Below are positions 1 through 64,000 of a stretch of 64,000 nt of DNA, piece by piece; within the stretch, counting starts at the first letter, position 1; the number at the start of each line of letters is the position of its first letter. The notes under the pieces were generated by a model. It was not told where the DNA came from. It worked only from the letters and a program-made list of their open reading frames with translations, and ran no database searches. The stretch is from an uncultured Gammaproteobacteria bacterium (GTDB taxonomy: Bacteria > Patescibacteriota > Patescibacteriia > UBA1558 > S5-K13), in NCBI GenBank assembly GCA_964640635.1, contig CAZXFD010000003.1, positions 65,149-129,148 of the forward strand. Direction: 5' to 3'. The translations under genes were made by a program, and so were the position numbers.

Positions 1-57
1 TAGTTACATAGCCAATTACTGTTTCAGCTAAATAGCTAAGCAACTACGAAGCTAATT

Positions 58-1455
58 TTATTCGTGAATCTTTTTTATAATAGAGTTTATGTCGTTTCTT
101 GTTTTTTCATCTTTTGCGATTAAGTCACAGACTTTGTTGTAAGCGTGTATTGCTGTTGTGTGATCACGGCCTCCTATTTCAGAGCCTATACTTGGATAAG
201 ATGCACTCAATTCTTTTCTAAGTAAATACATACATATTTGACGAGGACCAACTAATTCTTTTTTTCTACAATTTCCAGTTAGGTCATCAAAGTCTATTCC
301 ATAATAATCGCCAACGCATTTTATAATTTTCTTTGCACTAAGTCCGGTTTCTTTTTGTTTTGCTATTATTCCACTTAGAACTGTGTTTACAAATTCTACT
401 GATATAGGCTCACTACTTAGCTGATGAGTAGCTATAACTCTATTTAATATTCCTTCAAGTTCTCTTACACTACTTTTTGCTATATTTGCAATTGCAACAA
501 CAACTTCTTCAGAAATATTTAATTTCAAACCCTTTTCTTGTATTTTGCTATTTAAAATAGCCATTCTTGTTTCTAGATCAGGCATACCAATATCAGCAAT
601 CATTCCACTTTCAAAACGAGATGTAAGACGATCCTCTATTCCTGGTAATGATTTTGGTGGTCTATCAGAGCTAATTACTATTTGTTTGTTTTGTTGATAT
701 AGATGATTGAAGGTATGAAAGAATTCTTCTTGTGTTCTCTCTTGCCCTTTCATAAATTGGATATCATCTACTATTAATACATCAATATCACGATATTTTT
801 TCTTAAAACTTTCCATGTTTCCAGATTGGATTGACCGGACATAGTCATTGGTAAAATGTTCACTACTTACATAAGCGAGTTTTAATTCGGGAGAATTTTC
901 TTTTATATAGTTTGCTACAGATTGCATCAAATGAGTTTTTCCAAGACCTACATTTCCATATAAGAATAATGGGTTATAAACATGGCCAGGGTTCTTGGCA
1001 ACAGCGGTAGAGGCTGCTTTTGCGAGTTCGTTTTGTTTGCCCGTAATAAAATTTTCAAATTTATATTTTGGGTTTATTGATAAGTATCCATTTTCTGTTT
1101 TACTTTGTGTGCTTATATTTGTGCTAGAATGTTTTTCAGCCTCTAAATCATCATTATGTTTTTCTATTTGAGATGTTTTTTTTATGTTTTGTTCTTGAAT
1201 TTTTTCATGAGATATTTTGAATAGAAGTTTTTTTATGGAAGATCCTTTGAGTATATTATTTAATGCTTGTAATATTTCTTTGCTATATTTATTTTCTAAC
1301 CAACTTTTTGTAAATCCATTTTGAACAGCTATTATGACAGTGTCCTCGCCTACTTCTAAAATACTTGTGTTTTTAAACCAAGTTGTAAAACTAGCCTTTG
1401 AAATGTTTAGCTCTAATTCACCAAGAACAGCATGCCATAATTCTTGATTATCCAT
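58..1455 (-). CDS. dnaA: chromosomal replication initiator protein DnaA
   Basis: 465 aa ORF; AAA+ Walker A GNVGLGKTHL, Walker B IVDDIQF, C-terminal DnaA-box binding region; motifs read directly from translation. Confidence 0.9.
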   Translation of the reverse strand: MDNQELWHAVLGELELNISKASFTTWFKNTSILEVGEDTVIIAVQNGFTKSWLENKYSKEILQALNNILKGSSIKKLLFKISHEKIQEQNIKKTSQIEKHNDDLEAEKHSSTNISTQSKTENGYLSINPKYKFENFITGKQNELAKAASTAVAKNPGHVYNPLFLYGNVGLGKTHLMQSVANYIKENSPELKLAYVSSEHFTNDYVRSIQSGNMESFKKKYRDIDVLIVDDIQFMKGQERTQEEFFHTFNHLYQQNKQIVISSDRPPKSLPGIEDRLTSRFESGMIADIGMPDLETRMAILNSKIQEKGLKLNISEEVVVAIANIAKSSVRELEGILNRVIATHQLSSEPISVEFVNTVLSGIIAKQKETGLSAKKIIKCVGDYYGIDFDDLTGNCRKKELVGPRQICMYLLRKELSASYPSIGSEIGGRDHTTAIHAYNKVCDLIAKDEKTRNDINSIIKKIHE

Positions 1456-1476
1456 TTAGTTTTTAGTAGTTAGTAT

Positions 1477-1869
1477 TTAGTCTTTAGTGTTATGCGTAAT
1501 TTGATACGTTAATTTATTGAGAATTTTTCGTATTTCTATTAGTAGTAATTCTATTTCTGTATATTCATCTTCGTTCCCGAAATTTAGTAATTTTCCTATT
1601 TCTAATTGAGTTTCGAGTTCAGAACTAGATGCGTAGGCTATTAGTAAAAATCTTCTAAATTCATTTCTTGTAAATCTTGACTGACCTTCTGCAATATTTG
1701 AAGGTATTGATATCGCACATCTTTTTATTTGACTAGTGAGTCCAAACTGTTCTGATTTTGGGTACTTGTCTGTTAATTTATAGATTTTAATCGTCAATTG
1801 TATTGCTTTTTGCCAAACGATAAAATCCTTATATGAGGTTATCATAAAGCGCTTTTCTTTAATTGTCAT
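1477..1869 (-). CDS. four-helix-bundle protein (TIGR02436-like, the so-called 23S rRNA intervening-sequence protein family)
   Basis: 130 aa; family-typical IPSNIAEG ... SSSELETQL pattern; stop lies 21 bp upstream of the dnaA start on the same strand; paralog at 56059..56439. Confidence 0.6.
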   Translation of the reverse strand: MTIKEKRFMITSYKDFIVWQKAIQLTIKIYKLTDKYPKSEQFGLTSQIKRCAISIPSNIAEGQSRFTRNEFRRFLLIAYASSSELETQLEIGKLLNFGNEDEYTEIELLLIEIRKILNKLTYQITHNTKD

Positions 1870-1995
1870 TTCGTAAGTAATTAGTATTAGTAGAGTTTAT
1901 CTAAATACTAAACCCTAATAACTAAATACTACCCTTATTTTATACTATTTTTACAACTAATGGAATAGGCCTAATTATGCTAAAAGTGCATAAAG

Positions 1996-2054
1996 TGTGA
2001 ATAAGTGTGGATAATGTTTAGAGTTTAGTATTTAGGGTTTAGAAGTGTGAATAA
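1996..2054. promoter_or_regulatory. three DnaA-box-like 9-mers (TGTGAATAA, TGTGGATAA perfect, TGTGAATAA) in the same orientation, upstream of the four-helix-bundle/dnaA operon
   Basis: reverse complement of TTATCCACA consensus read at 1996..2004, 2006..2014, 2046..2054. Confidence 0.4.
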
Positions 2055-2079
2055 TTTAAGGAAAATAAAAAACCGCCAG

Positions 2080-2460
2080 CAATTAAACCAGCGGTTAAAT
2101 AAATTAATTTCAGGGTCCTCTCATTTTTAACCCCTTTGAGTTCTTGTATGCTGATATGGTTGTCCAGGGATTGGACCGTCAGCAGCTTGTTGATTTTCGT
2201 AGGGACTTAATTATCCCCTATTTCTTGAGCTCTACTCCGGAGGGACACTTTAACCGCTCGTCAAAGTGTATAGGGTTGTTTTTGTTATAGTGCAAACCCT
2301 TCATTAAGTGGGTAGAATCACTTAATGTTAACGCACTCAAGTAATTCGTTTAATTCGTTTCATTTTTCCTCCAAAGGCAATAATCGGTGATTAACGTCGG
2401 ATTTGGCCAGCTCTAAGCGCAACTTTTACCGTTGCTTTCTGGAATTCTTATCGGCCAAGA
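2080..2460. other. GC-elevated (about 42%) ORF-poor region with several stem-loops; candidate structured RNA or long leader of the dnaA operon
   Basis: no ORF of 60 aa or more; local GC clearly above the roughly 30% background; hairpin aaccgc...gcggtt at 2081..2110; a tiny minus-strand ORF (MKRIKRIT) follows a GGAGG site. Confidence 0.25.
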
Positions 2461-2465
2461 GTTTA

Positions 2466-2687
2466 TTAGTTATTGATTTTGATGATGTGTCTCGGGGTTT
2501 TTACTATTAAGGATAAATGGAATAATAGTATGTATGCCCAAAGAGTAAGATTGGTCCATTCTTTCATGGGAATCTTGGAGAAATCTCCTACGCTTATTAT
2601 CTCTTGAATACTGAAGATTATTCCAAATACTGCTATTGCAATAAGGAATATCCCACAAATGATGCCTATGACGTCTAATCTTGTCAT
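2466..2687 (-). CDS. small membrane protein (two predicted TM helices)
   Basis: 73 aa ORF; GAGGAG site 6 nt upstream of ATG; hydrophobic segments. Confidence 0.45.
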   Translation of the reverse strand: MTRLDVIGIICGIFLIAIAVFGIIFSIQEIISVGDFSKIPMKEWTNLTLWAYILLFHLSLIVKTPRHIIKINN

Positions 2688-2716
2688 TTTAACTCCTCGT
2701 CCTATAAAAGGATTTT

Positions 2717-2971
2717 TTATGATTCTTCTTCATTGGCGCAGTGGCTACAGTAATTACTATAGCACTTTGTGCCATCGGTCGTGTTACACGACATGCATGC
2801 CTCTGAGCAGGAGCAGGTCTTATGGATAATCTCAGAGGTTCCAGCACTTTCGATATGATATACTTCTCCACAGGAATTGCAAATCCTGTGGTGTATCTCT
2901 GAGGTTTCAGAGATAAACTCTTTACACACGATGCAAGGATTTTCCTTTTTTTCATTCATTATTTCAAGCAT
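2717..2971 (-). CDS. cysteine-rich small protein (14 Cys in 84 aa, CxxC and HHxxCxxC motifs), probable metal-binding
   Basis: 84 aa ORF; GGAG 7 nt upstream of ATG; preferred over the overlapping alternative-frame ORF 2689..2955. Confidence 0.5.
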   Translation of the reverse strand: MLEIMNEKKENPCIVCKEFISETSEIHHRICNSCGEVYHIESAGTSEIIHKTCSCSEACMSCNTTDGTKCYSNYCSHCANEEES

Positions 2972-3357
2972 TTTTTCTCCAAAGTCGCTTTATATTTTTG
3001 TCTTTTAGCGACTCAATCCCCTCAAGCGGGTCACGTATCTTGTATATTCTTTGGAGAATTATTTAATTACTTTACAGCAATCAAAGCAGTGCAGAGATAA
3101 GGTTTTATTTATGGCCTTGTCTTACGTAATTACCATTTATTATCATCACCCAAGGGTTAAGATAAAGTAATATTGTTTGACATTTTTAAAATTTGCCATG
3201 TCTTGCCTTATTTATTTTCTCTATTTTAAGCCAAATCCGATCCATAAAAGATAAGAAATAGCTTTGTGTATAGTTCCCTCCGCACTATTTTGATTGCTGT
3301 TTGTTTTTTATCTCGGCCTAGCTTTAGCGAAGCCGGATATTTGTCAATGAACCAGGT

Positions 3358-3465
3358 TAATATAGTAGTATAGCACATTAAGTGTGTATTGTCAATAGTG
3401 ATTGGCTGACTATCTAGATTAACATAATAGTATAGCATAATACATGTATATTGTCAATATCAATG
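3358..3465 (+). repeat. two imperfect (about 80%) direct repeats of about 47 bp, each containing a TTGTCAAT core; a third core at 3341..3348
   Basis: aligned by eye: ttaatatagtagtatagcacattaagtgtgtattgtcaatag versus ttaacataatagtatagcataatacatgtatattgtcaatat. Confidence 0.4.
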
Positions 3466-3536
3466 AATTAACAAAAAACCACCAACACTTTTTAATGTTG
3501 ATGGCTAATTTTTAGAAATTAATGTTTTGGAACTGT

Positions 3537-4094
3537 TTAATCTATTTTTGCAAAAACGATTTCTTTGCAATCTATCTGACAGGCTTTTAGGTGCGCATAG
3601 AACGAAGCTTCTTTAAAAATGTCTGGCACGTCATCTAAGTCTCCCTCGAAGTATATTTTTTTAGAAATTTGAATCTCATCACTAAAAAATTCTATGGCCA
3701 AACACTCTATCAGCACTTTTGATCCAGGACAATAAGCGGTTATTTTGATAAAAGGTTTGCTTAGCACAAAACAAGCGTGAAGATTGTTAGCCCTTAATTC
3801 TTTGAAATAAAATAAGGGTTTAATTTTTTGGCCTCGAGTTGTGCAAATTATTGTTGATTGTCCATTTTCTCCATCTCTCCCACCAGATTCATATTCACAG
3901 ACATTCACTTCGCACATGCCTTTAAATAGATACTCTGATAAATAGTATGGAATTTTGTATATAAGATTATTCTCTTGAGATTGTTTTAATTCTATTATTA
4001 AAGCATCTTTTACTTTTCTGTGCTTAAATCCAAAAACATCAAGCTTATTGCAAATAGCTACAGTATAATTAGGTAGTTTTAATTCTATAGTCAT
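3537..4094 (-). CDS. hypothetical protein
   Basis: 185 aa ORF followed by a hairpin plus T-run terminator at about 3475..3512. Confidence 0.55.
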   Translation of the reverse strand: MTIELKLPNYTVAICNKLDVFGFKHRKVKDALIIELKQSQENNLIYKIPYYLSEYLFKGMCEVNVCEYESGGRDGENGQSTIICTTRGQKIKPLFYFKELRANNLHACFVLSKPFIKITAYCPGSKVLIECLAIEFFSDEIQISKKIYFEGDLDDVPDIFKEASFYAHLKACQIDCKEIVFAKID

Positions 4095-4313
4095 TGTTCC
4101 TCCCCTATGGTTATATGAGAATTATCATACTATTTGAATTTTTTTTGTCAATTATATGTAGTGATACATTTTAAGTATGATATAATAAATATATGTTAAA
4201 AGATAAAACATTATTTTTAATAGTTATATTTATTGTTTTCCTTGTTATTGCTTTTGCAAGATTTTCTTCATCGGAGGATAGTTGGATTTGTGAAAATGGA
4301 AAATGGATAAAAC

Positions 4314-4790
4314 ATGGAAATCCATCATCACTTGTTCCAACATCTGAGTGTAAATAAAATTTTTATGGAAAATGACGAATTAAATAAAGAAAATAAATTT
4401 CTTTCTCTTAAGACGGGGAAGTATTTTTTGGGATATGCTTTTGTCGGCGGTCTCTCAAATTCTGTAGAAATAGGATTGTTATTTTTGTTGGTAGAGATTT
4501 TTGGAGTTTATTATCTTATTGCCTCAACAAGTGTTTTTATTTTTGGATCTATACTTACTTTTATAGGAAGAAAATTTTTTGTATTTAAAGATAAAAATTT
4601 AAAAAACATACTTAGACAATTTGCTAAATATGTTTTTATGTTTGTGATAGGTATAGTATTAAATTTTTTTATAATGAGATTTTTTGTAGAAGGTTTGAAA
4701 ATTCATTATGTTTTTGCTTACATAATATCTATTCTTATAACAGGAATTATTGGTTTTTTATGGAATAAAGAAATAACCTTTAAGAGTTAG
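4314..4790 (+). CDS. GtrA-family membrane protein (polysaccharide biosynthesis associated)
   Basis: four TM segments; C-terminal FLWNKEITF resembles the GtrA signature; true start may be an internal Met. Confidence 0.55.
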   Translation: MEIHHHLFQHLSVNKIFMENDELNKENKFLSLKTGKYFLGYAFVGGLSNSVEIGLLFLLVEIFGVYYLIASTSVFIFGSILTFIGRKFFVFKDKNLKNILRQFAKYVFMFVIGIVLNFFIMRFFVEGLKIHYVFAYIISILITGIIGFLWNKEITFKS

Positions 4791-5190
4791 TTGCTTTTCT
4801 GTTTATCATCGTTTCATATTCATTCTCGATGAATTTTTTCATTTTTAGATCATCTTCTACAAATCTTTTTATTTTTGGATCTTTATCTATATTTTCTTGA
4901 GTATAATCGCTAAATACATGTTCTCCTTCAATTGGTGAAGATCCGGAGATTATATGATATAGAGTATGTTTTCTTAATTCGTCTTCGGGCGTATTTTTTA
5001 GATTGTTTTTAAGAAATATTATTGCTTTTTCTATGATATCAAAACCATAATAATCTCCTAGGTCTTTAAGCATTTCATAAAGCCTTTTTATTTCAGGTTT
5101 TTCATATTCTCTTTTTATCGTTTTTGCTTCGTCACTTATTTTTTTTATGATTTTTTCTTCTTCGGGTGTTAGACTTATTTTTTCATTCAT
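4780..5190 (-). CDS. hypothetical protein
   Basis: 136 aa ORF; overlaps the upstream dgkA-like gene by 4 bp (ATGA), suggesting an operon. Confidence 0.5.
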   Translation of the reverse strand: MNEKISLTPEEEKIIKKISDEAKTIKREYEKPEIKRLYEMLKDLGDYYGFDIIEKAIIFLKNNLKNTPEDELRKHTLYHIISGSSPIEGEHVFSDYTQENIDKDPKIKRFVEDDLKMKKFIENEYETMINRKATNS

Positions 5191-5576
5191 AATATTTTCG
5201 GCAAGAAAATTATTATTCCTATGATAGCTGCAATCACTGAAACAACAAGAACGGCTCCAGCTGACACGTCCCTAGTTCTTGTAGTTTCACTATATCCAAG
5301 ATTTAATTTGTCTCTTGTGATATTTGCAAGTTCTTCTATAGATGTATTTATCATCTCAAGTGATATTACAAGCCCTATTAACAAAAGTATTATAAACCAC
5401 TCTACTTTAGAAAGGCTTAAAAAAAATCCAAGTAATATGATTATTGTTCCTACAAAAAAATGAAATTTGATATTTCTTTCTTTTGATGCAGAAACAATTC
5501 CACGATACGCAAATAAAAATGCTAAAAAGAACTTATTTAACTTGCTAGATATTTTATTATTATTCTTATTTGGCAT
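5187..5576 (-). CDS. dgkA: diacylglycerol kinase / undecaprenol kinase family (DgkA-like) membrane protein
   Basis: 129 aa, three TM segments; conserved SLEMINTSIEELANITRDK ... RDVSAGAVLV pattern of prokaryotic DAGK. Confidence 0.7.
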   Translation of the reverse strand: MPNKNNNKISSKLNKFFLAFLFAYRGIVSASKERNIKFHFFVGTIIILLGFFLSLSKVEWFIILLLIGLVISLEMINTSIEELANITRDKLNLGYSETTRTRDVSAGAVLVVSVIAAIIGIIIFLPKIL

Positions 5577-5601
5577 GTGTTTATTATAAGTATGTAATTA
5601 A

Positions 5602-6081
5602 TCAGTATACTTTTATTTTTACATCAGCAATGCCTGCTCTGTCAATTCCTAGTATTTTTGCACCAGCATAGGATAGATCTATTTCAGCTAGATATTTTTT
5701 TGTAGTTTTGCTTTTTGAGTATGGTCCACGATCGCTTACTATTGCATCTATTGCTTTTCCATTTTTCATGTTTATAACTTTTATTTTTGTGCCTAGTGGA
5801 AGAGTTCTGTGTGCTACAAGTGCAGAGTCAAACATATCAAATTTTTTACCATTTGCCATTTTTTTTCCATGAAATGCTTTTCCATACCACATAGCACGCC
5901 CGAAAATTATTTCTATTGGAAAGCTATTTGATGTTATTTGAGGTGTTGTAGTAGCAATGTTTACATTTGTAGTTGAAGAAGCAGTTGCTTCCTGTGCCCT
6001 TGTTTGGGTATAATAAAGTAAGAAGTAGCAAAAGCTAATTAAGAGAAAAAGGATATAAATTTTGTGTTTGTTTATTTTCAT
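5602..6081 (-). CDS. RlpA-like double-psi beta-barrel (DPBB) domain protein with signal peptide
   Basis: C-terminal AMWYGKAFHGKKMANGKKFD ... GTKIKVINMKNGKAIDAIVSDRGPY matches the RlpA/DPBB fold; ORF-track entry 5602..6330 is over-extended; ATG at 6079..6081 gives MKINKHKIYILFLL signal peptide. Confidence 0.7.
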   Translation of the reverse strand: MKINKHKIYILFLLISFCYFLLYYTQTRAQEATASSTTNVNIATTTPQITSNSFPIEIIFGRAMWYGKAFHGKKMANGKKFDMFDSALVAHRTLPLGTKIKVINMKNGKAIDAIVSDRGPYSKSKTTKKYLAEIDLSYAGAKILGIDRAGIADVKIKVY

Positions 6082-6101
6082 TAATACATAATAGCATAAA
6101 T

Positions 6102-6569
6102 ATGAACAATTTTCACGAAGTTTCACAAATAAGAAAAGAAGAACAAAAAGATATTTTTGACGAACCAGAAAAACAGGTTGATTCAGAGGTAATAAGTAAA
6201 CAACAATTAGATAATTTAGATGATTATGTAGATCAGTTAGCAGAAACTGATTTTGAGCACGAGTTTGAAGACGAGATAAGTGAAGAAACGGCAAGGTTAA
6301 ATGAATATGAGTTAAGAGAAGACGAGCCATATGCAGTAATAGTAAACAAGACAGAAAAAAGGGGAAAAAAGGAAAAGAGTGGAAAAGAAAAATACGAGCT
6401 TTATAATAAGGCTCATGGATCTTCAGAGGATGAATACCTAGGTCATGTTTGGGCTAGTAGTCCAGCACAAGCTCTTTTATTGGGGCATAAAAAGAATTTT
6501 AATATGACGGAAAGAACTATTTCTCGTGCTACTGGAATATTTTATAAACCAGAGAAAAAACAGGTGTAG
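6102..6569 (+). CDS. acidic hypothetical protein
   Basis: 155 aa Glu/Asp-rich ORF in an otherwise empty interval; followed by a hairpin. Confidence 0.45.
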   Translation: MNNFHEVSQIRKEEQKDIFDEPEKQVDSEVISKQQLDNLDDYVDQLAETDFEHEFEDEISEETARLNEYELREDEPYAVIVNKTEKRGKKEKSGKEKYELYNKAHGSSEDEYLGHVWASSPAQALLLGHKKNFNMTERTISRATGIFYKPEKKQV

Positions 6570-6582
6570 TTATTTTACATTC

Positions 6583-6625
6583 AAAAAAAAGAACCGTCGG
6601 ATCATATGACCCGGCGGTTTTATAT
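6583..6625. terminator. bidirectional intrinsic terminator between convergent genes
   Basis: gaaccgtcgg ... ccggcggtt hairpin flanked by A-run and T-run. Confidence 0.4.
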
Positions 6626-6642
6626 TTGTTTTTTGTTGTTTT

Positions 6643-7356
6643 TTAGACTGTAGCCTCTAATTCTAAGAAGCGTTTAATGGCCATCGGAATGATGGGGTCT
6701 CTATGGTGATATACCAAGGTGGGGTCATTTTTGACTATTTCCCAATCATACCACCTTGACCCCCCGGCTTCTATTATGCCCTCGGGGTCTACGAGGTAGA
6801 CAAGAGAAACATAAGGCCCTCTTTCTTCGTCGGGGGTGTATTTGATCCCGACAAAAGTATATCCCGTTGAATGAAAACCTTCGACTCTACTCAATCTATC
6901 AAATTGGGTTTGAGGCGCAGGTTTGTTCGCATCCGAAGAGCGAAGTCCTGTTCCGGGGCAGTGGAGCTCATTGGGATATGCAGCCTCATCTGCGGCACGT
7001 CTGGCAAGAAATACTTCTATTTTTCCTGTTTTAGGATTTCTCCTTATAGCAACGCCCTCTATCGCAGGAGTCCACCAATATGGGGACATGACATTGAAAA
7101 GGTCTGTCCCAAAGGGCTTTTCCGGATTAAGAAAGGGCATAAGTATTGTAAGGATTTTTTTGATTGCTTCTTGTGCGCTTTCATTTTCCCAGACTTTTCT
7201 CATTAGCTTTCCAAAGACAGGATCTCTCCTAGTCTTTGGTTTCAGATGCTCACCATTTTCCATAAAGGATAAGAATTGTTCATCCTCTTTTTTTGAAAAC
7301 AGTGACAGTATGATACGATGAAACTCATCCAAGAGCTTCGATGATCCAATAATCAT
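6643..7356 (-). CDS. hypothetical protein encoded by a GC-rich (about 45%) gene
   Basis: 237 aa ORF; base composition clearly deviates from neighbours; no confident family assignment from sequence alone. Confidence 0.55.
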   Translation of the reverse strand: MIIGSSKLLDEFHRIILSLFSKKEDEQFLSFMENGEHLKPKTRRDPVFGKLMRKVWENESAQEAIKKILTILMPFLNPEKPFGTDLFNVMSPYWWTPAIEGVAIRRNPKTGKIEVFLARRAADEAAYPNELHCPGTGLRSSDANKPAPQTQFDRLSRVEGFHSTGYTFVGIKYTPDEERGPYVSLVYLVDPEGIIEAGGSRWYDWEIVKNDPTLVYHHRDPIIPMAIKRFLELEATV

Positions 7357-7463
7357 TTTTAGTTCCTCCTATATTTTTGGATTTTCATATAAAATTAGCA
7401 CATTATATACTCTTTGTCAACGCTAGGTGTTTAAATAAAAAAACGGGTATGAATTTACCCGTT

Positions 7464-7835
7464 TTAAGTTTTAAGAAGACTTTTAAGACCCCCAATGAAA
7501 TCTCCTTTGTGGACAGGCTTTCTTAGAATAATATTGTCCTTAGAATTTTTTTCGTCAGGAATGTAGTTCGTGCAAATCATGATTCGAGTTTCTGGAGAAA
7601 TACGCATTATTTCTTGTAAGAATGCATTTCCGCAATCATGTGTTTTGTCCTCACATCTCTCGTCTGGCACATATTCTGTGACAAGTATTTGCACAGAGTT
7701 TTCTTTTAGAAAGTTAAGAACATCTTTCGTTTCTGAAAATTTGAATATCTTAGCGTCTTTATAAAAAGTAGATATAAATTTCTCATAAACGTTTCTGACA
7801 CCCTCGTTACGTTCAAATATAACTATCGTGATCAT
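7464..7835 (-). CDS. stand-alone receiver-like (CheY-fold) protein with acidic-pocket substitutions
   Basis: 123 aa; pattern VIFERNEG ... ILVTEYVPDE ... IMICTNY ... LRKP mirrors REC beta-alpha layout, but the phospho-acceptor Asp position reads Glu. Confidence 0.45.
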   Translation of the reverse strand: MITIVIFERNEGVRNVYEKFISTFYKDAKIFKFSETKDVLNFLKENSVQILVTEYVPDERCEDKTHDCGNAFLQEIMRISPETRIMICTNYIPDEKNSKDNIILRKPVHKGDFIGGLKSLLKT

Positions 7836-7927
7836 TGTTCCTCCTAATCTCGATTAGATGCATACTAATACACTTATTAATTTTTGTCAAATAAAAAAAT
7901 AATAAGATACTTTTAACCTTTTATAAT

Positions 7928-8191
7928 TTACTTTGTTATTACACAGCTCTTTGCAACTATGCCGTAGAGTTTGTTTAATATTTTTGTGAGATCATTTATT
8001 TGTTTTAATCCACCCTTTACAACTATTGTTATAATTCCTGAGCAATTTGATATGCAACGTGGCTCTATGTTTACGCCAAGCCTCGTAAGTATGATATGTC
8101 CATTTTCTGAAAGTGTTTTATTTAGTTTTTCGGAATTCACTTGTCTATTTGTAACCATTATTGTAATTGTTCCTAAATGTTGTTTTTGCAT
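7928..8191 (-). CDS. small ACT/ferredoxin-like-fold protein resembling the TM1266 putative-regulator family
   Basis: 87 aa; GHIILTRLGVNIEP ... GIITIVVKGG resembles TM1266-type proteins; weak. Confidence 0.35.
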   Translation of the reverse strand: MQKQHLGTITIMVTNRQVNSEKLNKTLSENGHIILTRLGVNIEPRCISNCSGIITIVVKGGLKQINDLTKILNKLYGIVAKSCVITK

Positions 8192-8329
8192 ATTATTGGT
8201 TTCATAGTTACTTAGTTTCGTAGCTATGGAGTTAAAATTGATGATATAATTAAATTTATTATATCATTAAAAAGATTAATAAAAAATATGCGCTAAAATT
8301 AAAAAGTACTTTATCCACAGCCTTTATTA

Positions 8330-8358
8330 TTGACAAGGTGTTTATATGGTTGTAATAT
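8330..8358 (+). promoter_or_regulatory. near-consensus sigma70-type promoter TTGACA-17-TAATAT, preceded by a perfect DnaA box TTATCCACA at 8311..8319
   Basis: hexamers and 17-bp spacer read directly; about 30 bp upstream of AAGGAGG plus ATG of the 8390 gene. Confidence 0.45.
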
Positions 8359-8389
8359 CTTTTTATGCCTATTCTAATAAGGAGGAAAA

Positions 8390-8668
8390 ATGGCAAATCA
8401 AAATGGAGATAGTGGAGCAAATATTGCTTTAGCTGAAGTGGAGACAAATTTCTCACAGAAACAACAAGGATTCAAGGATGGGAATGTTTTTGACAATCCA
8501 TTTGACGGAATCTCAGCACAGGAATGCGTTGTGTTTATGCGCGATATTTTAGACAATCCGGAAATCTCTTTAGAATTAAAGGATATTAGGATTACTCAAC
8601 TACAAAATATGAATCCGCAAGGATTGCGCCTGTGTTATCAAGAGAGTGTATTGCCTCACAAAACCTAA
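8390..8668 (+). CDS. hypothetical protein
   Basis: 92 aa ORF; strong RBS AAGGAGG; hairpin downstream. Confidence 0.5.
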   Translation: MANQNGDSGANIALAEVETNFSQKQQGFKDGNVFDNPFDGISAQECVVFMRDILDNPEISLELKDIRITQLQNMNPQGLRLCYQESVLPHKT

Positions 8669-8920
8669 CCTAATCTCAGTTCAATTTTACCGTCCACAGT
8701 CAAATGACTTGGGCGGTTTTTATTTTGCAAGCCGTCTTTTTATTTTTTGTTAATATTTTTTTGTTTGTAAATAGAGCTTAATATTAAAAAAGGCACCATT
8801 CTTTTGTGGTGTCACATTTTTTGTTTATTAAGAGATTGTTTTTAGATAATTAAAGATGTAAAAAATAAGAGTGTTTATGGTTTTTGGATTACTAGACTTT
8901 TAATCTAGTTTTAATTCTAA

Positions 8921-9108
8921 AACCAAAACCCCGCATAAAGCGGGGAGTTGGCGAAAAGCGATTTATGAAGCGTGGTCTCGTTTAAAGCGAGATTGGCCTC
9001 TTATTTTTATTATAATTTAATGAATTTATTTGTCAAGTTCTTGCGATAATGGACCACGCCTTGTAAATGTATCTAATAATTAATCAGCTAGTTATATAGC
9101 TGGCCAAA
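8921..9108 (+). other. hairpin-rich non-coding region upstream of ssb (possible leader or small RNA)
   Basis: ccccgcataaagcgggg, tctcgtttaaagcgaga, long-range gcgtggtc/ggaccacgcc pairing, ccagctagttatatagctgg. Confidence 0.25.
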
Positions 9109-9114
9109 AAAAGT

Positions 9115-9504
9115 ATGGATGTAAATAAAATTACATTGCTAGGCAGAATTGTAAATGATCCGGTAGTGAAAAAGACAAAAACCGGAAAAGATTTAACAAG
9201 TTGCTCTTTTGCAACAAACCTTATTTGGAAAAGCGCAAAGGGCGCTAACACGACAAAAGAAGTAGAGTTTCACAATCTTATTTTTTGGGGACCAATAGCT
9301 TCTATCGCTGGCAAGTATCTAAAAAAAGGAGATAGAGTCTATGTCGAGGGAAGACTTAGAACAAGAAAATGGGAAGACAAAAACAAGGTAATGCACTACA
9401 AGACGGAAGTTATTGTGGGGGAGCTTGTGATGCTCGGTGGAAAAAAAGCAGAGCAAACAGCAAAAGAACTTGCTGTTGAAGAAATTATTGTTGAAGAACA
9501 ATAA
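9115..9504 (+). CDS. ssb: single-stranded DNA-binding protein
   Basis: 129 aa OB-fold: ITLLGRIVNDPVVKKTKTGKDL ... HNLIFWG ... GDRVYVEGRLRTRKWEDK; acidic C-terminus. Confidence 0.85.
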   Translation: MDVNKITLLGRIVNDPVVKKTKTGKDLTSCSFATNLIWKSAKGANTTKEVEFHNLIFWGPIASIAGKYLKKGDRVYVEGRLRTRKWEDKNKVMHYKTEVIVGELVMLGGKKAEQTAKELAVEEIIVEEQ

Positions 9505-9603
9505 CTCTTATGTTTCACTTGGCGTTTTTTGATTCAACTTCGGCCGTTGATAAAAAAGCGCCAAGTAGAAACAATGATTTAAATTTTTAAATTTTATAAT
9601 TCT

Positions 9604-12141
9604 ATGTCAAATTATTCAAAAAGTTTATATTTTATTTTATTAATAATTTTCTTTTTTTCACTTTTGATATTTATAAATATTACTAGAGCTGAGGGAATAA
9701 TTTTTTCGGAAATAATGTATGATCCAGTAGGATCTGATTCTGGCAATGAATGGATAGAGCTTCTTAATAAAACAACAAGCAGTATATCTATTGGATCGGA
9801 TTGGAGATTAAGCGACTCATCAAATCACTTGATAAATTTTTATAATGGCCCAACAAGTGTTTGGCCAGGAAGTTTTTTTGTAATAACTCAAAATGCTTCA
9901 AATTTTTTAAATAATTACCCAAACTATACAAGTCTTTATAGGCCACTTTATGAATCTTCTTTTTCTTTGAATAATGCTTCTGGAACAATAAAATTATTTC
10001 AAGGTTCAAACTTAATAACAGAACAGGGATATACATCGGTAATTGGTGGAAATGGAAATGGAAAAGCATTAGAGAGAGTAACTCCTCAATTTAATGATAA
10101 TGTATGGACAGAAGGATGGGTAATTGGTGGAACCCCAGGAAGTCTTTCTAATACGCCACCGACTCTTTATGCACCAATTCCTATAATAAAAGTTTCTACT
10201 ACAACAATTTACGTGGGGAATAGTCTATTATTTGATGCGAGTTCTTCAACCGATCAAAATGGAGATACTCTAAATTATCTTTGGAATATTGGAAATATTG
10301 CAAGTTCAACAGATCAAATTTTTACATATTGTTTTCTAAATTCTGGGACATATAACGTATCTCTTACTGTTTCAGACGCTACTTCATCAAATACAGCAAA
10401 CGTAACAATAAATGTTTTGGAAAATGACATAGAAATTCCCTTGATTAATTATACAGGGAAAATTATATTAAATGAGCTATTGCCTAATCCCGAAGGAGAC
10501 GATGATGGTGAATGGATAGAATTAAAAAATATATCAAGCGATGATATTGATCTAACAGATTTTTTAATTCAAGATGAGTCTGGAAGAGATTATCTCATAT
10601 CTCCAGATGATTTTTCTACAACAACAATAAAGGCAGGAGAATTTTTTGCAATTGACTACACTATTTCAAGAATCATCTTAAATAATACCGGAGACAAAGT
10701 TACTATTTTTGATAATAATGAAAACAAAATCTCAGAAATTTCTTATTCTAGTGTAAAAGAAGGACAATCTTTTGCTAGATTTACTAATTCTTGGAATTGG
10801 ACTACTAGTCCAACAAAAGGCTTAGAAAATGTTTTGACAGAAAGCACACAAGAATCTAGTTCCGTTACAATTATTAATAATACTACAAACAATACGAGTG
10901 ATATCACAAAGCAAGATGATATTATCTGTGATTTAAATAGTTTAAATAAAAGCATTGTTATCTCTGAAATTTTTCCAAATCCAGTAGGTGATGATACCAA
11001 AGAATTTATAGAAATTTATAATCCAAATGATTATGATATAAATATTAGCAATTGGAAAATAAAAGATTTGTCGTCGTCATTTTTTAAATTAACGGGCTTG
11101 ATAAAGTCAAAATCATATTTTCTTATATCAAGAGAAGATTCCAAACTCGCTCTCAATAATTCTAAAGAAGAGATTTTTATTTATGATTGTAAGGATGTTT
11201 TAATAACAAATTTAAAATATGACAAGTCATACGAGAATCAGTCATATTCTTATAACTTATTAAACAAAGAATATTTTTGGACAAAAAACACGACACCAGG
11301 AGAAGAAAATATTTTTGATATTAAAGAAGATGTGGACAGTAAAGAAATAGCCACCTCGACTATTATAGAAGAACTTTATAAAGACGAAGAAGAAGCAATG
11401 CAAGAATATTCAAGTGTATTTTTTAATGAGCTTTCCCAAAATGAAACTGTTATTGGATACGGAGCTATTGTTTTGACTCAGAATAAAATTTCAAATAACT
11501 CAGCGTATATTTGTAACTATAAATTACAAGAAAAAATTGTTGATTATTATGATTGTATAAATTTATATTTCAATGGAAAGTGGCCAGCTATTAAAAGAGG
11601 TTCAATTATAAAGTTCAGCGGAAAGTTTTCACAAAGCGCAAGTTCTAAAAAAATCAAAATTTCAAAAAAAGAAAATATTGAAGTTGTAGATTCTGTAAAA
11701 TTATTGAGTCCGGATGAAATTTTAATTAGTAACATAGATGAAGGATTACTAGGATCTTTTATTTCTATAAAAGGAAAAATTTCTAAGTTAAATCAAAAAA
11801 GTTTCAATATTAAACTTGATGAAGAGGAATTTAAAATAAAAATTGTCACAAAGGATATAGACTTAAAAAGTTTTATTAAAGAAGAAAATGTTTTCGTAAG
11901 TGGGATAGTTTTGAAAGAAAAAGATTCTTTTATTTTGGCACTTGGCAACAAGAGCGATCTCATTAAAGATTTACAGGTAGAAGAAAATATAGATATCTTG
12001 GGAGAGAAAATAGAGAGCAAAGAAACTATTAATCTAGTTGAAGATAAAGAAAGCTTTTTTATAAAAATAGTTTCTAATATAGGAAAATTTTTTGGCTCAA
12101 TTAGAAGTAGTTTTGTGAATAAACTTTTCGCATCTAAATAA
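9604..12141 (+). CDS. large secreted/surface protein with three lamin-tail-domain (LTD) repeats and a PKD-like domain
   Basis: 845 aa; N-terminal signal/TM; LTD signatures FSEIMYDPVGSDSGNEWIELLN, LNELLPNPEGDDDGEWIELKN, ISEIFPNPVGDDTKEFIEIYN; PKD-like YLWNIGNIASSTDQIFTYCFLNSGTYNVSLTV. Confidence 0.8.
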   Translation: MSNYSKSLYFILLIIFFFSLLIFINITRAEGIIFSEIMYDPVGSDSGNEWIELLNKTTSSISIGSDWRLSDSSNHLINFYNGPTSVWPGSFFVITQNASNFLNNYPNYTSLYRPLYESSFSLNNASGTIKLFQGSNLITEQGYTSVIGGNGNGKALERVTPQFNDNVWTEGWVIGGTPGSLSNTPPTLYAPIPIIKVSTTTIYVGNSLLFDASSSTDQNGDTLNYLWNIGNIASSTDQIFTYCFLNSGTYNVSLTVSDATSSNTANVTINVLENDIEIPLINYTGKIILNELLPNPEGDDDGEWIELKNISSDDIDLTDFLIQDESGRDYLISPDDFSTTTIKAGEFFAIDYTISRIILNNTGDKVTIFDNNENKISEISYSSVKEGQSFARFTNSWNWTTSPTKGLENVLTESTQESSSVTIINNTTNNTSDITKQDDIICDLNSLNKSIVISEIFPNPVGDDTKEFIEIYNPNDYDINISNWKIKDLSSSFFKLTGLIKSKSYFLISREDSKLALNNSKEEIFIYDCKDVLITNLKYDKSYENQSYSYNLLNKEYFWTKNTTPGEENIFDIKEDVDSKEIATSTIIEELYKDEEEAMQEYSSVFFNELSQNETVIGYGAIVLTQNKISNNSAYICNYKLQEKIVDYYDCINLYFNGKWPAIKRGSIIKFSGKFSQSASSKKIKISKKENIEVVDSVKLLSPDEILISNIDEGLLGSFISIKGKISKLNQKSFNIKLDEEEFKIKIVTKDIDLKSFIKEENVFVSGIVLKEKDSFILALGNKSDLIKDLQVEENIDILGEKIESKETINLVEDKESFFIKIVSNIGKFFGSIRSSFVNKLFASK

Positions 12142-12592
12142 AAAAAATCTTCCCTCACTCACCTATTTGAAGAATCAAAATCAATTGATTGTTTTGAAGG
12201 TAAGCAAGAGAAGATATTAAAGCGACATCTTTCTACTCAGCCCTACGTTTTATTGTAAAGCATTCTAGGAGAAGAAAAATATCATTTTTATTATAACTCT
12301 TTTGCAAATGAAGTCAAATAAAATTTCAAAGAATATAAAAAAGTAAAAAAAGTCTAATAAAAATGAGTTTTTTGGAGATAGCAAATCGTGATTTTAGAAA
12401 AAATATTTATAACAAAATAGTATTTATGAAATTAAATTTAATAATAAAAGTAATATTTACTAAAAAATATTTTGTTCAAACAAGTCTATTGTCTGTATAT
12501 TGTATTGGTGATAGAGAAATGAAAAATATTTTACAAAAAAAAGAAAACCCAGTTTTGACTTTGGATTTTGATTTAAAAGATAAAACTCTTTA

Positions 12593-13060
12593 TTAATATT
12601 TTTTATCAAAATATAAATTAAGATAATATTTATACATAGCACCAATATTTTTTGGAATTTGTTTTTTAGAATTTATTATTTTATAGTTAGAAAAGTGATT
12701 TTTATTTATATTATATTTTTTTGACAGAGCAATTTTTATAAGATAACAAGTGGATAAATCTTGTCTATTATTTTCAGTTTTAAATTTTCCTACGTATTGA
12801 CCCAGAAAAACTTTTTTACTTGTGTTTATTTTTAGGCCAATTTCGTTTTTAGCAATTCTTTTTAGTGTATCATTTATATTTTCTGATTTAAATATTCTTA
12901 GTCCTGGCAGTGCCCATTTGCCTCGATATGGCGCAATAGATCTTTTTAGTATTATCACACTACCCTCTTCACATTCAAGGATAATATCAAAGGTTGCAAT
13001 TACAGACCATTTTAATATTTGATCAAATATTTTTTTTGGAGCAAGCTTTATTTTTGACAT
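12593..13060 (-). CDS. NUDIX hydrolase family protein (degenerate Nudix box)
   Basis: 155 aa; GKWALPGLRIFKSENINDTLKRIAKNEIGL approximates Gx5Ex7REUxEExGU. Confidence 0.55.
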   Translation of the reverse strand: MSKIKLAPKKIFDQILKWSVIATFDIILECEEGSVIILKRSIAPYRGKWALPGLRIFKSENINDTLKRIAKNEIGLKINTSKKVFLGQYVGKFKTENNRQDLSTCYLIKIALSKKYNINKNHFSNYKIINSKKQIPKNIGAMYKYYLNLYFDKKY

Positions 13061-13276
13061 ATCAATAAATATTTATTTTTTAGCATCTTTATTTATTGTA
13101 TAACATAAATAACTTAGCTTACAATAGAATACCCTCGGTATTGATAAGTATTTAAAAATGATATAATGTATAATAGAATTTAGAATATAGAATGCTGAAT
13201 AATGAATTTAAATATATTATTCGTTTATTATATAATTAATTCAAACTTCAAAGTTTATCATTCAAAATTAATGTTT

Positions 13277-13295
13277 GCCCTCATAGTTTAATGGA
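13277..13295 (+). other. 19-nt duplicate of the 5' end (acceptor plus D stem) of the downstream tRNA-Arg, followed by a GC-rich hairpin (13296..13323)
   Basis: gccctcatagtttaatgga is identical to 13381..13399; no T-arm follows, so it is not a functional tRNA. Confidence 0.5.
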
Positions 13296-13380
13296 CCCGC
13301 GCCATCGTTTTACTTTGGCGGGGCAAGCAGTGCGGATATAAAAATTATAAAAGTTTACTGAATAATCTCTTTGTAAATAT

Positions 13381-13455
13381 GCCCTCATAGTTTAATGGAT
13401 AAAACAAATCCGTCCTAAGGATAAGCTGGAGGTTCGATTCCTTCTGGGGGCACCA
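13381..13455 (+). tRNA. tRNA-Arg (anticodon CCT), with encoded CCA
   Basis: manual cloverleaf: acceptor GCCCTCA/TGGGGGC, D stem GTTT/AAAC, anticodon loop GTCCTAA, T arm GGAGG-TTCGATT-CCTTC, discriminator A, CCA. Confidence 0.8.
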
Positions 13456-13646
13456 CACTACACTGTGTGAAATCTCAAATTACAAATAACAAATTCTAAA
13501 AAATTTGATTTTATTATTTATATAACTATCTTAGTAGGTATATTGAATTAGTAAAGGATTTATGTGTAAATAGATGTTGGTATATAGTCGTTGTTGATTT
13601 ATTTTTTTTAATTTTATATACTTTACTTAGGTAAAGTGATAATAAT

Positions 13647-13904
13647 ATGCAACAGAACAAGAAATTACAAGAAAGTTTTTATAAAAAAATATTGAGTTTA
13701 AAAAACAAAAAAGATTTGACTCATTTTTTTAATAATTTTTTTTCGCAAAACGAATTAAATGAGCTTACAAATAGGTTTTATGTTGCAGGTCTCTTAAACC
13801 AAAACATTTCTTATATTAAAATACAGGAGAATACAAAAATAAGTTCTCGTACAATTGCAAAAATTTCCAAGATTGTAAAAAATAAAAGAAACAACTTTTT
13901 ATAA
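13647..13904 (+). CDS. TrpR/YerC-YecD-like helix-turn-helix protein (putative transcriptional regulator)
   Basis: 85 aa; central NELNELTNRFYVAGLL and SSRTIAKISK resemble the TrpR-like fold; weak. Confidence 0.4.
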   Translation: MQQNKKLQESFYKKILSLKNKKDLTHFFNNFFSQNELNELTNRFYVAGLLNQNISYIKIQENTKISSRTIAKISKIVKNKRNNFL

Positions 13905-13979
13905 GCTTTGATACAGGCTTTAATTTTGAGTGGAGACAAGATAATGTTTCGTGTATATTCTTTATTGTAAATTTGCTAA

Positions 13980-14025
13980 AATGTTCCACGTGGAACATTA
14001 TGCTATTTTTTGGCTTGTATAAAGC
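13980..14025 (+). promoter_or_regulatory. operator/promoter copy 1: perfect 20-bp palindrome AATGTTCCACGTGGAACATT plus TGTATAAA extended -10
   Basis: palindrome at 13980..13999 read directly; GGCTTGTATAAAGC at 14012..14025; about 85 bp upstream of the 14108 gene. Confidence 0.6.
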
Positions 14026-14107
14026 AATGTTGTAATAAAGCTATAATTTTATTGACTATATAAAGTGTCTTTGTTAACATAAAAGATACATAAATTAGGA
14101 GGATGGT

Positions 14108-14533
14108 ATGTCAAGTATTATATTATTTGAAGAAGATGAGTGTTTGTCTTGTATTCAGGGTATATGCGTTGAAGAGGCTCCAGATAGATTGCCTGGCATT
14201 ATATATTTTAATTATTATCGTAGTTCAATTGGAGATATATGTAAATTTTCAGAAATACAAGAAAAGACTATTTTTGTGGCTAATTGGGAAATGGGTTTAA
14301 GATTTGATGAGAGTTATCGTCTTTATTCTATGCACAATAAAAGAGAAGATTTTTACCCTTTTGTACAAAATGTGCTTAGTAAAGAACCAAATTTTCTAAA
14401 ATTTTACCCAACAAACGCAATTGTTTTGAAAATTGGTATATTGTTGCATAAGGATATAATAATTCATGACGTTGGTAGTTGGTTAATAACAGATCACTTG
14501 TTGTTTTTTAAAGACAACATTTTCCCTATATAG
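14108..14533 (+). CDS. hypothetical protein (141 aa) downstream of palindromic operator copy 1
   Basis: strong RBS AGGAGG; no confident family. Confidence 0.55.
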   Translation: MSSIILFEEDECLSCIQGICVEEAPDRLPGIIYFNYYRSSIGDICKFSEIQEKTIFVANWEMGLRFDESYRLYSMHNKREDFYPFVQNVLSKEPNFLKFYPTNAIVLKIGILLHKDIIIHDVGSWLITDHLLFFKDNIFPI

Positions 14534-14653
14534 AAGCACTATAAATTATTAAATGTTAGATGCATAATCTGACGTTTTTTATATATAAAATATTTAGTAC
14601 CCGTATGGCCATAACTAGACGATGAATTTATTTTAAGTATTCTGTAACATAGA

Positions 14654-14673
14654 AATGTTTCACGTGGAACATT
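14654..14673 (+). promoter_or_regulatory. operator copy 2 (one mismatch: AATGTTTCACGTGGAACATT), followed by TTGTTGACT
   Basis: read directly; about 100 bp upstream of the 14771 gene. Confidence 0.5.
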
Positions 14674-14770
14674 TTGTTGACTTTTGTTTATTTCAAGCCA
14701 TTATTTTCTATTGAATTATAGATATTTATATGCTAATGTGATTAAAATAATAAAAATACAGGAGGAGATA

Positions 14771-15214
14771 ATGACAAAGCTTACTTTTGCAATAAGAAGA
14801 TTTGCCTCAGACACTCTTCCAGGGGTATTTATTTCTATTGGAGGAGGTATAGTAAATGAGTTTTTTATAGCTCAAATGAATTTTAAGCAGATTTTGATAT
14901 CTAGGCTTATTTCTCTTGTGGTAACTTTTACAACTTCCTGGGTTTATGCAGAAACTCGTGATACATTTTTAAATCTTTTTAGATATAGCGAAAAAGAAGG
15001 TAAAAATTTTAAATATTGGGTTATTAATACATCTTGTTCTATGTATTTTGGAGGATCTTTATATTTAATAATACTTGCTATATCAGGAGTAGATCAAGAA
15101 CAAGCAAAAATAGCGCTAGGCAACGTTTTACTTGTAAAGGCTTTTGTAGGTTATCCTTATGGGATTATACTTGATTTATCAAGAAAGTTCTTTAAAGCAG
15201 ATAAAAAAAGATAA
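14771..15214 (+). CDS. small integral membrane protein (about 5 TM), possibly a transporter substrate-binding (S) component
   Basis: 147 aa from ATG at 14771 preceded by AGGAGGAG; ORF-track 14684 start over-extended; hydrophobic profile only. Confidence 0.5.
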   Translation: MTKLTFAIRRFASDTLPGVFISIGGGIVNEFFIAQMNFKQILISRLISLVVTFTTSWVYAETRDTFLNLFRYSEKEGKNFKYWVINTSCSMYFGGSLYLIILAISGVDQEQAKIALGNVLLVKAFVGYPYGIILDLSRKFFKADKKR

Positions 15215-15246
15215 ATCCGCATCTTAAATAAGAGGCGGATTTTTTA
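15215..15246 (+). terminator. intrinsic terminator
   Basis: atccgcatcttaaataagaggcggat hairpin plus TTTTT. Confidence 0.5.
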
Positions 15247-15273
15247 ATATATTAAACTATTATATTTTATAAA

Positions 15274-15318
15274 AATGTTCCACGTGGAACATTTTATAGT
15301 TTTTTAGCTTGTATAAGC
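15274..15318 (+). promoter_or_regulatory. operator/promoter copy 3 (perfect palindrome plus GCTTGTATAAGC)
   Basis: palindrome 15274..15293; extended -10-like element 15307..15318; no ORF of 60 aa or more downstream. Confidence 0.55.
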
Positions 15319-15391
15319 AAAATAAATAGAAGTAATTTATATACAAGTATCTACTTCCCATAATATGTATTTTAAGTAGGAATCAGTCTTA

Positions 15392-15437
15392 AATGTTCCA
15401 CGTGGAACATTATGCTATATTCTGGCTTGTATAAGCC
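15392..15437 (+). promoter_or_regulatory. operator/promoter copy 4 (perfect palindrome plus GGCTTGTATAAGCC)
   Basis: palindrome 15392..15411; 15424..15437; no ORF of 60 aa or more downstream. Confidence 0.55.
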
Positions 15438-15976
15438 AATTTAGTAAAAGTATATTATGAGGTTAAAGAGCTTTTGCTCCTCGACTCTATTTTGACTCAC
15501 TATGTTTGTTCAGTGTCGCTCGAGGTTGTTTTTCATTAAATTAGTTTTTGGGTTGTTGTTTATGAAGATGTTTGATTAACTTTACGAGCTTTGTCAAAAC
15601 AAAAAACTCCCCAGAAGATTTTTTTCTAAGGAGTTTGCACTCCCCAACATTAGGCCTATTACCAAGCAGATGAGCTTAATAATTTCCAGTTACATTCTTA
15701 TTTGAGAAGCATTAATTTTTTTGCAAATAGTCTCTTTTTTCGTATGGTTTTTTATTTATTCTCACCATTTTGGTAGGAAATAAATTTTATTGTGTTTTAT
15801 TTTTGTTTTTCGATTAAAAAGATAATTTGCTATTTTTTCTCTATTACAATTATAGCATTTTTTGTAATTGGGGTCAACAGTTTATATTATGGCTTAAAAT
15901 GGAGAAAATATAGAGTATATTAATATATTAATTATGACATATTAATACACTAAAGTCAAACGTATATTAACATGCC

Positions 15977-16090
15977 TGTGGATAAGTCTGTGGATATGTT
16001 GTTAGCCGTGGGGATAACTATTTGAAAGCCCAATATTTATAGTATTAAAAAAGTGGATAATTCTGAACATGGATATGGGCTTGGGATAAG
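15977..16090 (+). promoter_or_regulatory. cluster of six DnaA-box-like 9-mers in the same orientation (TGTGGATAA perfect, TGTGGATAT, GTGGGGATAA, GTGGATAAT, CATGGATAT, TGGGATAAG), 3' of a roughly 250-bp tract of about 20% GC
   Basis: read directly at 15977..15985, 15989..15997, 16008..16017, 16053..16060, 16069..16077, 16082..16090. Confidence 0.45.
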
Positions 16091-16315
16091 CAGCAAGAAA
16101 TGAATAGCATGTTGATCTTTGTGTTACTAAATATATTAATCAAGTATCGAATAATTTTTTGTATTTTAGAGATATGTGAATAAGTTTATGTAGTCTATAA
16201 ATTAGTAGAATTTTTTCATTTACTATGATAAAATGTATTTATAAATTTTATTTATGAAATGTTCAGCTATGCTTACTATATTAAGACGTTAGTGAGCGAC
16301 TGGACAAAAAACAAA

Positions 16316-17347
16316 ATGGAAATAAATAGTTTATTAAAAGAAGCTGTTGAAAAAGGTGCGTCAGATCTTCATTTGGCAGTAGGACATAATCCCATTATAA
16401 GAATTGATGGAGAAATGATAGAATTAGATAGTTACGGAGAAATATCTGTTACAGAGAATAAAAAAATGATTGATAGTATTTTGACAGTGAATCAAAAAAA
16501 GAAATATCAAGACGAAAGAGAGTTGGATTTATCTTATGAAATAAATAAGGTTGGAAGATTTAGAATAAATTTATTTTGGGAAAGAGATAATCCAGGACTT
16601 GTTGCAAGAATTATAAATCATGAAATTCCAGAACTTGAAGATATTGGATTGGGTGAAGTTGTTTTGAAAATGCTAAAACAAAAACAGGGACTTATACTTG
16701 TTACTGGTCTTACGGGAAGTGGAAAGTCAACTACACTTGCCTCTATGGTGAATTATTTGAATAAAAATGATTCTTTAGCAATAGTTACATTAGAGGATCC
16801 AATAGAGTATCTTTTTCCAAAATCAAAAAGCATAATTGCTCAAAGAGAATTAGGATCTGATATGCTTAGTTTCGCAGAAGGATTAAGACATGTATTAAGA
16901 CAAGATCCAAATGTTATTATGGTAGGAGAAATGAGAGATTTAGAATCTATTGCATTAGTTTTAACGCTTGCGGAAACAGGACATTTGGTTTTGGCTACAA
17001 TTCATACACCAAGTGCAGCACAAGTGGTAGATAGAATAATAGATGTTTTTCCAGCCTACCAACAGCAACAAATTAGATTACAGTTTGCAACTATTTTAAC
17101 GGGTGTAATATCTCAACAATTGTTGCCAAAGAAAGGCGGAGGAAGAATTGCTGCAAGAGAGGTATTATTAAACACCCCAGCAGTTTCAAACATTATAAGA
17201 GAAAACAAAATCCCACAGATAAAAACAGTTCTTCAAACTAGCGCAGACAAAGGCATGATGACAATGAATCAGTCAATTAAGTCTCTCTATGAAAATGATT
17301 TAATAGATAAAGATATTGCAAAAAGTTATTTTGTCGAAGAAGATTAA
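16316..17347 (+). CDS. pilT: type IV pilus retraction ATPase PilT
   Basis: N-terminal MEINSLLKEAVEKGASDLHL; Walker A GLTGSGKSTTL; GEMRD and ATIHT motifs; start moved to Met 16316 from the ORF-track 16259. Confidence 0.85.
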   Translation: MEINSLLKEAVEKGASDLHLAVGHNPIIRIDGEMIELDSYGEISVTENKKMIDSILTVNQKKKYQDERELDLSYEINKVGRFRINLFWERDNPGLVARIINHEIPELEDIGLGEVVLKMLKQKQGLILVTGLTGSGKSTTLASMVNYLNKNDSLAIVTLEDPIEYLFPKSKSIIAQRELGSDMLSFAEGLRHVLRQDPNVIMVGEMRDLESIALVLTLAETGHLVLATIHTPSAAQVVDRIIDVFPAYQQQQIRLQFATILTGVISQQLLPKKGGGRIAAREVLLNTPAVSNIIRENKIPQIKTVLQTSADKGMMTMNQSIKSLYENDLIDKDIAKSYFVEED

Positions 17348-17410
17348 TCACTTAATATATAACATGCCCGGACTGTTGTGCGCGATGTTGCAGGCGGGAG
17401 AATAAAAACT

Positions 17411-18175
17411 ATGGAGAAAAATAGTTTGATAATTTTAGCTGCAGGAAGAGGAAAAAGAATGAATTCTGATATGCCTAAGGCCCTCACCAATTTAAATGGA
17501 ATATCTTTGATTGAAAATCTTTTAAATACAATTAAAGAAACGAGTCATAGAGACGTTTCTATTATAGTAGGCTTTAATGGTGAGATGATTATAGAAAAAC
17601 TTGCAGGAGCTTCATATAATTTTTTTTGGCAAAGAGAACAGCTTGGAACAGGACATGCTGTGAAACAAGCAGAAGAATTTTTGAAAGGAAAATATGACAA
17701 TCATTTGATTCTTTGTGGGGACTCACCATTTATTTCAAAAGATACTATAGAGAGCATTATAAGCGCACATGAAAAAGATGCATCCGTTATTACAATGGTA
17801 ACTTTAAAATTAGAAAATTTTGATGGTGAAAATAATGGTTTTTATCATTTTGGAAGAATTATAAGAGATGAGGATGGAGCTGTCTTAAAAATTGTAGAAT
17901 TTAAAGATGCAAGCGAAGAAGAAAAAAATATTACAGAAGTAAATGTAGTCGTTTATTGCATTAGAGATAACTGGTTATGGAAAAATTTAGAAGAAATTAA
18001 GAATAACAATAATCAAAAGGAGTATTATCTTACAGATTTAATTCAAATAGCAAGATTACAAGGACTTAAAGTGAATTCGATTATTTCTTATAAAGGTTTT
18101 GAGATGATGGGTGTCAATACACCAGAGGAATTGTTGAGGGCACAGGAGATATATAAAAAAAGCCATAGCTATTGA
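17411..18175 (+). CDS. sugar-phosphate nucleotidyltransferase (GlmU/MobA-like NTP-transferase domain)
   Basis: LAAGRGKRM glycine-rich loop; HLILCGDSPFI; start at Met 17411 after a GGGAG site. Confidence 0.6.
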   Translation: MEKNSLIILAAGRGKRMNSDMPKALTNLNGISLIENLLNTIKETSHRDVSIIVGFNGEMIIEKLAGASYNFFWQREQLGTGHAVKQAEEFLKGKYDNHLILCGDSPFISKDTIESIISAHEKDASVITMVTLKLENFDGENNGFYHFGRIIRDEDGAVLKIVEFKDASEEEKNITEVNVVVYCIRDNWLWKNLEEIKNNNNQKEYYLTDLIQIARLQGLKVNSIISYKGFEMMGVNTPEELLRAQEIYKKSHSY

Positions 18176-18282
18176 CATTATTTTGTTTTTACATTAGTAT
18201 TTTTAAGGTAATAACTTTATTTATCCTGTTTACTCGCTGAGTTTGAATATTAACAAAGTGGGTAACTGGAGCAAGGAAATAT

Positions 18283-18621
18283 ATGAAAAAAGAAATCAAA
18301 CAAGGAATAATAGGATTAGAAATAGAACCAGGCATGATTGTCAGAGTTCATGAGAAAATCAAGGAAAAAAATGCAAAAGGTGAAGAGAAACAAAGAGTTC
18401 AAGTTTTTGAAGGTATTGTGATTGCAAGAAAACATGGAAAAGAGGCAGGAGCAACAATAACAGTAAGAAAAGTTTCAGACGGTGTTGGCGTTGAAAAAAT
18501 ATTTCCAGTACATTCACCACTTATAGAAAAAATAGAGGTTAAGAGTAGAATAAAATCTACAAAAGCAAAGCTTTATTATCTTAGAAGTTATAAAAAAAGA
18601 CTCAAGAAGGTTGCTATTTAA
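18283..18621 (+). CDS. rplS: 50S ribosomal protein L19
   Basis: 112 aa; [49 protein letters not shown] is typical of bL19. Confidence 0.85.
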
Positions 18622-18704
18622 ATTATTTTGGCACGGGTGGCGGAACCCCGCACAATTCCTCTTCGGCAAGCTCAGAGTCATTTGCGGGGCAAGTGGTATC
18701 GCTT

Positions 18705-18792
18705 GCTAGAGTGGTGGAACGGTAGACACGCAAGCTTGAGGGGCTTGTAGGAAAATTTTCCTGTGGAGGTTCAAATCCTCTCTCTAGCACCA
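18705..18792 (+). tRNA. tRNA-Leu (anticodon GAG), long variable arm, encoded CCA
   Basis: manual fold: acceptor GCTAGAG/CTCTAGC, anticodon stem CAAGC/GCTTG, loop TTGAGGG, variable arm AGGAAAA/TTTTCCT, T arm GGAGG-TTCAAAT-CCTCT, discriminator A; the listed ORF 18623..18814 is spurious. Confidence 0.8.
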
Positions 18793-18836
18793 TTCTAATT
18801 TTGAAATTTATCATTTGATATTTGTAATTTAATCAG

Positions 18837-18913
18837 GGGTCCTTGGCTCAGTTGGTTAGAGCGTCTCGTTTACACCGAGAAGGCCATAGGTTCGAATCCT
18901 ATAGGACCCACCA
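18837..18913 (+). tRNA. tRNA-Val (anticodon TAC), encoded CCA
   Basis: acceptor GGGTCCT/AGGACCC, D arm GCTC-AGTTGGTTA-GAGC, anticodon loop TTTACAC, T loop TTCGAAT. Confidence 0.85.
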
Positions 18914-19095
18914 TTCGACTCATTCCGCTTTGCGGAATTCGCTCATGGTCTTCATTCCGCTCTGCGGAATTACGACCATACTCATTATATAAATGAGTCG
19001 AATGCCCTGAGTTTATCGAAGGGCACGAGAAAAACGTTTTCCATTGGAATCGAGTGTCCTGAGCGAAGTCGAAGGACAGAATAATAAAATCATAT
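18914..19095 (+). repeat. cluster of nested and duplicated hairpins between tRNA-Val and the GIY-YIG gene
   Basis: two copies of attccgcTTTgcggaat-type hairpins, tcgactcat/atgagtcga and catggtc/gaccat inverted repeats, and two cctgag...tcgaagg units. Confidence 0.35.
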
Positions 19096-19398
19096 ATGTC
19101 ATTCTTTGTTTATATTGCCAGGTGTAAGGATAAAACCCTATATACTGGGTATTGCAAGGATTTAAAGTCTAGAGAGAATAAACATAATATAGGAGAAGGC
19201 GCAAAGTATACTAAGTATAGAGTGCCTATAAAAATCATATATTCTGAAGAATTTGAAATTAGGAAAGAGGCAATGGCAAGAGAAAGACAGATTAAATCTT
19301 GGACTAGAAATAAAAAAGAAAATCTGATAAAATATAGAGACTCTGAAAATATCAAATTTTCAATTCCCAATGTCAAATCAAGTCATAAGATCAAATGA
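19096..19398 (+). CDS. GIY-YIG nuclease superfamily protein (YhbQ/UPF0213-like)
   Basis: FFVYIARCKDKTLYTGYCKDLKSRENKHNIGEGAKYTKYRVPIKIIY is a classic GIY-YIG core. Confidence 0.75.
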   Translation: MSFFVYIARCKDKTLYTGYCKDLKSRENKHNIGEGAKYTKYRVPIKIIYSEEFEIRKEAMARERQIKSWTRNKKENLIKYRDSENIKFSIPNVKSSHKIK

Positions 19399-19474
19399 CA
19401 TAAAATTGGACATTATAAATTTGAGTTTTGAAATTTATTTGTAATTTGAAATTTGTCATTTGAAATTAAATTAG

Positions 19475-19551
19475 GGGCTTGTGGCTCAGCTGGTTAGAGC
19501 ATCTGCTTTGCAAGCAGAGGGTCGTGGGTTCGAATCCCACCAAGTCCACCA
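19475..19551 (+). tRNA. tRNA-Ala (anticodon TGC), G3:U70 identity pair, encoded CCA
   Basis: acceptor GGGCTTG/CAAGTCC with G3-T70 wobble, anticodon loop TTTGCAA, T loop TTCGAAT. Confidence 0.85.
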
Positions 19552-19558
19552 TCAAAGA

Positions 19559-19586
19559 ATCTCTCCCAAAAAGGAGAGTTTTTTGT
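19559..19586 (+). terminator. intrinsic terminator after tRNA-Ala
   Basis: ctctcccaaaaaggagag hairpin plus TTTTTT. Confidence 0.5.
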
Positions 19587-19643
19587 TTGACAAAATATTT
19601 TTATATTGATAGTGTTTATTAAAGTTTATAATACGGAGGAAGC

Positions 19644-19955
19644 ATGATAAAAGTAGGTGATCATTATTATCCAAGTAGCATAGAGGATTATCTAAAAATA
19701 TTTTTAGATATGAGAGATAACCATTCAAATGAATTGCCAGATGTAGATGTTAGAATATTGGATGGGTTTGATAAAGACAGTAAATCTATTATTAGATGTA
19801 AATATAAGTGTCGGGGCAATTATATATTTGGTTTATCCTTGAGACTTGAGGCGGTTGTAGTGAAAAAACTAGTCACTGACATTGGGCTTATTAAAAAAAT
19901 AAAGCAGTTTAGAAATCACGATTTCAGGTTTTCTCATGGGGAATTTACGACTTAA
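19644..19955 (+). CDS. hypothetical protein
   Basis: 103 aa; RBS GGAGG. Confidence 0.5.
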   Translation: MIKVGDHYYPSSIEDYLKIFLDMRDNHSNELPDVDVRILDGFDKDSKSIIRCKYKCRGNYIFGLSLRLEAVVVKKLVTDIGLIKKIKQFRNHDFRFSHGEFTT

Positions 19956-20066
19956 GAAGAGATAGACATGATAAATGATATTTTAAACGATGTTATAGAT
20001 TATCTACAAAAAAACAAGGCATCTTAATAGGTGCCTTTTTATTATGATAAAAAAATCACCAAGCTA

Positions 20067-20807
20067 TTAAACTTGGTGATTATCTTTTAATTTTTGATAA
20101 TACTTATCTGCTCTACCTATTGCGGTTATGAGCATTAACTGTTTGTCACTAAAATCCGTTTCCTCATCGATAGTATTTTTATCTAAACTAGTCTTGTAGT
20201 CAAACAATCCATTTGAATTTGTTCTGGTGTATATTTGAAACATATCGTAGTTCATTGTGAGTTCCCACCCTATCTCAGATATACTAAGCAGGGCGTTTTC
20301 TATGGCTTCTTCAAGGCTTTTAAAGTCATTTTCACAGTTTATGTACTCTCCATTTTTCTCTATTCCGTATTCCCATTTAGACGACAATGGATTTTGTCTC
20401 GTATATATAGAAAGAGATGACGTTTCTTGAGCAAATTTCCATTTGTAATTTTCAATGTGCATCGCAATATTTTTTTCGGCGATTTCAGCATCTAAAACCG
20501 GAACAATCAATTCAGCACTTGTGCTTACTATTTTATACTCATAATCCCCATCAAAGTTTTTATGAATATAAAACTCAAAATTATCGTTTTGAGCAAAGAG
20601 TTTCCAGGCGTGTCGACTGATGTGACCCTTAGCTTTTTCAAAAGCTTTTTTACAGCTAGAAGCTCCAGTTACCACCTGTCTATTGAGAGCATATTCAACA
20701 TGCGTATTTCTAGAACATATGTATATGTTCCAGTATTTCTTTTCTTCTTCAATGGCAATTAGTTCATAGCCACCATAAACCAAGGTTTTTTTATTTGATT
20801 TTGACAC
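20067..20807 (-). CDS. hypothetical protein (247 aa)
   Basis: ORF-track start 20861 is a TTG; a GTG at 20805..20807 is preceded by AGGAGG (4-nt spacer) and is the more plausible start. Confidence 0.5.
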   Translation of the reverse strand: MSKSNKKTLVYGGYELIAIEEEKKYWNIYICSRNTHVEYALNRQVVTGASSCKKAFEKAKGHISRHAWKLFAQNDNFEFYIHKNFDGDYEYKIVSTSAELIVPVLDAEIAEKNIAMHIENYKWKFAQETSSLSIYTRQNPLSSKWEYGIEKNGEYINCENDFKSLEEAIENALLSISEIGWELTMNYDMFQIYTRTNSNGLFDYKTSLDKNTIDEETDFSDKQLMLITAIGRADKYYQKLKDNHQV

Positions 20808-20885
20808 ATTTCCTCCTATAAATTTTTTAGTAATATTTAAAACTACTATGAATAATAACAAAAGTCAAGGTGGGCGAGTCATATA

Positions 20886-20912
20886 AAAAAGAGGCGATTT
20901 TTTTCGCCTCTT
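20886..20912. terminator. bidirectional terminator
   Basis: aaaagaggcgatttttttcgcctcttt. Confidence 0.45.
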
Positions 20913-20928
20913 TAGATTAGTGTTTTCA

Positions 20929-22083
20929 TCATTGATCTAATGCATCTAGAACTTTTTGAAAGATTTTTTTCATTCTTTCTGGATCCTCGATTTTCAATGC
21001 AAGCTTTTCGCACAGCTTCTTTACCCGTTCATTTTCAGAGCTTAGATTTTTTAGAATGACATCCTTCTTGCTTTCAAGTAGTCCTTTAGAAATTTTCAAT
21101 GCAAGCTTTTCACAAAGTTCAACAACATATTTATTCTCAGACCTTTGACAATCTATTAGATATTCCAAATACTCGATTAAATCTTTTTCATCTATTTTTA
21201 GTGCAAGTTCTTTGCATAGATTAGAAAGATGTTTGAACTTCAGATGAATGCTCTGAGCTTTTTGACAAGCGATTAGATATTTGAGTTCTTTTGCCAAATC
21301 TTCTGAGCATATTTTCATGGCAAGTTGTTTGCAGACAAATTGATCAAACCAATCACTACCGAAATTAATACTTGCTATAAGACTTGTTTGATCTTTTATT
21401 GGACCATCAAACCAATTAATTATTTGATATTCTCTATGGACTAAATTTTTCACAAAATATTTTAGATATTTTATTAACTTTTCTTTTGAAATCTTTGATA
21501 ACAATTCTTGAACAATGTCCCGAGTATCAGAGCTTATTATAGGGCCACATTTAGAGGCAATATCAAGAATATAATAAAAGTTTGTAATTACAATTTCTTC
21601 GCTTACCTTTAGAAGTAGTTTTCCATAAAGTGTATTTCTACTAAGATACCATTTTTTTGCGCTTTCTGATTGTTTTTCTAGAAGCCATTTAAAATGCTTT
21701 TCTATGTGTTGTGTTGGAATTTTTAAAGCAAGGTCTTGATAAAGAGTAGAATCATCATCAAAAACACTCCTATCAACAAGATATTCAAAATATGGAATAA
21801 GATCTCCTTCTGGAATTTTCATTGCCAATTCTTTACATAAGGCACTGTCTTTGCGAATGAAGCATTTTAAGTGACTTGCTAATGAACCGGCGTCAATCCT
21901 AAGGGCAATTTCTCTACAAAGATAAGCTATTTCTTTGTCATTTGAATTTTGATAACCAAGAATTTCTTCTAATAATGGTTCTACTTTGTCTTGAAATTTT
22001 TGACCATTAAGGCTGTTTAGTCCTTGTAAAAATTCCAAGTCTGTAAGTCCATTGGATCTGATGATTTGCCACAAGCTATTCAT
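20929..22083 (-). CDS. alpha-helical repeat protein (HEAT/ARM-like, about 35-aa repeats)
   Basis: recurring C(K/R)ELA(L/M)KI..xDLI.Y(L/F)EYL units seen at least five times. Confidence 0.55.
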   Translation of the reverse strand: MNSLWQIIRSNGLTDLEFLQGLNSLNGQKFQDKVEPLLEEILGYQNSNDKEIAYLCREIALRIDAGSLASHLKCFIRKDSALCKELAMKIPEGDLIPYFEYLVDRSVFDDDSTLYQDLALKIPTQHIEKHFKWLLEKQSESAKKWYLSRNTLYGKLLLKVSEEIVITNFYYILDIASKCGPIISSDTRDIVQELLSKISKEKLIKYLKYFVKNLVHREYQIINWFDGPIKDQTSLIASINFGSDWFDQFVCKQLAMKICSEDLAKELKYLIACQKAQSIHLKFKHLSNLCKELALKIDEKDLIEYLEYLIDCQRSENKYVVELCEKLALKISKGLLESKKDVILKNLSSENERVKKLCEKLALKIEDPERMKKIFQKVLDALDQ

Positions 22084-22166
22084 TTTTTCCTCCTAGCTTT
22101 GTTTTTTTAAGTTGCTTTTTTGTGATTTGCCATAAACAAAAAATCCAGCCGAGCTGGATTTATATG

Positions 22167-22292
22167 TTATGCTTTTTGTTTTCTTCCTTTTGCTTTTGTC
22201 TCGAGCATCAGTTTTTTGGCCGCAAGACGTTTCTTGGTTTTGTGATTACTTGTCTTTTGCGGTCTTCCAACAGCGTGGTCTCTTTTTGCCAT
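22167..22292 (-). CDS. small basic (Lys/Arg-rich) protein, 41 aa, not in ORF track; ribosomal-protein-like composition
   Basis: minus-strand translation MAKRDHAVGRPQKTSNHKTKKRLAAKKLMLETKAKGRKQKA; followed by hairpin aaatccagccgagctggattt; identity not established. Confidence 0.4.
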   Translation of the reverse strand: MAKRDHAVGRPQKTSNHKTKKRLAAKKLMLETKAKGRKQKA

Positions 22293-22449
22293 ATAGTTGA
22301 TATTATGAATATAAGATATTTTATCCTTTTATAGGAATAAAGTCAATCTACTTATAATTATGCTTTAAATGGTATATTTTCAAAAACAATATTTTAATAT
22401 TTTTATAAATAAAATAGAACCCGTCTTTGATAATCGGGTTCTATCGTGG

Positions 22450-22845
22450 TTATTGTATTTTCATGAGATTTTTAATTTTCTTCCAGGCTTTTGAACTTGG
22501 GTGTTTATTTGTATTTATAAATACCTTTATTCCAAAACATTTAAAAAACCCTCGTGAAGAGTCAGAGTCACTTATACCTAGAACATACTTGTTATTACTA
22601 ATAATTTCTTTAAGGGTTTTTGAATCATTGCAAACGATTAACTCACTTATTAGTATGACATTAAAATCCAAAAGGTTTTTTTCAGACAGATTAACCACCG
22701 GCGTGATTTCAGAAGTAATTTCAAGGGTTATCCCATCTTCTTGTGCAATTGGTATTAATAGGTTCAGAAATTTTAATTTCCACGCATTAATATCAAGTAG
22801 CACCATTTTAATGGTTTTTTGCTGATTCGACATTATTCCTCCCAA
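22450..22845 (-). CDS. receiver-like domain protein (atypical)
   Basis: 131 aa; MVLLDINAW ... FNVILISELIVCND ... YVLGISDS; phospho-acceptor Asp position not conserved; weak. Confidence 0.35.
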   Translation of the reverse strand: MGGIMSNQQKTIKMVLLDINAWKLKFLNLLIPIAQEDGITLEITSEITPVVNLSEKNLLDFNVILISELIVCNDSKTLKEIISNNKYVLGISDSDSSRGFFKCFGIKVFINTNKHPSSKAWKKIKNLMKIQ

Positions 22846-22941
22846 TATTTAGTTAATCAATTTTAACATATTTTTTTATTTTGTAAAGAGTTGTGGACTG
22901 AAAATGTTTTATTTTCATAGTATTTTTGCTACTATGATTTT

Positions 22942-24093
22942 ATGAGAAAAATTTTATTAATTTTTGTATATATTTTTGCATTTTTTGGCTTTATTATGGC
23001 AATAGGATTTTTTGCTGTGAAATTTGAACTTACAAATGTAAAGGGCACTTCTGATGATAAAAGTAGTATTTATAATGATTTTGCATCAAAACAAAAAGGA
23101 TCATTAGATCAAAGTCAAGATATTGAAAATTCTTCTAGCACCCTTTCAAGCTTCATCGATAAAATTGATGCAAGGATTAAGAGTTTGGAGACATTCAAGA
23201 ATAATGAAAAAGAAAATTTATGTAAAATCTTTGTTGTTTCAAATTATTCAGACTACAATGCAAAAGTAATGTTTGATATTTATAAAAAATATTCATCAGC
23301 TCAAATATTAGATAAAATGGTTTTCGCATTTTCACTTAAAAAAGATATTTCAAATTTTGATGATCAAGTAAAAAATTGCAAAGATACGAACATAACAGAC
23401 ACCACACTAAATGAGAAATTATCTAACATCAAAAATCAAAATATTTTTGTTTGGCAAAATAGCGAACATTGGGCTATTATAAAAAGCGCACTTATAAAAG
23501 ATAAAGATAAAATAAATGAAGTATCTCGTATAACAGGTGTTGATTCTAGAAAAATAGTCTCTATTCTTATAGTAGAGCAATTAAGATTGTATTATACACA
23601 GAGAGAGCTTTTTGAGCGTGTTTTTAAACCACTTCAAATATTAGCAAGTGCAAATAAAATGGCTTGGGGTATAATGGCCATAAAAGAAAAAACAGCTATT
23701 GCCATTGAAAATAATCTCAAAGATAAAAATTCTGATTTTTATCTTGGTAGTGATTATGAAAATATGTTGGCCTTCAAGACCAATGATGTAGTCAAAGAAA
23801 GATACGATAGACTTATAAATGAAAAAGATCATTACTATTCATATCTTTATGGCGCGCTATATATAAAGCAAATTGAAGCCCAGTGGAGTAAACATGGATA
23901 TGACATAAGTGATAGGCCAGAAATACTTGCTACCATATTCAATATTGGTTTTAAAAACTCTATTCCAAAAGAAGATCCACTTGTTGGAGGGTCAAGTATA
24001 GATATATTAGGATATAAATATAGCTTTGGTTCACTATCTCACGAGTTTTATTATTCAGGAGAAATGGAAGATGTATTTCCATTTGAAAAATAG
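22942..24093 (+). CDS. membrane-anchored hypothetical protein
   Basis: 383 aa; N-terminal TM helix. Confidence 0.55.
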   Translation: MRKILLIFVYIFAFFGFIMAIGFFAVKFELTNVKGTSDDKSSIYNDFASKQKGSLDQSQDIENSSSTLSSFIDKIDARIKSLETFKNNEKENLCKIFVVSNYSDYNAKVMFDIYKKYSSAQILDKMVFAFSLKKDISNFDDQVKNCKDTNITDTTLNEKLSNIKNQNIFVWQNSEHWAIIKSALIKDKDKINEVSRITGVDSRKIVSILIVEQLRLYYTQRELFERVFKPLQILASANKMAWGIMAIKEKTAIAIENNLKDKNSDFYLGSDYENMLAFKTNDVVKERYDRLINEKDHYYSYLYGALYIKQIEAQWSKHGYDISDRPEILATIFNIGFKNSIPKEDPLVGGSSIDILGYKYSFGSLSHEFYYSGEMEDVFPFEK

Positions 24094-24206
24094 ATATTTT
24101 CAATCTAAATACTTGTGTAAATAATTAAATAAATCAGTTGAGTTTTTTATAAGTTTGATTTCAAATCCAAGTTTATGATAAATACCAGATGAGTCTTTAG
24201 AGTCAT

Positions 24207-24743
24207 CTAAGAGCAACACATCCCCGTAGGATAGGTTGTTTTTTTTTTCAGATATGAGTCAAAAAACGGAATTTGATTATTCATGGTATCATATTTTAGT
24301 ACCCCGAGTTCACAGGATATAAGAAAATCATCAAAAATATTATTTAGAGAAAGGCTGGGTATGGTAAATTTTCTAAAAGTATCCATATTATCAGTGGCTA
24401 CAATTACTTTTATTTTTTGTTTTTTTATATCTTGGATTAAATCTATAATCTCTGTAGAGCCAAAGGTCATATTTTTACAGCTTTCTTCTAGACTAGAGCG
24501 CACTATTTCATAATTTAGATTATTAGCATTTGCAAGATACTTACACACTTGCTCATAAGTTAATTCGCCTTTCATCCATTTGGGAATAAGATTTTTATTT
24601 TTTTTAAATAGCCAATCTTGAATAATTTGGTAGTAATTATTATATTTATGATTTGCATTTTCTAATTGAGACCAAAAAAAAGAATAAGAAAGTGTTTTGT
24701 GCCAATCTATGAATAATACTTTTGGTATATTTATTTTAATCAT
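24207..24743 (-). CDS. hypothetical protein
   Basis: 178 aa; contains an A10/T10 homopolymer near its 3' end (24238..24247). Confidence 0.45.
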   Translation of the reverse strand: MIKINIPKVLFIDWHKTLSYSFFWSQLENANHKYNNYYQIIQDWLFKKNKNLIPKWMKGELTYEQVCKYLANANNLNYEIVRSSLEESCKNMTFGSTEIIDLIQDIKKQKIKVIVATDNMDTFRKFTIPSLSLNNIFDDFLISCELGVLKYDTMNNQIPFFDSYLKKKTTYPTGMCCS

Positions 24744-24870
24744 AGTTTAAGTATATCAAAAAAATAAAACTATTTTTATCTTGAAATGCAGGTATTGTGA
24801 ATTGACACAGGTATTTATGTGTGATATTGTGTAATGTTCTTAAATAAAAAATTAGTTCTTAGGAGGAACA

Positions 24871-25191
24871 ATGGAACTACTGCAACGAATACACCCCAAA
24901 GACATTAAGCTCCCTTTTCAGTTTTATGGAGCTTTTGCAGGAACTGGAGATTCAAAATTCGGCGCTACTGAATCAGAGATGATTGCAAAGAACATTGTCA
25001 TTATTTCTCGTAAAGAAAATAAATGGCAACCGTTTTCATGGAATGAGTATTGTCTGGCCTGTAGTCATGAAGCCACTGATGATGAAAAGTATATTCTTGA
25101 TAGACTAGTTAAACAGGAATACCTTTCTTTTAATGAAGGGAAGTATTCGATAACGGAGTCGTTTTTAGAAGCTTTAAAGGAATATATTTAG
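24871..25191 (+). CDS. hypothetical protein
   Basis: 106 aa; RBS AGGAGG; terminator gtggagaattattctccac plus T-run at 25214..25240. Confidence 0.5.
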   Translation: MELLQRIHPKDIKLPFQFYGAFAGTGDSKFGATESEMIAKNIVIISRKENKWQPFSWNEYCLACSHEATDDEKYILDRLVKQEYLSFNEGKYSITESFLEALKEYI

Positions 25192-25293
25192 TAGTTTTTG
25201 TAAAAGTTAATTAAGTGGAGAATTATTCTCCACTTTTTATTTTCATAAAAAATAAAAATACCCCTAGCAACAGAGGTATTTTTTAAAGAAGCA

Positions 25294-25902
25294 TTATTTT
25301 TTTGTAGTTTTCTTTTTTGCTACTTTTTTCTCAACAACCTTTTTCACAGTTTTTGGCTTAGCAACGGCCTTTTCTTTTTTTATAGAAACTTCTTTCTTTT
25401 TTGTTGCATCATTATTTTTTACTGGTGTTGGAGAAAAGTGTTTTAAGATCTCATCTAGTTTGTCATTTAGAATTTTGAATTGTTTATCAAATTGAGAGGC
25501 ATTGTTTGAACTACTCTTGGTATCTTTATTTCCACCCTCTTGTTTTTCAAAACACACTGAGCAATATACGGCTTTACCATTTGTTGGTCTAAATGGAACT
25601 TCGCAAGCTACTCCACAATCTGCACAAGTTGCTTTGAAGAATTCTCTATCCCCATTACCTTGTCTAGAAGATTTTCTAAAATCTGGTCTAGGAGATGATC
25701 CAGAGTTGTTTTTCTCTCTAAAACAATCACTACAGAAAATTGGCTTATCACTTGATGGTTTAAATGGAACCTCACAAGAAACTCCACATTTATCACAGAT
25801 TACTTTGTGCATTTCTTGTTGTTCTCTTCTATTGTCGCGATTATCAAATCTTCTTCCAGAGTCACGTCCTCTAGAATTGTTTCTTCCATTAAAATCTCTC
25901 AT
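25294..25902 (-). CDS. tandem zinc-ribbon protein with Arg/Gly-rich N-terminus and Lys-rich C-terminal tail (probable nucleic-acid binding)
   Basis: two copies of C-x2-CG-x-(S/A)CEVPF(K/R)P-x6-8-CSxCF; RGRDSGRRFDNRDNRR N-term; KKxVAKKKTTKK C-term. Confidence 0.55.
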   Translation of the reverse strand: MRDFNGRNNSRGRDSGRRFDNRDNRREQQEMHKVICDKCGVSCEVPFKPSSDKPIFCSDCFREKNNSGSSPRPDFRKSSRQGNGDREFFKATCADCGVACEVPFRPTNGKAVYCSVCFEKQEGGNKDTKSSSNNASQFDKQFKILNDKLDEILKHFSPTPVKNNDATKKKEVSIKKEKAVAKPKTVKKVVEKKVAKKKTTKK

Positions 25903-26002
25903 AATTTTGTAATTACTAATTATACTAGAAGTTTAGCTTTTTAATTGATAAAAGGCAAGAAAGAAATAAAAAAAGAGCCCTCTTTAGCGAAGGCTCATGT
26001 TG

Positions 26003-26995
26003 TTAAATTATTACATTAATTATATCAACAATCCAAGATGTAACATATGCTAATATAGCACACCCTGGAAATGTTAATATCCAAACGAGGATAATGCTTC
26101 TTGCAATTCCCCATTTAACATTTTTTAGACTTCTAGCACCAGCAGAACCCATTATGGAAGTGTTAATGGTATGTGTGGTTGAAAGGGGGATGCCAAATAA
26201 AGATGCTGTTAAGATGGTGGTAGATGCTCCAAGCTCCGCAGCAAATCCTTGGGGTGGCTTTAGACTGACCATTTCTATTCCAACTTTTTTTATAATTTTC
26301 CATCCACCAATGGATGTGCCAATACCCATTGTCAGTGAGCAGAGTAGAATAACCCATATAGGTACACTAAACTTCTGTAAGACTCCGCCGACAACAAGTG
26401 TCATACAAAATATTCCTATGAATTTTTGTCCATCGTTCATGCCATGATTATAGGCAGTAAATATTGAGGAAAATATTTGTAATCTACCATAGACAGCTTG
26501 AGATGATCTTACGTTAAATAATGGAGATAGAAATATAACTATTCTCATAAAAAACCATCCAAGACCAAAGCCCAGTATAGTAGATGCAAGTAGCCCATAT
26601 CCTATTTTTATCCAGCCAGATGCAAGTAGTGCTTGTGGACCAGCTGTATAAAAAACAGCTCCAGTTAGTCCCGCTACTAGGGCATGAGATTCACTTGTTG
26701 GAATGCCATATTTAGCAGCAACACTGCTCCAAGTAATAAGGCTAAACATTGCTATCAGAATAATCTGAGGAGTTACAATGGTAACATCGATTATTCCTTT
26801 TCCAATGGTGTATGCAACTGCTGTCCCAGATAGGGTGCCGAGTATATTAAAGGAAACAGCCATAAATACAGCCTGACGAGGTGTTAATACCTTGGTAGAA
26901 ATAACCGTTGTAATGGCATTTGGTGCATCAGTCCAACCATTTACAAATTCAGCTATTAAGACTGAGATTAGTGTTAGCCACAAAATCAATTCCAC
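26003..26995 (-). CDS. pit: inorganic phosphate transporter, PiT family
   Basis: GWTDAPNAITTVISTKVL signature; multi-TM; GTG at 26995 preceded by AAGGAGG overlapping the stop of the upstream DUF47 gene; the ATG at 27052 lies inside that gene. Confidence 0.8.
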   Translation of the reverse strand: MELILWLTLISVLIAEFVNGWTDAPNAITTVISTKVLTPRQAVFMAVSFNILGTLSGTAVAYTIGKGIIDVTIVTPQIILIAMFSLITWSSVAAKYGIPTSESHALVAGLTGAVFYTAGPQALLASGWIKIGYGLLASTILGFGLGWFFMRIVIFLSPLFNVRSSQAVYGRLQIFSSIFTAYNHGMNDGQKFIGIFCMTLVVGGVLQKFSVPIWVILLCSLTMGIGTSIGGWKIIKKVGIEMVSLKPPQGFAAELGASTTILTASLFGIPLSTTHTINTSIMGSAGARSLKNVKWGIARSIILVWILTFPGCAILAYVTSWIVDIINVII

Positions 26996-27005
26996 TATTC
27001 CTCCT

Positions 27006-27695
27006 TTAGTTGAGGGTTTGATAAATGGTGGTTGCCAAGTGATTATTATCATCAGTAATAGTTTCGAGCGCTTTTAATATTTCGTCAGATCCTTTTAGGT
27101 TTGCCATACCACGCTTTGTTAGTGGTTGACCATTATCATCTGAATGCCATAACGCATGAAGACCACTAGCTCTTAACTCATCACCTTGATGCTCTAATTT
27201 ACTTATGGTTTTAATGCATTGCATTATTTTTTTATGATGTTTTTGCCAGCCAGGTTGACAGAATAGACTCATCATAGTGATCAGTTCTGTGCTACCCTTT
27301 ACGATTATTTGACCAAGTAAAAGCATTGGATTGTTAGTTTCCTTTAGTTCATATATTTTCATTATTCTAACAACACCCCTACTTCCATCGAGAACCTGAT
27401 CCATTGAATGGACTAGTCTTGATGCCATTTCATGACTTATCCAACTTGTAAGGGAAATTTCATTAAGTTTGCTAATAATTTGCTCAACAATAGCATCCCC
27501 ATCTTTTTCAAGGTTTTCGATTCTAAAACAAAACTCTTCTCTTTTTTCTTGATCGCCGTATTTTTCTAATAGATTATTTAGGCAATCAGAGGATTCTTTC
27601 ACTTTTTCTGTGAGTTTTAAAAAGAGATCCATTAGTTCCAAATCCTTGGTGTTTCCGAATAGTTTCTTTAACAATAGTTTAATAGACGGTTTCAT
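27006..27695 (-). CDS. DUF47 / TIGR00153-family protein (PhoU-like, PiT-associated)
   Basis: ATG at 27695 preceded by GGGAGGA; conserved partner of PiT genes. Confidence 0.65.
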   Translation of the reverse strand: MKPSIKLLLKKLFGNTKDLELMDLFLKLTEKVKESSDCLNNLLEKYGDQEKREEFCFRIENLEKDGDAIVEQIISKLNEISLTSWISHEMASRLVHSMDQVLDGSRGVVRIMKIYELKETNNPMLLLGQIIVKGSTELITMMSLFCQPGWQKHHKKIMQCIKTISKLEHQGDELRASGLHALWHSDDNGQPLTKRGMANLKGSDEILKALETITDDNNHLATTIYQTLN

Positions 27696-27871
27696 TGTAT
27701 CCTCCCATATTATATTCAATTAACCCAATATTAGCATGTATTTATATTTTGTAAATGGTCAATAATACGTTATAACAAAATTTATTTAAAAATAAAAAGA
27801 GGTGTTTTAGGCACACCTCAAAAAGCCATTATTAAATCTAGAAATAGTCTACAATATTGTGAGCATATATA

Positions 27872-28249
27872 CTACGCGAGTTGTTTATGTTCAAGAAAGC
27901 TTTTTATGGCTATCCAAACATCCTCGGATTTGTTTTCATAGATGTCAATAAAATCATTTATTCCGCAACGTTTTAAATTTTCGGAGAATGAAGACATAAC
28001 ACTCCAACCAATGATTTTTTGACCATTGACCTGTAGGCCTAGAATGATTTTTTCACTGTCTAGGAAAGTTTTTCCAGACACGATAACTAGACTTGGTTTA
28101 TGGTTTTCTGCTAGCTCCACACAATTCCACGGATACGCCCAAACAATATTTAGATCATAATGATCTGATTTTGCATGGTGAGTGATTAGTTTAACTAGTT
28201 CGGTTTTGGACCAAAGGTCATCATCGATGATTAAAATTGTATATTCCAT
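27872..28249 (-). CDS. stand-alone receiver-like domain protein lacking the phospho-acceptor Asp
   Basis: 125 aa; N-terminal ILIIDDD acidic pair present but the beta3 position reads LVIVSGKTF. Confidence 0.45.
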   Translation of the reverse strand: MEYTILIIDDDLWSKTELVKLITHHAKSDHYDLNIVWAYPWNCVELAENHKPSLVIVSGKTFLDSEKIILGLQVNGQKIIGWSVMSSFSENLKRCGINDFIDIYENKSEDVWIAIKSFLEHKQLA

Positions 28250-28401
28250 AATATCCTCCTTGGATACATTATTTTAGTATTTGACTTTCTAAATTTTTAG
28301 ATAATCATAGTATATTAGGATAATTATAAAATTTTGTCAATGTTAAAATTTAAATAAACAAAAAACTCTTTAAATAAAGAGTTTTTTGTTTATAAAGTAA
28401 T

Positions 28402-28534
28402 GTAAATTTAATGGGAGTCGTGTAGTAAGGGGCGTTAGAATAATAATTAAAAGGCAAGATGAGTATATTTATATTCCTGATTTAAAAATGTATGCTGATT
28501 TATAGTTTACCCTACTGTGCTACTCACTATATAT
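28402..28534 (+). repeat. direct repeat copy A (133 bp), 3 mismatches versus copy B; preceded by the palindromic terminator aactctttaaataaagagtt
   Basis: base-by-base comparison with 29565..29697. Confidence 0.65.
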
Positions 28535-28678
28535 TTTTAAAGCTCTTATTCCCACCCTTACATAACGGAGCTTTCTTGGTTGAGGACGTTAGAAGTATGA
28601 TTGTGGGCAATTGTTAAAAAATATAATAAAAAAGCGCGATCGTTTGTTCAACCGCGCTTATCAATGAAAGACTTAGGG

Positions 28679-29374
28679 TTATTTTGGAAAATAACCAAAG
28701 AAGAATCCGTGCTCCATAATGAAGTTATCGTTGTAGTGGTTTGGATTAGTACGAGTTAAATCGTCTTTAGTATAGGAATGAATATTGTGCCAGGATATCA
28801 AAATTTCTTTATCTAAAGTAATGATTGGATGAGAATAATCTATTCTATTATTATCCTCATACTCAATTACGGGTTCTTCAATTTTCACAAATCCACCATC
28901 ACTTTTAAGTATGTCTTGACCAGAATTAATATACTGACCAATAATAGCAAATAATTCTTGTGATAGATTTGGTCTCCACAAAAGCTCTTTACTTTTTTCC
29001 ATTGTGGCTTTTTTGGGTATCAATGCCCAACTTGCAATATGGTCACCAAAACCCCACAATGTTTTAATTTTCATTACTTCATTGAATGCTTTTACTCTAT
29101 ATTGAGGAAAGCCCTTCCAGTGAATTTTTATCCCAGCACCCTCTCCTTTGTCGATGATTGTTTGTAGGGTAAGTGGACAAAGGGCTGTCAAAATATGGGT
29201 ATTTTTGCATTCCTCGATCAGCTCTTTGGAGAATGGTATCTCGGATAATATGTTTAATTGTTTCTCATCAAACTTCATATTAAAAGCCTGCTGCACCTCT
29301 TCGATACCAAGAAAATTAGAATCCATAAGTTTTTTGGCATCATCATGTGAAAGTGTATCAATGTGTGATGGCAT
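28679..29374 (-). CDS. hypothetical protein (231 aa) bracketed by the 133-bp direct repeats
   Basis: clean ORF; hairpin terminator aagcgcgatcgtttgttcaaccgcgctt at about 28632..28662. Confidence 0.55.
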   Translation of the reverse strand: MPSHIDTLSHDDAKKLMDSNFLGIEEVQQAFNMKFDEKQLNILSEIPFSKELIEECKNTHILTALCPLTLQTIIDKGEGAGIKIHWKGFPQYRVKAFNEVMKIKTLWGFGDHIASWALIPKKATMEKSKELLWRPNLSQELFAIIGQYINSGQDILKSDGGFVKIEEPVIEYEDNNRIDYSHPIITLDKEILISWHNIHSYTKDDLTRTNPNHYNDNFIMEHGFFFGYFPK

Positions 29375-29564
29375 GATAGCCTCCTTTTATTTCATTTTTG
29401 TTAAAGTTGGATTTTAATTGATAATTATACTACTTAGCCTAATCTTTGTCAACTGTAGTTTAATTCCAATTATAAACATAACAAAAAAACCCTTTAAATA
29501 AAGAGTTATTTTGTTGTCCCTCGACTTCGCTTGGGATATTAAATTTCTATCGTATATAAAGTAC

Positions 29565-29697
29565 GTAAATTTAATGGGGGTCGTGTAGTAAGGGGCGTTA
29601 GAATAATAATTAAAAGGCAAGATGAGTATATTTATATTCCTGATTTAAAAATGTATGCTGATTTATAGTTTACCCTACCGTGCTACTTACTATATAT
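29565..29697 (+). repeat. direct repeat copy B (133 bp)
   Basis: gtaaatttaatgggGgtcgtgtagtaaggggcgttagaataataattaaaaggcaagatgagtatatttatattcctgatttaaaaatgtatgctgatttatagtttaccctacCgtgctactTactatatat. Confidence 0.65.
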
Positions 29698-29746
29698 AAA
29701 ACAAAATTATGCTTATCATTTTAAATGAATATGATAAAATAATTAT

Positions 29747-30538
29747 ATGATTATAGACAGTCATCTTCATATTTCAATAACTGATAAAAGTAAAACATTT
29801 GCAATGGCAAAAAAAGAGCTTTTGTCAGAAATGAAAAAAAACAAAGTGAATAAAGCAATTGTTATTCCTGATAACGTAAAGAATCCTTTTTGCGCAGATT
29901 TTAATACAGTATATAGACTCATTAAAAATGATTTCAGATTTTTAATCATAGCAACGCTTAAAATAGAATCGATTAATAAAAATAATATAAAAAAAATAGA
30001 AAAGCTATTTAAAAGCAAAAAAGCTGTCGGTTTTAAAATATTTCCTGGACACGATCCAATATACCCCACAGATAAGAGGTGGTTTCCTATTTATAAATTA
30101 TGTGAAAAATATAATGTGCCATTAATTATTCATACTGGCATAAATAGTAATAATAAAGCAGTTGCAAAATTCAATGATCCAAAACACATTATAAAAATTG
30201 CTAAAAAATTTAGTAATTTAAAGATAATAATTGCTCATTATTTTTGGCCAAAATTAGATTATTGCTTTAAAAAAACTAATGGATTTAATAATATATATTT
30301 TGATTTATCGGGACTCGCAGATGACGAGGTTGTTAAAGAAAGTGGTGGAATAAAAAAAATAAGACAAATCCTGATCAAAACTTTAAGGCGTAAGTTTGAT
30401 AGTCTTTTATTTGCAACTGATTGGCCAATGTGTGACATTGCAAAACACATCAAGCTAGTAAATTCGCTTCCGATATCCGAAAAAGAAAAGAACGATATTT
30501 TTTTTAAAAATACTCAAAAAATTTTTAAACTTAAATAA
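29747..30538 (+). CDS. amidohydrolase-family (TIM-barrel metal-dependent hydrolase) protein
   Basis: N-terminal MIIDSHLHI metal-binding motif and overall pattern. Confidence 0.6.
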   Translation: MIIDSHLHISITDKSKTFAMAKKELLSEMKKNKVNKAIVIPDNVKNPFCADFNTVYRLIKNDFRFLIIATLKIESINKNNIKKIEKLFKSKKAVGFKIFPGHDPIYPTDKRWFPIYKLCEKYNVPLIIHTGINSNNKAVAKFNDPKHIIKIAKKFSNLKIIIAHYFWPKLDYCFKKTNGFNNIYFDLSGLADDEVVKESGGIKKIRQILIKTLRRKFDSLLFATDWPMCDIAKHIKLVNSLPISEKEKNDIFFKNTQKIFKLK

Positions 30539-30737
30539 AAATAAACCTCAGTTTTAATCTTGTTTTTTGGGTATCAAAAAACCCCAATAAAATTGAGGAT
30601 CTTTGATTGGGGTCAGTTAGTGGATGTGTTAAGGAACTTAGATTATGAGAGTATTAAAGAAGAACTGATAAAGTTTGTATAAAATAATAGGGTTACCAAT
30701 TGCTCAGTAACCCCTATATGTTTTATTTCGCTTAATC

Positions 30738-31301
30738 TTATTTCATATCAAGACGAAATTTATTTTCTTCGACCAGAATTGTTCCTTTTGGAACATGTAT
30801 GGCATAACCATCAGTTAGATTTACCTCGGGAGAGGTAATGAAACTTGGGATGAGCAGACGAAATATATATTTGATACCAGGATGACTTTTTACTTCCTGG
30901 ATTTTTGATATATATGCGCCCTTTCGTCCTTCGTCTTCGTATACTATTACGTTTCTTGCTGGCAGAGAATCAAATTGCTTTCCACCATCAGGTGTCTTCA
31001 CGTAAAACTTATAATACTCATCCTGACCAATAGATCCGGAAGCCAAGAAAAACGATCCAGATAATTGATTACTGTCTACAAGAGCGACTATTTCAGTTCT
31101 TGAATACTCTTGTTTTTCAACTTGTCTCTTCCCCAGAAAAGCAGTTAATGAGCCGGCTACAATCAAACCAATTATGGCTCCGAATAGAATGCCGAATATA
31201 TAGCTTAACCAGTTCCAGGAACTATCCTTGTTTGATTCTTTTCGAATAAGTCTTACGGTAAGACCTAAACCAAGTAAGGCAAAAAATATAACGGTTAACA
31301 T
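30738..31301 (-). CDS. membrane-anchored hypothetical protein
   Basis: 187 aa; two N-terminal TM helices. Confidence 0.5.
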   Translation of the reverse strand: MLTVIFFALLGLGLTVRLIRKESNKDSSWNWLSYIFGILFGAIIGLIVAGSLTAFLGKRQVEKQEYSRTEIVALVDSNQLSGSFFLASGSIGQDEYYKFYVKTPDGGKQFDSLPARNVIVYEDEGRKGAYISKIQEVKSHPGIKYIFRLLIPSFITSPEVNLTDGYAIHVPKGTILVEENKFRLDMK

Positions 31302-31424
31302 AAATCCTCCTTAGGATCTTAATATTATTTTTTGATTGATCTAACATCTTTAGATAATCTTATTATGATATCACAAATATATGAACTTGTCAAATATAGC
31401 TTGATTTTATTTATGAGTATAACA

Positions 31425-31451
31425 AAAAATCCCTTATTTAAAGGGATTTTT
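31425..31451. terminator. hairpin terminator adjacent to the tRNA-His 3' end
   Basis: aaaaatcccttatttaagggatttttt. Confidence 0.45.
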
Positions 31452-31454
31452 TGT

Positions 31455-31530
31455 CTGGGGTGAGTGATGGGTTTCGAACCCACAACCACTGGTACCACAA
31501 ACCAGTGCTCTACCATTGAGCTACACCCAC
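31455..31530 (-). tRNA. tRNA-His (anticodon GTG) with genomically encoded G-1, C73 discriminator and CCA
   Basis: reverse complement folds: G-1, acceptor GTGGGTG/CACTCAC, anticodon loop TTGTGGT, T loop TTCGAAA; the listed ORF 31325..31516 is spurious. Confidence 0.85.
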
Positions 31531-31629
31531 CATGAGTTTTAATATCAAATGTCTAATTTCCAATTTCAAAATAGACATAAATTTTGGAATTTGAAATTTG
31601 TAATTTGTCATTTCGCATAAAGTGCATTT

Positions 31630-31704
31630 ATGGTATCCCGGCTAGGAATCGAACCTAGATCCACAGCTTAGAAGGCTGTTGTTCTATCCGTTGAACTACC
31701 AGGA
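31630..31704 (-). tRNA. tRNA-Arg (anticodon TCT), encoded CCA
   Basis: reverse complement: acceptor GTCCTGG/CCGGGAT (two G-U pairs), D arm GTTC-AACGGATA-GAAC, anticodon loop CTTCTAA, T loop TTCGATT. Confidence 0.75.
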
Positions 31705-31853
31705 CATATAATTAATTTCTCAGCCAAAGGCTGATCCGCCTCTGGCGGAAAATGACAAGTATCCAATGTCAAATTACAAAAGTATTGCATACAAAACTTT
31801 ACTTAATATATACTAAAAATAGCATAAAGTCAACTATTCAAGTAATTTATGGT

Positions 31854-32111
31854 TTATTTAGTTTTTTTAAGTTTTTCAATGTGTCTTCTTATCCTTGTGT
31901 GGTTTATTGTTTGTCTGGGTGGGGTTATAACTTCTCCATTTTTATTACGTGGTTGTGGTATTTTGGCATCGAACTCATTTTCATATTCTAAATAGTCTGA
32001 ATCTTTATTAAATTCTTTCTCTAGACATTTTCCACATTTTCCATTTGCTGAAATAGGATTTTTGTGGCAAACTGAGCATAGATTTTCGAATTTAGGTATT
32101 TCTTCTAACAT
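31854..32111 (-). CDS. small zinc-ribbon protein (CxxH ... CxxC)
   Basis: 85 aa; CSVCHKNPISANGKCGKC. Confidence 0.4.
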   Translation of the reverse strand: MLEEIPKFENLCSVCHKNPISANGKCGKCLEKEFNKDSDYLEYENEFDAKIPQPRNKNGEVITPPRQTINHTRIRRHIEKLKKTK

Positions 32112-32230
32112 AGTTTTGTATTTATAGTCTTATTATAACAAAAGTATATAAATTTGCCTAAAATAGGTAGTAATGTTAAAATTTATAAGCAATAAAAAAT
32201 AAATTTGTATTATTAAAAAGCAATAATAAA

Positions 32231-32587
32231 ATGAAAAAATATATATTTGTATTAGCAATGGCTATTGTTGTCAGTGGATGTGGAGCTTCAAAAAATCAAA
32301 ATATTAATACCGAAACAAATGAAAATGCAATGATTTTGTATTATGGAGAAACATGCCCGCACTGTAAAATAGTAGAACAATACATAAATGAAAATGGGAT
32401 TGTAAGTAAGTATAATATTATACAAAAAGAGGTTTTTCAGGATCAAAATAATGCAAAAGAGTTTAGAGAAAAAGCATTCGGCTGTGGGATAAAGGGGGAT
32501 GTAGGAGTTCCATTTTTGTATTATAAATCACAGTGTTTTATGGGTGATCAGGATATAATTAATTTTTTCAAAAAAGAAGTAAAATGA
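32231..32587 (+). CDS. thioredoxin/glutaredoxin-like lipoprotein (CPHC active site)
   Basis: lipobox VVSGC; YYGETCPHCKIVEQY thioredoxin-fold motif. Confidence 0.6.
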   Translation: MKKYIFVLAMAIVVSGCGASKNQNINTETNENAMILYYGETCPHCKIVEQYINENGIVSKYNIIQKEVFQDQNNAKEFREKAFGCGIKGDVGVPFLYYKSQCFMGDQDIINFFKKEVK

Positions 32588-33081
32588 AAAAAAACATAAT
32601 TTTTATATCAGCGATTTTATTATTATTTACAAAAAAAGTATTAGCCGTTTGTCCGGTATGTACTGTTGCAGTAGGAGCTGGTGTCGGTCTTGCGCAGTAT
32701 TTGGGAATAGATGATACTGTTTCAGGTGTTTGGATAGGAGCGCTTACGGTATCAATGGCAATGTGGACTATAAACTGGTATATTAGAAAATATAAGAGAA
32801 CAAAGTGGATAGTGCCAGCATCATTTGTTTTTTATTATGCCATCGTTGTAGTTCCTTTATTTTTTATGAAGTCTATATTTCATCCATTCAATAATTTATT
32901 AGGAATAAATAAATTGATATTGGGAATAATTTGTGGAAGTGTAATATTTATATTATCATCACGTTTATATGAATATATGAGAATAAAAAACGGCAAAGCA
33001 CATTTCCCATTTGAAAAAGTTGTTATTCCAATATTTTTATTGTCAGTACTTAGTTTTTTATTTTATTTAATAACAAGATAA
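32584..33081 (+). CDS. integral membrane protein with CPVC motif after the signal peptide
   Basis: 165 aa; 4-bp overlap with the upstream Trx-like gene; about 4 TM helices. Confidence 0.5.
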   Translation: MKKNIIFISAILLLFTKKVLAVCPVCTVAVGAGVGLAQYLGIDDTVSGVWIGALTVSMAMWTINWYIRKYKRTKWIVPASFVFYYAIVVVPLFFMKSIFHPFNNLLGINKLILGIICGSVIFILSSRLYEYMRIKNGKAHFPFEKVVIPIFLLSVLSFLFYLITR

Positions 33082-33085
33082 ATAT

Positions 33086-33661
33086 ATGAGCGAAGATTTA
33101 TCAAAAAAAATTAATGAATTTGTGGAGCGCGTTGATCATATGAAAAAACAAGAAAAAATGGATTTATCTTCTGATCAGGATTTGAGCATTGCAATAATGA
33201 ATCTTATTAGTATTGAAGAACATTTCTTTTTTTCTGGTGCAAAGACCGGAAATAATGATTATTATGATTTGATAAAAGATGTTCGTGAAATGCGAAAAGA
33301 ACTTCTTAAAAAAATTATCAAAGAATATGAAGGAGAGGTTTGGTGTATTTCAAAACACTTGCTCTCAGCATCAATGAGACTTATGGAGGTTGGTACAAAG
33401 CAGCTTGGAATGGATAAAAAAGAAGAAGCTTATGAATTATTTGAAAAAGCCTATAATTTATATTCGCTTTTCTGGGGAATAAATATGAAATTGTTAAATA
33501 TAGGTGATGTAAAAAAAATTGATGATGTGTCGCTTGATATAAATGACAAAGATAGTAGTCTTGCGCCACAAAAAGTGGAAGCAAGCGATAATACTAATAA
33601 AAGTTTTTTTGGTAAGCTCGGTGGATTGGTTAAAAAGGCGATTGATTGTTGTATTGAATAA
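33086..33661 (+). CDS. hypothetical protein
   Basis: 191 aa soluble ORF immediately after the previous gene. Confidence 0.5.
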   Translation: MSEDLSKKINEFVERVDHMKKQEKMDLSSDQDLSIAIMNLISIEEHFFFSGAKTGNNDYYDLIKDVREMRKELLKKIIKEYEGEVWCISKHLLSASMRLMEVGTKQLGMDKKEEAYELFEKAYNLYSLFWGINMKLLNIGDVKKIDDVSLDINDKDSSLAPQKVEASDNTNKSFFGKLGGLVKKAIDCCIE

Positions 33662-33756
33662 TTCCGTTGGTTTGTTATTAGAGAACATAAAGCATCTTGA
33701 ATAAATTTGTTTATAATAAAAAAGAGAGTATTGCTAGCCCTCTTTTTTATATTAAT

Positions 33757-33936
33757 CTAATCTAGTATAAATTCATTTCTTTTCTTATTATCTCTTTGTG
33801 TGTGTATATCTGGCTTTGGAATGGGTTTTTTTTCTGGTATTTTTTCAAATTTATCTGTTTTTACATGTAGATTGTTTTCTCTTGCAATGCACTCATCACA
33901 AACCCCACAGTCACAGGGCATTTCAAACTTACTCAT
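33757..33936 (-). CDS. small Cys-rich protein (59 aa, CDCGVCDEC), not in ORF track
   Basis: manual translation MSKFEMPCDCGVCDECIARENNLHVKTDKFEKIPEKKPIPKPDIHTQRDNKKRNEFILD; no clear RBS. Confidence 0.3.
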   Translation of the reverse strand: MSKFEMPCDCGVCDECIARENNLHVKTDKFEKIPEKKPIPKPDIHTQRDNKKRNEFILD

Positions 33937-33937
33937 A

Positions 33938-34135
33938 TTATTTTCGTTTTAGTTTATTTAATTTATCAATTCCTCTATTTTGAAAGGGTTGATTTTTTAG
34001 GCCCGCGCTATGGACAACCATTTTATCATGTGTAATATCTTTTTTTTCATCCTCAAATTGTTCTTCATAGCAATCTTCACATAGCCCATCTAGAAATACA
34101 TTGTCCATTTGGCACTTTATGCACAAATCGTCCAT
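33938..34135 (-). CDS. small zinc-ribbon-like protein (CxxC ... CxxC)
   Basis: 65 aa; MDDLCIKCQMDNVFLDGLCEDCYEEQ. Confidence 0.35.
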   Translation of the reverse strand: MDDLCIKCQMDNVFLDGLCEDCYEEQFEDEKKDITHDKMVVHSAGLKNQPFQNRGIDKLNKLKRK

Positions 34136-34236
34136 ATTGTTTAAGTTATTATTATATTATTATTATACAATGGATTTGTTGAGGTATTCAAGTATCAAAA
34201 AAACGCCAAGTTTATTAACGAGGCGTTTGTATGCTT

Positions 34237-34932
34237 TTAGAGCAGTTTAAGCAATTTTGGCAGATATTTTCTTATAGTTGCCAGATCGCTTGAAAATGCA
34301 AATTGACCACAATCAAATAGCTTTAATTCGGTTTGGTCTATTTCGTTAATATCAACCACATTTTTGTGGGCCTTGCCTTCATAAAAATTGATTCCACCCG
34401 TTGATATGTCTTCTTCGTGGGAATATTGCTTATCGTACGGAATGCTATTTCTTACAATACCAGTTTGAATTGGAAACATTTTTTCGGATCCAGGCACTTT
34501 GGTAATAAGGAAAGACTGATTAAGCCCCACTATATTTGAAGATATACAGCATGGGAAATTATGAAAGATAAAGACTTTTTGGTTTAACCCATTTTTCACG
34601 AAGAATTCTTTTTGAGATGCAAGCACTTCAAGCAGAGCTGGAGTTGTTACTTCGTCGTGAACTATAAAGCTAATTTCTTTTTCAAGTGGATGCCAATCCC
34701 ACCTATAGATGGATAATAAGACCTTATTATTATCATCAATCCCGTTTCCACCGAGTATGTGTATTTTTTTTAGAGAATCTCTCTTGAATGTTCTTGCATC
34801 TACACCACAATGGATTTGATAATCTTTTTGTGTAAATATTTCGGGCTTAAGTAAAAACGCACTTAGAATGATATTCATCAATTCCTCGAACACGCTTTTT
34901 GTTTCTTCTGTTTGAACGCATGCTCCACACAT
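34237..34932 (-). CDS. hypothetical protein
   Basis: 231 aa ORF. Confidence 0.5.
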   Translation of the reverse strand: MCGACVQTEETKSVFEELMNIILSAFLLKPEIFTQKDYQIHCGVDARTFKRDSLKKIHILGGNGIDDNNKVLLSIYRWDWHPLEKEISFIVHDEVTTPALLEVLASQKEFFVKNGLNQKVFIFHNFPCCISSNIVGLNQSFLITKVPGSEKMFPIQTGIVRNSIPYDKQYSHEEDISTGGINFYEGKAHKNVVDINEIDQTELKLFDCGQFAFSSDLATIRKYLPKLLKLL

Positions 34933-35089
34933 AGCATCCTCCTTATTTTTTGGATATTTGTAAATATCTTAGATTTAATTGAGTTTTTTGTCAAATTAAC
35001 ACCAACCCCGGGTTGGGATCTATGAAGCCAGCTTGTTTTTTACTATATATAGATTAAAATTAAATAAGTTAATAATTTATGTGGTATAT

Positions 35090-36343
35090 ATGCAAAAAGC
35101 AATATTAGATTTTCATATTCACTCTAGGTTTTCAAGAGCATGCTCTAAGGAACTAACTTTTTCTAATATTGCAAAATGGTGTCAGATCAAAGGTATTAAT
35201 ATAGTAGGAAGTGGAGATTTTACCCACCCACAATGGATAAAAGAATTTGAAGAGCTTATGAAAAGTAATGGAAATGGATTATACCAATTAAAAAGTGGTG
35301 AATATAGCGATGTATATTTTATCCTTTCAACAGAACTCTCGTGTATATATAAGAAAAATGGAAAAGTGAGAAGAATACATATTTGTATTTTGATGCCTAG
35401 TATTGATTCAGTAAAAAAGTTTAATCAAGAATTAGTAAGTAGAGGAAAAAATCTTAAATCAGACGGTAGGCCAATTCTTGGAATGGATGTGATAGAAGTT
35501 TTGACTATTGCACTTGCTATAGATAATAAAAGTTTAATTATTCCAGCGCACATTTGGACGCCATGGTTTGCAGCAATGGGATCAAAGTCTGGTTTTGATT
35601 CCATAGAAGAATGTTTCGAAGAATATTCAAGATATATATTTGCAGTTGAGACAGGACTTTCTTCTGATCCAAAAATGAACCACTTTGTTAGCTCTTTAGA
35701 TAATTATTTATTAGTATCAAATTCTGATGCGCATAGTTTGGAAAATTTGGGAAGAGAAGCAAACGTCATGATGCTAGAAAAATTTTCTTATGACGAGATA
35801 TATAATATTTTTAAAAACTGTGATAGGAATAAATTTTTATTCACAATAGAGTTTTATCCAGAAGAGGGGACTTATCATAATGATGGACATAGAAAGTGTG
35901 GAATAAATTTTGATCCTATGAAGTCTTTGGCAAATAAAAATATTTGCCCTGTTTGTAAAAAAGAATTGACACTCGGGGTGCTTCATAGAATAGGACAGCT
36001 TAGTGATAGAAATGATAAAAAAATAAAAAAATTAAATAATTTAGAAAATAATTTTATTCCTTACAAAAAAATAATTGGCCTCAAAAAAATTATTGCAGAT
36101 GTATATAGCGTTGGAAGCCATAGTAAAAAGGTTGATAAAATTTATTTTGAGATGATAAAAAAATTTAAAAATGAGTTTAATATATTATTAGATGTTTGTC
36201 TTGAGGATTTAAAAATATTTGATAAAAAAATTTCAAGGGGTATAAATATGGTAAGAGAAAATAAAGTAGACTTAATACCAGGCTATGATGGTGAATATGG
36301 AAAGATAAATATTTTTAAAAAATTAAAAATTAAAAAAAATTAG
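35090..36343 (+). CDS. PHP-domain protein with C-terminal zinc finger, endonuclease Q-like (TIGR00375 family)
   Basis: N-terminal ILDFHIHSRFS PHP motif; CPVCKKELTLGVLHR zinc-finger-like segment; start at Met 35090. Confidence 0.5.
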   Translation: MQKAILDFHIHSRFSRACSKELTFSNIAKWCQIKGINIVGSGDFTHPQWIKEFEELMKSNGNGLYQLKSGEYSDVYFILSTELSCIYKKNGKVRRIHICILMPSIDSVKKFNQELVSRGKNLKSDGRPILGMDVIEVLTIALAIDNKSLIIPAHIWTPWFAAMGSKSGFDSIEECFEEYSRYIFAVETGLSSDPKMNHFVSSLDNYLLVSNSDAHSLENLGREANVMMLEKFSYDEIYNIFKNCDRNKFLFTIEFYPEEGTYHNDGHRKCGINFDPMKSLANKNICPVCKKELTLGVLHRIGQLSDRNDKKIKKLNNLENNFIPYKKIIGLKKIIADVYSVGSHSKKVDKIYFEMIKKFKNEFNILLDVCLEDLKIFDKKISRGINMVRENKVDLIPGYDGEYGKINIFKKLKIKKN

Positions 36344-36403
36344 CATAAATAAAATAGCTTATTTTAGCCTTATTTTATAGGCTTATATGAATATATAAAT
36401 ATA

Positions 36404-36458
36404 TTGCGCAAAACAAAAATCCCTACACGACAAGTTAAGGGATTTTTGTTTTGCGCAA
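36404..36458. terminator. perfect 21-bp inverted repeat with 13-nt loop (bidirectional terminator or structured element) between convergent genes
   Basis: ttgcgcaaaacaaaaatccct / agggatttttgttttgcgcaa; arms read base by base. Confidence 0.55.
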
Positions 36459-36470
36459 GTTTGTTCACGC

Positions 36471-36611
36471 ATGAGAAATCTTATTTCTTTGATTTCTTTG
36501 CAACTTTTTTTGTTGCTTTTTTTGTTGCTTTTTTTGCAACCTTTTTTACAGGTTTCTTTGCAACTTTCTTTTTTGCAACCTTTTTTACAGGTTTCTTTGC
36601 AACTTTCTTTT
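36471..36611 (-). CDS. lysine/alanine-rich 46-aa protein (histone-H1/HU-tail-like repeats KKVAKKPVKK), not in ORF track
   Basis: minus-strand translation MAAKKKVAKKPVKKVAKKKVAKKPVKKVAKKATKKATKKVAKKSKKK; GAAAGG about 10 nt upstream; the plus-strand poly-Phe ORFs 36404..36751 and 36471..36668 are its mirror image. Confidence 0.4.
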
Positions 36612-36747
36612 TTGCTGCCATTTGTTTTATACCTTTCTTTTTATTCCAGATCCTTAATTGGATTTTAGGAATAAATTTTTTTAAACGATTCGGCGTGAGA
36701 ATTAACTCACATATTTATTATAGTTCTTTTTTTGAAAAAAAGAAATA

Positions 36748-36993
36748 CTAAACTCCAATTTTATTTCCAAATATTCCAAAGATTACACCCTCCATCAATC
36801 CTGTCATAAGTAATGCTCCAAAAATCATCATTGAAATTCCAACCAACATATAAACCAATCTACTTCCACCCTCTGATCCTAATTTTTGTTCTGCCCAATC
36901 ATTTCTTCCAAAATTTTCTACAATCCAATTTGTTTTCCATGTAACTACAAATCCAAGTATTATTATTGATAGACTTATAAAAAAATTTTTCAT
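36748..36993 (-). CDS. small membrane protein
   Basis: 81 aa; two TM helices. Confidence 0.4.
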   Translation of the reverse strand: MKNFFISLSIIILGFVVTWKTNWIVENFGRNDWAEQKLGSEGGSRLVYMLVGISMMIFGALLMTGLMEGVIFGIFGNKIGV

Positions 36994-37135
36994 AAAATTA
37001 TTTTTTCTTTAATATAATTTTAACAGAAAAATAAAAAAAAGAAAAGAGTTTTTTAAAAAAATAAGCCTTTTATATTCCTCCCATTATGATAAAATTATAC
37101 TAGATAAATATTTTATTTGTTTAATTTGAAATATA

Positions 37136-38866
37136 ATGCTCAGTGATAAAAAAATAAAAAGCATTCTTGAAAAAGTAAATCTGTTTTCATCTTTGGACTT
37201 GGAAAAATTTTTAAAAGAATCTACAAAAGAAAAAAAATCTTTAGCCGAGTATTTAGTTGAAAAAAAATTATTGAGTCAGGAGGTTTTATATGAAAATATA
37301 GCAGCGAGCATCAAAATCCCATTTATTAATTTGAAAAATACCAACATTAGAAAAGATATATTGTATATGATACCGGAGTCTGTTGCTATAGCGAATAATA
37401 TTATTGCGTTTGATGGAGATAGCAAATTTATACACATCGCGCTAATTGATCCGGAAAATTTGGAAATTATAGATTTTATTAAAAGAAAGACTGGGCTTAG
37501 CGTGAAAGTATATCTCAGCACCCCTGAAAACATAAAAGAGTCTTTTAAAAAATATAGTAGAAGTCTAGAGGCGGAGTTTAAATATTTATCAGATGGAGAT
37601 GAAGAGGTAAGTAAGTTAAAAGAAACAGGAAAAAAGAAATCTATTAAAGACTTGCCAGTAGCAAAAGTTGTCGATGCAATACTAGAGCACGCTATTATGG
37701 AAGGAGCATCAGATATTCACATAGAGCCAGAAGAAAAAAATGTTTTAGTAAGATATAGATTAGATGGAATACTTCATCATGCCATGACACTGCCAAAAGA
37801 GGTTCAGTCTGGGATTATAAGTCGCATTAAAATACTTTCTAATTTAAAGGTAGATGAACATCGTTTGCCACAGGACGGTCGTTTTAAAATGTATTCTGAA
37901 AAATACAAGGTTTCTTTTAGAGTATCTGTAATTCCTACGTTTGATGGAGAAAAAATAGTAATGAGAATTTTAAATGAAAAGGCACAGGTTCTCTCTCTTG
38001 ATCAATTGGGTTTCCATACTAAGGCATATGGTGTTGTAAAAAGAAATATAGAAAAACCACATGGAATTATTCTTGTAACAGGGCCTACGGGAAGTGGTAA
38101 AACAACAACACTCTATACGATACTTAATATGTTAAATACTCCAGAGGTAAATATTTCAACTATTGAAGATCCTATTGAGTACAAAATGAAAAATGTTAAT
38201 CAGTCTCAAGTGAATCCAAAAATAGGATTTACATTTGCGTCAGGACTTAGATCACTTCTTAGACAAGATCCAGATATTATTATGGTAGGAGAAATTAGAG
38301 ATCAAGAAACAGCAGAAATAGCAATTCATTCAGCTATGACAGGGCATCTAGTTTTATCTACTATCCACACTAATGATGCCCCAACAACAATTCCAAGACT
38401 TACACAAATGAATGTGCCAACCTTTTTAATAGCATCTACATTTAATATTATCATAGCTCAAAGACTAGTCCGAAAAATATGCCCTAATTGTATTTATAGC
38501 TACAATCTTGAAAAGGCATATATAAAAGAACTAGAAAAACAAGTAGATATGGAATCAATACTTAAAACATTAGAAGAAGAAAAAGTTATTGCAAAGAAAA
38601 AAAATAAATTAGAAGAGCTGTTGTTTTATAGGGGTAAGGGTTGTGATAAGTGTGCTAATACTGGATACAAGGGTAGGCTTGGAATTTATGAGGTTCTAGA
38701 AAATGACGAAAACATGTCAGAACTGATACTCAAAAACTCTGGAGCAGAAAAAATAAAAGAATATGCAATATCCCATGGGATGCTTTCTATAGTAGAGGAC
38801 GGTTTTATAAAAGCAAAAAATGGTATTACTACTATAGAAGAAATTTTAAGAGTCGCAAAAGAATAG
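37136..38866 (+). CDS. pilB: type IV pilus assembly ATPase PilB (GspE family)
   Basis: Walker A GPTGSGKTTTLY; GEIRD; C-terminal CPNC ... CDKC tetracysteine motif. Confidence 0.9.
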   Translation: MLSDKKIKSILEKVNLFSSLDLEKFLKESTKEKKSLAEYLVEKKLLSQEVLYENIAASIKIPFINLKNTNIRKDILYMIPESVAIANNIIAFDGDSKFIHIALIDPENLEIIDFIKRKTGLSVKVYLSTPENIKESFKKYSRSLEAEFKYLSDGDEEVSKLKETGKKKSIKDLPVAKVVDAILEHAIMEGASDIHIEPEEKNVLVRYRLDGILHHAMTLPKEVQSGIISRIKILSNLKVDEHRLPQDGRFKMYSEKYKVSFRVSVIPTFDGEKIVMRILNEKAQVLSLDQLGFHTKAYGVVKRNIEKPHGIILVTGPTGSGKTTTLYTILNMLNTPEVNISTIEDPIEYKMKNVNQSQVNPKIGFTFASGLRSLLRQDPDIIMVGEIRDQETAEIAIHSAMTGHLVLSTIHTNDAPTTIPRLTQMNVPTFLIASTFNIIIAQRLVRKICPNCIYSYNLEKAYIKELEKQVDMESILKTLEEEKVIAKKKNKLEELLFYRGKGCDKCANTGYKGRLGIYEVLENDENMSELILKNSGAEKIKEYAISHGMLSIVEDGFIKAKNGITTIEEILRVAKE

Positions 38867-38932
38867 ATTTGCTAAAAATAAATAATCGGTAAGTTTTAGA
38901 CTATATATTTATATAGTTATAAAGTTAACCCT

Positions 38933-40243
38933 ATGAAACAAAAACAAGAAAATAAAAATATTTTAGTCAGCAAAATTAAGACTATACATCCTTTAAAGCA
39001 AACCAAGCCAGTTGTTAAGAAAGCGTCCAAGATAAAAAAAGAAAATCAAGAAATTGTAGTCGATGAATCTATTCTTGTAAGTGACATAAGTAAGGCTACA
39101 ACACAAAAAAGCAATGATTCTACAAATAAAAGCATAGGATTGTTTAGTGAAACCCAGAAAAGCTCTAGTACAATGGACAAAATTAATAGTTTTTTATTGA
39201 AATTAAAGAAAGTCCCACTAAAAGAAAAATTATTTTTTGTTCAACATTTGTCTTTGATGTTAAGAGTGGGAATATCTCTTTCAAAGGCTCTTTATACCTT
39301 ATCTATCCAAGCACAGAATAAATATTTTGCACTTATTTTATCTGAAATGGCAAAGAGGGTAGACTCAGGAGAGGGTTTTTCAGAAGTGCTAAAGAGATAT
39401 CCAAGAGTTTTCAATGATCTTTTTATAAATATGATAGAGGCGGGAGAGGCATCTGGAAAATTAGAAGAAGTTTTGAAACAACTTTTTGTGCAAATGAAAA
39501 AAGAGCATGCTCTTATTGCAAAAGTGCGTGGCGCTATGACTTATCCAGCGGTAATTCTTATTGCACTTGTTGGAATATCTATTTTTATGATGGTTGTAGT
39601 TGTTCCGGGAATGACAGCAAATTTTATAGAAATGAAAGTAGAGCTTCCACTACCCACGAAAATACTTGTAGGAATAAGTAATATTTTAAGAACACAAGGG
39701 CCACTAGCAGCTGCCATTATAGCAGGACTTATAATGTTGTCTGCAAGATTTGCAAAAACAAAAAAAGGTAAAAGATTTTTTGATTCCATTATTTTGAAAT
39801 CTCCAATAGTGGGAACAATTGTAAAAAAAATTAATTTAGCTAGATTTGCTAGAAATTTAAGTTCTCTTTTGAAAACAGATATAATGATAGTTAGGGCTTT
39901 TGAAATATCTGCAGGAGTACTTGGAAATTCTTTTTATAAAGAAGCGCTACTAGACATAGGGAGTAAATTAAAAAAAGGTGAAACAATAACTGAGTCTATG
40001 AAAATTTATCCAAAATTGTTTCCACCAGTCGTCAGTCAAATGATAGCAATCGGAGAGGAAACTGGAGATTTAGATAATATATTGATAGAGCTCGCTGAGT
40101 TTTATGAGGAAGAAGTTAATCAAATCATGACTGATTTACCATCTCTTATTGAGCCAATATTAATTTTGGTGCTTGGTCTTGGAGTTGGAGGCATAGCAAT
40201 TTCAATTATAATGCCAATGTATAAAATTACCTCCGCTGTATAA
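38933..40243 (+). CDS. pilC: type IV pilus platform protein PilC (GspF family)
   Basis: 436 aa; duplicated GspF-type domains with three TM segments. Confidence 0.85.
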   Translation: MKQKQENKNILVSKIKTIHPLKQTKPVVKKASKIKKENQEIVVDESILVSDISKATTQKSNDSTNKSIGLFSETQKSSSTMDKINSFLLKLKKVPLKEKLFFVQHLSLMLRVGISLSKALYTLSIQAQNKYFALILSEMAKRVDSGEGFSEVLKRYPRVFNDLFINMIEAGEASGKLEEVLKQLFVQMKKEHALIAKVRGAMTYPAVILIALVGISIFMMVVVVPGMTANFIEMKVELPLPTKILVGISNILRTQGPLAAAIIAGLIMLSARFAKTKKGKRFFDSIILKSPIVGTIVKKINLARFARNLSSLLKTDIMIVRAFEISAGVLGNSFYKEALLDIGSKLKKGETITESMKIYPKLFPPVVSQMIAIGEETGDLDNILIELAEFYEEEVNQIMTDLPSLIEPILILVLGLGVGGIAISIIMPMYKITSAV

Positions 40244-40244
40244 T

Positions 40245-42449
40245 ATGACAAATAATTTTAATAAGAAAAATAGACGAGGTGCTTTTACTTTGATAGAGGT
40301 GCTCGTTTCTTTATTTGTGATAAGTATTGTAATGACTGGGATATATCAGCTTATTTTGTATTCTCTTGCAATAACATCTGATAATCAACACTATGTCGAG
40401 TCTATTGCTATAGCAAACCAAAAGATGGAGCAAATTAGAAATATGCCATACGATGATGTCGGTACTGTCTCTGGTAGTCCACACGGACTTATAAATGATT
40501 ATGAAAATATTGTTAGAAATGGAACGTATTCTGTACATACTGTTATACAATTTTTTGATGATCCATACGATGGAACTCTTGAAGATGAAACAGATGATAT
40601 ATTTACGGATTATAAGATAGTTACAGTGAATGTTTCATGGAATACAAGGATAGGACCAAAGAGTATAAGTGTCTTTTCAAGAGTCATTCCGCCAACAGAA
40701 GAAAATTTATCAGGATATGGGCTTTTGAAATTATTTGTAGTTGATTCCAATGGTTTGCCGGTATCAGGGGCGACAATTCATGTTGAAAATAATAGCATAA
40801 GCCCAGCTCTAGGTGTTGATTATACTTCTGATGAGGGTGGAAAGATATCTGTCCCAGTTTTACCAGCATTTCAATCTTATCAAGTTGTAGTTTCAAAGGA
40901 TGGGTATAGTGATGACGAGACATATAGTATTAGTGAGTCAAATCCAAGTCCAATAAAGAAAAATTTGAGCGTTGTTGAAAATAGAAAAACAGAAGAAAGT
41001 TTTTCAATAGATCTTATGAGTAGATTAAATATAAGAGTTGTTTCTGCAGAGTTGCCTAGTAATTTTCAAGTCAATGCAACTGGTGAATCATATTCACAAA
41101 CAAATTCAAAAACAGAAAGCGATTCAAGTGGCGAACTATACTCTATATGGAGCGATCAAGGAAGCACGACTATAGGGGTTTATATTCAAAAATATAATCA
41201 AGCGGGTGAAAGAAGATATTTATCAGATATTAAAATTAGTAGTGATATATATGGAGAGCCAGATATATCTATTAGTCCAGCTGATTCAGTTTATGTTTCT
41301 TGGTGTTCTATATCGGCTGATTGTTATTATCAAAAAATAAATAAAGACACAGGGGCAACTATTTGGGCAAGTGACAAACAAATAGAAGACTCATATAGTT
41401 CTAGTCAATCTAATTTAAAAATATTTGCATCGCCAACGAGCACGGACTTTTTCGCTACATGGCAAGACAATAAAGATGGAGATTATGATATTTACCTGCA
41501 GAAGTTTGATGAAAATGGTAGTGCGTTGTGGGCTAGTGCTATCAAAATAAATTCAAATGATGAATCATCAAACGTATCAGATCAATACGATCCAAATTTG
41601 TATATAGATAAAAATGATAATGTATATATTTCTTTTACAGATACTAGAAATTCCGTATCTTCTATATATATACAAAAAATAGATAAAAATGGAAGTAAGA
41701 TTTTCTCAAATGATGTTATGGTCAACACGTTTTCAGTAGACAATAGTCATTCAGCAGACATAGCACTAGATGCAGATGATAATATTTATGTTTCTTGGGT
41801 ATATGACAGCACAACAAATAAAAAAGTATTTGTTCAGAAATTTAATACTTCTGGGGAAAAGCAGTTTGGTAATGATATTGTTGTAAATACAGAAAGTATT
41901 ATTTCAAATAGATATTCACCAAGTATTTTATGTGATAATAATTCCAATATTTATATAGCATGGGCAGATGATAAAAATACCAATAAAGATATACATGTAC
42001 AAAAATTTTCATCATCTCTTTCTAAGACTTGGACAAATGAATTACGAGCCAATATAAACATAGGCATATCCCCACAAGATAATCCAGATATTTTTATGGA
42101 AAAGGCGGGGTATAAAATATTTGCATCATGGGATGATGATAGAAATGGAAATTTTGATATTTATTTTGGAGAAATAAGAGAATATGGAACAATTACCAAT
42201 TTAGGATCAATTCCTATAAAACTACTAAGCTCCAACAAAATAGGAAGAGATCCAGACGTGTTTAAGTATGACGATATATATAGTAGCAATTCATCGGGTA
42301 TCATTAATTTGGATCTTCCATGGGACGATGGCTACCTACTGAGTGTTGATGATACATCTTCATATGATCTTATTATGTCAGAACCATCAGAAAATATTGG
42401 TCTAGGGGCTGGAGAGACAAAAGATATTATTTTATATTTAAGTAGATAA
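40245..42449 (+). CDS. prepilin-type N-terminal domain protein fused to a Cna-B-like beta-sandwich domain and six or seven beta-propeller-like repeats (putative minor pilin / tip adhesin)
   Basis: class III signal RRGAFTLIEVLVSLFVISIV; repeats ending in (Y/V)(I/V)QK(F/I/Y) recur at about 45-aa spacing. Confidence 0.7.
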   Translation: MTNNFNKKNRRGAFTLIEVLVSLFVISIVMTGIYQLILYSLAITSDNQHYVESIAIANQKMEQIRNMPYDDVGTVSGSPHGLINDYENIVRNGTYSVHTVIQFFDDPYDGTLEDETDDIFTDYKIVTVNVSWNTRIGPKSISVFSRVIPPTEENLSGYGLLKLFVVDSNGLPVSGATIHVENNSISPALGVDYTSDEGGKISVPVLPAFQSYQVVVSKDGYSDDETYSISESNPSPIKKNLSVVENRKTEESFSIDLMSRLNIRVVSAELPSNFQVNATGESYSQTNSKTESDSSGELYSIWSDQGSTTIGVYIQKYNQAGERRYLSDIKISSDIYGEPDISISPADSVYVSWCSISADCYYQKINKDTGATIWASDKQIEDSYSSSQSNLKIFASPTSTDFFATWQDNKDGDYDIYLQKFDENGSALWASAIKINSNDESSNVSDQYDPNLYIDKNDNVYISFTDTRNSVSSIYIQKIDKNGSKIFSNDVMVNTFSVDNSHSADIALDADDNIYVSWVYDSTTNKKVFVQKFNTSGEKQFGNDIVVNTESIISNRYSPSILCDNNSNIYIAWADDKNTNKDIHVQKFSSSLSKTWTNELRANINIGISPQDNPDIFMEKAGYKIFASWDDDRNGNFDIYFGEIREYGTITNLGSIPIKLLSSNKIGRDPDVFKYDDIYSSNSSGIINLDLPWDDGYLLSVDDTSSYDLIMSEPSENIGLGAGETKDIILYLSR

Positions 42450-43031
42450 ATGAAACAAATTTCTAACAATAGAGCATTTACAATGATTGAAATTCTTGTG
42501 GCAATGGCGATCACCTCGATCATTATTTTGATTTTTAATCAGTTTTTGATTGTTGGATTTAAATCTACTACATTCAATATGGAACAAGAAGAGGCAATAA
42601 GTCATGCAAGAAATGCTGTGGACACAATGACACAAGAGATAAGAGGGGCCAACTCTTCAGACAAGGGAAATTATGCCCTATCTCAAATAGGTGCCAACGA
42701 TTTCATTTTTTACAATGATATAAATAAAGATGGTAAAAGAGAAAAAATAAGATATTATTTGAGCGGATATGAACTGCGAAAAGATATTACAAGCCCAGGA
42801 GCAGACAATAATTATACGGGCACTTCAACTATGAGTATTTTGTCTAAGTATGTTAATAATCAAGGAGAGTCAATTTTTAAGTATTATGACAATGCAAGGG
42901 TAGAAACAAATTTGATAGACAGAGTAAAATTAATTTCTATCAAATTAATGATAAACGTAACACCAGGGAGAGCCCCAGATGATTATATACTTGAAACAGA
43001 TATTACATTTAGAAATTTGATTAATTTATGA
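42450..43031 (+). CDS. prepilin-type minor pilin (PilW/GspJ-like)
   Basis: NRAFTMIEILVAMAITSIIIL class III signal; 193 aa. Confidence 0.7.
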   Translation: MKQISNNRAFTMIEILVAMAITSIIILIFNQFLIVGFKSTTFNMEQEEAISHARNAVDTMTQEIRGANSSDKGNYALSQIGANDFIFYNDINKDGKREKIRYYLSGYELRKDITSPGADNNYTGTSTMSILSKYVNNQGESIFKYYDNARVETNLIDRVKLISIKLMINVTPGRAPDDYILETDITFRNLINL

Positions 43032-44524
43032 TTTATAAAAACAAAAAGGGTAGTGTGCTTTTTTTATCACTTGTTTTAACAGGAATATTTTTTATTATTC
43101 TATCTTCTTCTATAGGACTTGGTCTTACTAGACAAAGATTCAATAAGACAAAGGTTTCAAGTGCGCAAGCGCTCAATATTGCAGAGGCAGGTATCAATTA
43201 TTATAAATGGGTCTTGTATCATGATAAGGAAGAATATTGTAATAATGAAACTTGTCTACCAGGGCCTGACTATGGTCCCTATGGTCCATATGAATATGGC
43301 GATCAAAATTCTGAGACTAGAGGTTTTTATGAATTATATATTACCCCACCAGAAGCAGATGGCGCAAAAGTAATAAAGATAAAATCAATTGCATGGACAG
43401 AAAAACATCCAAACATAAAAAGAACTATTGAGGTAACTTGTGGAGCTCCGTCTTGGTCATCTTTTGCAGTAATGTCTAATTCGGATATAAGATTTGGAGA
43501 AGGCACAGAAACTTGGGGGCCAATTCATTCAAATGGTGGAATTAGATTTGATGGCATTGCTCACAATATTATATCCTCCAGCGTGCTTAGCTATGATGAT
43601 CCAGATCATGAAGGAGGAAATGAATTTGGAGTTCACACACACACACCCATACTAGATCCATCTCCAGACTCAAATAATCCCCCACAGAACGTTCCAAACA
43701 GACCAGATACATTTATTTCAGGAAGAACCTTTCCGGTGCCAACGGCAAGTTTTGATTTATTAGATAATTATGTTAGTGATGTTTTACAGGTTGCAAGTAC
43801 AACAGGGGGTCTTATTCTAAATCCCACTGGAGCAAAGGGGTATCACATAAAATTCAATACAAATAATACAATGGATATAAAAATTGTAAATACAATAAGC
43901 AATCCATGTTCTCGTTGTATTGAAACCGGGTGTACGAGATATAAATGGGGTATTTGTATTTCTTGGGGTTGCACACAATATGAAAGCACAGAAACATATG
44001 GCATTACAAGAGAAACAAATTTATATTTATCAAAACCAATACCTGCGAATGGTATCATATTTGTAAAAGATAATGTCTGGATAGAGGGAGCAATCCATGG
44101 AACAAGAGTAACTGTTTTAGCATTCAAAGAACCACTTACAGGAAGTAATACGGATATAATAATCAATAGTGATATATCATATACTCATCATGACGGAACA
44201 GATGCGATAGGTCTTATAGCTCAGAGAAATATTTTGGTTGGGCTAGACTCTTTAAATCAGCTTCATATAGATGCTTCTATGATCGCAAAGGATGGTATGA
44301 TAGGTAGAGAATATTATATTCAAGATTGTGGGGGACATTATCAAAGACATAGTATAGATATATATGGATCTATTGCATCAAATCTTAGGTATGGATTTTC
44401 TTACACAGATGGATCTGGATACGATATAAGAAATATTAGTTTTGATAATAATTTAAAGTTTTTCCCACCACCACACTTCCCAACGGTTGGAGAATATGTT
44501 TTTTTATCTTGGGAAGAAAAATAG
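43028..44524 (+). CDS. pilus-associated protein with N-terminal hydrophobic anchor (PilX-like?)
   Basis: 498 aa; 4-bp overlap with upstream pilin gene; N-terminal TM; no confident family. Confidence 0.5.
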   Translation: MIYKNKKGSVLFLSLVLTGIFFIILSSSIGLGLTRQRFNKTKVSSAQALNIAEAGINYYKWVLYHDKEEYCNNETCLPGPDYGPYGPYEYGDQNSETRGFYELYITPPEADGAKVIKIKSIAWTEKHPNIKRTIEVTCGAPSWSSFAVMSNSDIRFGEGTETWGPIHSNGGIRFDGIAHNIISSSVLSYDDPDHEGGNEFGVHTHTPILDPSPDSNNPPQNVPNRPDTFISGRTFPVPTASFDLLDNYVSDVLQVASTTGGLILNPTGAKGYHIKFNTNNTMDIKIVNTISNPCSRCIETGCTRYKWGICISWGCTQYESTETYGITRETNLYLSKPIPANGIIFVKDNVWIEGAIHGTRVTVLAFKEPLTGSNTDIIINSDISYTHHDGTDAIGLIAQRNILVGLDSLNQLHIDASMIAKDGMIGREYYIQDCGGHYQRHSIDIYGSIASNLRYGFSYTDGSGYDIRNISFDNNLKFFPPPHFPTVGEYVFLSWEEK

Positions 44525-44613
44525 TTTTTTATAAAAAGTTTAAATTCTGTAGTTATAATGTTATAATTCATTTATCTAGTTGTGTAATTATATAAAGTAG
44601 TCAATAATTTTTT

Positions 44614-45750
44614 ATGATAGAAGTAAATAATTATCCCATAGGAATAGATATTTCAGATCTTTCTCTGAAACTTGTTCAACTTGCAAAATCAGGAGATAAA
44701 ATTATTCTCAAAGCTTTTTCTAGTAAAAAAATAAAGAAAGGAATTATAGAAAATGGAGAAATAAAAGATAAGGAGTTGTTTATTTCAAATATTAAAGAAA
44801 TGTTAGATAAGCCAATTTATGGTAAAGTATCTGGTGATGAGGCCGTCATTTGCCTTCCAGAGCCACAGACATTTATTAAGTTATTGAAAATAGAGAATAC
44901 ACAAAATAAAATAAGAGAAGAAATAAAATTACAATTAGAGAATTCTTTTCCAGTTGCACTAGAAGATATCTATTTTGATTGGCAGGAAATTCCAAGTGAA
45001 TTTGAAAACAAATTAGTGCTTGTTGGTGCATCTCCAAAAAACTTTGTTGATGATTATATAGGTGTTTTAAAGGATGCAAAATTATCAGTAATGGCTTGTG
45101 ACATAGAATCGGTTGCAATAAGTCGTGCCATTCTTCAAGAAGAGTCGCCACATTTTAAAACGCCAGAGAACAGAAAAACATATGGAATTATAGATATAGG
45201 GGCAAGTAGAAGTAGTTTTTTTGCATATTCAAAAAATACTATACTTTTTGATATAAGCATACCAATATCAGGAGAAGAAATCACAAGAAAGATAGCAAAG
45301 TCTTTAGAACTTGATATGAGTAAGGCAGAGCTTGCTAAAATAAGTATTGGTTTTGATAGCAAAAAAGCAAATGGTCTTGTAAATAAGGCGCTTACAGATA
45401 TGGTTGATAAATTAATCAGAAGAATAGAAGGAGTTTTTGATTTCCATGCAAGCTATTTTTCTGAATTTGGAAATATAGAACAAATTTATTTATGTGGAGG
45501 CGTGGCAAATATCAAAAATATAGACAAATTAATAGAACAACAAATAAAAGTTCCTACAAAAATAGCAGATCCACTTATTAATATTAAAAAGGGTGAAGAT
45601 ATATTAAAAGAATTTGAAGAAGTTTATGAACTTAAAATAGAATCAAACAATAAAAAGTCCAAAGAAGATAGTTTAGTTTATAAACAAAGTTCTACGGCAA
45701 ATTATACTACAGCGATAGGACTTGCTCTTAGATCTATTTTTTTAGAATAA
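44614..45750 (+). CDS. pilM: type IV pilus assembly protein PilM (actin-like ATPase fold)
   Basis: N-terminal IGIDISDLSLKLVQL and FtsA/PilM-like organisation. Confidence 0.65.
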   Translation: MIEVNNYPIGIDISDLSLKLVQLAKSGDKIILKAFSSKKIKKGIIENGEIKDKELFISNIKEMLDKPIYGKVSGDEAVICLPEPQTFIKLLKIENTQNKIREEIKLQLENSFPVALEDIYFDWQEIPSEFENKLVLVGASPKNFVDDYIGVLKDAKLSVMACDIESVAISRAILQEESPHFKTPENRKTYGIIDIGASRSSFFAYSKNTILFDISIPISGEEITRKIAKSLELDMSKAELAKISIGFDSKKANGLVNKALTDMVDKLIRRIEGVFDFHASYFSEFGNIEQIYLCGGVANIKNIDKLIEQQIKVPTKIADPLINIKKGEDILKEFEEVYELKIESNNKKSKEDSLVYKQSSTANYTTAIGLALRSIFLE

Positions 45751-45754
45751 TAAT

Positions 45755-46279
45755 ATGATAGAAATAAATATATTACCAGAAGAATCTAAGAGAAGAATAA
45801 AAACAGACAATATTTATTCTTCTACTAAAAAAATGTTTTTGGTTTTGACGTTGATGGTTTTATTCCTATCCACAATATTGCTTTTGGCACGAATAGCTCT
45901 CAAGTATCAAGTAGATGCTTTTAAAAACTTTTCTGAAATTTATGAAGCATCGAGTAGTACAAGTCCCACCACCAAGAACATAGAAGATGAGGTTATAATG
46001 ATAAAAAAAATTCAAGCAGATCATATAGATTGGTATGAAACCATAGCGAACTTAACGGCTGTATTAGATGGGGATATTATAGTTGAGTCAATTTCGATAG
46101 ACAAAGATACGGCATCTCTTTCTATAGGTGGGGTTGCAAAAACTAGAGAAGCCCTCTTGAAATTAAAGGCAAATTTAGAGGGTGCTGGTAAATATTCATC
46201 AATTGATTTTCCAGTAAAAACATTATTAGAAAAAGAGAATATTAAGTTTGATATTAAAATGAATATAAAGTTTATATGA
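45755..46279 (+). CDS. PilN-like bitopic membrane protein
   Basis: single TM after a short cytoplasmic N-terminus; position after pilM. Confidence 0.4.
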   Translation: MIEINILPEESKRRIKTDNIYSSTKKMFLVLTLMVLFLSTILLLARIALKYQVDAFKNFSEIYEASSSTSPTTKNIEDEVIMIKKIQADHIDWYETIANLTAVLDGDIIVESISIDKDTASLSIGGVAKTREALLKLKANLEGAGKYSSIDFPVKTLLEKENIKFDIKMNIKFI

Positions 46280-46854
46280 AAACAGGGAATATAACAATAA
46301 ATTCAAATTTAAAAACAATTATATCAATAATTTTTTATATACTTTTTTTTATTTTTATACTATATTTTTTTCTTATGGGTTCTATTTCTGAAATTAAGAA
46401 AACAAGTTCAGACATAATAGATAAAAAATCAAAGACAGAGTTTTATTTTGAATCAATGAAATCTAATCAAGATTTTGGCAAGAAAATGGAAATCTTAGAC
46501 CATAAGCTTACTATAATAGAAAATTCTTTTATAGATATAAATAAGCAGGTTGATTTTATAAGGGTTATGGAGGATTTAGCAACAAAATATAATATCAAAC
46601 AAAACATTTCTATAGATAGTGTTGCTTTAAATAGTGCAGACAAATATAAAAAAGTACCAATGGATTTAGCTGTCTCTGGAAATTTTGAAGATATAATGAA
46701 TTATATATCAGCGATTGAATCTCTTAATTATTATATAAATATTAAATTTATAAATCTTTCTGCGGGGTTTATAAGTGCTAATTTTGGGGATCCACAGGCT
46801 CCACAAAAAAAAGGAATTAGCGGAATAATTAAAACGGATACGTATTGGAAATAA
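46276..46854 (+). CDS. PilO-like bitopic membrane protein
   Basis: single TM; 4-bp overlap with the previous gene. Confidence 0.35.
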   Translation: MKTGNITINSNLKTIISIIFYILFFIFILYFFLMGSISEIKKTSSDIIDKKSKTEFYFESMKSNQDFGKKMEILDHKLTIIENSFIDINKQVDFIRVMEDLATKYNIKQNISIDSVALNSADKYKKVPMDLAVSGNFEDIMNYISAIESLNYYINIKFINLSAGFISANFGDPQAPQKKGISGIIKTDTYWK

Positions 46855-46855
46855 A

Positions 46856-47164
46856 ATGAAAAAATTGTTTCAAAATAAAGGAATTACAAGAAAAAAAATA
46901 ATTAGGTATTTTTATTCTATTTCTATTACGATATTTTTAGCGTCATTAGTACTTTTATTTATTTTTATAAAGAAAAATGTTTATGAGGTTATAGAAAATG
47001 GACAGGTTTTAGCAGAGATGAAAATAAAAACAGATTTTGTATCCTTGAATATGAGTCAAGAGAAGTTTGATAAATTAGTATTTGACATAGATAACGCCGT
47101 GAGTAAAATAGAACAAAAAGAGACTATTCAGAAATCAAGTAAAGTCAAAAATCCTTTTTATTGA
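46856..47164 (+). CDS. small bitopic membrane protein (pilus cluster, PilP-like position)
   Basis: 102 aa; one TM. Confidence 0.3.
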   Translation: MKKLFQNKGITRKKIIRYFYSISITIFLASLVLLFIFIKKNVYEVIENGQVLAEMKIKTDFVSLNMSQEKFDKLVFDIDNAVSKIEQKETIQKSSKVKNPFY

Positions 47165-47236
47165 TAAAATTTGATAAATGTACTAAATTTAATAGATAAG
47201 AATTAATATTCCTAGTTGTGCTGGGACAAAAAAGCT

Positions 47237-47875
47237 ATGAAAATAAGTTGGTATGGACATTCTTGTTTTAAAATTAAATGCAAAGAAGCAGATCTCGTGA
47301 TAGATCCATTTTCAGACTCAATAGGTATTAAGATGCCAAAGATGAAGTCTGATGCTGTTTTAATAACCCATGATCACAGTGATCATAACAATGTTTCCGC
47401 TATAAGTGGAGAGCCTATTGTAATAAATGGCCCAGGAGAGTATGAGCTAAAAAATGTTTTTGTTTATGGAAAGCGTGCATACCATGATGATAAAAATGGC
47501 TCAGAAAAAGGATCTGTAACAATATATTTAATAGAGGATGAGGGCATCAAGCTTGTGCATTTAGGAGATTTGGGCCAAAAAAAATTAACAGAAGATCAAC
47601 TAGAGTTTTTAGATGATGTTGATATCTTATTAGTTCCTGTTGGTGGACCATATTCACTTAAATCAGAGGAGGCTATAAATATAATAAATGAAATTGAGCC
47701 ACGCGTTATCATCCCAATGCATTATAAAATAGATGGGGTTAACATAGACTTAGAGAACGTAGATAAATTTGTTAAAGAAATAGGTCTGACGCCAGAGAAA
47801 ATGGATGAATTTAAAGTAAACAAAGACTCTTTCTCAGCAGACGAATTAAAATTGATTATTTTAAATAAGCAATAA
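47237..47875 (+). CDS. MBL-fold metallo-hydrolase
   Basis: LITHDHSDHN (HxHxDH) motif; start at MKISWYGHSCF. Confidence 0.7.
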   Translation: MKISWYGHSCFKIKCKEADLVIDPFSDSIGIKMPKMKSDAVLITHDHSDHNNVSAISGEPIVINGPGEYELKNVFVYGKRAYHDDKNGSEKGSVTIYLIEDEGIKLVHLGDLGQKKLTEDQLEFLDDVDILLVPVGGPYSLKSEEAINIINEIEPRVIIPMHYKIDGVNIDLENVDKFVKEIGLTPEKMDEFKVNKDSFSADELKLIILNKQ

Positions 47876-47876
47876 G

Positions 47877-48596
47877 ATGCAAAAAAATACGCAATTAAAA
47901 ATTTTAGTGTTTATATTTTTTGTAATTATTTTGGTCCTATGGTTTTATGTTAATGGAAAATTTGATAAATTTTCTTTTTCTATGGGAGATGACTTACAGA
48001 GCATAAAGAATCAGTTATCGCAATCTATTTCTGATGTAAAAAACGATCCTAAGATAGCAGAGTTAAACAAAGAAATAAGCATAGCTAAGGATCTTATCAG
48101 ACAAGAAATCTCAACTACAACAAAAAGTGCTTCAACGACGGAGCTTGACAATAGTTTAGCACAAAAAGTATTAGATAGGATTAATAATTCAAGCACTACA
48201 TTAGGAGTTAATGTTAATTATAAATATGATCCATGGAAAATAGAGTTTGAATATCCATCTGATATGGAAAAAGTCATAGATACGAATAACCAGTCGATTT
48301 CTTTAAATGATGAGTTTGGTACTGGTGTTATTATTTACCACAAAGAGTTAAAAGAAAAAACATTTGGAGAGTGGCTTACAAAAAATTTTGATTTAAATAT
48401 TTTAAATAAAGAAGTTATTGATGGGTTAACGTTTTGGTCAAGAAACTATGAGGAGTCGATGACACAATCAAAGGCGTATTATGTAAATTTTGGCAAAAAT
48501 ATTTTTATAATATCAGCAAGTTATAAACAGGAAAATTCTATTGTTGCAATAGAAAAATTAATGACAATTATTAATTCTTTTAAAATAACTAAATAA
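47877..48596 (+). CDS. membrane-anchored hypothetical protein
   Basis: 239 aa; N-terminal TM. Confidence 0.5.
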   Translation: MQKNTQLKILVFIFFVIILVLWFYVNGKFDKFSFSMGDDLQSIKNQLSQSISDVKNDPKIAELNKEISIAKDLIRQEISTTTKSASTTELDNSLAQKVLDRINNSSTTLGVNVNYKYDPWKIEFEYPSDMEKVIDTNNQSISLNDEFGTGVIIYHKELKEKTFGEWLTKNFDLNILNKEVIDGLTFWSRNYEESMTQSKAYYVNFGKNIFIISASYKQENSIVAIEKLMTIINSFKITK

Positions 48597-48641
48597 ATTT
48601 AAATTTTTAAAATAGTATTTAATAAGCCATAAATTAAAATT

Positions 48642-48878
48642 ATGGAAAATGATTTTCAAAAAGACAAAATAGATGATGTTTTTTCTGATCTTGAAACATC
48701 TATTGACACAGGAGATGGACGGGCAGAAATGTCAGTCCCTAATTATGAGGCTGAGATGGTTTTAGATGAGCCTAGAGAAGAAAAATATGAAAATAATAAG
48801 AAATCAAATTTGGGATTTTTTGTTATTTTGGCAGTTATATTAACACTTGGAGTCCTGATAATTTTTCGTATTTTGTAG
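48642..48878 (+). CDS. small C-tail-anchored acidic protein
   Basis: 78 aa; C-terminal TM. Confidence 0.4.
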   Translation: MENDFQKDKIDDVFSDLETSIDTGDGRAEMSVPNYEAEMVLDEPREEKYENNKKSNLGFFVILAVILTLGVLIIFRIL

Positions 48879-48959
48879 TAATGATTTGGATAATTTGTAG
48901 TCTTCATATAGAGGCGCATGTTTTAAATTGAGAAGCGGTATTTTCCGTTTCTTTGATTC

Positions 48960-48988
48960 TTGACTAAAGGTAATATTATTGTTATATT
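48960..48988 (+). promoter_or_regulatory. sigma70-type promoter TTGACT-17-TATATT upstream of rpmH
   Basis: hexamers and spacer read directly. Confidence 0.4.
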
Positions 48989-49020
48989 AGAGCGTAGTTA
49001 ATAAATATTTAGAAAAAGAT

Positions 49021-49158
49021 ATGCCAAAGCGAACATTTCAACCAAAAAAGATAAAAAGAGCCAAAAGACATGGTTTTATGCAAAGAATGTCTAGTGTTGG
49101 CGGCAAAAGAGTGTTGTCTAGTAGACGTGCAAAGGGTAGAAAAAAACTTAGCGCCTAA
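49021..49158 (+). CDS. rpmH: 50S ribosomal protein L34 (45 aa, below ORF-track cutoff)
   Basis: translation [45 protein letters not shown] matches the bL34 consensus. Confidence 0.9.
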
Positions 49159-49162
49159 ATTT

Positions 49163-49558
49163 ATGCTTGCTAAAAAATTTAGAATAAAATTTAAAAAGGA
49201 CTTTGATAATATATTAAAGTCGCGAAATAAATTTTTTAGTAATAATTTCAGCATAAAATTTTATCCAAATTATCAGGATATAAGCAAGTTTTCTATAGTT
49301 GTTTCAACAAAAATTTCAAAGAAAGCAACGGTAAGAAATCAACTTCGAAGAAGAATATTTGAAATTTTAAGACTTAAAATGCCAAATATAAAATCTGGAT
49401 ATAGTGTTATGATATTTGCAAAACAGGGCGCTATATTATTAGATTATGAAAATTTAGAGCAAGAAATCTTTTATCTATTAAATAAGTCTAGGTTACTTAA
49501 ATATGAAAAAGATACTCTTAAAGATTATAAGAATTTATCAAAAAACCATATCTCCTGA
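49163..49558 (+). CDS. rnpA: RNase P protein component
   Basis: starts [15 protein letters not shown] 4 nt after the rpmH stop; [28 protein letters not shown] matches the RnpA RNR-like motif; ORF-track entry 49070 is over-extended. Confidence 0.8.
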
Positions 49559-49736
49559 TCATGGATTTTTTGCATATAAACATCCCGCTGGACTTTGTAG
49601 ATATTATCCAAGTTGTTCGCAGTATGGGTACAATGCTATTTCAAAACATGGCGTTATGCAGGGCTTGTTTATGACAGTTAAGAGAATTCTAAGATGTAAT
49701 CCATTTTCAAAAGGAGGATATGATCCGGTAGAATAA
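49503..49736 (+). CDS. yidD: membrane protein insertion efficiency factor YidD
   Basis: [19 protein letters not shown] ... [16 protein letters not shown] signature. Confidence 0.8.
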
Positions 49737-49880
49737 TTTTCAATTTTAAATTTTCAAATGATTTATTATTTATGTATTTGTAAATTCTAATAGTAAATAT
49801 ATAAATAATAAATTAATAACAAAATCAAAAATAACAAATAACAAATAACAAATCTCGCTAAGCGAGATAAATAAAACAAT

Positions 49881-50636
49881 ATGGGTAATTTATTTCACGT
49901 AGTTTTGTATCAACCACTTTTTAATCTACTAGTGTTTTTTTATAATCTTATTCCAGATATAGGTGTTTCTATTATAATCATTACTCTTATAGTGAAGATA
50001 ATTTTATTTCCACTTTCTAGAAAAGCTGCAAAATCTCAAAGAGCTTTGCAACTCATGCAACCAAAAATAGAAGCATTGAAAGCACAGTACAAAGATGATA
50101 AAGAAAAATTAGCAAAGGAAACAATGCTTCTTTATAAAAATGAAAAGATAAATCCATTTTCATCATGCTTACCACTTTTGATACAGTTCCCAATTATTAT
50201 AGCTGTTTATCAGGTATTTATGAGTGGACTTAAAGTAAACGATTTTCAAGAATTATATAGTTTTATTACAAATCCAGGAGTAATAAATACAACAATGCTT
50301 GGTATTTCATGGCTCGATTTATCAAAGCCATTAATATTTCTTGGAGTACTTGCTGGCGCAGCACAATTTTGGCAAAGTAGGATTTTGATGGCAAAAACTA
50401 AACTACACAAAGTAAATGACGATAAGAAAGAGCCGGGAATTCCAGAGATGATGAATAAGCAGATGATGTATATGATGCCTATTATCACAGTTGTAATTAG
50501 CGCATCTCTTCCAGGTGGACTTGCACTATATTGGTTTGTGATGACTTTGTTTAGTGTATTCGAACAATATTTAGCAAATAAGTCTATTGCTCAGAAAGAT
50601 GGCAACATTGTGCCAGAGGTTATTGATATAAAATAG
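49881..50636 (+). CDS. yidC: membrane protein insertase YidC (short Oxa1-type form)
   Basis: 251 aa, 5 TM; N-terminal LYQPLFNLLVFFYN and conserved hydrophilic-groove region. Confidence 0.85.
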   Translation: MGNLFHVVLYQPLFNLLVFFYNLIPDIGVSIIIITLIVKIILFPLSRKAAKSQRALQLMQPKIEALKAQYKDDKEKLAKETMLLYKNEKINPFSSCLPLLIQFPIIIAVYQVFMSGLKVNDFQELYSFITNPGVINTTMLGISWLDLSKPLIFLGVLAGAAQFWQSRILMAKTKLHKVNDDKKEPGIPEMMNKQMMYMMPIITVVISASLPGGLALYWFVMTLFSVFEQYLANKSIAQKDGNIVPEVIDIK

Positions 50637-50808
50637 GGGAAAGGGGAAAGGCGAAAAGAATAAGAATTGAATATTAAATTAGAACAAAAGAAAACACTTC
50701 AGTTGAGCTTAGGGGTGTTTTTTTATATAGAGTTTATTCATCGACAAATAAAAAAACTCCTTTCAAAGGGAGTCAATAATCTGGAATCTGAATGTTGATA
50801 GCTGACAG

Positions 50809-51549
50809 CTAGAACCGTCTATTTCCACCGACTATAATATTTAATTTATTGTTTGCTAGATCAATTTTAACGGGGGTGTTAATTGATTGAAAATTATCAA
50901 AAGCAATAGGAATAGATTCTTCTTCAGATGTAATGGCTATTGTTTTAGCTCTAATCATGCTGTGTTGGGATTTTTTTGAAAAAAGTTTACCAGGTTTTTC
51001 TATACAAATTTCAAGTTTTTCATCTTTTGGGTTTGAGGTGCACATAGAATTGTCATTTTCAAAGTCTATGTTTTTTATAGTAATTTTATCACCCCTTTCT
51101 ATCGTCATTTTGAAATTATCTATTTTTATAGCTGTATTTTTATGACTTATAAAATTGAGTGCATGAATAAATATTTTTTGATTAACTTGCCATACATCTA
51201 TTTTTTCTATTATTCTTCCACTTACAATATTGCAAGCAAGTTCGCCACCAGGTATTCCAAAGTAATTTGCAAAAGCACTTTTTGAGTCTATTGGTATAAA
51301 TCCAAAAGTTATTCCCTGAGAAAGCGAGGACTCTATTACATGGGTAAGTGTTTTGTCATTGCCAACAACGACCGCTGTATGAGCGCCCTTTTTTATTTCT
51401 TCTTTAATAAAATTGCCAACATTTTTGAGTAAGTTTAGCTGATATATTTTTCCTTTTATATCAAGGTCAGTTACTCGATTCTCTATTTTATTTAGAAGAT
51501 TTTTATATTTTTTCTCTTTTAGACAAGAGTCGTATATATATAGATACAT
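50809..51549 (-). CDS. diacylglycerol-kinase catalytic domain (DAGK_cat/YegS-like) lipid kinase, degenerate glycine loop
   Basis: AHTAVVVGNDKTLTHVIESS ... FGFIPIDSKSAFANYFGIP. Confidence 0.5.
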   Translation of the reverse strand: MYLYIYDSCLKEKKYKNLLNKIENRVTDLDIKGKIYQLNLLKNVGNFIKEEIKKGAHTAVVVGNDKTLTHVIESSLSQGITFGFIPIDSKSAFANYFGIPGGELACNIVSGRIIEKIDVWQVNQKIFIHALNFISHKNTAIKIDNFKMTIERGDKITIKNIDFENDNSMCTSNPKDEKLEICIEKPGKLFSKKSQHSMIRAKTIAITSEEESIPIAFDNFQSINTPVKIDLANNKLNIIVGGNRRF

Positions 51550-51639
51550 AAATTAAGATATAAACGGGTTATAAAGTTTCTGCCGGAGGCGGATCCGCTT
51601 TTAGCGGAAAAAAACAAAAAGTCGAAAGTTTGGAGCGGA

Positions 51640-52050
51640 TTATTCTAATTCTTCTTTTTTCTCAATTTTTCCTTTAGAGTTGATTTGCATTTGTTTGTTT
51701 TGTTGATCTCCTACTTTTACATTGCCATTTATTTCACAACCAGATTCAACTGCAATAGATTGTGCTTTGATATCACCTTTAATAATAGCAGTTTTTGCTA
51801 TATCAAGAGATTCCTCGACATCTATATTACCAATAACCCTTCCAGATATAAAAGCACTTTTTGCATTTATATTTGCGTTTATTTCTGCATTTTCTCCTAC
51901 TAATACATGGCCATCTGTTGAAAAAGAACCATTTAGTCTTCCTTCTACAACGACATTTCCATGACCATTGAAATCGCCTTCTAAAATCACAGATTCACCT
52001 ATAATGGTTTCTGTATTTTTGATACTACTCATATCTTCTTTTTTAAACAT
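51640..52050 (-). CDS. bactofilin (polymer-forming cytoskeletal protein, DUF583)
   Basis: beta-helical repeats IIGESVILEGDFNGHGNVVVEGRLNGSFSTDGHVLVGENAEINANINAKSAFISGRVIGNIDV. Confidence 0.8.
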   Translation of the reverse strand: MFKKEDMSSIKNTETIIGESVILEGDFNGHGNVVVEGRLNGSFSTDGHVLVGENAEINANINAKSAFISGRVIGNIDVEESLDIAKTAIIKGDIKAQSIAVESGCEINGNVKVGDQQNKQMQINSKGKIEKKEELE

Positions 52051-52205
52051 ATATTTATTTGATATTTAATTTACTCAATCATAAAGAGTGAGTATTAATA
52101 ATTAGATTACTAACATAATTTTAAGTGTTAATCTTGGTCGTGTCAACATTGACCCACCCACCCTTAAATTGTGTGGTATATAAGGTAATTTTGGTTTATT
52201 TATAA

Positions 52206-52240
52206 TAAAAATAGAGATGATTTGCGGGTCATCTCTATTT
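52206..52240 (-). terminator. intrinsic terminator of nusA
   Basis: atagagatgatttgcgggtcatctctat hairpin with A-run on plus strand (T-run on minus). Confidence 0.5.
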
Positions 52241-52272
52241 GAAATAAGTCAATTTAAGGGTGGGGGGGGGGA

Positions 52273-53490
52273 TTATTCTTCTGCTGAGTGATTTTCTATA
52301 TTTTCCTTTTCTTCATCTGAATTTTTGATGATTTCTTCTTCGTTTGTTGTTTCTTTATCAAAGAATCCTTCAGCACCTTCTATGTCTATTTTCCAACCAG
52401 TTAATTTTGCAGCGAGTTTTACATTTTGACCTTCACGACCTATTGCAAGTGATAGCTGGTCCTCAGCAACTTTTACAATAGCAGTCTGTGCTTCTTTGTT
52501 TAACTCTATGTTTATTACTTTTGCAGGAGAAAGAGCATTTTTGATAAAAACGTGAAAATCTTTGTCCCATTCTATAATATCTATTTTTTCTCCACCAAGT
52601 TCTCCTATAATCGTTTGAACACGAGATCCCTTTTGTCCAACACATGAACCAACTGGATCTATATTTTCTTGATTACTTGATACAGCGATTTTTGTTCTAA
52701 ACCCAGGATCTCTTGCAATGGCTTTTATCTCTACAATTCCATTGGCAATTTCTGGAACTTCAAGACTAAATATTTTATTTATTATTTCTGGATGTGCACG
52801 AGATACTAGAATTCTTGGACCACGTGGAGTAATATCTGTTTTTAGAATCATGACCTTAAGTCTGGATCCTATTGAGTAATTATCTGTTTTTACTTGCTCT
52901 TCTGGGGGAAGTATTCCAATGGTTCTATTTAGATCTACTAATACATTTGGACCTTCTCTGCGCTGTACTACTGTATTTATAACCTCGCCCTCTCTTTGTT
53001 GGAAGTCGCTTATAATCATTTCTCTTTCAGCTTCTCTTATTTTTTGTATTATAACTTGTTTTGCTGTTTGAGCTGCTATTCTTCCGAAGTCACTTGGAAT
53101 TTCAAGAGCAGTTATTAATTCTTCGCCAAGTTTAATTTTTTTGTTATGGGTTTTTGCCTCGCTCAACATTATTTCTGTTTTTGGATTAAATCTATTTATA
53201 CCCTCTGGCATCTCTTCACCCTCTTTTAAGGTGTCTTTTATGGCATTGTATTCTTCTAATTCTTTTTCTATGTCGCGATCTTCTACAACTATTTTTACGT
53301 CATGTATTTCTACATCACCATTGTCAATATTGAATTTAACTTTGAGATTTTGATTTTTATCTCCAAAATCTTTTCTATACGCAGCCCCAAGAGCTGCCTC
53401 TATCCCTTCGATGACAGACTCTATAGAGATATTTTTTTCTTCACAAATTGTTTGTATTGCTTGTTTTATTTCTTCTATGTTTGCAAACAT
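52273..53490 (-). CDS. nusA: transcription termination/antitermination protein NusA
   Basis: 405 aa; N-terminal MFANIEEIKQAIQTICEEKNISIESVIEGIEAALGAAYRK; S1 and tandem KH regions; acidic C-terminal tail. Confidence 0.9.
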   Translation of the reverse strand: MFANIEEIKQAIQTICEEKNISIESVIEGIEAALGAAYRKDFGDKNQNLKVKFNIDNGDVEIHDVKIVVEDRDIEKELEEYNAIKDTLKEGEEMPEGINRFNPKTEIMLSEAKTHNKKIKLGEELITALEIPSDFGRIAAQTAKQVIIQKIREAEREMIISDFQQREGEVINTVVQRREGPNVLVDLNRTIGILPPEEQVKTDNYSIGSRLKVMILKTDITPRGPRILVSRAHPEIINKIFSLEVPEIANGIVEIKAIARDPGFRTKIAVSSNQENIDPVGSCVGQKGSRVQTIIGELGGEKIDIIEWDKDFHVFIKNALSPAKVINIELNKEAQTAIVKVAEDQLSLAIGREGQNVKLAAKLTGWKIDIEGAEGFFDKETTNEEEIIKNSDEEKENIENHSAEE

Positions 53491-53538
53491 GGATTTAGTG
53501 GGCTAGTAGATTATTAGGGTTAGTGGGCTGGGAAATTC

Positions 53539-53570
53539 CTAACCATCTAACCATCTAACCATCTAACCAT
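53539..53570 (+). repeat. 8-bp tandem repeat CTAACCAT x4, preceded by two TTAGTGGGCT units
   Basis: read directly. Confidence 0.6.
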
Positions 53571-53662
53571 CAGTAATTAAAATTTAAAAAAACTAGTATA
53601 ATGATGTATACTAGGATAATATTATATTAGCATAAATATTTTTATTCGTCAATGCAAAATTT

Positions 53663-53959
53663 ATGAAATCCATAAAAACTTCAAAAAACAAGTATTTATT
53701 ACCTATTGAAGCAGAAATTGATCTCCATGGAATGACAAGGTCTGAGGCAGTGCAAGAGGTTATGCACTTTTTGAAAGATTGTGCATCAGACCATCATTAT
53801 AAAGTAAGAATTATTACTGGCCGTGGATTGCACTCAAAAAATAATGAGGGGGTTTTGAAAAATCATATAGAAAATTATTTGAGTGATCATGGATACAAGT
53901 TTTCAGGTGCAAAGATAAATGAAGGAGGAGAAGGTGCGCTTATCGTTTTTCTAGATTAA
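53663..53959 (+). CDS. Smr-domain protein
   Basis: EIDLHGMTRSEAVQEVMHFL ... ITGRGLHS Smr signature. Confidence 0.7.
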   Translation: MKSIKTSKNKYLLPIEAEIDLHGMTRSEAVQEVMHFLKDCASDHHYKVRIITGRGLHSKNNEGVLKNHIENYLSDHGYKFSGAKINEGGEGALIVFLD

Positions 53960-53989
53960 AAAAATAAACGAATAGTATGACGGGTGTGC

Positions 53990-54619
53990 TCATTTTCTTT
54001 TTTTAAATGCGAAAGAAATAATTATCATTGAAATTTGAAGCAATAAATTTAGAATGATAATTGAAATAACACCAAGTAAGATACTAGAGAGAAATTGAGA
54101 TTTTATAAAAAAGGATATTATAATAAGTGGCCAAATATTTTTTAAGTCTTGAAAAGACGGACCTATCATTGCCCCAGAATTTAATATAAGTAGAATAAAT
54201 ACAAGAGACTGCCATTTTATGAAATTTAGTTTATTGAGAATTTCTAATATGTACTTTGGTATTTCAGAAATGTTATTTATGGTTTTAAAAACTACAAAAT
54301 CGTTTAATAATAGGTGATTTATCAAAGTTATAAACAATATTCCTCCTGCAATAGGAGCGAGCGATATAAGCGCTTGTCCTAGTATTGGTATTTTTGATTT
54401 TTGATGAGTTATATGTGGTGATTTAGAAAAAATAGAGGCATCTGTTATTTTTGCTCCAGTTAATACACAGAGTGTTGCATGGGATAGTTCGTGTATAATT
54501 GCTCCGACATAATATAGCCATCTTACAAAATAAGAATTCAAAAATCTACCATTTAATAAATTACTAAAATAGCCAAGAACTGTTATTGAAATTATTAAAA
54601 TGCCCAAATTAAAGTTCAT
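53990..54619 (-). CDS. polytopic membrane protein with intramembrane HELSH motif (site-2-protease-like zinc metalloprotease candidate)
   Basis: YVGAIIHELSHATLCVLTGA HExxH motif inside a TM helix; 209 aa. Confidence 0.45.
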   Translation of the reverse strand: MNFNLGILIISITVLGYFSNLLNGRFLNSYFVRWLYYVGAIIHELSHATLCVLTGAKITDASIFSKSPHITHQKSKIPILGQALISLAPIAGGILFITLINHLLLNDFVVFKTINNISEIPKYILEILNKLNFIKWQSLVFILLILNSGAMIGPSFQDLKNIWPLIIISFFIKSQFLSSILLGVISIIILNLLLQISMIIISFAFKKRK

Positions 54620-54750
54620 ATTTTGATTGATTCTTTTATAAGTAAATAATATAATGATATTAGTAAGTTAGCAAGTTAGTGGGTTAGGAAATTAGTTTCA
54701 TAGCCCCTTGGTTTCGTAGAGAAATACATTTATTTTTTACTATGAAACTT

Positions 54751-54792
54751 TAGCAACTAAGCAACTAACCTTAGTAACTAAGCAACTAACCT
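54751..54792 (+). repeat. 21-bp tandem repeat x2 (TAGCAACTAAGCAACTAACCT / TAGTAACTAAGCAACTAACCT) abutting a TTGACA hexamer
   Basis: read directly. Confidence 0.55.
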
Positions 54793-54834
54793 TGACATAA
54801 GTCTAAATTTTTAATAACCTAACTATACAATTTT

Positions 54835-55395
54835 ATGAACGATAAACAAGCTGGAGGAAATCAGCTTTTGAATCCACAGGAAATTTTAGAAAAAAAACTG
54901 AAATTAGGATACGGCTCTTATGTTGGAGCGCTTGGTTGTGGACCAAAGGCATACTTTGCTTTTCAAGCGGCAAGAATTGTCGGTGATAGAGGACTTGTCT
55001 ATGCGGTGGATATTCTAAAAGATATTCTTTCTTCTGTAGATAGTCATGCAAAATCAAACGGTTTTGACAACGTTAGAACAGTTTGGAGTAACTTGGAAGT
55101 ATATGGAGCAACCAAAATTCCAGAAAGCTCACTGGATCTAAGTATGCTTGTAAATGTGCTGTTTCAATCAACTAATATGCCAGAGATGATTAAAGAGGCT
55201 ATACGTCTTATAAAAAAAGGTGGTAAGCTACTTATAATAGATTGGAAAGACATTGGAACTCCAATAGGCCCAAAAGGTGAAAAAAGAGTAGATCCTTTGA
55301 AGATAAAAGAATATGCTGATGTTTTTGGAATGAAATTAGAACAAGAGTTTGAGGCTGGACAATATCACTTTGGACTTGTATTTATAAAAAATTAA
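54835..55395 (+). CDS. class I SAM-dependent methyltransferase
   Basis: VGALGCGPKAY glycine-rich motif I and ... LIIDW motif. Confidence 0.55.
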   Translation: MNDKQAGGNQLLNPQEILEKKLKLGYGSYVGALGCGPKAYFAFQAARIVGDRGLVYAVDILKDILSSVDSHAKSNGFDNVRTVWSNLEVYGATKIPESSLDLSMLVNVLFQSTNMPEMIKEAIRLIKKGGKLLIIDWKDIGTPIGPKGEKRVDPLKIKEYADVFGMKLEQEFEAGQYHFGLVFIKN

Positions 55396-55434
55396 GAATA
55401 ATCTTGTCAGATATTAAGACGGGACAATAATATA

Positions 55435-55845
55435 ATGAATGTACAAATTTTCTTTCAGTATTTCTTCGATGCTTATCCACCAATTATAAAAAGTGGAACT
55501 TTTTATGGTCTCCTTATTTTTTCTGTATTATCTGTTGTTGTAGGAACTGTCATAAAAGAATATTTGATAAAAAAACCAGAATTTAGAAAAAGAATAGACA
55601 GATATCAAAAAGCTTTAATTATAAAATTGTCAGATATCTTTATAACATTAGGTATCATAAATGTTTTCTTTATTTTTTTTAGAAAGTTGAGGGTGCCTTA
55701 TTTTCAAATGAGATTTATTTTGTTTTTGTGGTTTATTTTTATTGCTGTTTGGATAATAAATACACTACAACACTATGTAGTAACAGTACCAAAGCTTCGT
55801 GAACAGGATGAAAAAGTTAAGAAGTATGAGCAGTATATTAGTTAG
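55435..55845 (+). CDS. membrane hypothetical protein
   Basis: 136 aa; 3-4 TM. Confidence 0.5.
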   Translation: MNVQIFFQYFFDAYPPIIKSGTFYGLLIFSVLSVVVGTVIKEYLIKKPEFRKRIDRYQKALIIKLSDIFITLGIINVFFIFFRKLRVPYFQMRFILFLWFIFIAVWIINTLQHYVVTVPKLREQDEKVKKYEQYIS

Positions 55846-56058
55846 TTAGGGGGTTAGTTACGTAGCTTCGTAGCTAATCAGTTGAGAGAAAAATTTTACA
55901 ATAGAATAATAAAAGGCCGTAAGGCTTTTTTATTATTTTCAATTTACTATTTAGCAATTTTCCATTGATTTTCAATTTAGATATTTAGAAATTCAAATAG
56001 TAAATAATAAATAATAAATCAATTAAAAATTGAAATTAATAAATAATAAATAAATTGT

Positions 56059-56439
56059 ATGAAAAGCGATTTAACAAAACAAGAGAAATCCCAAGTATTA
56101 GAAGAAAGAACTTCAAGATTTAGCGAGTCTATAATAGGACTTTGTAAATCATTGGAGTCTAATGGCTCTATAAGAATTTTAATAAATCAATTAATGAGAT
56201 CAGCCACTAGTATAGGGGCAAACTATATTGAAGCAAACAACTCAAGTTCCAAAAAAGATTTTAGAAATAAGATATATATTTGTAGAAAAGAAGCCAATGA
56301 AACCAAATATTGGTTAAGATTACTTTCTCAGTATGGGCAAGGGTCTATAAAAATTCAAGAATTAACACAAGAAGTTCAGGAATTTTGTTTAATATTTGGG
56401 AAAATTACGGGAACAATAAATAATCAAATAAATAAATAG
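56059..56439 (+). CDS. four-helix-bundle protein (TIGR02436-like), paralog of 1477..1869
   Basis: SATSIGANYIEANNSSSKKDFRNKIYICRKEANETKYWLRLL family pattern. Confidence 0.6.
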   Translation: MKSDLTKQEKSQVLEERTSRFSESIIGLCKSLESNGSIRILINQLMRSATSIGANYIEANNSSSKKDFRNKIYICRKEANETKYWLRLLSQYGQGSIKIQELTQEVQEFCLIFGKITGTINNQINK

Positions 56440-56477
56440 TGAATCAATTGAAAATTGAAATTAGAAAATAAAGAATT

Positions 56478-56825
56478 ATGAATAAGTATCAACTTGGAAA
56501 ATTTGGTCAGGACATTGTTGAGAAGAAATTTATCTCAGATGGTTTTAAAATTCTAGATAAAAATCAAAAATATAATATTGGAGAACTCGATCTTGTTTGT
56601 AAGAAAGGCGGCAAGATATTTTTCATTGAAGTAAAAACAAGAACAAATACCGTATTTGGAGAAATTGAAAATTGCATCTCAGATTATAAATTAAAAAGTC
56701 TTGAGTCGGCAATAGCTAGATATTTAGAAGAGAAAAATATTGATGTGGATTATTCCCTTGTTTTTGTATTTGTATTTATTGATAGGAAAAACAAAAAGGC
56801 AAGGATAAGGTTGTTGGAGTGTTAG
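56478..56825 (+). CDS. YraN-family (UPF0102) endonuclease-like protein
   Basis: GELDLVCKKGGKIFFIEVKTR signature. Confidence 0.75.
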   Translation: MNKYQLGKFGQDIVEKKFISDGFKILDKNQKYNIGELDLVCKKGGKIFFIEVKTRTNTVFGEIENCISDYKLKSLESAIARYLEEKNIDVDYSLVFVFVFIDRKNKKARIRLLEC

Positions 56826-56835
56826 TTTGTAAAAA

Positions 56836-56868
56836 ATAAAAAAGCCCGCACTGGATTGTACGGGCTGG
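56836..56868. terminator. bidirectional terminator
   Basis: aaaagcccgcactggattgtacgggctgg. Confidence 0.5.
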
Positions 56869-56872
56869 TAAC

Positions 56873-58096
56873 CTATTGTTTGTTTAGAAGAGCAAGAAAC
56901 TCTTCTGTTTTTGCCTTGAAGATGTCTTTGAACTCTTCTGGCGGTTTTCTTGTGATTAAGGAGCTGAAATCTTCGTAATTCATATCAGAAAAAAGTTCAG
57001 AAATTCTGCTTCTTACTGATTTTGTTAGCTCAAAATTACGAGGCGCAGACTCGCTCCAGTATAGAATCAATTGGGAAATATCGTTTATGCCCTTTAGATT
57101 ATTGATGAGTAACTGAGTAAGGATTTTTTCAAATAACTCTACATTACAGTAGTTCCAAGTGTGTTTATACGCAATTAAATCATCAAGATCCTGAAAAACG
57201 AATTCCGTTTTCTTTATGATTTCTATTGCTCGGTAGGATATATATATTCTCACCATATGACAATAGGGAAGATCACTGTATAATTTCCTAAGTATTTTTA
57301 TATCTTCTTCGGTAGAAAGAATTTCTCGCGCTTTCCAGCTTGCCGCAGACTCTACATGAGAAAAGTCAGTCACTCTTGTGGAGTTATTGCATATCTCTAC
57401 TAATTTGTTTAGATCAGATATGTTCGACATTTTTGAGAGAAGATCCACGATTTTTTCATCGATTAATTCTCTGGATTTAGATTCGCGAGGAGAGTGTGCC
57501 CACAGAATCTCAATATCGTTAATATTGGATATAGAAATATTGGATAGCGCCTCTATTACTAGCTCAGCCATCCTTTTTTCAACTTCAGGAGAATTGCGAA
57601 CTATCTTTTTCCATTTTATAAGTTCATTGACTTCGGCCTTAGAAATAATGTCTGATTTTAGCTCAGATATTTTTCTTCTGATAAGCATATCTACGATTCC
57701 GTATTGATATTCATTTACCAGACGAATCAGTTCTTCTGTGTCAGTTTCCTGACAAAGAATTTCGGTAGTCTTTTGCTCAAGGGCAGATTGTAATTCAGGG
57801 ATTTTGTTTTCTCTATCGCGATCATATCTGAGGAGCGCATATAAACTATCAGTATGCTCGACAATATTTACTAGACAACTTTTAATTCTTTCTGTGTCGG
57901 AAGAAGTATCAAGCATGTTAAAGACTTGATGAAACTCCAAATCCTCAATAGGAGGATCTATTTTCCTCAAAAAGTTTTCAAGAATATCCTGATTTGTCAT
58001 TGGCTTTTGCGAAATTGACTCTTCGGAAATTACAGGCATTGCTTCTTCGAACTCTTCTTTTGCTTTTGGGAAAAGTCTTTTAAAAAACTTTTTCAT
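56873..58096 (-). CDS. all-alpha hypothetical protein
   Basis: 407 aa ORF. Confidence 0.5.
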   Translation of the reverse strand: MKKFFKRLFPKAKEEFEEAMPVISEESISQKPMTNQDILENFLRKIDPPIEDLEFHQVFNMLDTSSDTERIKSCLVNIVEHTDSLYALLRYDRDRENKIPELQSALEQKTTEILCQETDTEELIRLVNEYQYGIVDMLIRRKISELKSDIISKAEVNELIKWKKIVRNSPEVEKRMAELVIEALSNISISNINDIEILWAHSPRESKSRELIDEKIVDLLSKMSNISDLNKLVEICNNSTRVTDFSHVESAASWKAREILSTEEDIKILRKLYSDLPYCHMVRIYISYRAIEIIKKTEFVFQDLDDLIAYKHTWNYCNVELFEKILTQLLINNLKGINDISQLILYWSESAPRNFELTKSVRSRISELFSDMNYEDFSSLITRKPPEEFKDIFKAKTEEFLALLNKQ

Positions 58097-58106
58097 CTTA
58101 TTCTCC

Positions 58107-58616
58107 TTAAAGTTTTAACTTTGATAACTTTTCTTGAATTTGTTTTTGTGTCGCAGAATCTAAAAATTGTTTGAATTCGGGTTCATGCAATTTTTGTAAC
58201 TCACTATATGTATTTGCATATTCAAGCATCTTTTGAAAAGAGATTTTCATGTTTGAAGAATCTTTTTCCGTTTTGCTCAATTGAAAGCTTTGCAGAGCCT
58301 CATCATAGGTGGTTGTAGATTCTACTATACTTTTTAATAACGTTCCATTTCTGGAGTTATTGAATTGTTTCTTGAGATCTACAAAATTAGATGGGGTTTT
58401 ATTGCTGATGTTGCTAAGTTGTTCAATTTGTTTAGATAGTTTTTGAATTTCTTTGGATTGTGTATTAAATAAGCCGGTGATTCCAAAATTATATAGCAAG
58501 AGTATCATGCCAATTACCCCGAAAACTAATATGCTTAGATTACAAAAAGTGGAATCAATATTTTTATTAGTCGCCACGAACCATTTGATTAATTCATTAT
58601 ATTGTTTTTCTTCCAT
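58107..58616 (-). CDS. membrane-anchored hypothetical protein
   Basis: 169 aa; one TM; 10 bp upstream of the previous gene (operon). Confidence 0.5.
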   Translation of the reverse strand: MEEKQYNELIKWFVATNKNIDSTFCNLSILVFGVIGMILLLYNFGITGLFNTQSKEIQKLSKQIEQLSNISNKTPSNFVDLKKQFNNSRNGTLLKSIVESTTTYDEALQSFQLSKTEKDSSNMKISFQKMLEYANTYSELQKLHEPEFKQFLDSATQKQIQEKLSKLKL

Positions 58617-58853
58617 TTTATCCTCCTCAGGATTTTATTTAGTTATTTTGTTGTCAAAGAGCCTTCATTTACTCTTTACAACTTAATCGTATCATATTGT
58701 CAAGTATATTCAACGAGTGTCAAATATATGCATTAAGTAAGTATTTGTATTTATACTTTAAGTGCCATTATTACTTGCTATAATGTATTATTTATGATAT
58801 ACTAAATAATAGTCGGATTACTACGACTACATACTAAAATTAAATATAAAAAT

Positions 58854-59612
58854 ATGAGCATTGGTATAAAAAATGTGCTTTTGAAGCTTGGAATAGAAGA
58901 TAAAAAAGCAGAAATATATCTATCTTGTCTTGAAAAAGGGGGTGCAACTGCATATTCTATAGCAAAAAAAGTAGGATTAAAGCGTCCAACAGCGTATGAC
59001 ATATTATATTCCCTTCAGAAAGAAGGACTTGTTTACATTGCTATAAAGGATAAAAAGAAGCTTTTTTACCCAGCAGATCCAGAAGTCCTAATGAGAAAGA
59101 TCAAAGAAAAAGAAAAAGATTTGAGCCTTGCAATGCCAATGTTACAAAATTTATACAATTCTCCCAAGACAAAGCCGAACATAATGTATTTTGAGGGTAT
59201 TGAGGGAATAAAACAAATGTATGAAGATGGTTTAAAAATTTTAAAAAAAGGAGATGAAATACTTTCTTATGGTGGTGAAGATATGGTTAAGTATTTACCA
59301 AAATATAGTGAGTATTATGTAGACGAAAGAGTTAGAAAAGGAATTTCCGTAAGGGGAATATATAAACAAGCTTCAGAGTATGAAAATTATGTAAAAAAAA
59401 GCAAAGAACAGCTAAGAGAAATTCGTCTTGTTGATGAGAGATTATTTGATGTTCAAAATGAAGTTTTGATTTATAAAAATAAAGTTGCAATTACTAGCTT
59501 TGGCAAAGAAATGTTTGGAATGATTATAGAATCACGTGAAATTTATAACTGCCAAAAAGCAATGTTTGAACTCGCATGGAGTGGTGCAGAAGTGATTAAT
59601 AGACTGAAATAG
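58854..59612 (+). CDS. TrmB-family transcriptional regulator
   Basis: N-terminal LGIEDKKAEIYLSCLEKGGATAYSIAKKVGLKRPTAYDILYSLQKEGLV winged-helix typical of TrmB. Confidence 0.7.
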   Translation: MSIGIKNVLLKLGIEDKKAEIYLSCLEKGGATAYSIAKKVGLKRPTAYDILYSLQKEGLVYIAIKDKKKLFYPADPEVLMRKIKEKEKDLSLAMPMLQNLYNSPKTKPNIMYFEGIEGIKQMYEDGLKILKKGDEILSYGGEDMVKYLPKYSEYYVDERVRKGISVRGIYKQASEYENYVKKSKEQLREIRLVDERLFDVQNEVLIYKNKVAITSFGKEMFGMIIESREIYNCQKAMFELAWSGAEVINRLK

Positions 59613-59729
59613 TTGATTAATTATTCACCATAAAATAGGGCTTTTGCCTATATTGACTTTTTTTGTAGATGTAATAAAGTAAACACACTGAATTTATTTT
59701 TTGATAAAATAAAACTAAAAATTAAAAGA

Positions 59730-60914
59730 ATGTCTATGGTGAAAAAAATATTTTTGTCGATGTCAATATTCACCATTTTTTTATTTGTCTCTGGCATTGC
59801 AAATGCTCAAGAAATTGACACAAATGAAGAATATGGTAAAACTTGTACACTTCGAAAGTGCGAAGTACCCATACCAACGTTAATTGCACCAGATAAAGTT
59901 AATTTTAGTGGAAAAAACGATATTTATCTTACGGGACTTACATGGAACAACACAAAAATTCAAGTTTATCTAGATGCGCAGTATCAGGGTGAAGCAGTTG
60001 TTCAAAAAGATGATAGCGATATAGGAAATTTTTATTACAAAATAGAGGCTAATACTGTTGATAAGGGTAATCACAAATGGGCTGTTATCGCAACAAGTGG
60101 ATATTCAAGAAGTTTTGTATCAAAAGAAAACACATTTTATGTATCTAGAGATAAAACAAAGCCTGTTCTGCCAAAAAGTGAAGAAAAGCAAGTAGAGCCT
60201 ATTAAAAACAATGTTGATGCCTTAGAAAATGCAAGTTCTACTACATCAAGTATTGAGATTATTCTACCTAATGTGGATATAAGTGAATCAGCAAGTACAA
60301 CGGTTCAAGATTTAGAGACAACATCAACTACGAAAGGCATTGATATAAGCTTAACAAGCACAGAGGATATTATTGTGCCAAGTGACATAGCTACAACAAC
60401 AGAAGCTATTATAGGTGAGCCAGTAAAGGAACCCATCAAAGAACAAGTTGAAAATGTTGTAAATATAAAAACAACAAAAGAAACACCAGAAACTCCTGTA
60501 AATGGTGATAGCACAGAAAAAACAAGTGCCATTAAAGAAGATAAAAATGGAGTAGTCATTAGTAGTGTAGAGTCTCCTAGAGAAGTAAGTGTTTATGAGA
60601 AAAGCGAAAGCGATGTTAACGTTAATGTCGCGGGGGGTGTTGGAAGAGAAAGTCTTGTCGTGGATGATAACAATTATAAACCATCTGAAAGTCAACCAAA
60701 TATTGAATCAGAAAAAAAGGAAAGTGGTATTGTAGAAAAATTACAAAATGCAAAACCAGGGGATGTATTGCTAGAGAAAATAAAACAGGAATTAGGATTT
60801 AATTCAGAAATAGAAAAACAAAAGAAAAATAGGATTATAGGAATTTCAATTTTGTCCTTTGTTGTGGTGCTTTATGTGATAGTATCTATTGCAAGAAAAA
60901 AGGATAAAAAATAA
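59730..60914 (+). CDS. secreted, C-terminally membrane-anchored surface protein
   Basis: signal peptide, Thr/Ser/Glu-rich linker, C-terminal TM plus KKDKK. Confidence 0.55.
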   Translation: MSMVKKIFLSMSIFTIFLFVSGIANAQEIDTNEEYGKTCTLRKCEVPIPTLIAPDKVNFSGKNDIYLTGLTWNNTKIQVYLDAQYQGEAVVQKDDSDIGNFYYKIEANTVDKGNHKWAVIATSGYSRSFVSKENTFYVSRDKTKPVLPKSEEKQVEPIKNNVDALENASSTTSSIEIILPNVDISESASTTVQDLETTSTTKGIDISLTSTEDIIVPSDIATTTEAIIGEPVKEPIKEQVENVVNIKTTKETPETPVNGDSTEKTSAIKEDKNGVVISSVESPREVSVYEKSESDVNVNVAGGVGRESLVVDDNNYKPSESQPNIESEKKESGIVEKLQNAKPGDVLLEKIKQELGFNSEIEKQKKNRIIGISILSFVVVLYVIVSIARKKDKK

Positions 60915-60920
60915 GCAAGT

Positions 60921-61400
60921 TTATGAAGTTTTTAGATCAGTCCCGTTTATTGGGGCTGATTTTATTTCTAATAAAATATAAATTATTATTGAAATTGTAA
61001 TATAGGTATCTGCTAAATTAAAAATTGGGAAGCTCCATATTTTTATAAAATCTATTACACCAGCATATAGAAGTCTGTCTATTAGATTACTTATTGCACC
61101 AATTATTATAAGTGAGAATAAAAAGCTTTTTATATATTCCCTTTGTTGCATTTTTTTAAGAGCATTATATATAAGAAAAGACACTATTATGAACGTTGTA
61201 ATTAGTATTATAATATAAGGCACCTTTATGCTAAACGCAATACCACTGTTTATTTGGCTTTCTAGTCCAAAAAAATCAAAAAAATAAACTCCTTTTTGAG
61301 AGAGTTTATTTAAAGATATATATTTAGTAATCCTATCTATTATAAATAGCATTAGACATGAAAAGTATATAATAAATATTTTGAAGTTTTCTTTTTGCAT
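60921..61400 (-). CDS. lspA: lipoprotein signal peptidase (signal peptidase II)
   Basis: NSGIAFSI and FNLADTYITISIIIYIL motifs; 4 TM. Confidence 0.8.
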   Translation of the reverse strand: MQKENFKIFIIYFSCLMLFIIDRITKYISLNKLSQKGVYFFDFFGLESQINSGIAFSIKVPYIIILITTFIIVSFLIYNALKKMQQREYIKSFLFSLIIIGAISNLIDRLLYAGVIDFIKIWSFPIFNLADTYITISIIIYILLEIKSAPINGTDLKTS

Positions 61401-61402
61401 TA

Positions 61403-61765
61403 TTATAATGTTTTTCTTTTACAATCCATGCATTTGTTTGCCGTAGGAAAGGCTAAAAGTCTTTCTTCTGGAATTGCTTTGCCACACTCAATGCATTTTC
61501 CATAATTTCCCTTTTCAAGAGTTTTTAATGCTTCATTAACCTTTTCTAAAGATTTTTCAAGAGTTTTTTCTAGGTATAGGTCGCTTTCAAAATCAGCTAC
61601 TTCAGAAGCATTTTCATCTTCATCATCTCCATAATCTGGAAATTGTGCATCATAATCATTTTCATGAGCAGAGTTTTTGTTAGCAAAACTTTCTAATTCT
61701 TTTAAGATGTCCTCTTTCTCTTTGAGAAGCACTTGTTTTAATTGCTCAGTTGTTTTTTTATTCAT
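61403..61765 (-). CDS. DksA/TraR-family C4 zinc-finger protein
   Basis: CIECGKAIPEERLLAFPTANKCMDCK zinc finger plus coiled-coil N-terminus. Confidence 0.7.
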   Translation of the reverse strand: MNKKTTEQLKQVLLKEKEDILKELESFANKNSAHENDYDAQFPDYGDDEDENASEVADFESDLYLEKTLEKSLEKVNEALKTLEKGNYGKCIECGKAIPEERLLAFPTANKCMDCKRKTL

Positions 61766-61815
61766 AGCCCTCTTATTTAATATTAAAAATTGATAAACGA
61801 ATTATATGGCGTATG

Positions 61816-62571
61816 TTAAGTTATGTCAATAGGGGAAATTTGTTTTTTAAATTTTAGAAGCAATATTAGTGGATATCTAAATGATTGGTACTTTAAATCG
61901 AAATCATTTGAGTCTTCGTAGGATTTTATTTCATTGTAATCATCTATTATTAAACCGCTATTTCTTGCTCTGTTTATATAGGTTTCTAGCGGATAAAAGT
62001 TAGATTCTATGGTACCATTTGAGAATTTCCTATTTATTGAAAGGGCTTTGTGGTAGGGTTTTTTTATAAGTATTTTTGGTTTAAATCTTAATATTTTTCC
62101 TATAATAGATCTTTTCCACTCAGCTACTGGGTATGAATAATATGGATTTGGAATTGTGATAATTAATTCGCCGTCAGTTTTTAGTATTTGAGATATATTT
62201 TGAAATACTTTTTCTAGACTATTGGTGTCTTGAGCCACCATGTTCATTATGACGATATCAAAAAATTCTTTTTCATAAGGAAGATTTTCTTCTAGGTCTA
62301 ATAATCGTATATTTAATTCGGGATTATTGTTTTTGGCAATAGTTAATAATTCATTAGAATAGTCACAGGCAAAAATTTCAGTTTCTGTGAGTTCATTTTT
62401 CAATTTTTCAAGTAGCCATCCAGACCCACAACCAGCGTCTAGTATTTTTTTGGGTTTATTTAAAGTATTTTTTATATATTTAAACAATAGGCCTGTTTGT
62501 ATTTTGCCATTTTTTGAATTTAAAAAGTTTATATAGTTGTCAGCAGCGATTTTGTCTTTATAAGTCGGCAC
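61816..62571 (-). CDS. class I SAM-dependent methyltransferase
   Basis: ILDAGCGSGWLLEKL motif I. Confidence 0.7.
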   Translation of the reverse strand: MPTYKDKIAADNYINFLNSKNGKIQTGLLFKYIKNTLNKPKKILDAGCGSGWLLEKLKNELTETEIFACDYSNELLTIAKNNNPELNIRLLDLEENLPYEKEFFDIVIMNMVAQDTNSLEKVFQNISQILKTDGELIITIPNPYYSYPVAEWKRSIIGKILRFKPKILIKKPYHKALSINRKFSNGTIESNFYPLETYINRARNSGLIIDDYNEIKSYEDSNDFDLKYQSFRYPLILLLKFKKQISPIDIT

Positions 62572-62655
62572 TGTATTTTTTGAATATTTAAATTAAGTAT
62601 CATTTTATTATATTAACATTATAATTTTTGTGTGTAAATGATAAATTTTGAAACT

Positions 62656-62690
62656 AAAAACCCCCATCCTTTGTAAGGGATGGGGGTTGT
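62656..62690 (-). terminator. intrinsic terminator of the HU gene
   Basis: aacccccatcctttgtaagggatgggggtt hairpin. Confidence 0.5.
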
Positions 62691-62705
62691 CTCAAATCTA
62701 AAAGA

Positions 62706-62987
62706 TTATAATACAGCTTCTTTTGCTGCTTTTGCTAGTCTGAATTTTACAACTGTTTTTGCTGCAATTTTAATTTTTTCTCCAGTTGCTGGGTTGATTC
62801 CCATTCTTTCTTTTCTCTTTGCCTTTACCATTTTTCCAAATCCTGGAAGAACAAATTCTCCACTTGTTTTTACTTCTTTGTATGCTAGTTCAACAAGAGT
62901 GTCCATGAAGGATACTACATCCTTTTTGGATAGACCTGTTTTTTCTGCTAATACTGTCATTAGCTGTGACTTTGTCATCTTTGCCAT
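62706..62987 (-). CDS. hup: DNA-binding protein HU
   Basis: 93 aa; MAKMTKSQLMTVLAEKTGLSKKDVVSFMD ... GFGKMVKAKRKERMGINPATGEKIKIAAKTVVKFR. Confidence 0.9.
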   Translation of the reverse strand: MAKMTKSQLMTVLAEKTGLSKKDVVSFMDTLVELAYKEVKTSGEFVLPGFGKMVKAKRKERMGINPATGEKIKIAAKTVVKFRLAKAAKEAVL

Positions 62988-63139
62988 CTTATTTTTTTTA
63001 GTTAATTGTTAACCTTGCCCAATGTTTATGAGCACTTTTATTATACCACTTTCTAATTATATGATAAATAGGGGTCTTTGTTAATCCCGCCGGTGGCGGG
63101 ATGAAGTCAATAAAAATTATAGTTGATTATTAAAGGGGT

Positions 63140-63988
63140 TTATTCAATATTTTTTAGTTCATTTATATTTTTGACAATGAATTCTATTTTTTTAGTATAT
63201 TTTTTAAAGATAATAAAATATTTATTTGAGTTTTTTAGATAATCGTTAATCATCCGTTTTCTTATTTTGGGGTCTATTTTCCAGGAATATAATTTTTTTA
63301 TAAATATATAATCCTTCTGCGCTAAGTATTTTGAACAAAAACTAAATATATCTTCTTTTTTATAAATTAATTTTCCTGTATGAATGTATGATTTTGCACC
63401 AATTGCATCTCTTATTGAGCGAACCGCCCACTTCACCCATTGAATTTGATTGCTTTTTTCTAATTTAAAACTATCCATTTCATGGGGTTCTAAATGAGTA
63501 TATATTTCAAATGGTAAATTGTCTAAATATCTTTTTTGATAGAATTTAGCAACAGGTGAATATATTTTACCATTTATTTCGGATCTCAAATTAGCTAATA
63601 AACTAGTGGGATCAAAAATAATATTACTCTCTAGAAGTAATTGGTGTTCTGAAGTTGATTTAACATTAAGTCTTTTTAGTTCGTGTTGAGCGAATCTGGC
63701 ATCTACTAAACCAAATTCAATATTTAAATTTAGTTGTGTAAAAGCTTTTTTCGAAGCAGGAAGGTTGAATTCATACCAATTAAGAGTCAGTAGTTGCTTT
63801 ATTTGGGAGGTTTTTAAGAAGTTTTGAAATTTATTTTTTGTTGTCTTTGGTTTTATATCTGATAAGCGATTTTCAGATGTTTGCATGAGATAAAAATTTG
63901 GAGATGATACATAGATTCTTGTATCAATATCTGAACTTGGCACAGCCTCGTCTTTAGCGAATGAACCAATTTCAGTAATTCCAACCAC
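63140..63988 (-). CDS. nucleotidyltransferase-domain (Pol-beta superfamily) protein; N-terminus may extend beyond the window edge
   Basis: GSFAKDEAVPSSDIDT motif near the start; window ends at 64000. Confidence 0.45.
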   Translation of the reverse strand: MVGITEIGSFAKDEAVPSSDIDTRIYVSSPNFYLMQTSENRLSDIKPKTTKNKFQNFLKTSQIKQLLTLNWYEFNLPASKKAFTQLNLNIEFGLVDARFAQHELKRLNVKSTSEHQLLLESNIIFDPTSLLANLRSEINGKIYSPVAKFYQKRYLDNLPFEIYTHLEPHEMDSFKLEKSNQIQWVKWAVRSIRDAIGAKSYIHTGKLIYKKEDIFSFCSKYLAQKDYIFIKKLYSWKIDPKIRKRMINDYLKNSNKYFIIFKKYTKKIEFIVKNINELKNIE

Positions 63989-64000
63989 TTTGAAATCATG

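Follow-up and report, generated by a model that had tools for sequence, protein, structure and literature searches.

An origin-proximal, probably non-origin DnaA-box cluster between a candidate sRNA gene and the pilT operon in Patescibacteria

Introduction

The datA locus of Escherichia coli works together with IHF, promotes the hydrolysis of ATP-DnaA and lies hundreds of kb away from oriC. A Bacillus subtilis study summarises datA as a set of about five high-affinity DnaA boxes outside oriC and as a proposed trap for DnaA after initiation (PMC3245932). B. subtilis itself carries six DnaA-box clusters (DBCs) outside oriC, most of which are oriC-proximal and some of which regulate neighbouring genes (PMC3245932), and deletion of all six results in early initiation (Okumura et al. 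2012, PMC3245932). The Bacillus-type origin is bipartite and includes a basal unwinding system (BUS; PMC8287927, PMC6669920), in which a DnaA box is followed by a spacer, a DnaA-trio run and an AT-rich stretch, with the trio run located within 16 bp of the box (PMC8287927). In bipartite origins of the B. subtilis / H. pylori type, the two halves flank dnaA within ~2 kb. A small non-coding RNA gene beside initiator-binding DNA near the origin has its closest analogue in CcnA, an origin-proximal cell-cycle ncRNA of Caulobacter crescentus (PMC8959179), whose likeness to the present locus goes no further than analogy.

Here we analysed a 64-kb stretch of DNA (hereafter "the window", at its full length) in which a preliminary description had proposed an AT-rich tract and adjoining DnaA boxes as a candidate replication origin or, failing that, as a DnaA titration site or DnaA-regulated promoter. 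To our knowledge, no experimental study has addressed replication control in CPR/Patescibacteria. The locus shares with the B. subtilis DBCs the intergenic co-location of DnaA boxes outside, yet near, the origin region and upstream of genes that vary between species, and is likewise compatible with regulation of neighbouring genes and with negative control of initiation. It differs in its occurrence in Patescibacteria, in its box number (three conserved, five to six in total) and in a clade-specific candidate sRNA gene alongside. In contrast to datA, which is hundreds of kb from oriC, the cluster lies only ~16 kb from the probable origin.

Results and discussion

A dense cluster of co-oriented DnaA boxes upstream of pilT

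The window has a GC content of ~30% (30.5%), and the source names on homologues of its DnaA and PilT, where given, are Patescibacteria (CPR). Between 1.4 and 8.2 kb most of its genes are encoded on the minus strand, and from 8.4 kb onward most are on the plus strand. The box cluster is located in an unusually long non-coding gap of ~1.1 kb between an AlaE-family gene (end at 15214) and pilT, the first gene of a downstream pilT-NTP-transferase-rplS operon (Table 1). A pilT start 170 bp downstream of the boxes (16259) had been assumed initially, but homologues of 342-349 aa place the start codon at 16316, i.e. 299 bp past the three-box core.

All boxes match TTATCCACA on the minus strand, which reads TGTGGATAA on the plus strand, in one orientation throughout. 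Four boxes with at most one mismatch fall within 84 bp, five with at most two mismatches within 113 bp, and six within 207 bp. The earlier count of six boxes in 115 bp thus stands with respect to a co-oriented cluster but not with respect to its density, as five boxes with at most two mismatches occupy 113 bp; the sixth candidate box, CATGGATAT near 16068, has three mismatches. Among 1000 first-order Markov sequences modelled on the window, the maximum of same-strand boxes (at most one mismatch) per 100 bp was two, compared with four observed, and at least four boxes in 250 bp were reached in 2 of the 1000 simulations, compared with five observed. Only two clusters with at least three boxes per 300 bp occur in the 64 kb, namely the 15.9-kb cluster and an array at 1996-2054, and the window contains only three perfect boxes, box 1 among them. 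We conclude that the cluster of DnaA boxes is genuine, as its density far exceeds chance.

Another perfect TTATCCACA box is present at 8311-8319, in a 198-bp divergent intergenic region where gene orientation turns from minus to plus. One or two boxes with one mismatch are retained at the counterpart position in the related loci L004 and L006, and the skew polarity at codon position 3 (see below) is unchanged there.

Table 1. Positions of the features discussed; coordinates refer to the window unless a related locus is named.
Feature	Coordinates	Strand	Basis or comment
dnaA	58-1455	-	Pfam
Three DnaA boxes (1996, 2006, 2046)	1996-2054	-	upstream of IVP-dnaA operon
Palindrome TGTTCCACGTGGAACA, four copies	13982-13997, 14656-14671, 15276-15291, 15394-15409
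Candidate structured sRNA, ~245 nt	15598-15845	-	conservation, folding, promoter, terminator
sRNA intrinsic terminator	15604-15636	-	13-pair stem, then T run; conserved in L089, L093
sRNA promoter (TTGACC, 17 bp, TGcTATAAT)	15849-15877	-	near-consensus by promoter scan
AT-rich spacer, sRNA promoter to box 1	15880-15976	.	97 bp, 21.6% GC
Conserved motif TGGCTTAAAAT	15890-15900		within AT-rich spacer
Three-box core	15977-16017	-	box, 3 bp, box, 11 bp, box
Box 1, TTATCCACA	15977-15985	-	0 mismatches
Box 2, ATATCCACA	15989-15997	-	1 mismatch
Box 3, TTATCCCCA	16009-16017	-	1 mismatch
Box 4, TTATCCACT	16052-16060	-	1 mismatch; lineage-specific position
Box 5, TTATCCCAA	16081-16089	-	2 mismatches, weak box
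Box 6, TTATTCACA	16175-16183	-	1 mismatch
Putative extended -10 (TGATAAAAT) of pilT-NTP-transferase-rplS operon promoter	16226-16234	+	inferred, read from sequence
pilT, type IV pilus retraction ATPase family	16316-17347	+	Pfam T2SSE, E = 8.5e-49
rpmH-rnpA-yidD-yidC cluster	49021-50636
Core box starts in L089	9663, 9675, 9695
Core box starts in L093	1362, 1374, 1394
dnaA-dnaN spacer in L004	11398-11742		probable unwinding module

Conservation of the cluster in related lineages

Comparison with two related loci, L089 (GCA_964634645.1) and L093, whose PilT proteins are 73% and 74% identical to that of the window, revealed an identical start spacing of boxes 1 to 3 (+12, +32) in all three lineages, while no positional counterpart of box 4 was found in L089 or L093. 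As the left-hand neighbour gene in L093 differs from that in the window, the conserved unit consists of the sRNA gene described below, the boxes and pilT. A more distant relative, contig Ga0675942_0000121 (loci L091 and L092; DnaA 62% and PilT 70% identical), carries a five-box cluster upstream of GT2-pilT genes, 16.3 kb from the dnaA start, although the genes between dnaA and the cluster differ from those of the window. The last of these boxes are positioned 35-50 bp before the GT2 start codon, and the sRNA is absent from L091, so that the sRNA link is not universal. A search for PilT in genome contigs yielded only relatives of at most 61% identity; since the box cluster is absent upstream of pilT in these 80 more distant Patescibacteria loci, a connection with pilT, if there is one, is restricted to the clade. 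We also considered an integrated plasmid or phage replication module and rejected it, as the locus is syntenic in three lineages and carries no mobile-element genes.

Several further features of the neighbourhood were recorded. A perfect 16-bp palindrome, TGTTCCACGTGGAACA, occurs in four copies within 1.4 kb (0.01 expected by chance), which flank a 141-aa ORF and the AlaE-family gene and neighbour a Trp_repressor-family gene at 13647-13904. It is also found in L089 near 9046 and in L091 near 8815, and adjoins box arrays in the metagenome loci L169 and L173; the copies may be operators for the Trp_repressor-family regulator or bidirectional terminators. Downstream of the cluster, genes for tRNA-Leu, tRNA-Val and tRNA-Ala at 18705-19955 are interleaved with a small GIY-YIG-domain ORF (19096-19398), and two GIY-YIG ORFs each are present at the matching place in L089 and L093.

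The AT-rich tract is largely a candidate sRNA gene

The tract at 15700-15960, put at about 20% GC in the preliminary description, has a measured GC content of 21.5%, which places it in the lowest 2.8% of 261-bp windows, although the window has ~20 further places of equally high AT content. Its interpretation as an unwinding element did not hold up, because most of it belongs to a conserved minus-strand candidate sRNA gene with its own promoter and terminator. The promoter matches 11 of 12 consensus positions and additionally carries the TG of an extended -10 element, and both hexamers are invariant in L089 and L093. From promoter to terminator, the DNA is 75-80% identical to L089/L093 and hence conserved like the neighbouring coding DNA (~70% DNA identity for pilT and the next two genes); in L089 the sRNA region reaches 80% nucleotide identity where the PilT protein is only 73% identical. 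The flanking non-coding DNA shows no comparable match to these loci except for the box array and the palindrome, and no conserved ORF was found in the sRNA region when the window and its relatives were compared. Compared with shuffled controls, the RNA has a more stable predicted fold (z = -3.4 and -4.6), and a consensus structure across the three lineages comprises 61 pairs, four of which show compensatory changes.

Searches against Rfam at the gathering threshold assigned no family to the sRNA, and a relaxed search (E up to 5) gave chance-level matches only, the best of which (E = 0.24) lies outside the sRNA. A covariance model built for the sRNA retrieved no further homologues from 0.99 Mb of related loci. 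A metagenome scan with a 20-mer from the sRNA returned no match either, with a pattern that was too strict, as even L093 differs in it. We therefore regard 15598-15877 as a candidate clade-specific sRNA gene with its promoter, as judged from these signals. Since gene and promoter cover most of the proposed unwinding element, only the spacer at 15880-15976 is left as possible unwinding DNA.

A conserved motif within this spacer, TGGCTTAAAAT, was examined as the basis of a rightward promoter, which was rejected because a -35 element and a properly placed TG are missing and L089 has an 11-bp insertion. A second non-coding stretch, at 2055-2470 on the minus strand, is GC-rich for this genome; it is bordered by a small ORF on one side and by the box array that precedes the dnaA operon on the other. 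The stretch shares 79% identity with L004, ends with a minus-strand terminator near 2100-2060, contains no ORF and gave no Rfam match; it may represent another structured RNA.

The probable origin lies in the dnaA-dnaN spacer

An origin, or a second or alternative origin, formed by the cluster and its AT-rich flank and displaced 14.5 kb from dnaA is one alternative explanation. Near-consensus boxes are as numerous at the cluster as at the dnaA-flanking regions and include a perfect one, the intergenic region is unusually long, and next to box 1 there is a 97-bp spacer with 21.6% GC whose length is conserved, with AT-rich DNA on the 5' side of the TGTGGATAA boxes. This orientation, with AT-rich DNA 5' of a TGTGGATAA-type box, is also that of R1/DUE in E. 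coli and of the BUS in B. subtilis. The position of the trio motifs, the polarity of nucleotide skew and the organization of the dnaA region in relatives, however, argue against this reading.

The permissive BUS rule (.A.){3,} was found to be non-discriminating in a T-rich genome, where random coding sites outscore real origins, and was therefore replaced by a run of at least four preferred trios, ([CT]TA). One such run is present in the 64-kb window and none in the region from 15.2 to 16.3 kb, where the 15.9-kb cluster offers only three NAN triplets, the permissive minimum that is expected at chance level. In the relatives, by comparison, each dnaA-dnaN spacer examined (L004/L005, L006/L007 and L092, with DnaA 96%, 76% and 62% identical to that of the window, respectively) contains one run of at least four ([CT]TA) repeats in matching place and orientation. 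The gene dnaN follows dnaA after 300-380 bp in all of these loci, and in L004/L005 and L006/L007 the spacer presents three to four boxes, tandem boxes, a 4-bp spacer, (TTA)4-5, an AT-rich stretch and dnaN, in this order. This is the arrangement of the Bacillus-type BUS, in which the repeats correspond to 3'-AAT-5' trios (PMC8287927, PMC6669920). The L092 spacer has the trio run and the AT-rich stretch, but no good box adjoining them.

In the organism itself, the dnaA-dnaN spacer begins immediately left of window position 58 and continues outside the window. Exact-sequence look-ups with DnaA, the IVP protein and a 242-aa ORF gave no match, and flanking DNA was recovered via other genes. One of the two short-read assemblies of the organism (SRR10083310), L003, is 100% identical to window positions 1-11964, reaches 133 bp further left and ends inside the dnaA-dnaN spacer. 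This flank (11965-12097) contains three boxes with at most one mismatch and a fourth with two, just past the dnaA stop codon.

Because gene orientation confounds plain GC skew in 1-kb windows, we used instead the G/C skew at codon position 3 of each gene (GC3 skew), referred to the plus strand. Within the window, 63 of 70 analysed genes have G>C on the plus strand, on both sides of the cluster; they include the minus-strand genes from dnaA to 8.2 kb as well as the plus-strand genes flanking the cluster. A sharp flip is seen on the 40-kb contig Ga0675942_0000121 between dnaN (-0.51) and dnaA (+0.09): rpoC to dnaN, six genes in all, have negative values throughout (-0.20 to -0.51), whereas to the right, beginning with dnaA, 34 of 36 analysed genes have positive values irrespective of their strand, the other two being at 0.00 and -0.04. 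The skew remains unchanged at the pilT cluster of the same contig. L004 likewise flips at dnaA/dnaN, and L089 shows no flip at its cluster, with the reservation that GC3 skew is noisy in L089, as it is in L006. As far as can be judged from these relatives, the switch in polarity is thus found at dnaA-dnaN and not at the cluster. This is the skew result that the preliminary description had named as speaking against an origin at the cluster.

The smaller three-box array at 1996-2054 noted in the preliminary description was confirmed. It is situated, as stated there, directly upstream of the four-helix-bundle/dnaA operon, in which dnaA is preceded by a 23S_rRNA_IVP-family gene (Pfam). Relatives retain only one to three weaker boxes upstream of this operon, and the array is an ordinary dnaA-promoter or oriC1-type array. 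Based on the relatives and the 133 bp of the organism's own flank, the most probable start site of replication is the dnaA-dnaN spacer just beyond the left end of the window, which together with the 1996-2054 array resembles an ordinary bipartite origin region of the Bacillus type. The 15.9-kb cluster does not belong to this region: it is separated from the dnaA start by 14.5 kb and ~15 genes and from the dnaA-dnaN spacer by ~16 kb, unlike the halves of bipartite origins, which flank dnaA within ~2 kb, and it has neither a trio run nor a skew switch. Both proposals, a displaced origin at the cluster and a bipartite origin that includes it, are thus not supported. The few metagenome contigs among the matches listed in which the three-box array does lie in dnaA-dnaN or rpmH-dnaA regions (see below) are in favour of an origin; with a constant GC3 polarity at the site (window, L089 and the Ga0675942 contig) against a flip at dnaA-dnaN, chance-level trios, a tract made up mostly of the sRNA gene, and a canonical box/trio/AT-rich module conserved in the dnaA-dnaN spacer of relatives, we regard an origin at the cluster as very improbable.

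The displaced position of rpmH-rnpA-yidC was also borne out, in the form of an rpmH-rnpA-yidD-yidC cluster 47 kb from dnaA, which in Ga0675942_0000121 directly adjoins dnaA (L092 6903-8443). This difference indicates that the origin region has been rearranged in the lineage of the window. The pilT box cluster stayed ~15 kb from dnaA despite the rearrangement.

Putative divergent promoters around the cluster

The cluster is flanked by two divergent units, the sRNA gene reading leftward and the pilT operon reading rightward. The putative extended -10 of the latter aligns with TGATACAAT in L089 and L093, and box 6 precedes this element by ~43-51 bp and the inferred transcription start by ~60 bp. 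Box 1 and the sRNA -35 are separated by 100, 101 and 102 bp in the window, L089 and L093, despite compensating indels. From the core array it is 100 bp to the sRNA -35 and ~210-250 bp to the pilT -10, which is far for classical repression, and the array overlaps neither core promoter.

Given this arrangement, the cluster could be an operator that acts only on transcription of pilT, the sRNA or both and has no part in initiation control. The position between divergent promoters, the box 1 to -35 distance held at 100-102 bp despite indels, the last boxes of L091 35-50 bp before the GT2-pilT genes, and the array orientation relative to the downstream gene, which is kept at the mraZ-type loci described below, would all be in line with it. 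On the other hand, the core array overlaps neither core promoter in the window, operator and titration functions are inseparable by sequence, and the same clusters of B. subtilis do both (PMC3245932). A function confined to transcription is therefore possible, yet on balance unlikely.

The three-box array is widespread in metagenomes

A metagenome query with the exact pattern TGTGGATAA-N3-TGTGNATA-N12-TGNGGATAAC recovered the three-box array in at least 120 contigs of 26-63% GC (loci L095-L214), so that the array is a widely reused, generic cassette. Among the 120 matches listed, nine have flanking DNA, as retrieved, that includes a homologue of dnaA or dnaN, with the array beside it in most of them; few of the listed arrays lie inside dnaA-dnaN or rpmH-dnaA regions, and most are away from dnaA. 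The three-box array is thus not diagnostic of an origin, while its occurrence in oriC-type contexts supports DnaA as its binder. Some of the listed contigs contain 32-bp-periodic tandem arrays of the unit, and pilT is absent from the contigs among the matches listed.

In 37 of the 120 matches listed, mraZ follows directly downstream of the array, which is preceded there by AAGTGGGGAAT. At these mraZ-type loci the array lies downstream of a promoter-like site and is oriented with respect to the following gene as it is in the window. Such an arrangement suggests a possible DnaA-mraZ link between replication and division or, alternatively, an overlap of DnaA and MraZ operators.

MraZ operators in model bacteria consist of GTGG/TGGG direct repeats with a period of roughly 10 bp. 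The repeats of the cluster might accordingly only resemble DnaA boxes and have as their main binder another protein, one specific for direct repeats with GTGG, e.g. an MraZ-like regulator, as the identical array immediately upstream of mraZ in 37 of 120 listed contigs, after AAGTGGGGAAT, would suggest. However, the full 9-mer TGTGGATAA is conserved in all copies beyond GTGG, the array has repeat periods of 12 and 20 bp, unlike those of MraZ operators, this lineage has the same boxes both at dnaA-dnaN and in front of dnaA, the array is found in oriC-type contexts elsewhere, and mraZ is absent from the window. A main binder other than DnaA thus appears highly unlikely.

Proposed function of the cluster

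The locus combines several near-consensus boxes with an intergenic, origin-proximal position and evolutionary conservation, as known non-origin clusters do. We therefore consider it probable that it is a non-origin cluster of DnaA boxes close to the origin, flanked by divergent promoters, which would act as a DnaA operator, a DnaA sink, or both. Binding of DnaA to the cluster, a regulatory effect and titration are predicted from its sequence and conservation; of the two fallbacks in the preliminary description, titration site and DnaA-regulated promoter, both are favoured by the evidence and neither stands out over the other.

In a possible mechanism, the three-box core, in which box 1 and box 3 are 32 bp and hence ~three helical turns apart, would nucleate a short DnaA oligomer that two to three lineage-specific boxes could extend, and bound DnaA may then modulate the sRNA promoter, the pilT promoter, or both. 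A site near the origin would be replicated moments after initiation, and because its copy number would double early, the cluster could also serve as a DnaA sink, similar to what has been proposed for the oriC-proximal DBCs of B. subtilis and for datA of E. coli.

Retraction of type IV pili is driven by pilT and, in nucleotide-auxotrophic episymbionts such as Patescibacteria, brings about DNA uptake and host attachment. With considerable reserve, one may speculate that DnaA in this clade acts as a transcription factor at the three-box cassette and couples initiation status to the sRNA and the pilT operon, and that the array is a widely reused DnaA-assembly cassette that, where it precedes mraZ, as it does in dozens of uncultured bacteria, links initiation to the division gene cluster.

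Conclusion

DnaA-box clusters outside oriC are already known, and the present locus is probably one in a phylum with uncharted replication control; no current model is overturned by these findings. The case illustrates that an AT-rich tract next to DnaA boxes is insufficient for calling an origin, and provides a clear candidate for the true unwinding site in the form of the dnaA-dnaN spacer with its (TTA)n trios. The analysis also yielded a candidate for a new sRNA family and a three-box DnaA array that is widely reused; as this array precedes mraZ in many uncultured bacteria, initiation and cell division may be directly linked. For the reduced genomes of CPR bacteria, the locus represents a concrete, conserved and predicted non-origin target of DnaA.

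What the first reader, a model, noticed from the sequence alone, without database searches (positions are those of the whole stretch)
28340..29700. Near-identical 133-bp direct repeats (3 mismatches) bracketing a single unknown gene
Sequences 28402..28534 and 29565..29697 differ at only 3 positions. Both copies are preceded by the same palindromic terminator-like element, ctttaaataaagag. Copy B carries an extra roughly 40-bp insertion between that element and the repeat. The repeats flank one gene of unknown function (28679..29374, minus strand). Such high identity in an otherwise unique, AT-rich genome implies a recent duplication, a recombination-prone cassette boundary (attL/attR-like), or a duplicated sRNA gene. 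The repeat has no coding potential. A receiver-like gene and an amidohydrolase gene sit just outside the repeats.
Basis: seen in the sequence. Interest (0 to 1): 0.6.

Follow-up and report, generated by a model that had tools for sequence, protein, structure and literature searches.

The report
Duplicated conserved micro-gene module flanking an orphan gene
The two near-identical repeats are real, and they are copies of a widespread, unannotated ~150-bp module carrying a conserved ~25-35-codon mini-gene, which in many uncultured bacteria also occurs as direct repeats around accessory and defence genes.

Summary
28402-28534 and 29565-29697 differ at 3 positions. Similarity extends left to 28388/29552, and copy B has a 40-bp insert after its hairpin.

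The repeat's + strand carries an open frame, ...VRIIIKRQDEYIYIPDLKMYADL*. A profile of it found 78 tiny predicted proteins (24-72 aa) in many metagenomes and MAGs.

Across 13 DNA copies from 9 loci (GC 0.29-0.51), that frame has no stops and pN/pS is 0.24. The other five frames have 4-29 stops. No consensus RNA structure covers all copies, and there is no Rfam, Pfam, NCBIfam or PHROG match.

Six of nine loci hold at least two copies, always in direct orientation. They bracket 1-13 genes, mostly on the opposite strand, often toxin-antitoxin, restriction-modification or PARIS-like genes. No recombinase is nearby.

Copy pairs elsewhere are 59-79% identical. The window pair is 99%, so it reflects a recent duplication or gene conversion. 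A third, decayed copy lies at 28574-28610.

Both window copies lack an in-frame start codon (GTG has become GTA), so they may not be translated. The peptide's function is unknown. An antisense, type I toxin-antitoxin-like arrangement or a cassette-boundary role remain open.

The parts
28312..28340 (-). Promoter P1 of the 125-aa gene (TTGACA-17-TAATAT)
   Evidence: 10 of 12 consensus positions; sequence
28354..28393 (.). Hairpin T1: perfect 19-bp-arm palindrome with an A-run and a T-run, a bidirectional terminator-like element directly upstream of copy A
   Evidence: (I14)
28388..28534 (+). Repeat copy A (R_A): 5' block, micro-ORF and 3' block (TTTACCCTACTGTGCTACTCACTATAT)
28401..28505 (+). Open frame in R_A: CKFNGSRVVRGVRIIIKRQDEYIYIPDLKMYADL*. 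It is homologous to the conserved micro-ORF family. It has no in-frame ATG/GTG/TTG; the family's usual GTG is GTA here.
28574..28610 (+). Probable relic of a third copy (GAGGACGTTAGAAGTATGATTGTGGGCAA). It keeps CGTTAGAA, 13 nt, then GGCAA, and is cut off by the terminator of the 231-aa gene.
   Evidence: nhmmer E=0.84, weak; 20 of 32 ungapped matches to R_A counted by hand from the sequence (not a tool result)
28632..28659 (-). GC-rich intrinsic terminator of the 231-aa gene
28679..29374 (-). 231-aa gene of unknown function between the repeats. It has no close homologue and about 330 remote ones. The N-terminal alpha/beta domain is modelled with confidence; there is no PDB match.
29424..29452 (-). 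Promoter P2 of the 231-aa gene (TTGACA-17-TATAAT, 12 of 12)
29478..29511 (.). Hairpin T2, 88% identical to T1. It pairs better on the minus strand (my base-by-base reading: U.G wobble versus C-A mismatch).
   Evidence: (D2); strand comparison read from the sequence
29512..29551 (.). About 40 bp present only in copy B, between the hairpin and the repeat
29552..29697 (+). Repeat copy B (R_B). Its open frame is 29543-29668: ISIVYKVRKFNGGRVVRGVRIIIKRQDEYIYIPDLKMYADL*.
29713..29740 (+). Promoter of the amidohydrolase gene (TTATCA-16-TAAAAT with TG). It lies between R_B and the ATG at 29747, and its -10 region and the start of the gene are conserved in relative L007, which has no repeat.
29750..29777 (-). 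Promoter-like site (TTGAAA-16-TATAAT, 11 of 12) pointing into the antisense strand of R_B. A transcript from it would end at T2.
   Evidence: consensus match only

Best explanation
R_A and R_B are two paralogous copies of a conserved intergenic module of about 150 bp.

The module consists of:
- usually a terminator hairpin;
- a 5' block (TGGCTCCGCAYCGTG in most members);
- a micro-ORF whose core is V-R-T-I-I-Q-R-Q-N-E-Y-I-Y-I-P-D-L;
- in a subset, a 3' block (TTACCCyAC...GCTACTCACTAT).

The module is widespread in Patescibacteria-like and other uncultured bacteria. Its + strand frame evolves as a translated gene under purifying selection.

Modules tend to occur as two or more direct copies interleaved with accessory genes, mostly on the opposite strand.

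In this genome the two copies, and to a lesser degree their hairpins, were recently duplicated or homogenised by gene conversion. That is why they are 98-99% identical, while copies elsewhere are 59-79% identical.

Shown: family membership, the coding signature, the direct-repeat arrangement, the exceptional identity, and the absence of a canonical start in both window copies.

Inferred:
- The 147-bp direct repeats can recombine homologously and loop out the 1,163-bp unit with the 231-aa gene.
- The window copies are weakly translated or not translated at all (GTG to GTA, TAA upstream).
- The peptide, predicted as a helix followed by an extended EYIYIPDL strand, acts as a small binding or regulatory peptide. 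Its expression may be opposed by convergent or antisense transcription from the neighbouring cassette gene.
For: Family evidence:
- A metagenome scan found L013, with two R-like copies in direct orientation.
- A profile of the translated frame found 78 proteins of 24-72 aa sharing the core VDNVRTIIQRQNEYIYIPDL with unrelated N-termini.
- nhmmer finds copies in L014 (2), L019 (2), L021 (1 plus 1 decayed), L027, L028, L029 (2), L030, L013 (2) and the window (2). All pairs are direct.

Coding signature:
- Variable sites by codon position 1/2/3 are 7/6/11. EYIYIPDL varies only synonymously (TAY, ATH, CCN, GAY, TTR).
- Nei-Gojobori on 13 copies gives frame 0 with 0 stops, pS 0.564, pN 0.134 and a ratio of 0.24. 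The other five frames have 4-29 stops and ratios of 0.45-1.45.
- GTG sits exactly 3 codons before the core V in 8 of 14 copies, and some database members have ATG there.

The element is not a known RNA or protein family.

Pair identities are 99/100 in the window, against 79, 59, 60 and 60/86 elsewhere.

A hairpin lies directly upstream of the module in the window (both copies), L028, L030, L014_b and L029_b.

The closest relative (81% amino-acid identity in the amidohydrolase) has no repeat upstream of that gene, so R_B is not a conserved leader.
Against: - Neither window copy has an in-frame ATG, GTG or TTG.
- By my reading of the sequences (no motif scan was run), no Shine-Dalgarno-like sequence precedes the micro-ORF in the copies examined. 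No convincing + strand promoter was found in the window, whereas minus-strand promoter-like sites and terminators flank both copies.
- Three of 14 copies carry a 19-20-nt GC hairpin insertion that shifts the 5' block into another frame. That block is therefore conserved at nucleotide level.
- GAGTATATT is invariant even in a locus of 51% GC, which implies an extra nucleotide-level constraint.
- A subset of copies supports a weak two-helix structure on the minus strand: 86.5% of cells paired against 44-57% when slid, and 22 of 500 shuffles reach the observed covariation score.
- The AF2 model of the peptide has only moderate confidence (pLDDT 67.5).
- Copy number elsewhere in this genome could not be checked.
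- Recent duplication cannot be separated from gene conversion with the data in hand.
Confidence: 0.6

Rival explanations
1. The module is a sense/antisense unit that works like a type I toxin-antitoxin repeat (E. coli LDR or QUAD/Sib-Ibs repeats; own knowledge). The + strand would encode a small peptide. The minus strand would give an RNA, from its own promoter or as the 3' UTR of the neighbouring gene, that ends at the hairpin terminator and represses the peptide mRNA. The window copies would be inactivated toxin genes.
For: - The micro-ORF is conserved.
- Copies occur as direct intergenic repeats near mobile or defence genes.
- Minus-strand promoter-like sites (29777->29750, 11 of 12; 28651->28623, 9 of 12) and terminators (T2, T1) flank both window copies.
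- In most loci the neighbouring genes converge on the module, and its antisense lies between their stop codon and a hairpin.
- A weak minus-strand two-helix structure shows some compensatory changes.
Against: - The peptide is polar and charged with no membrane segment, unlike nearly all type I toxins (sequences; toxin properties from own knowledge).
- No consensus RNA structure covers all copies.
- The 3' block needed for the minus-strand helices is missing in about half of the copies.
- There is no experimental evidence of toxicity or of either transcript.
- Promoter matches are only consensus hits in AT-rich DNA: 17 were found against 10.2 +/- 2.9 expected.
Confidence: 0.15
2. R is the boundary or recombination site of a gene-cassette system (integron-like, or attL/attR of inserted cassettes). 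The 231-aa gene would be a cassette that can be excised and exchanged by a recombinase encoded elsewhere.
For: - Six of nine loci have two or more copies, all in direct orientation. They bracket 1-13 genes that are often orphans, toxin-antitoxin, restriction-modification or PARIS-like.
- Several contigs end shortly to the right of a copy.
- Partial copies lie next to full ones (window 28574-28610; L019 upstream).
- The element occurs in genomes of 29-51% GC, and a 25-nt non-coding block is nearly identical between the window and L013.
- Logan unitigs are equally compatible with an excised circle plus an empty site.
Against: - No integrase, resolvase or transposase domain appears in the gene tables of 8 loci within +/-10 kb.
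- There is no attC-like palindrome or RYYYAAC/GTTRRRY pair.
- The cassette gene has its own 12/12 promoter and its own terminator.
- In L014 both copies are full-length with a GTG start, long diverged (79% identity), and the pooled coding constraint covers them. That is not expected of att scars.
- The element is absent from 2.9 million viral contigs and from the phage records.
- No strain with different content between the copies was found.
Confidence: 0.13
3. R is a non-coding cis-regulatory RNA or sRNA gene that was duplicated: a leader of the amidohydrolase gene, or a 3' UTR element.
For: - Copy A's + strand can form a long closing stem with G.U pairs (-27.9 kcal/mol against -13.6 for the minus strand).
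- By my mapping of the three A/B differences onto that fold, two keep pairing as G.U.
- R_B lies upstream of the amidohydrolase gene on the same strand.
Against: - Folding energies are within the range of shuffles (z = -0.7 to +1.1).
- The closing stem is absent in L013 and in the other members.
- The amidohydrolase has its own promoter between R_B and the ATG, and the closest relative lacks R.
- There is no Rfam hit.
- The conservation pattern is codon-like.
Confidence: 0.06
4. R is a miniature transposable element (MITE) that inserted twice, or the duplication is an assembly artefact.
For: - Repeat boundaries are sharp and sit in TA-rich sequence.
- The ends show a weak inverted similarity (TAAAGTAA / TATAGTGA; reading).
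Against: - No clear terminal inverted repeats or target-site duplications are visible.
- There are only two copies plus one relic in 64 kb.
- Family members share an ORF, not ends.
- All four junctions carry copy-specific SNPs in independent assemblies.
Confidence: 0.04

Closest known systems
Repeated type I toxin-antitoxin modules of E. coli (LDR repeats with ldr/rdl; QUAD repeats with ibs/sib). Comparison from my own knowledge, not tested by homology.
   Same: Intergenic direct repeats of roughly 130-500 bp, present in several copies. Each carries a very small conserved ORF, with possible transcription of the opposite strand ending at an intrinsic terminator.
   Different: There is no sequence similarity. 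The peptide here is polar (helix plus EYIYIPDL strand), not a hydrophobic membrane toxin. The antisense RNA is only predicted. The copies are separated by unrelated genes rather than sitting in tandem.
Integron gene-cassette arrays and CALIN clusters (attC sites between cassettes). Own knowledge.
   Same: A similar element of about 100-150 bp recurs in one orientation between single genes or small groups of genes. Many of those genes are orphans or defence/toxin-antitoxin genes.
   Different: There is no attC palindrome, no R''/R' core sites and no integrase. The cassette gene has its own promoter and terminator. The element is itself protein-coding and under purifying selection.
attL/attR duplications created by integration into the 3' end of a small gene or tRNA. 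Own knowledge.
   Same: Direct repeats flank inserted DNA, and one partial copy lies next to a full one.
   Different: The copies are complete modules, including the start region in other genomes. They are old and diverged there. No recombinase lies nearby.
Paralogous small-RNA genes (for example PrrF1/PrrF2, Qrr). Own knowledge.
   Same: Near-identical short intergenic duplicates, each next to a terminator.
   Different: No conserved secondary structure was found, and the substitution pattern is codon-like.

Membership tests
Integron attC / gene cassette | Imperfect palindrome (R''-L''...L'-R') that folds into a hairpin | tested here: not met
   No consensus structure appears on either strand for 9 copies. 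With the 3' block included, only 6 pairs form on the + strand and a weak 16-pair non-hairpin structure on the - strand.
Integron attC / gene cassette | Inverse core RYYYAAC at one end and core GTTRRRY at the other | tested here: not met
   Only GTTAGAA(C/T) is conserved, and it lies inside the ORF near the 5' side. There is no complementary partner at the other end (alignments).
Integron attC / gene cassette | Integron integrase nearby (or a CALIN cluster), and promoterless cassettes | tested here: not met
   No Phage_integrase hit appears in any locus table. Eight of the window ORFs listed were scanned against Pfam with no such hit. The 231-aa gene has a 12/12 promoter.
Diversity-generating retroelement TR/VR pair | Differences confined to adenines of the template repeat; VR inside the 3' end of a target gene; reverse transcriptase nearby | tested here: not met
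   The differences are A>G, T>C and C>T. Both copies are intergenic. No RT domain was found among the proteins scanned or in the locus tables.
Type I toxin-antitoxin repeat module | Small conserved ORF | tested here: met
   78 homologues; pN/pS 0.24 with no stops.
Type I toxin-antitoxin repeat module | Toxin is a small hydrophobic membrane peptide | tested here: not met
   The core VDNVRTIIQRQNEYIYIPDLREYANA is polar and charged. AF2 gives a helix plus an extended strand.
Type I toxin-antitoxin repeat module | Antisense RNA overlapping the toxin mRNA | tested here: inconclusive
   There are promoter-like and terminator-like sites on the minus strand and a weak minus-strand structure in 6 copies. 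No expression data exist.
MITE / small mobile repeat | Terminal inverted repeats, target-site duplication, many dispersed copies | tested here: inconclusive
   No clear TIR or TSD is visible at 28388/28534 or 29552/29697. There are 2 copies plus a relic in 64 kb. The rest of the genome was not available.
Any Rfam RNA family | Covariance-model match | tested here: not met
   No hit on the repeat at gathering score or at E<=10 in the window. No relevant hit in L013 or L018.
Micro-ORF module family defined here (core VRTIIQRQNEYIYIPDL) | Homology of the translated + frame and of the DNA core | tested here: met
   nhmmer E = 1e-16 for both window copies. The window peptide is the lead sequence of the alignment whose profile found 78 members.
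Micro-ORF module family defined here (core VRTIIQRQNEYIYIPDL) | Translatable ORF with a start codon (GTG or ATG 3 codons before the core V, or further upstream) | tested here: not met
   Window copies have GTA at that position and no in-frame ATG, GTG or TTG after the upstream stop.

The most novel reading that the evidence does not exclude
The module marks a previously unrecognised way of organising accessory and defence genes in Patescibacteria and other uncultured bacteria. Each cassette would carry, or be bounded by, a conserved micro-gene whose copies serve as portable homology or recognition sites for cassette gain, loss and exchange. The encoded 25-35-aa peptide, or its antisense RNA, would take part in that process or in controlling the cassette. 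This would be an integrase-independent analogue of an integron array.
Probability: 0.12. Interest if true: 0.85.

Novelty: new variant of a known kind. Interest (0 to 1): 0.55.

Why it matters
The repeat would be the local trace of a conserved micro-protein gene family of about 25-35 aa. That family is invisible to current annotation: it has no Pfam, NCBIfam, PHROG or Rfam entry, and the sources that name it call it only 'hypothetical protein'.

The family recurs next to toxin-antitoxin, restriction-modification and PARIS-like genes in genomes of candidate-phyla-radiation type. It gives a concrete, searchable marker for variable gene regions in these poorly understood bacteria.

It also offers a testable case of a very small protein under strong purifying selection, and possibly a sense/antisense regulatory unit.

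For this genome in particular, the 147-bp direct repeats predict an unstable 1.16-kb segment. That prediction can be checked directly in the public reads.

Tried and rejected
1. Known RNA families. Rfam at gathering and E-value thresholds on the window and on L013/L018 gave nothing relevant.

2. RNA structure.
- Single-sequence folds are no better than shuffles.
- RNAalifold on 9 copies gave zero pairs on both strands.
- With the 3' block included, only a weak minus-strand structure appeared.

3. Riboswitch or leader of the amidohydrolase gene. Rejected because the gene has its own conserved promoter and probably a leaderless start (my inference from the promoter position). Its closest relative has a 55-aa ORF plus a terminator in place of the repeat.

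4. Collection scans.
- The 19-mer scan of 185,579 species genomes gave only a chance hit (L006).
- Four scans of viral contigs gave chance hits or nothing.
- The phage blastn gave nothing.

5. Homology of the peptide to known proteins.
- The SpoVG hit at E=0.11 applies to the window peptide only.
- 13 of 74 members give weak KH_Mug60 hits (best E 0.018).
- PDB hits are chance matches to G-alpha helices.
- All were rejected as insignificant.

6. A conserved partner gene. All-against-all blastp of 30 neighbouring proteins from 7 loci gave no hits.

7. Reverse-strand coding. The frame that shares wobble positions has a universal TAA and 16 stops.

8. tmRNA-like tag or a translational bypass of the 20-nt hairpin insertion. 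Considered and dropped. ARAGORN finds no tmRNA, and take-off and landing codons do not match in L021.

10. Strain variation at one locus (L030-L035). None was found.

11. Literature search for the peptide and DNA motifs. No paper was found.
Full report
**1. The observation**

The repeat exists as described. The repeat finder reports 28402-28534 and 29565-29697 as a 133-nt pair at 98% identity, 1163 bp apart. The pairwise alignment places the three differences at 28416 A/G, 28516 T/C and 28525 C/T. It extends the similarity leftwards to about 28388/29552 with one 1-nt indel. It also confirms the hairpin containing ctttaaataaagag before both copies, and about 40 extra bases in copy B between hairpin and repeat.

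A 50-mer of the repeat occurs twice in the window, against none in 100 shuffles. No further full copy exists in the 64 kb.

The 231-aa ORF 28679..29374 (-) lies between the copies. It has a perfect TTGACA-17-TATAAT promoter (29452->29424) and its own GC-rich terminator (28659->28632).

Logan assemblies of several SRA runs are 100% identical to the window and carry the copy-specific SNPs at all four junctions. They break inside the 93-bp identical core, so they cannot distinguish the integrated arrangement from an empty site plus a circle.

**2. Ruling out a known RNA or a leader**

Rfam gives nothing on the repeat. Copy A's + strand can draw a long closing stem, but the energy is within the range of shuffles. 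Copy B's minimum-free-energy fold is different.

The organism is a Patescibacteria bacterium near Candidatus Buchananbacteria, judged from homologues of the amidohydrolase. In the closest relative (81% amino-acid identity) the region upstream of the amidohydrolase holds a 55-aa ORF and a terminator, not the repeat. The TGnTAAAAT promoter just before the ATG is conserved there. R_B is therefore not a conserved leader of that gene.

**3. The lead from other sequences**

A 19-mer scan of species-representative genomes and several viral scans gave only chance hits.

A 20-mer from the right end hit one JGI contig, L013 (1529 bp, 44% GC). It holds two R-like copies in direct orientation about 756 bp apart, flanking a small ORF.

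Comparing these copies with the window showed conserved blocks whose differences fall mostly on third codon positions of one + strand frame: VRIIIKRQDEYIYIPDL in the window against VRTIIRRQTEYIYIPDL in L013.

A profile of that peptide found 78 predicted proteins of 24-72 aa from JGI, ENA, Logan and NCBI assemblies, including a Candidatus Wildermuthbacteria MAG. They share (W)L(R)IV(D/N)NVRTIIQRQNEYIYIPDL(R)xYANA and have unrelated N-terminal extensions. None is longer than 72 aa.

**4. Anatomy of the family**

I fetched contigs for seven members and scanned them with an nhmmer profile (scans).

| Locus | Copies | Genes between the copies, or beside a single copy |
|---|---|---|
| L014 | 2 (10102-10187, 11597-11677) | one 431-aa Amidohydro_2 gene between them |
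| L019 | 2 (10045-10129, 14044-14125) | RelE/Phd-like pair, PARIS-like AriAB ATPase, two unknowns |
| L029 | 2 (8013-8089, 10099-10171) | five small genes between them; type I RM beyond the right-hand copy |
| L021 | 1 plus 1 decayed, 9 kb away | 13 genes |
| L027, L028, L030 | 1 each | L028 is next to a type III restriction enzyme |

All six multi-copy loci, counting the window and L013, have the copies in direct orientation.

In seven of nine loci the flanking genes lie on the opposite strand. The exceptions are the amidohydrolase to the right of R_B and both neighbours in L013.

No integrase, resolvase or transposase domain appears in any of the gene tables. The neighbours share no homology with each other. 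Locus GC content ranges from 0.29 to 0.51.

A hairpin with flanking A and T runs sits directly upstream of the module in the window (T1, T2), L028, L030, L014_b and L029_b.

A second conserved block follows the stop codon (TTACCCyAC...GCTACTCACTAT). It is shared by the window, L013_1, L014_b, L030 and L021_b, but not by the other copies.

**5. Coding or not**

Over the 17 core codons in 9 copies, variable sites by codon position are 7/6/11. EYIYIPDL changes only synonymously.

A Nei-Gojobori count over 13 copies gives, for the + frame, no stop codons, pS 0.564, pN 0.134 and a ratio of 0.24. The other five frames contain 4-29 stops and have ratios of 0.45-1.45. The reverse frame that shares wobble positions has a universal TAA.

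RNAalifold predicts no pair on either strand for nine copies. I therefore read the core as a translated micro-ORF under purifying selection.

A GTG lies exactly three codons before the core V in 8 of 14 copies, and some database members have ATG there (MDEVRT...).

Several caveats apply:
- By my reading of the sequences (no motif scan was run), no Shine-Dalgarno-like sequence precedes the ORF in the copies I inspected.
- The 5' block TGGCTCCGCAYCGTG keeps its sequence even when a 19-20-nt GC hairpin insertion (L013_2, L019_b, L021_a) puts it in another frame.
- GAGTATATT is invariant even at 51% GC.
- With the 3' block included, six copies support a weak two-helix structure on the minus strand only: 86.5% of cells paired against 44-57% when slid, and 22 of 500 shuffles reach the observed covariation score. 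That structure was derived from the same sequences.

Some nucleotide-level function, possibly an antisense transcript, therefore coexists with the coding constraint.

**6. The window copies in this light**

Both copies align in frame to the family (GS-RVV-RG-VRIII against WL-RIV-DN-VRTII). They have GTA where others have GTG, and no in-frame ATG, GTG or TTG after the upstream stop. They are either untranslated relics or use an unusual start.

They are 99/100 identical. Pairs in other genomes are 79% (L014), 59% (L019), 60% (L029) and 60/86 (L013).

Identity falls off away from the repeat. The hairpins are 88% alike. The promoter regions are roughly 65-75% alike by my estimate from the alignment.

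This gradient fits a somewhat older duplication of a promoter-hairpin-module unit. A later gene conversion centred on the module, or a very recent duplication of the module alone, would explain the rest. I cannot separate these.

A third, truncated and decayed copy lies 40 nt to the right of R_A at 28574-28610. It keeps CGTTAGAA, 13 nt, then GGCAA; by my hand count 20 of 32 positions match R_A. The nhmmer E-value is only 0.84. If real, it shows that this spot has a history of rearrangement.

On established knowledge of RecA-dependent recombination, direct repeats of 147 bp at 98% identity are good substrates for deleting the 1,163-bp unit. This is inference, not shown here.

**7. How it may work**

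What is shown: the module is a conserved micro-gene that tends to sit, in one orientation, between accessory genes that mostly run the other way, usually just upstream of a bidirectional terminator.

The AF2 model of the window peptide, built with a 74-sequence alignment, is of moderate confidence (pLDDT 67.5). It shows a helix over residues 6-18 followed by an extended EYIYIPDL segment. No library or PDB sequence search gave a significant match.

I commit to a small binding or regulatory peptide whose gene is subject to convergent or antisense transcription from the neighbouring cassette gene.

In the window, promoter-like sites on the minus strand (29777->29750, 11 of 12; 28651->28623, 9 of 12) and the hairpins T2 and T1 would frame antisense RNAs of about 240-260 nt across both copies. 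That length is my estimate from the promoter and terminator coordinates. The sites are consensus matches only.

From my own knowledge, this architecture resembles the repeated type I toxin-antitoxin modules of E. coli (LDR, QUAD/Sib-Ibs). The peptide is polar, however, so membership of that class fails on a defining feature.

The integron-like reading fails on the attC structure, the core sites, the integrase and the promoterless cassettes. The recurrent copy-genes-copy pattern keeps a homology-driven cassette-exchange role alive at low probability.

**8. The gene between the repeats**

The 231-aa protein has no close homologue. It has about 330 remote ones that share residues ~7-80, some as far as ~158. 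It has no Pfam or PADLOC match.

Its N-terminal alpha/beta domain is modelled with confidence (pTM 0.72). Foldseek finds no PDB match. Its function remains unknown, and it is unrelated to genes bracketed by the module elsewhere.

**9. Verdict**

It misses the main point, which is that the repeat is a member of a widespread, unannotated micro-ORF module family.

I found no description of it in Rfam, Pfam, NCBIfam, PHROGs, PADLOC, PDB sequences or the searchable literature.

I rate it as a new variant of a known kind (sORF-bearing intergenic repeats), of moderate interest. Interest would be higher if the cassette or antisense roles were demonstrated.

Noticed in passing
window 28253-28393, 29380-29511, 31304-31451: Three similar 'hairpin terminator plus TTGACA-17-TATAAT promoter plus 5' UTR' units (71-88% alike in parts) precede three minus-strand genes. 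The third follows tRNA-His and has no repeat next to it. They may be diverged duplicates or strongly constrained signals.
   Followed up: partly
L013 about 45-65 (- strand), L019 about 14065-14085, L021 about 10060-10080: Three copies of the module, from three contigs, carry a homologous 19-20-nt GC-rich hairpin (CCTGyCyGCC-loop-GGCrGG) inserted right after the second codon following the usual GTG. It breaks the frame from that start. The stem shows compensatory changes between contigs.
   Followed up: partly
L019 about 9990-10045: Upstream of copy L019_a is a 21-bp-arm inverted repeat (-25.8 kcal/mol). Its left arm begins with a duplicate of the module's 5' edge (TTCTGATTTATGGC). It may be the footprint of another rearranged copy.
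   Followed up: no
window 29713-29749 and L007 about 7965-8003: The amidohydrolase gene has a conserved extended -10 promoter ending about 7 nt before its ATG, with no Shine-Dalgarno sequence. This suggests a leaderless mRNA in both genomes.
   Followed up: partly
window 31854-32111, 33757-33936, 33938-34135 (all -): Three small ORFs (85, 59 and 65 aa) each carry paired CxxC motifs near the N-terminus followed by a basic tail. They may be a paralogous zinc-ribbon mini-protein family.
   Followed up: no
window 25294-25902 (-): A 202-aa protein has two copies of a CxxC...CxxC zinc-ribbon unit (precomputed Pfam zf_Tbcl_2) and a lysine-rich tail.
   Followed up: no
window 20929-22083 (-): A 384-aa protein is built of many repeats containing the motif (C)(K/R)ELA(L/M)KI, a HEAT/ARM-like repeat protein. 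It was not scanned against any family library here.
   Followed up: no
L014 10227-11522 and window 29747-30538: An Amidohydro_2-family gene lies directly beside the module in two different Patescibacteria-like genomes, but the two proteins show no blastp similarity. This is probably coincidence.
   Followed up: partly
L027 7247-7426 and L029 14238-14441: In two loci a small HTH_17 (excisionase-like) gene lies about 4 kb to the right of the module. In L029 it is followed by a primase-containing block on the other strand, which hints at an adjacent integrated mobile element.
   Followed up: no

Follow-up and report, generated by a model that had tools for sequence, protein, structure and literature searches.

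A 734-residue protein encoded in a type IV pilus operon of Patescibacteria (CPR) combines a prepilin signal and a small pilin head with a module, a predicted β-propeller, that is inserted between two β-sandwich domains (Table 1). With a probability of about 0.55, its gene is read as that of a core minor pilin of modular build, which belongs to a type IVa-like pilus, is located at the pilus tip and presents a fast-diverging binding module. A role of this module in host binding is proposed on the basis of a conserved gene set that resembles a pilus tip complex and of the rapid divergence of the propeller. The protein is a tidy, real example of the already recognised modular pilin design and not a new kind of system. 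As there are published precedents both for modular pilins (PMC8179133) and for a CPR minor pilin with a propeller (PMC11623550), its novelty is lower than implied by the sequence-only reading of the window, i.e. the whole 64-kb stretch of DNA that was analysed.

Table 1. Features of the propeller-bearing pilin and of the pilus genes in the 64-kb window
Feature	Position	Strand	Basis
Modular minor pilin gene (PilV-like, with propeller), 734 aa	40245..42449	+	ATG-start ORF
Leader peptide, aa 1-13 (MTNNFNKKNRRGA)	40245..40283	+	N_methyl PF07963 and TIGR02532; putative cleavage after Ala13
α1 helix of the mature pilin, aa 14-65 (FTLIE..., Glu5), polymerisation interface	40284..40439	+	AF2 helix 16-65
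Small pilin head, aa 66-150, four-stranded sheet	40440..40694	+	AF2 strands 86-90, 94-104, 123-133, 138-147
CarboxypepD_reg-type β-sandwich, aa 157-268	40713..41048	+	PF13620; AF2 strands 159-267
Predicted seven-bladed β-propeller, aa 275-650	41067..42194	+	AF2, Foldseek, profile against PDB, repeat statistics
Blades 1-7: aa 278-318, 319-366, 367-422, 423-480, 481-534, 535-589, 590-646			
C-terminal β-sandwich, aa 655-734	42207..42446	+	AF2 strands 657-733; kept in propeller-less relatives
pilB, assembly ATPase	37136..38866	+	T2SSE E 8e-133, MshEN; TIGR02538 582 bits
pilC, platform protein	38933..40243	+	T2SSF E 1e-53; stop 1 nt ahead of the pilin gene start
193-aa canonical prepilin (PilW/ComGF-like minor pilin)	42450..43031	+	N_methyl E 4.9e-7
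498-aa PilX_N-like, ComZ-like pilin, β-solenoid, no Glu5; putative tip cap	43028..44524	+	
pilM	44614..45750	+	PilM_2 E 2e-41
pilN	45755..46279	+	PilN E 5e-4
pilO	46276..46854	+	PilO E 5e-5
Small conserved ORF, 102 aa, one predicted membrane helix, last of the operon	46856..47164	+	
PilT-type retraction ATPase, 362 aa, unlinked, 23 kb upstream	16259..17347	+	T2SSE E 8.5e-49

The protein starts with the canonical class III signal that the sequence-only reading had recognised, consisting of MTNNFNKKNRRGA followed by FTLIEVLVSLFVISIVMTGIY. This signal is matched above cutoff by both N_methyl (PF07963; aa 9-34, E 1.1e-7, exceeding the gathering score) and TIGR02532. If Ala13 is the cleavage site, processing of RRGA/FTLIEVLV would place Phe at +1 and Glu at +5 of the mature pilin. 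Glu5 is invariant across the family alignment, and among the 33 family members with a complete N-terminus, 24 have Gly and 9 have Ala at -1. The AF2 model bears out the small pilin head that had been proposed to follow the signal: a helix (aa 16-65) precedes a four-stranded sheet (aa 86-147), with pLDDT values mostly of 82-92 that drop to 67-74 in the 101-120 loop. An acidic loop in the head, DDPYDGT..D..DYK (aa 105-124), is conserved within the family, the residues kept being D105, D106, D109, G110, D117, D122, Y123 and K124. Assignment of the head to a particular pilin class is weak. TIGR02523 (PilV) aligns with aa 14-68 at E 1.9e-5 and 25.2 bits, below its cutoff of 52.2, profile searches gave no above-cutoff match to either PilV or GspI (TIGR01707), and the sub-cutoff matches lie mostly within α1. 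The label "PilV-like" is used here as an analogy in position and size.

The domain behind the head had been proposed to be a Cna-B- or carboxypeptidase-regulatory-like β-sandwich, and it is the latter part of this proposal that stood. CarboxypepD_reg (PF13620) covers aa 164-229 (E 1.2e-8, 35.6 bits against a gathering cutoff of 32.3) and is present in 34 of the 36 family members. Membership in Cna-B was dropped, as the Pfam search of the 734-residue protein gave no Cna_B match at E ≤ 0.1; a SpaA prealbumin-like match was seen in only one of the 36 members. A second β-sandwich at the C-terminus (aa 655-734) had been overlooked. In BLASTP alignments, residues 649-733 follow directly behind the CarboxypepD_reg domain of P0045, P0049, P0052 and P0060.

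The repeats between the two sandwiches are confidently predicted to form a seven-bladed β-propeller. The AF2 model of the complete protein (pLDDT 87.5) contains, in this order, α1, the pilin sheet, a β-sandwich, the seven-bladed propeller and a further β-sandwich, and the propeller comprises seven strand sets from aa 284 to 643. The repeat array is ordered, with pLDDT values of 75-95, and the possibility of a disordered low-complexity repeat was therefore dropped. The sequence-only reading had counted at least six repeats of about 45 residues and listed five ends of the type hydrophobic-QK(F/I/Y). Repeats and motif are both real, but the repeats number seven and measure 41-58 residues (mean about 53); six of the blades are closed by hydrophobic-hydrophobic-Q-K-(F/I/Y), at aa 313, 361, 417, 475, 529 and 584, while the end of the seventh is degenerate (DIYFGEI). 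When each repeat unit was scored with a leave-one-out HMM against 300 shuffles apiece, z values of 4.7-32.5 were obtained, and the weakest unit, R2, was beaten by one shuffle of 300. Pairwise self-BLASTP of the 734-residue protein detects no internal repeats, indicating that they are old and diverged.

Foldseek comparison of the model with the PDB returned 351 matches at E ≤ 1e-3 with seven-bladed propellers at the head of the list, in agreement with the propeller-like array suggested earlier. The best match is CylK (7roo, E 6e-13), and further top matches are GH145 and the PLL/PHL/CV39L lectins (TMt about 0.7), including the sugar-binding PLL2, PHL and CV39L. A family profile run against PDB sequences also finds the CylK propeller (E 8e-12), in an alignment that shares the motif D-x-Y-x-x-K-x-D-x-x-G-N-x-x-W. 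Weak propeller-type Pfam matches among the 36 members are to SBBP (PF06739; seven members at E ≤ 0.01, best E 7e-6, the query not among them), PD40 (three members) and Reg_prop (two members). At the level of sequence, the propeller thus appears to be related to CylK/SBBP-type propellers. The families named for comparison in the sequence-only reading were not found: for WD40 and PQQ, Pfam gave no match in the query (E ≤ 0.1) and none in the 36 members (E ≤ 0.01), and PilY1 (IPR008707) has no Pfam match at E ≤ 0.1 and is absent from the best 50 of the 351 Foldseek matches. Membership in these three families was dropped, as was membership in RCC1 (0/36 members at E ≤ 0.01). A search among viral folds gave generic propellers only.

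A catalytic role has to be considered, because the propeller has an enzyme, CylK, as its nearest solved relative and several Foldseek matches are glycoside hydrolases or sialidases. The propeller could then be a pilin-delivered glycoside hydrolase, lyase or CylK-like transferase that attacks or remodels the host envelope. CylK, GH145, GH93, GH43-like propellers and sialidases are among its closest solved relatives, but identity to these enzymes is just 8-16%. Sub-threshold GH43 matches occur in 3/36 members and BNR_4 matches in another count of 3/36, whereas the query has no GH Pfam match. A peptidase module is found among the pilin modules described by Raynaud et al. (PMC8179133). The active site of CylK, however, is built with an N-terminal Ca-binding domain that is missing here (PMC8916777). 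In addition, the propeller residues conserved across the 36-member family sit almost wholly at periodic positions of the blade core; as judged from the alignment, this pattern is structural, with neither a unique polar cluster nor an aperiodic catalytic set visible. An enzymatic function is considered improbable, and a binding module is the preferred interpretation of the propeller.

Relatives of the protein show how the propeller is placed. An identical protein (P0001) is encoded on three public contigs, and about 45 full-length relatives occur in Patescibacteria MAGs; a 13-sequence profile scan of genome contigs was swamped by the generic prepilin pattern and recovered three full-length relatives. 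The same operon slot can also hold shorter relatives, in which the two β-sandwiches are joined directly or have other modules between them. Four such propeller-less or otherwise decorated proteins, P0051, P0045, P0049 and P0056, have aa 1-268 and 649-733 in common with the 734-residue pilin, which identifies the propeller as a swappable insert between the two β-sandwiches and not as a terminal fusion. Divergence increases outward along the protein, α1 being the best conserved and the propeller the fastest-diverging segment: compared with distant members, α1 retains 59%, the head 53%, the CarboxypepD_reg domain 47% and the propeller 33%, and compared with close relatives the values are 90-96% for α1 versus 65-69% for the propeller. 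Weaker constraint instead of adaptation could explain why the propeller diverges so quickly.

These data allow the tentative and rather doubtful proposal that the slot between pilC and the PilW-like gene is a cassette site, at which a constant scaffold accepts interchangeable or nested binding modules and the inserted module sets host or substrate recognition at the pilus tip. The scaffold may consist of the pilin head, the CarboxypepD_reg domain and the C-terminal β-sandwich. The slot contains the propeller here and, in other members, propellers with inserts of 400-680 aa, other β-rich modules or no module. If this proposal is correct, the module would be a host-range determinant, comparable to phage receptor-binding proteins, that is paired with an invariant ComZ-like cap.

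The operon supplies the context for a minor pilin. PilB, PilC, PilM, PilN and PilO, all named in the sequence-only reading, were confirmed by profile, and the alignment subcomplex PilM-N-O takes up the stretch 44614..46854. The two additional genes described as prepilin-like differ from each other: the 193-residue protein is a canonical prepilin, with Ala at -1 here too (NNRA/FTMIE), but the 498-residue protein is non-canonical and PilX_N-like. The genes are tightly packed, with a 1-nt gap between pilC and the propeller pilin gene, a 0-nt gap before the 193-residue prepilin gene, which begins on the base right after the preceding stop codon, and a 4-nt overlap between this gene and that of the 498-residue protein. 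Such packing suggests coupled translation. The order pilB-pilC-X-prepilin-PilX-like-pilMNO is common to six divergent Patescibacteria contigs, with 33-100% identity among their X proteins, and in 6/6 loci pilO is followed by an ORF of 86-113 aa. Promoter and terminator scans stayed at background level. A PilT-type ATPase gene elsewhere in the window had been overlooked. A type II secretion pseudopilus was dropped as a candidate, as the best score of PilB is that for type IVa PilB, the window encodes PilM/N/O and PilT, and a secretin was not seen.

The earlier statement that the window holds neither a major pilin nor pilD proved correct. A six-frame scan of the 64 kb for prepilin motifs found only the sites of the 734- and 193-residue proteins, a six-frame scan for the PilD motif G[GAS]GD[x]K gave 0 sites, and neither protein was detected by Pfam scans of 20 further window ORFs. 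The missing major pilin in operon and window, together with the poor fit of a bulky 80-kDa subunit into a fibre body, would be consistent with a class III signal that serves only for membrane anchoring or export. Instead of sitting at the tip of an extended pilus, the protein would then be exposed on the cell surface or carried by a short pseudopilus stub, comparable to the solute-binding proteins of the archaeal bindosome or the pseudopilins of the T2SS. In Sulfolobus, surface proteins that carry a prepilin signal without being fibre subunits are established. Yet the full PilB/C/M/N/O machine, the GspK-like cap and PilT argue for dynamic filaments, CPR cells show pili, and host binding by TM7x requires them (PMC11623550). 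A role of the signal in anchoring alone is given little credence, and a position at the tip of an extended pilus is favoured.

The products of the two genes downstream of the propeller pilin would fit a putative tip complex. The 193-residue prepilin has weak matches to ComGF, PilV and GspJ, and its position is kept in six loci. The 498-residue protein has more than 2,668 homologs, and PilX_N matches weakly in 4/6 orthologs. The sole significant PDB fold match of its AF2 model (pLDDT 84) is Thermus thermophilus ComZ (6qvi, E 2e-9, TMq/TMt only about 0.28), a likeness of the predicted structure that is detected by fold comparison only; profile searches of both neighbours against PDB sequences yielded no GspJ- or GspK-level matches.

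As this neighbour is ComZ-like, the pilus could alternatively serve in competence. The cap would then be the DNA receptor, and the propeller pilin, instead of being a host adhesin, would partner it in the manner of PilA2 or assist at the tip as an accessory subunit, capturing DNA or bringing the tip into position. ComZ binds DNA and pairs with the GspI-like PilA2, which is encoded beside it (PMC6561018), and weak ComGE, ComGF and ComGG matches occur in the minor pilins. CPR bacteria are thought to rely on external nucleotides and encode ComEC/DprA alongside type IV pili (PMC5220378). A ComZ-like fold alone, however, does not carry over DNA binding, and the low TM values of the match also speak against this function. 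Propellers are not known to bind DNA as modules of pili, comEA, comEC and dprA are absent from the window ORFs scanned, and the propeller-pilin pilus of TM7x did not contribute to competence (PMC11623550). DNA uptake is considered less probable, though a serious alternative; it overlaps in part with the main reading, as a tip location is common to both.

The preferred host-binding reading presupposes that this organism forms pili, and the following sequence of events is proposed for it. A prepilin peptidase encoded elsewhere would remove the 13-residue leader, producing Phe1 and Glu5. α1 and the small head would then join two co-transcribed partners, the PilW-like prepilin and the ComZ/GspK-like cap without Glu5, on the PilC/PilM-N-O platform. 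By analogy with GspI-J-K, PilVWX and ComZ-PilA2, this three-subunit priming complex would end up at the pilus tip, while PilB polymerises a major pilin, likewise encoded elsewhere, beneath it. The CarboxypepD_reg and C-terminal β-sandwiches could act as a stalk that holds out the CylK/SBBP-type propeller, which is probably shown at the pilus tip and would bind a target outside the cell. The propeller would serve as a ligand-binding adhesin module in host attachment, with a glycan or protein of the host-cell surface as the probable ligand, and PilT retraction would draw the cell onto its target.

Genetic evidence on host recognition in CPR comes from one Saccharibacterium only, in which a propeller-bearing minor pilin promotes host binding. 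The protein described here adds a second, unrelated propeller-pilin design from other CPR lineages, encoded in a strictly syntenic operon beside a highly conserved ComZ-like cap. Its propeller is the most freely exchanged part of the protein and thus a candidate for the specificity-determining tip module; aa 157-734 define a soluble fragment for expression. As these blades are not covered by any Pfam model, modules of this kind are under-counted when modular pilins are surveyed by signature.

Several known systems share features with this protein. CylK and SBBP propellers likewise have seven blades and the signature D-x-(Y/W/F)-hydrophobic-x-K-hydrophobic-D-x-x-G-N-x-x-W, but CylK works in the cytoplasm as a biosynthetic enzyme, and its active site depends on a second domain that the pilin lacks. 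The three adjacent pilin genes, two encoding Glu5 and one large and without it, resemble those of GspI-GspJ-GspK, PilV-PilW-PilX and ComZ-PilA2 (PMC6561018), and the large 498-residue subunit is predicted to fold like ComZ, a GspK-type cap with a β-solenoid. In the known complexes the GspI/PilV-type subunit has about 100-140 residues, whereas here it is the largest with 734, and at sequence level GspI, GspJ and GspK are matched weakly or not at all. PilY1/PilC of Pseudomonas, Neisseria and Myxococcus provide a functional analogy, i.e. a tip propeller on a core minor pilin complex. PilY1, however, is not a pilin, lacks a class III signal and uses its propeller for docking, while the propeller described here is covalently part of the pilin.

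Modular pilins have been proposed to be tip-exposed and adhesin-like, and in the InterPro survey of Raynaud et al. (2021) N_methyl combined with PF13620 is among the 15 commonest architectures, with many representatives from CPR phyla (PMC8179133). As in PilB (vWA) and PilC (lectin) of Streptococcus sanguinis, a class III signal and a small pilin module carry grafted modules. In contrast to these pilins, the main module here is a seven-bladed propeller without a Pfam model, of which surveys by signature catch PF13620 only, and it sits between two β-sandwiches instead of being appended behind a linker. PilX2 of the Saccharibacterium Nanosynbacter lyticus TM7x is likewise a CPR minor pilin with a heptabladed β-propeller; its deletion halves host binding, and it was proposed to be a tip adhesin (PMC11623550). 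According to the published description, PilX2 is set apart by RCC1 repeats, a non-canonical PilX-type signal and a pilin-only locus, whereas the protein described here combines a canonical PilV-type signal with CylK/SBBP-like blades and is encoded between pilC and the other minor pilins.

The repeat region of the propeller pilin, the 734-aa protein of the type IV pilus locus, is an insert in a conserved pilin scaffold. The ORF, whose product is encoded in identical form on three public metagenome contigs, stands as the sequence-only reading described it, as do the surrounding pilus locus, the carboxypeptidase-regulatory-like β-sandwich (CarboxypepD_reg, PF13620, at aa 164-229, over gathering score) and the canonical class III (prepilin) signal at the N-terminus, MTNNFNKKNRRGA/FTLIEVLV (Pfam N_methyl and TIGR02532, both over threshold). 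Glu5 is present without exception across the family, while 24 members have Gly at residue -1 and 9 have Ala; Ala likewise occupies -1 in the prepilin signal of the next gene (NNRA/FTMIE).

The repeats are genuine, with a count of seven instead of "at least six" and a length of 41-58 aa instead of about 45. All seven units outscore their own shuffles in a leave-one-out HMM test (z = 4.7 to 32.5), and six of them close with hydrophobic-hydrophobic-QK-(F/I/Y), the seventh with DIYFGEI. A confident AlphaFold2 model (input, 36 family members; mean pLDDT 87.5, pTM 0.70) bears out the propeller-like fold, with seven modelled strand sets. Among 351 Foldseek matches in the PDB at E<=1e-3, the best are seven-bladed propellers, namely CylK (E 6e-13), GH145 enzymes and the sugar-binding lectins CV39L, PLL2 and PHL (TMt ~0.7), followed by six-bladed sialidases; sequence identity is 8-16% throughout. 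The CylK propeller is also recovered by the family sequence profile (E 8e-12), and its alignment identifies the 'QK' motif as a local version of the blade signature D-x-Y-hydrophobic-x-K-hydrophobic-D-x-x-G-N-x-x-W. Pfam has no repeat model that covers the blades across the 36 members scanned; SBBP matches 7 of them, and GH43, PD40 and BNR_4 match 3 each. PilY1, PQQ and WD40, the propeller families suggested earlier for comparison, match in 0/36, as does RCC1. The propeller pilin is not a PilY1 homolog. The presence of GH145 enzymes among the structural matches would suit an enzyme-bearing pilin, which is nevertheless quite improbable: the family-wide conserved propeller residues lie nearly all at periodic positions, a structural pattern, and include no unique polar cluster pointing to an active site.

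Four shorter relatives (P0045, P0049, P0052 and P0060) match aa 1-268 of the propeller pilin and then directly aa 649-733. P0051 (447 aa) carries no extra module and other relatives bear different C-terminal modules. The shorter proteins sit in the very same operon slot. The propeller itself tolerates nested modules, because one subfamily (P0214, P0218 and P0234, 1,357-1,491 aa) has a ~680-aa insertion between blades 2 and 3; in P0033 (1,086 aa) the insert is Cys-rich. In P0245, a ~420-aa insertion falls exactly in the pilin head's acidic loop, DDPYDGT..D..DYK, which is strongly conserved, common to propeller-less relatives and possibly a metal site. When 1.84 billion representatives were searched exhaustively with an HMM, 10,925 proteins matched at E<=1e-30, and the top 150 contained ~45 full-length representatives. 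Giant proteins of 2,000-7,900 aa (P0210, P0213, P0250, P0279 and others) match the propeller region in 4-21 stretches each, and outside the pilins the closest relatives come from Bacteroidota and carry T9SS sorting tails (~26% identity). Judged by these sequence matches, the propeller is a widespread extracellular module grafted into a pilin. The family belongs to Patescibacteria by the source names of its homologs (Falkowbacteria, Parcubacteria, 'Patescibacteria group').

Identity to distant members is 59% for alpha-1, 53% for the head, 47% for CarboxypepD_reg, 33% for the propeller and 35% for the C-terminal domain, and in the four close orthologs the propeller is only 65-69% identical versus 90-96% for alpha-1. 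In a comparison with the related locus L055, identity is 63% for PilB, 58% for the ComZ-like cap and 39% for the propeller pilin. The module predicted to be exposed is, by sequence comparison, the fastest-changing part of the pilus system.

The operon order pilB, pilC, propeller pilin gene, ~200-aa canonical prepilin, ~470-500-aa PilX_N-like protein, pilM, pilN, pilO and a ~90-110-aa ORF is shared by six contigs in which the slot protein has 33-100% identity to the propeller pilin. Gaps of 1 nt after pilC and 0 nt after the propeller pilin gene, followed by a 4-nt overlap, suggest co-translation of pilC and the three pilin genes. The post-pilO ORF matches no family, and an 86-113-aa ORF occupies this position in 6/6 syntenic loci. 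A major pilin and pilD are absent from the operon in all six contigs; motif scans of the window in all six frames, together with Pfam searches of another 20 ORFs, agree with the earlier reading that it holds no PilD, and detect no further prepilin. Surface-anchored display without long filaments, bindosome-like or as a pseudopilus, would fit the lack of a major pilin in operon and window, but is quite improbable. The window also encodes a PilT-type retraction ATPase that the earlier reading had missed; its gene adjoins a nucleotidyltransferase gene, with no pilin nearby.

Features of the window, of the propeller pilin and of one related contig
Feature	Position	Strand	Remarks
DnaA	58-1455	-	window start
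845-aa protein	9604-12141	+	three Lamin-tail domains, PKD domain
PilT-type retraction ATPase (T2SSE, 362 aa)	16259-17347	+	23 kb upstream of pilus operon
384-aa ORF	20929-22083	-	~seven copies of LC(K/E)xLA(L/M)KI..xDL..YL.YL
TIGR00375-like gene	35033-36343		
Phe-rich 'FFATFF' ORF	36404-36751	+	overlies T-rich tandem hairpins at 36500-36540
Propeller pilin gene	40245-42449	+	734 aa
PilW-like prepilin gene	42450-43031	+	193 aa
ComZ-like neighbour gene	43028-44524	+	498 aa
Small ORF	46856-47164	+	102 aa, one hydrophobic helix; directly after pilO
rnpA, yidD, yidC	49070-50636		just downstream of pilus operon
Alpha-1 helix	aa 16-65		AlphaFold2 model
Pilin sheet, four-stranded	aa 86-147		AlphaFold2 model
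Acidic loop	aa 105-124 (40557-40616)		pilin head
First beta-sandwich	aa 159-267		AlphaFold2 model
Propeller, seven strand sets	aa 284-643		AlphaFold2 model
Second beta-sandwich	aa 657-733		AlphaFold2 model
Relative with large insertion	L057 10001-13261		subfamily of P0214, P0218, P0234 and P0033

Elsewhere, the window (GC 30.5%; six tRNA genes, no rRNA) begins near the chromosomal origin, because DnaA lies at its start. The 845-aa protein is likely a surface protein in view of its Lamin-tail and PKD domains; the orthologous pilus operon of L055 has a similar LTD/PKD protein encoded ~9 kb further downstream, at 20900-22124. The 384-aa ORF, without a Pfam match, encodes a helical repeat protein. 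The 'FFATFF' ORF is probably no genuine gene but a terminator or repeat region that follows the TIGR00375-like gene.

The ComZ-like neighbour lacks Glu5 and any Pfam domain, has >2,668 homologs (the top 120 at 48-84% identity) and is far more conserved than the propeller pilin. Its confident model (pLDDT 84) predicts a pilin bearing a β-solenoid, with ComZ of Thermus thermophilus as the sole significant PDB fold match (E 2e-9). ComZ is a DNA-binding, GspK-like competence pilin at the tip, partnered by the adjacent GspI-like PilA2 (PMC6561018). In a DNA-uptake pilus, the propeller pilin would analogously be the partner of a ComZ-like DNA receptor, a doubtful reading that overlaps with the one we prefer. 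At a probability of roughly 55%, the propeller pilin is a core minor pilin of an assembly-priming tip complex, with the propeller as ligand-binding module. After processing of the prepilin signal by PilD, alpha-1 would join it to the PilW-like and ComZ-like subunits, and this putative complex would prime assembly on the PilC/PilMNO platform. The propeller pilin would thereby reach the tip of a filament extended by PilB and retracted by PilT, the two β-sandwiches forming the stalk and the propeller binding ligand. Of greater interest are two by-products, the cassette-like slot and the invariant ComZ-like partner.

Modular pilins are an established, widespread class with 264 architectures; N_methyl plus PF13620 ranks among the 15 most frequent, and CPR are the source of many representatives (PMC8179133). 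Full-text literature searches found no description of this particular family. TM7x PilX2, a minor pilin of CPR bacteria whose propeller is heptabladed, has been shown to promote host binding (PMC11623550), and the propeller pilin resembles it as a putative minor pilin with, by prediction, seven blades. It differs from PilX2 in pilin type (its canonical signal and PilV position), its CylK/SBBP-like rather than RCC1 propeller lineage, the insertion of the propeller between two β-sandwiches and its genomic position. The propeller pilin adds another member to an already known design.
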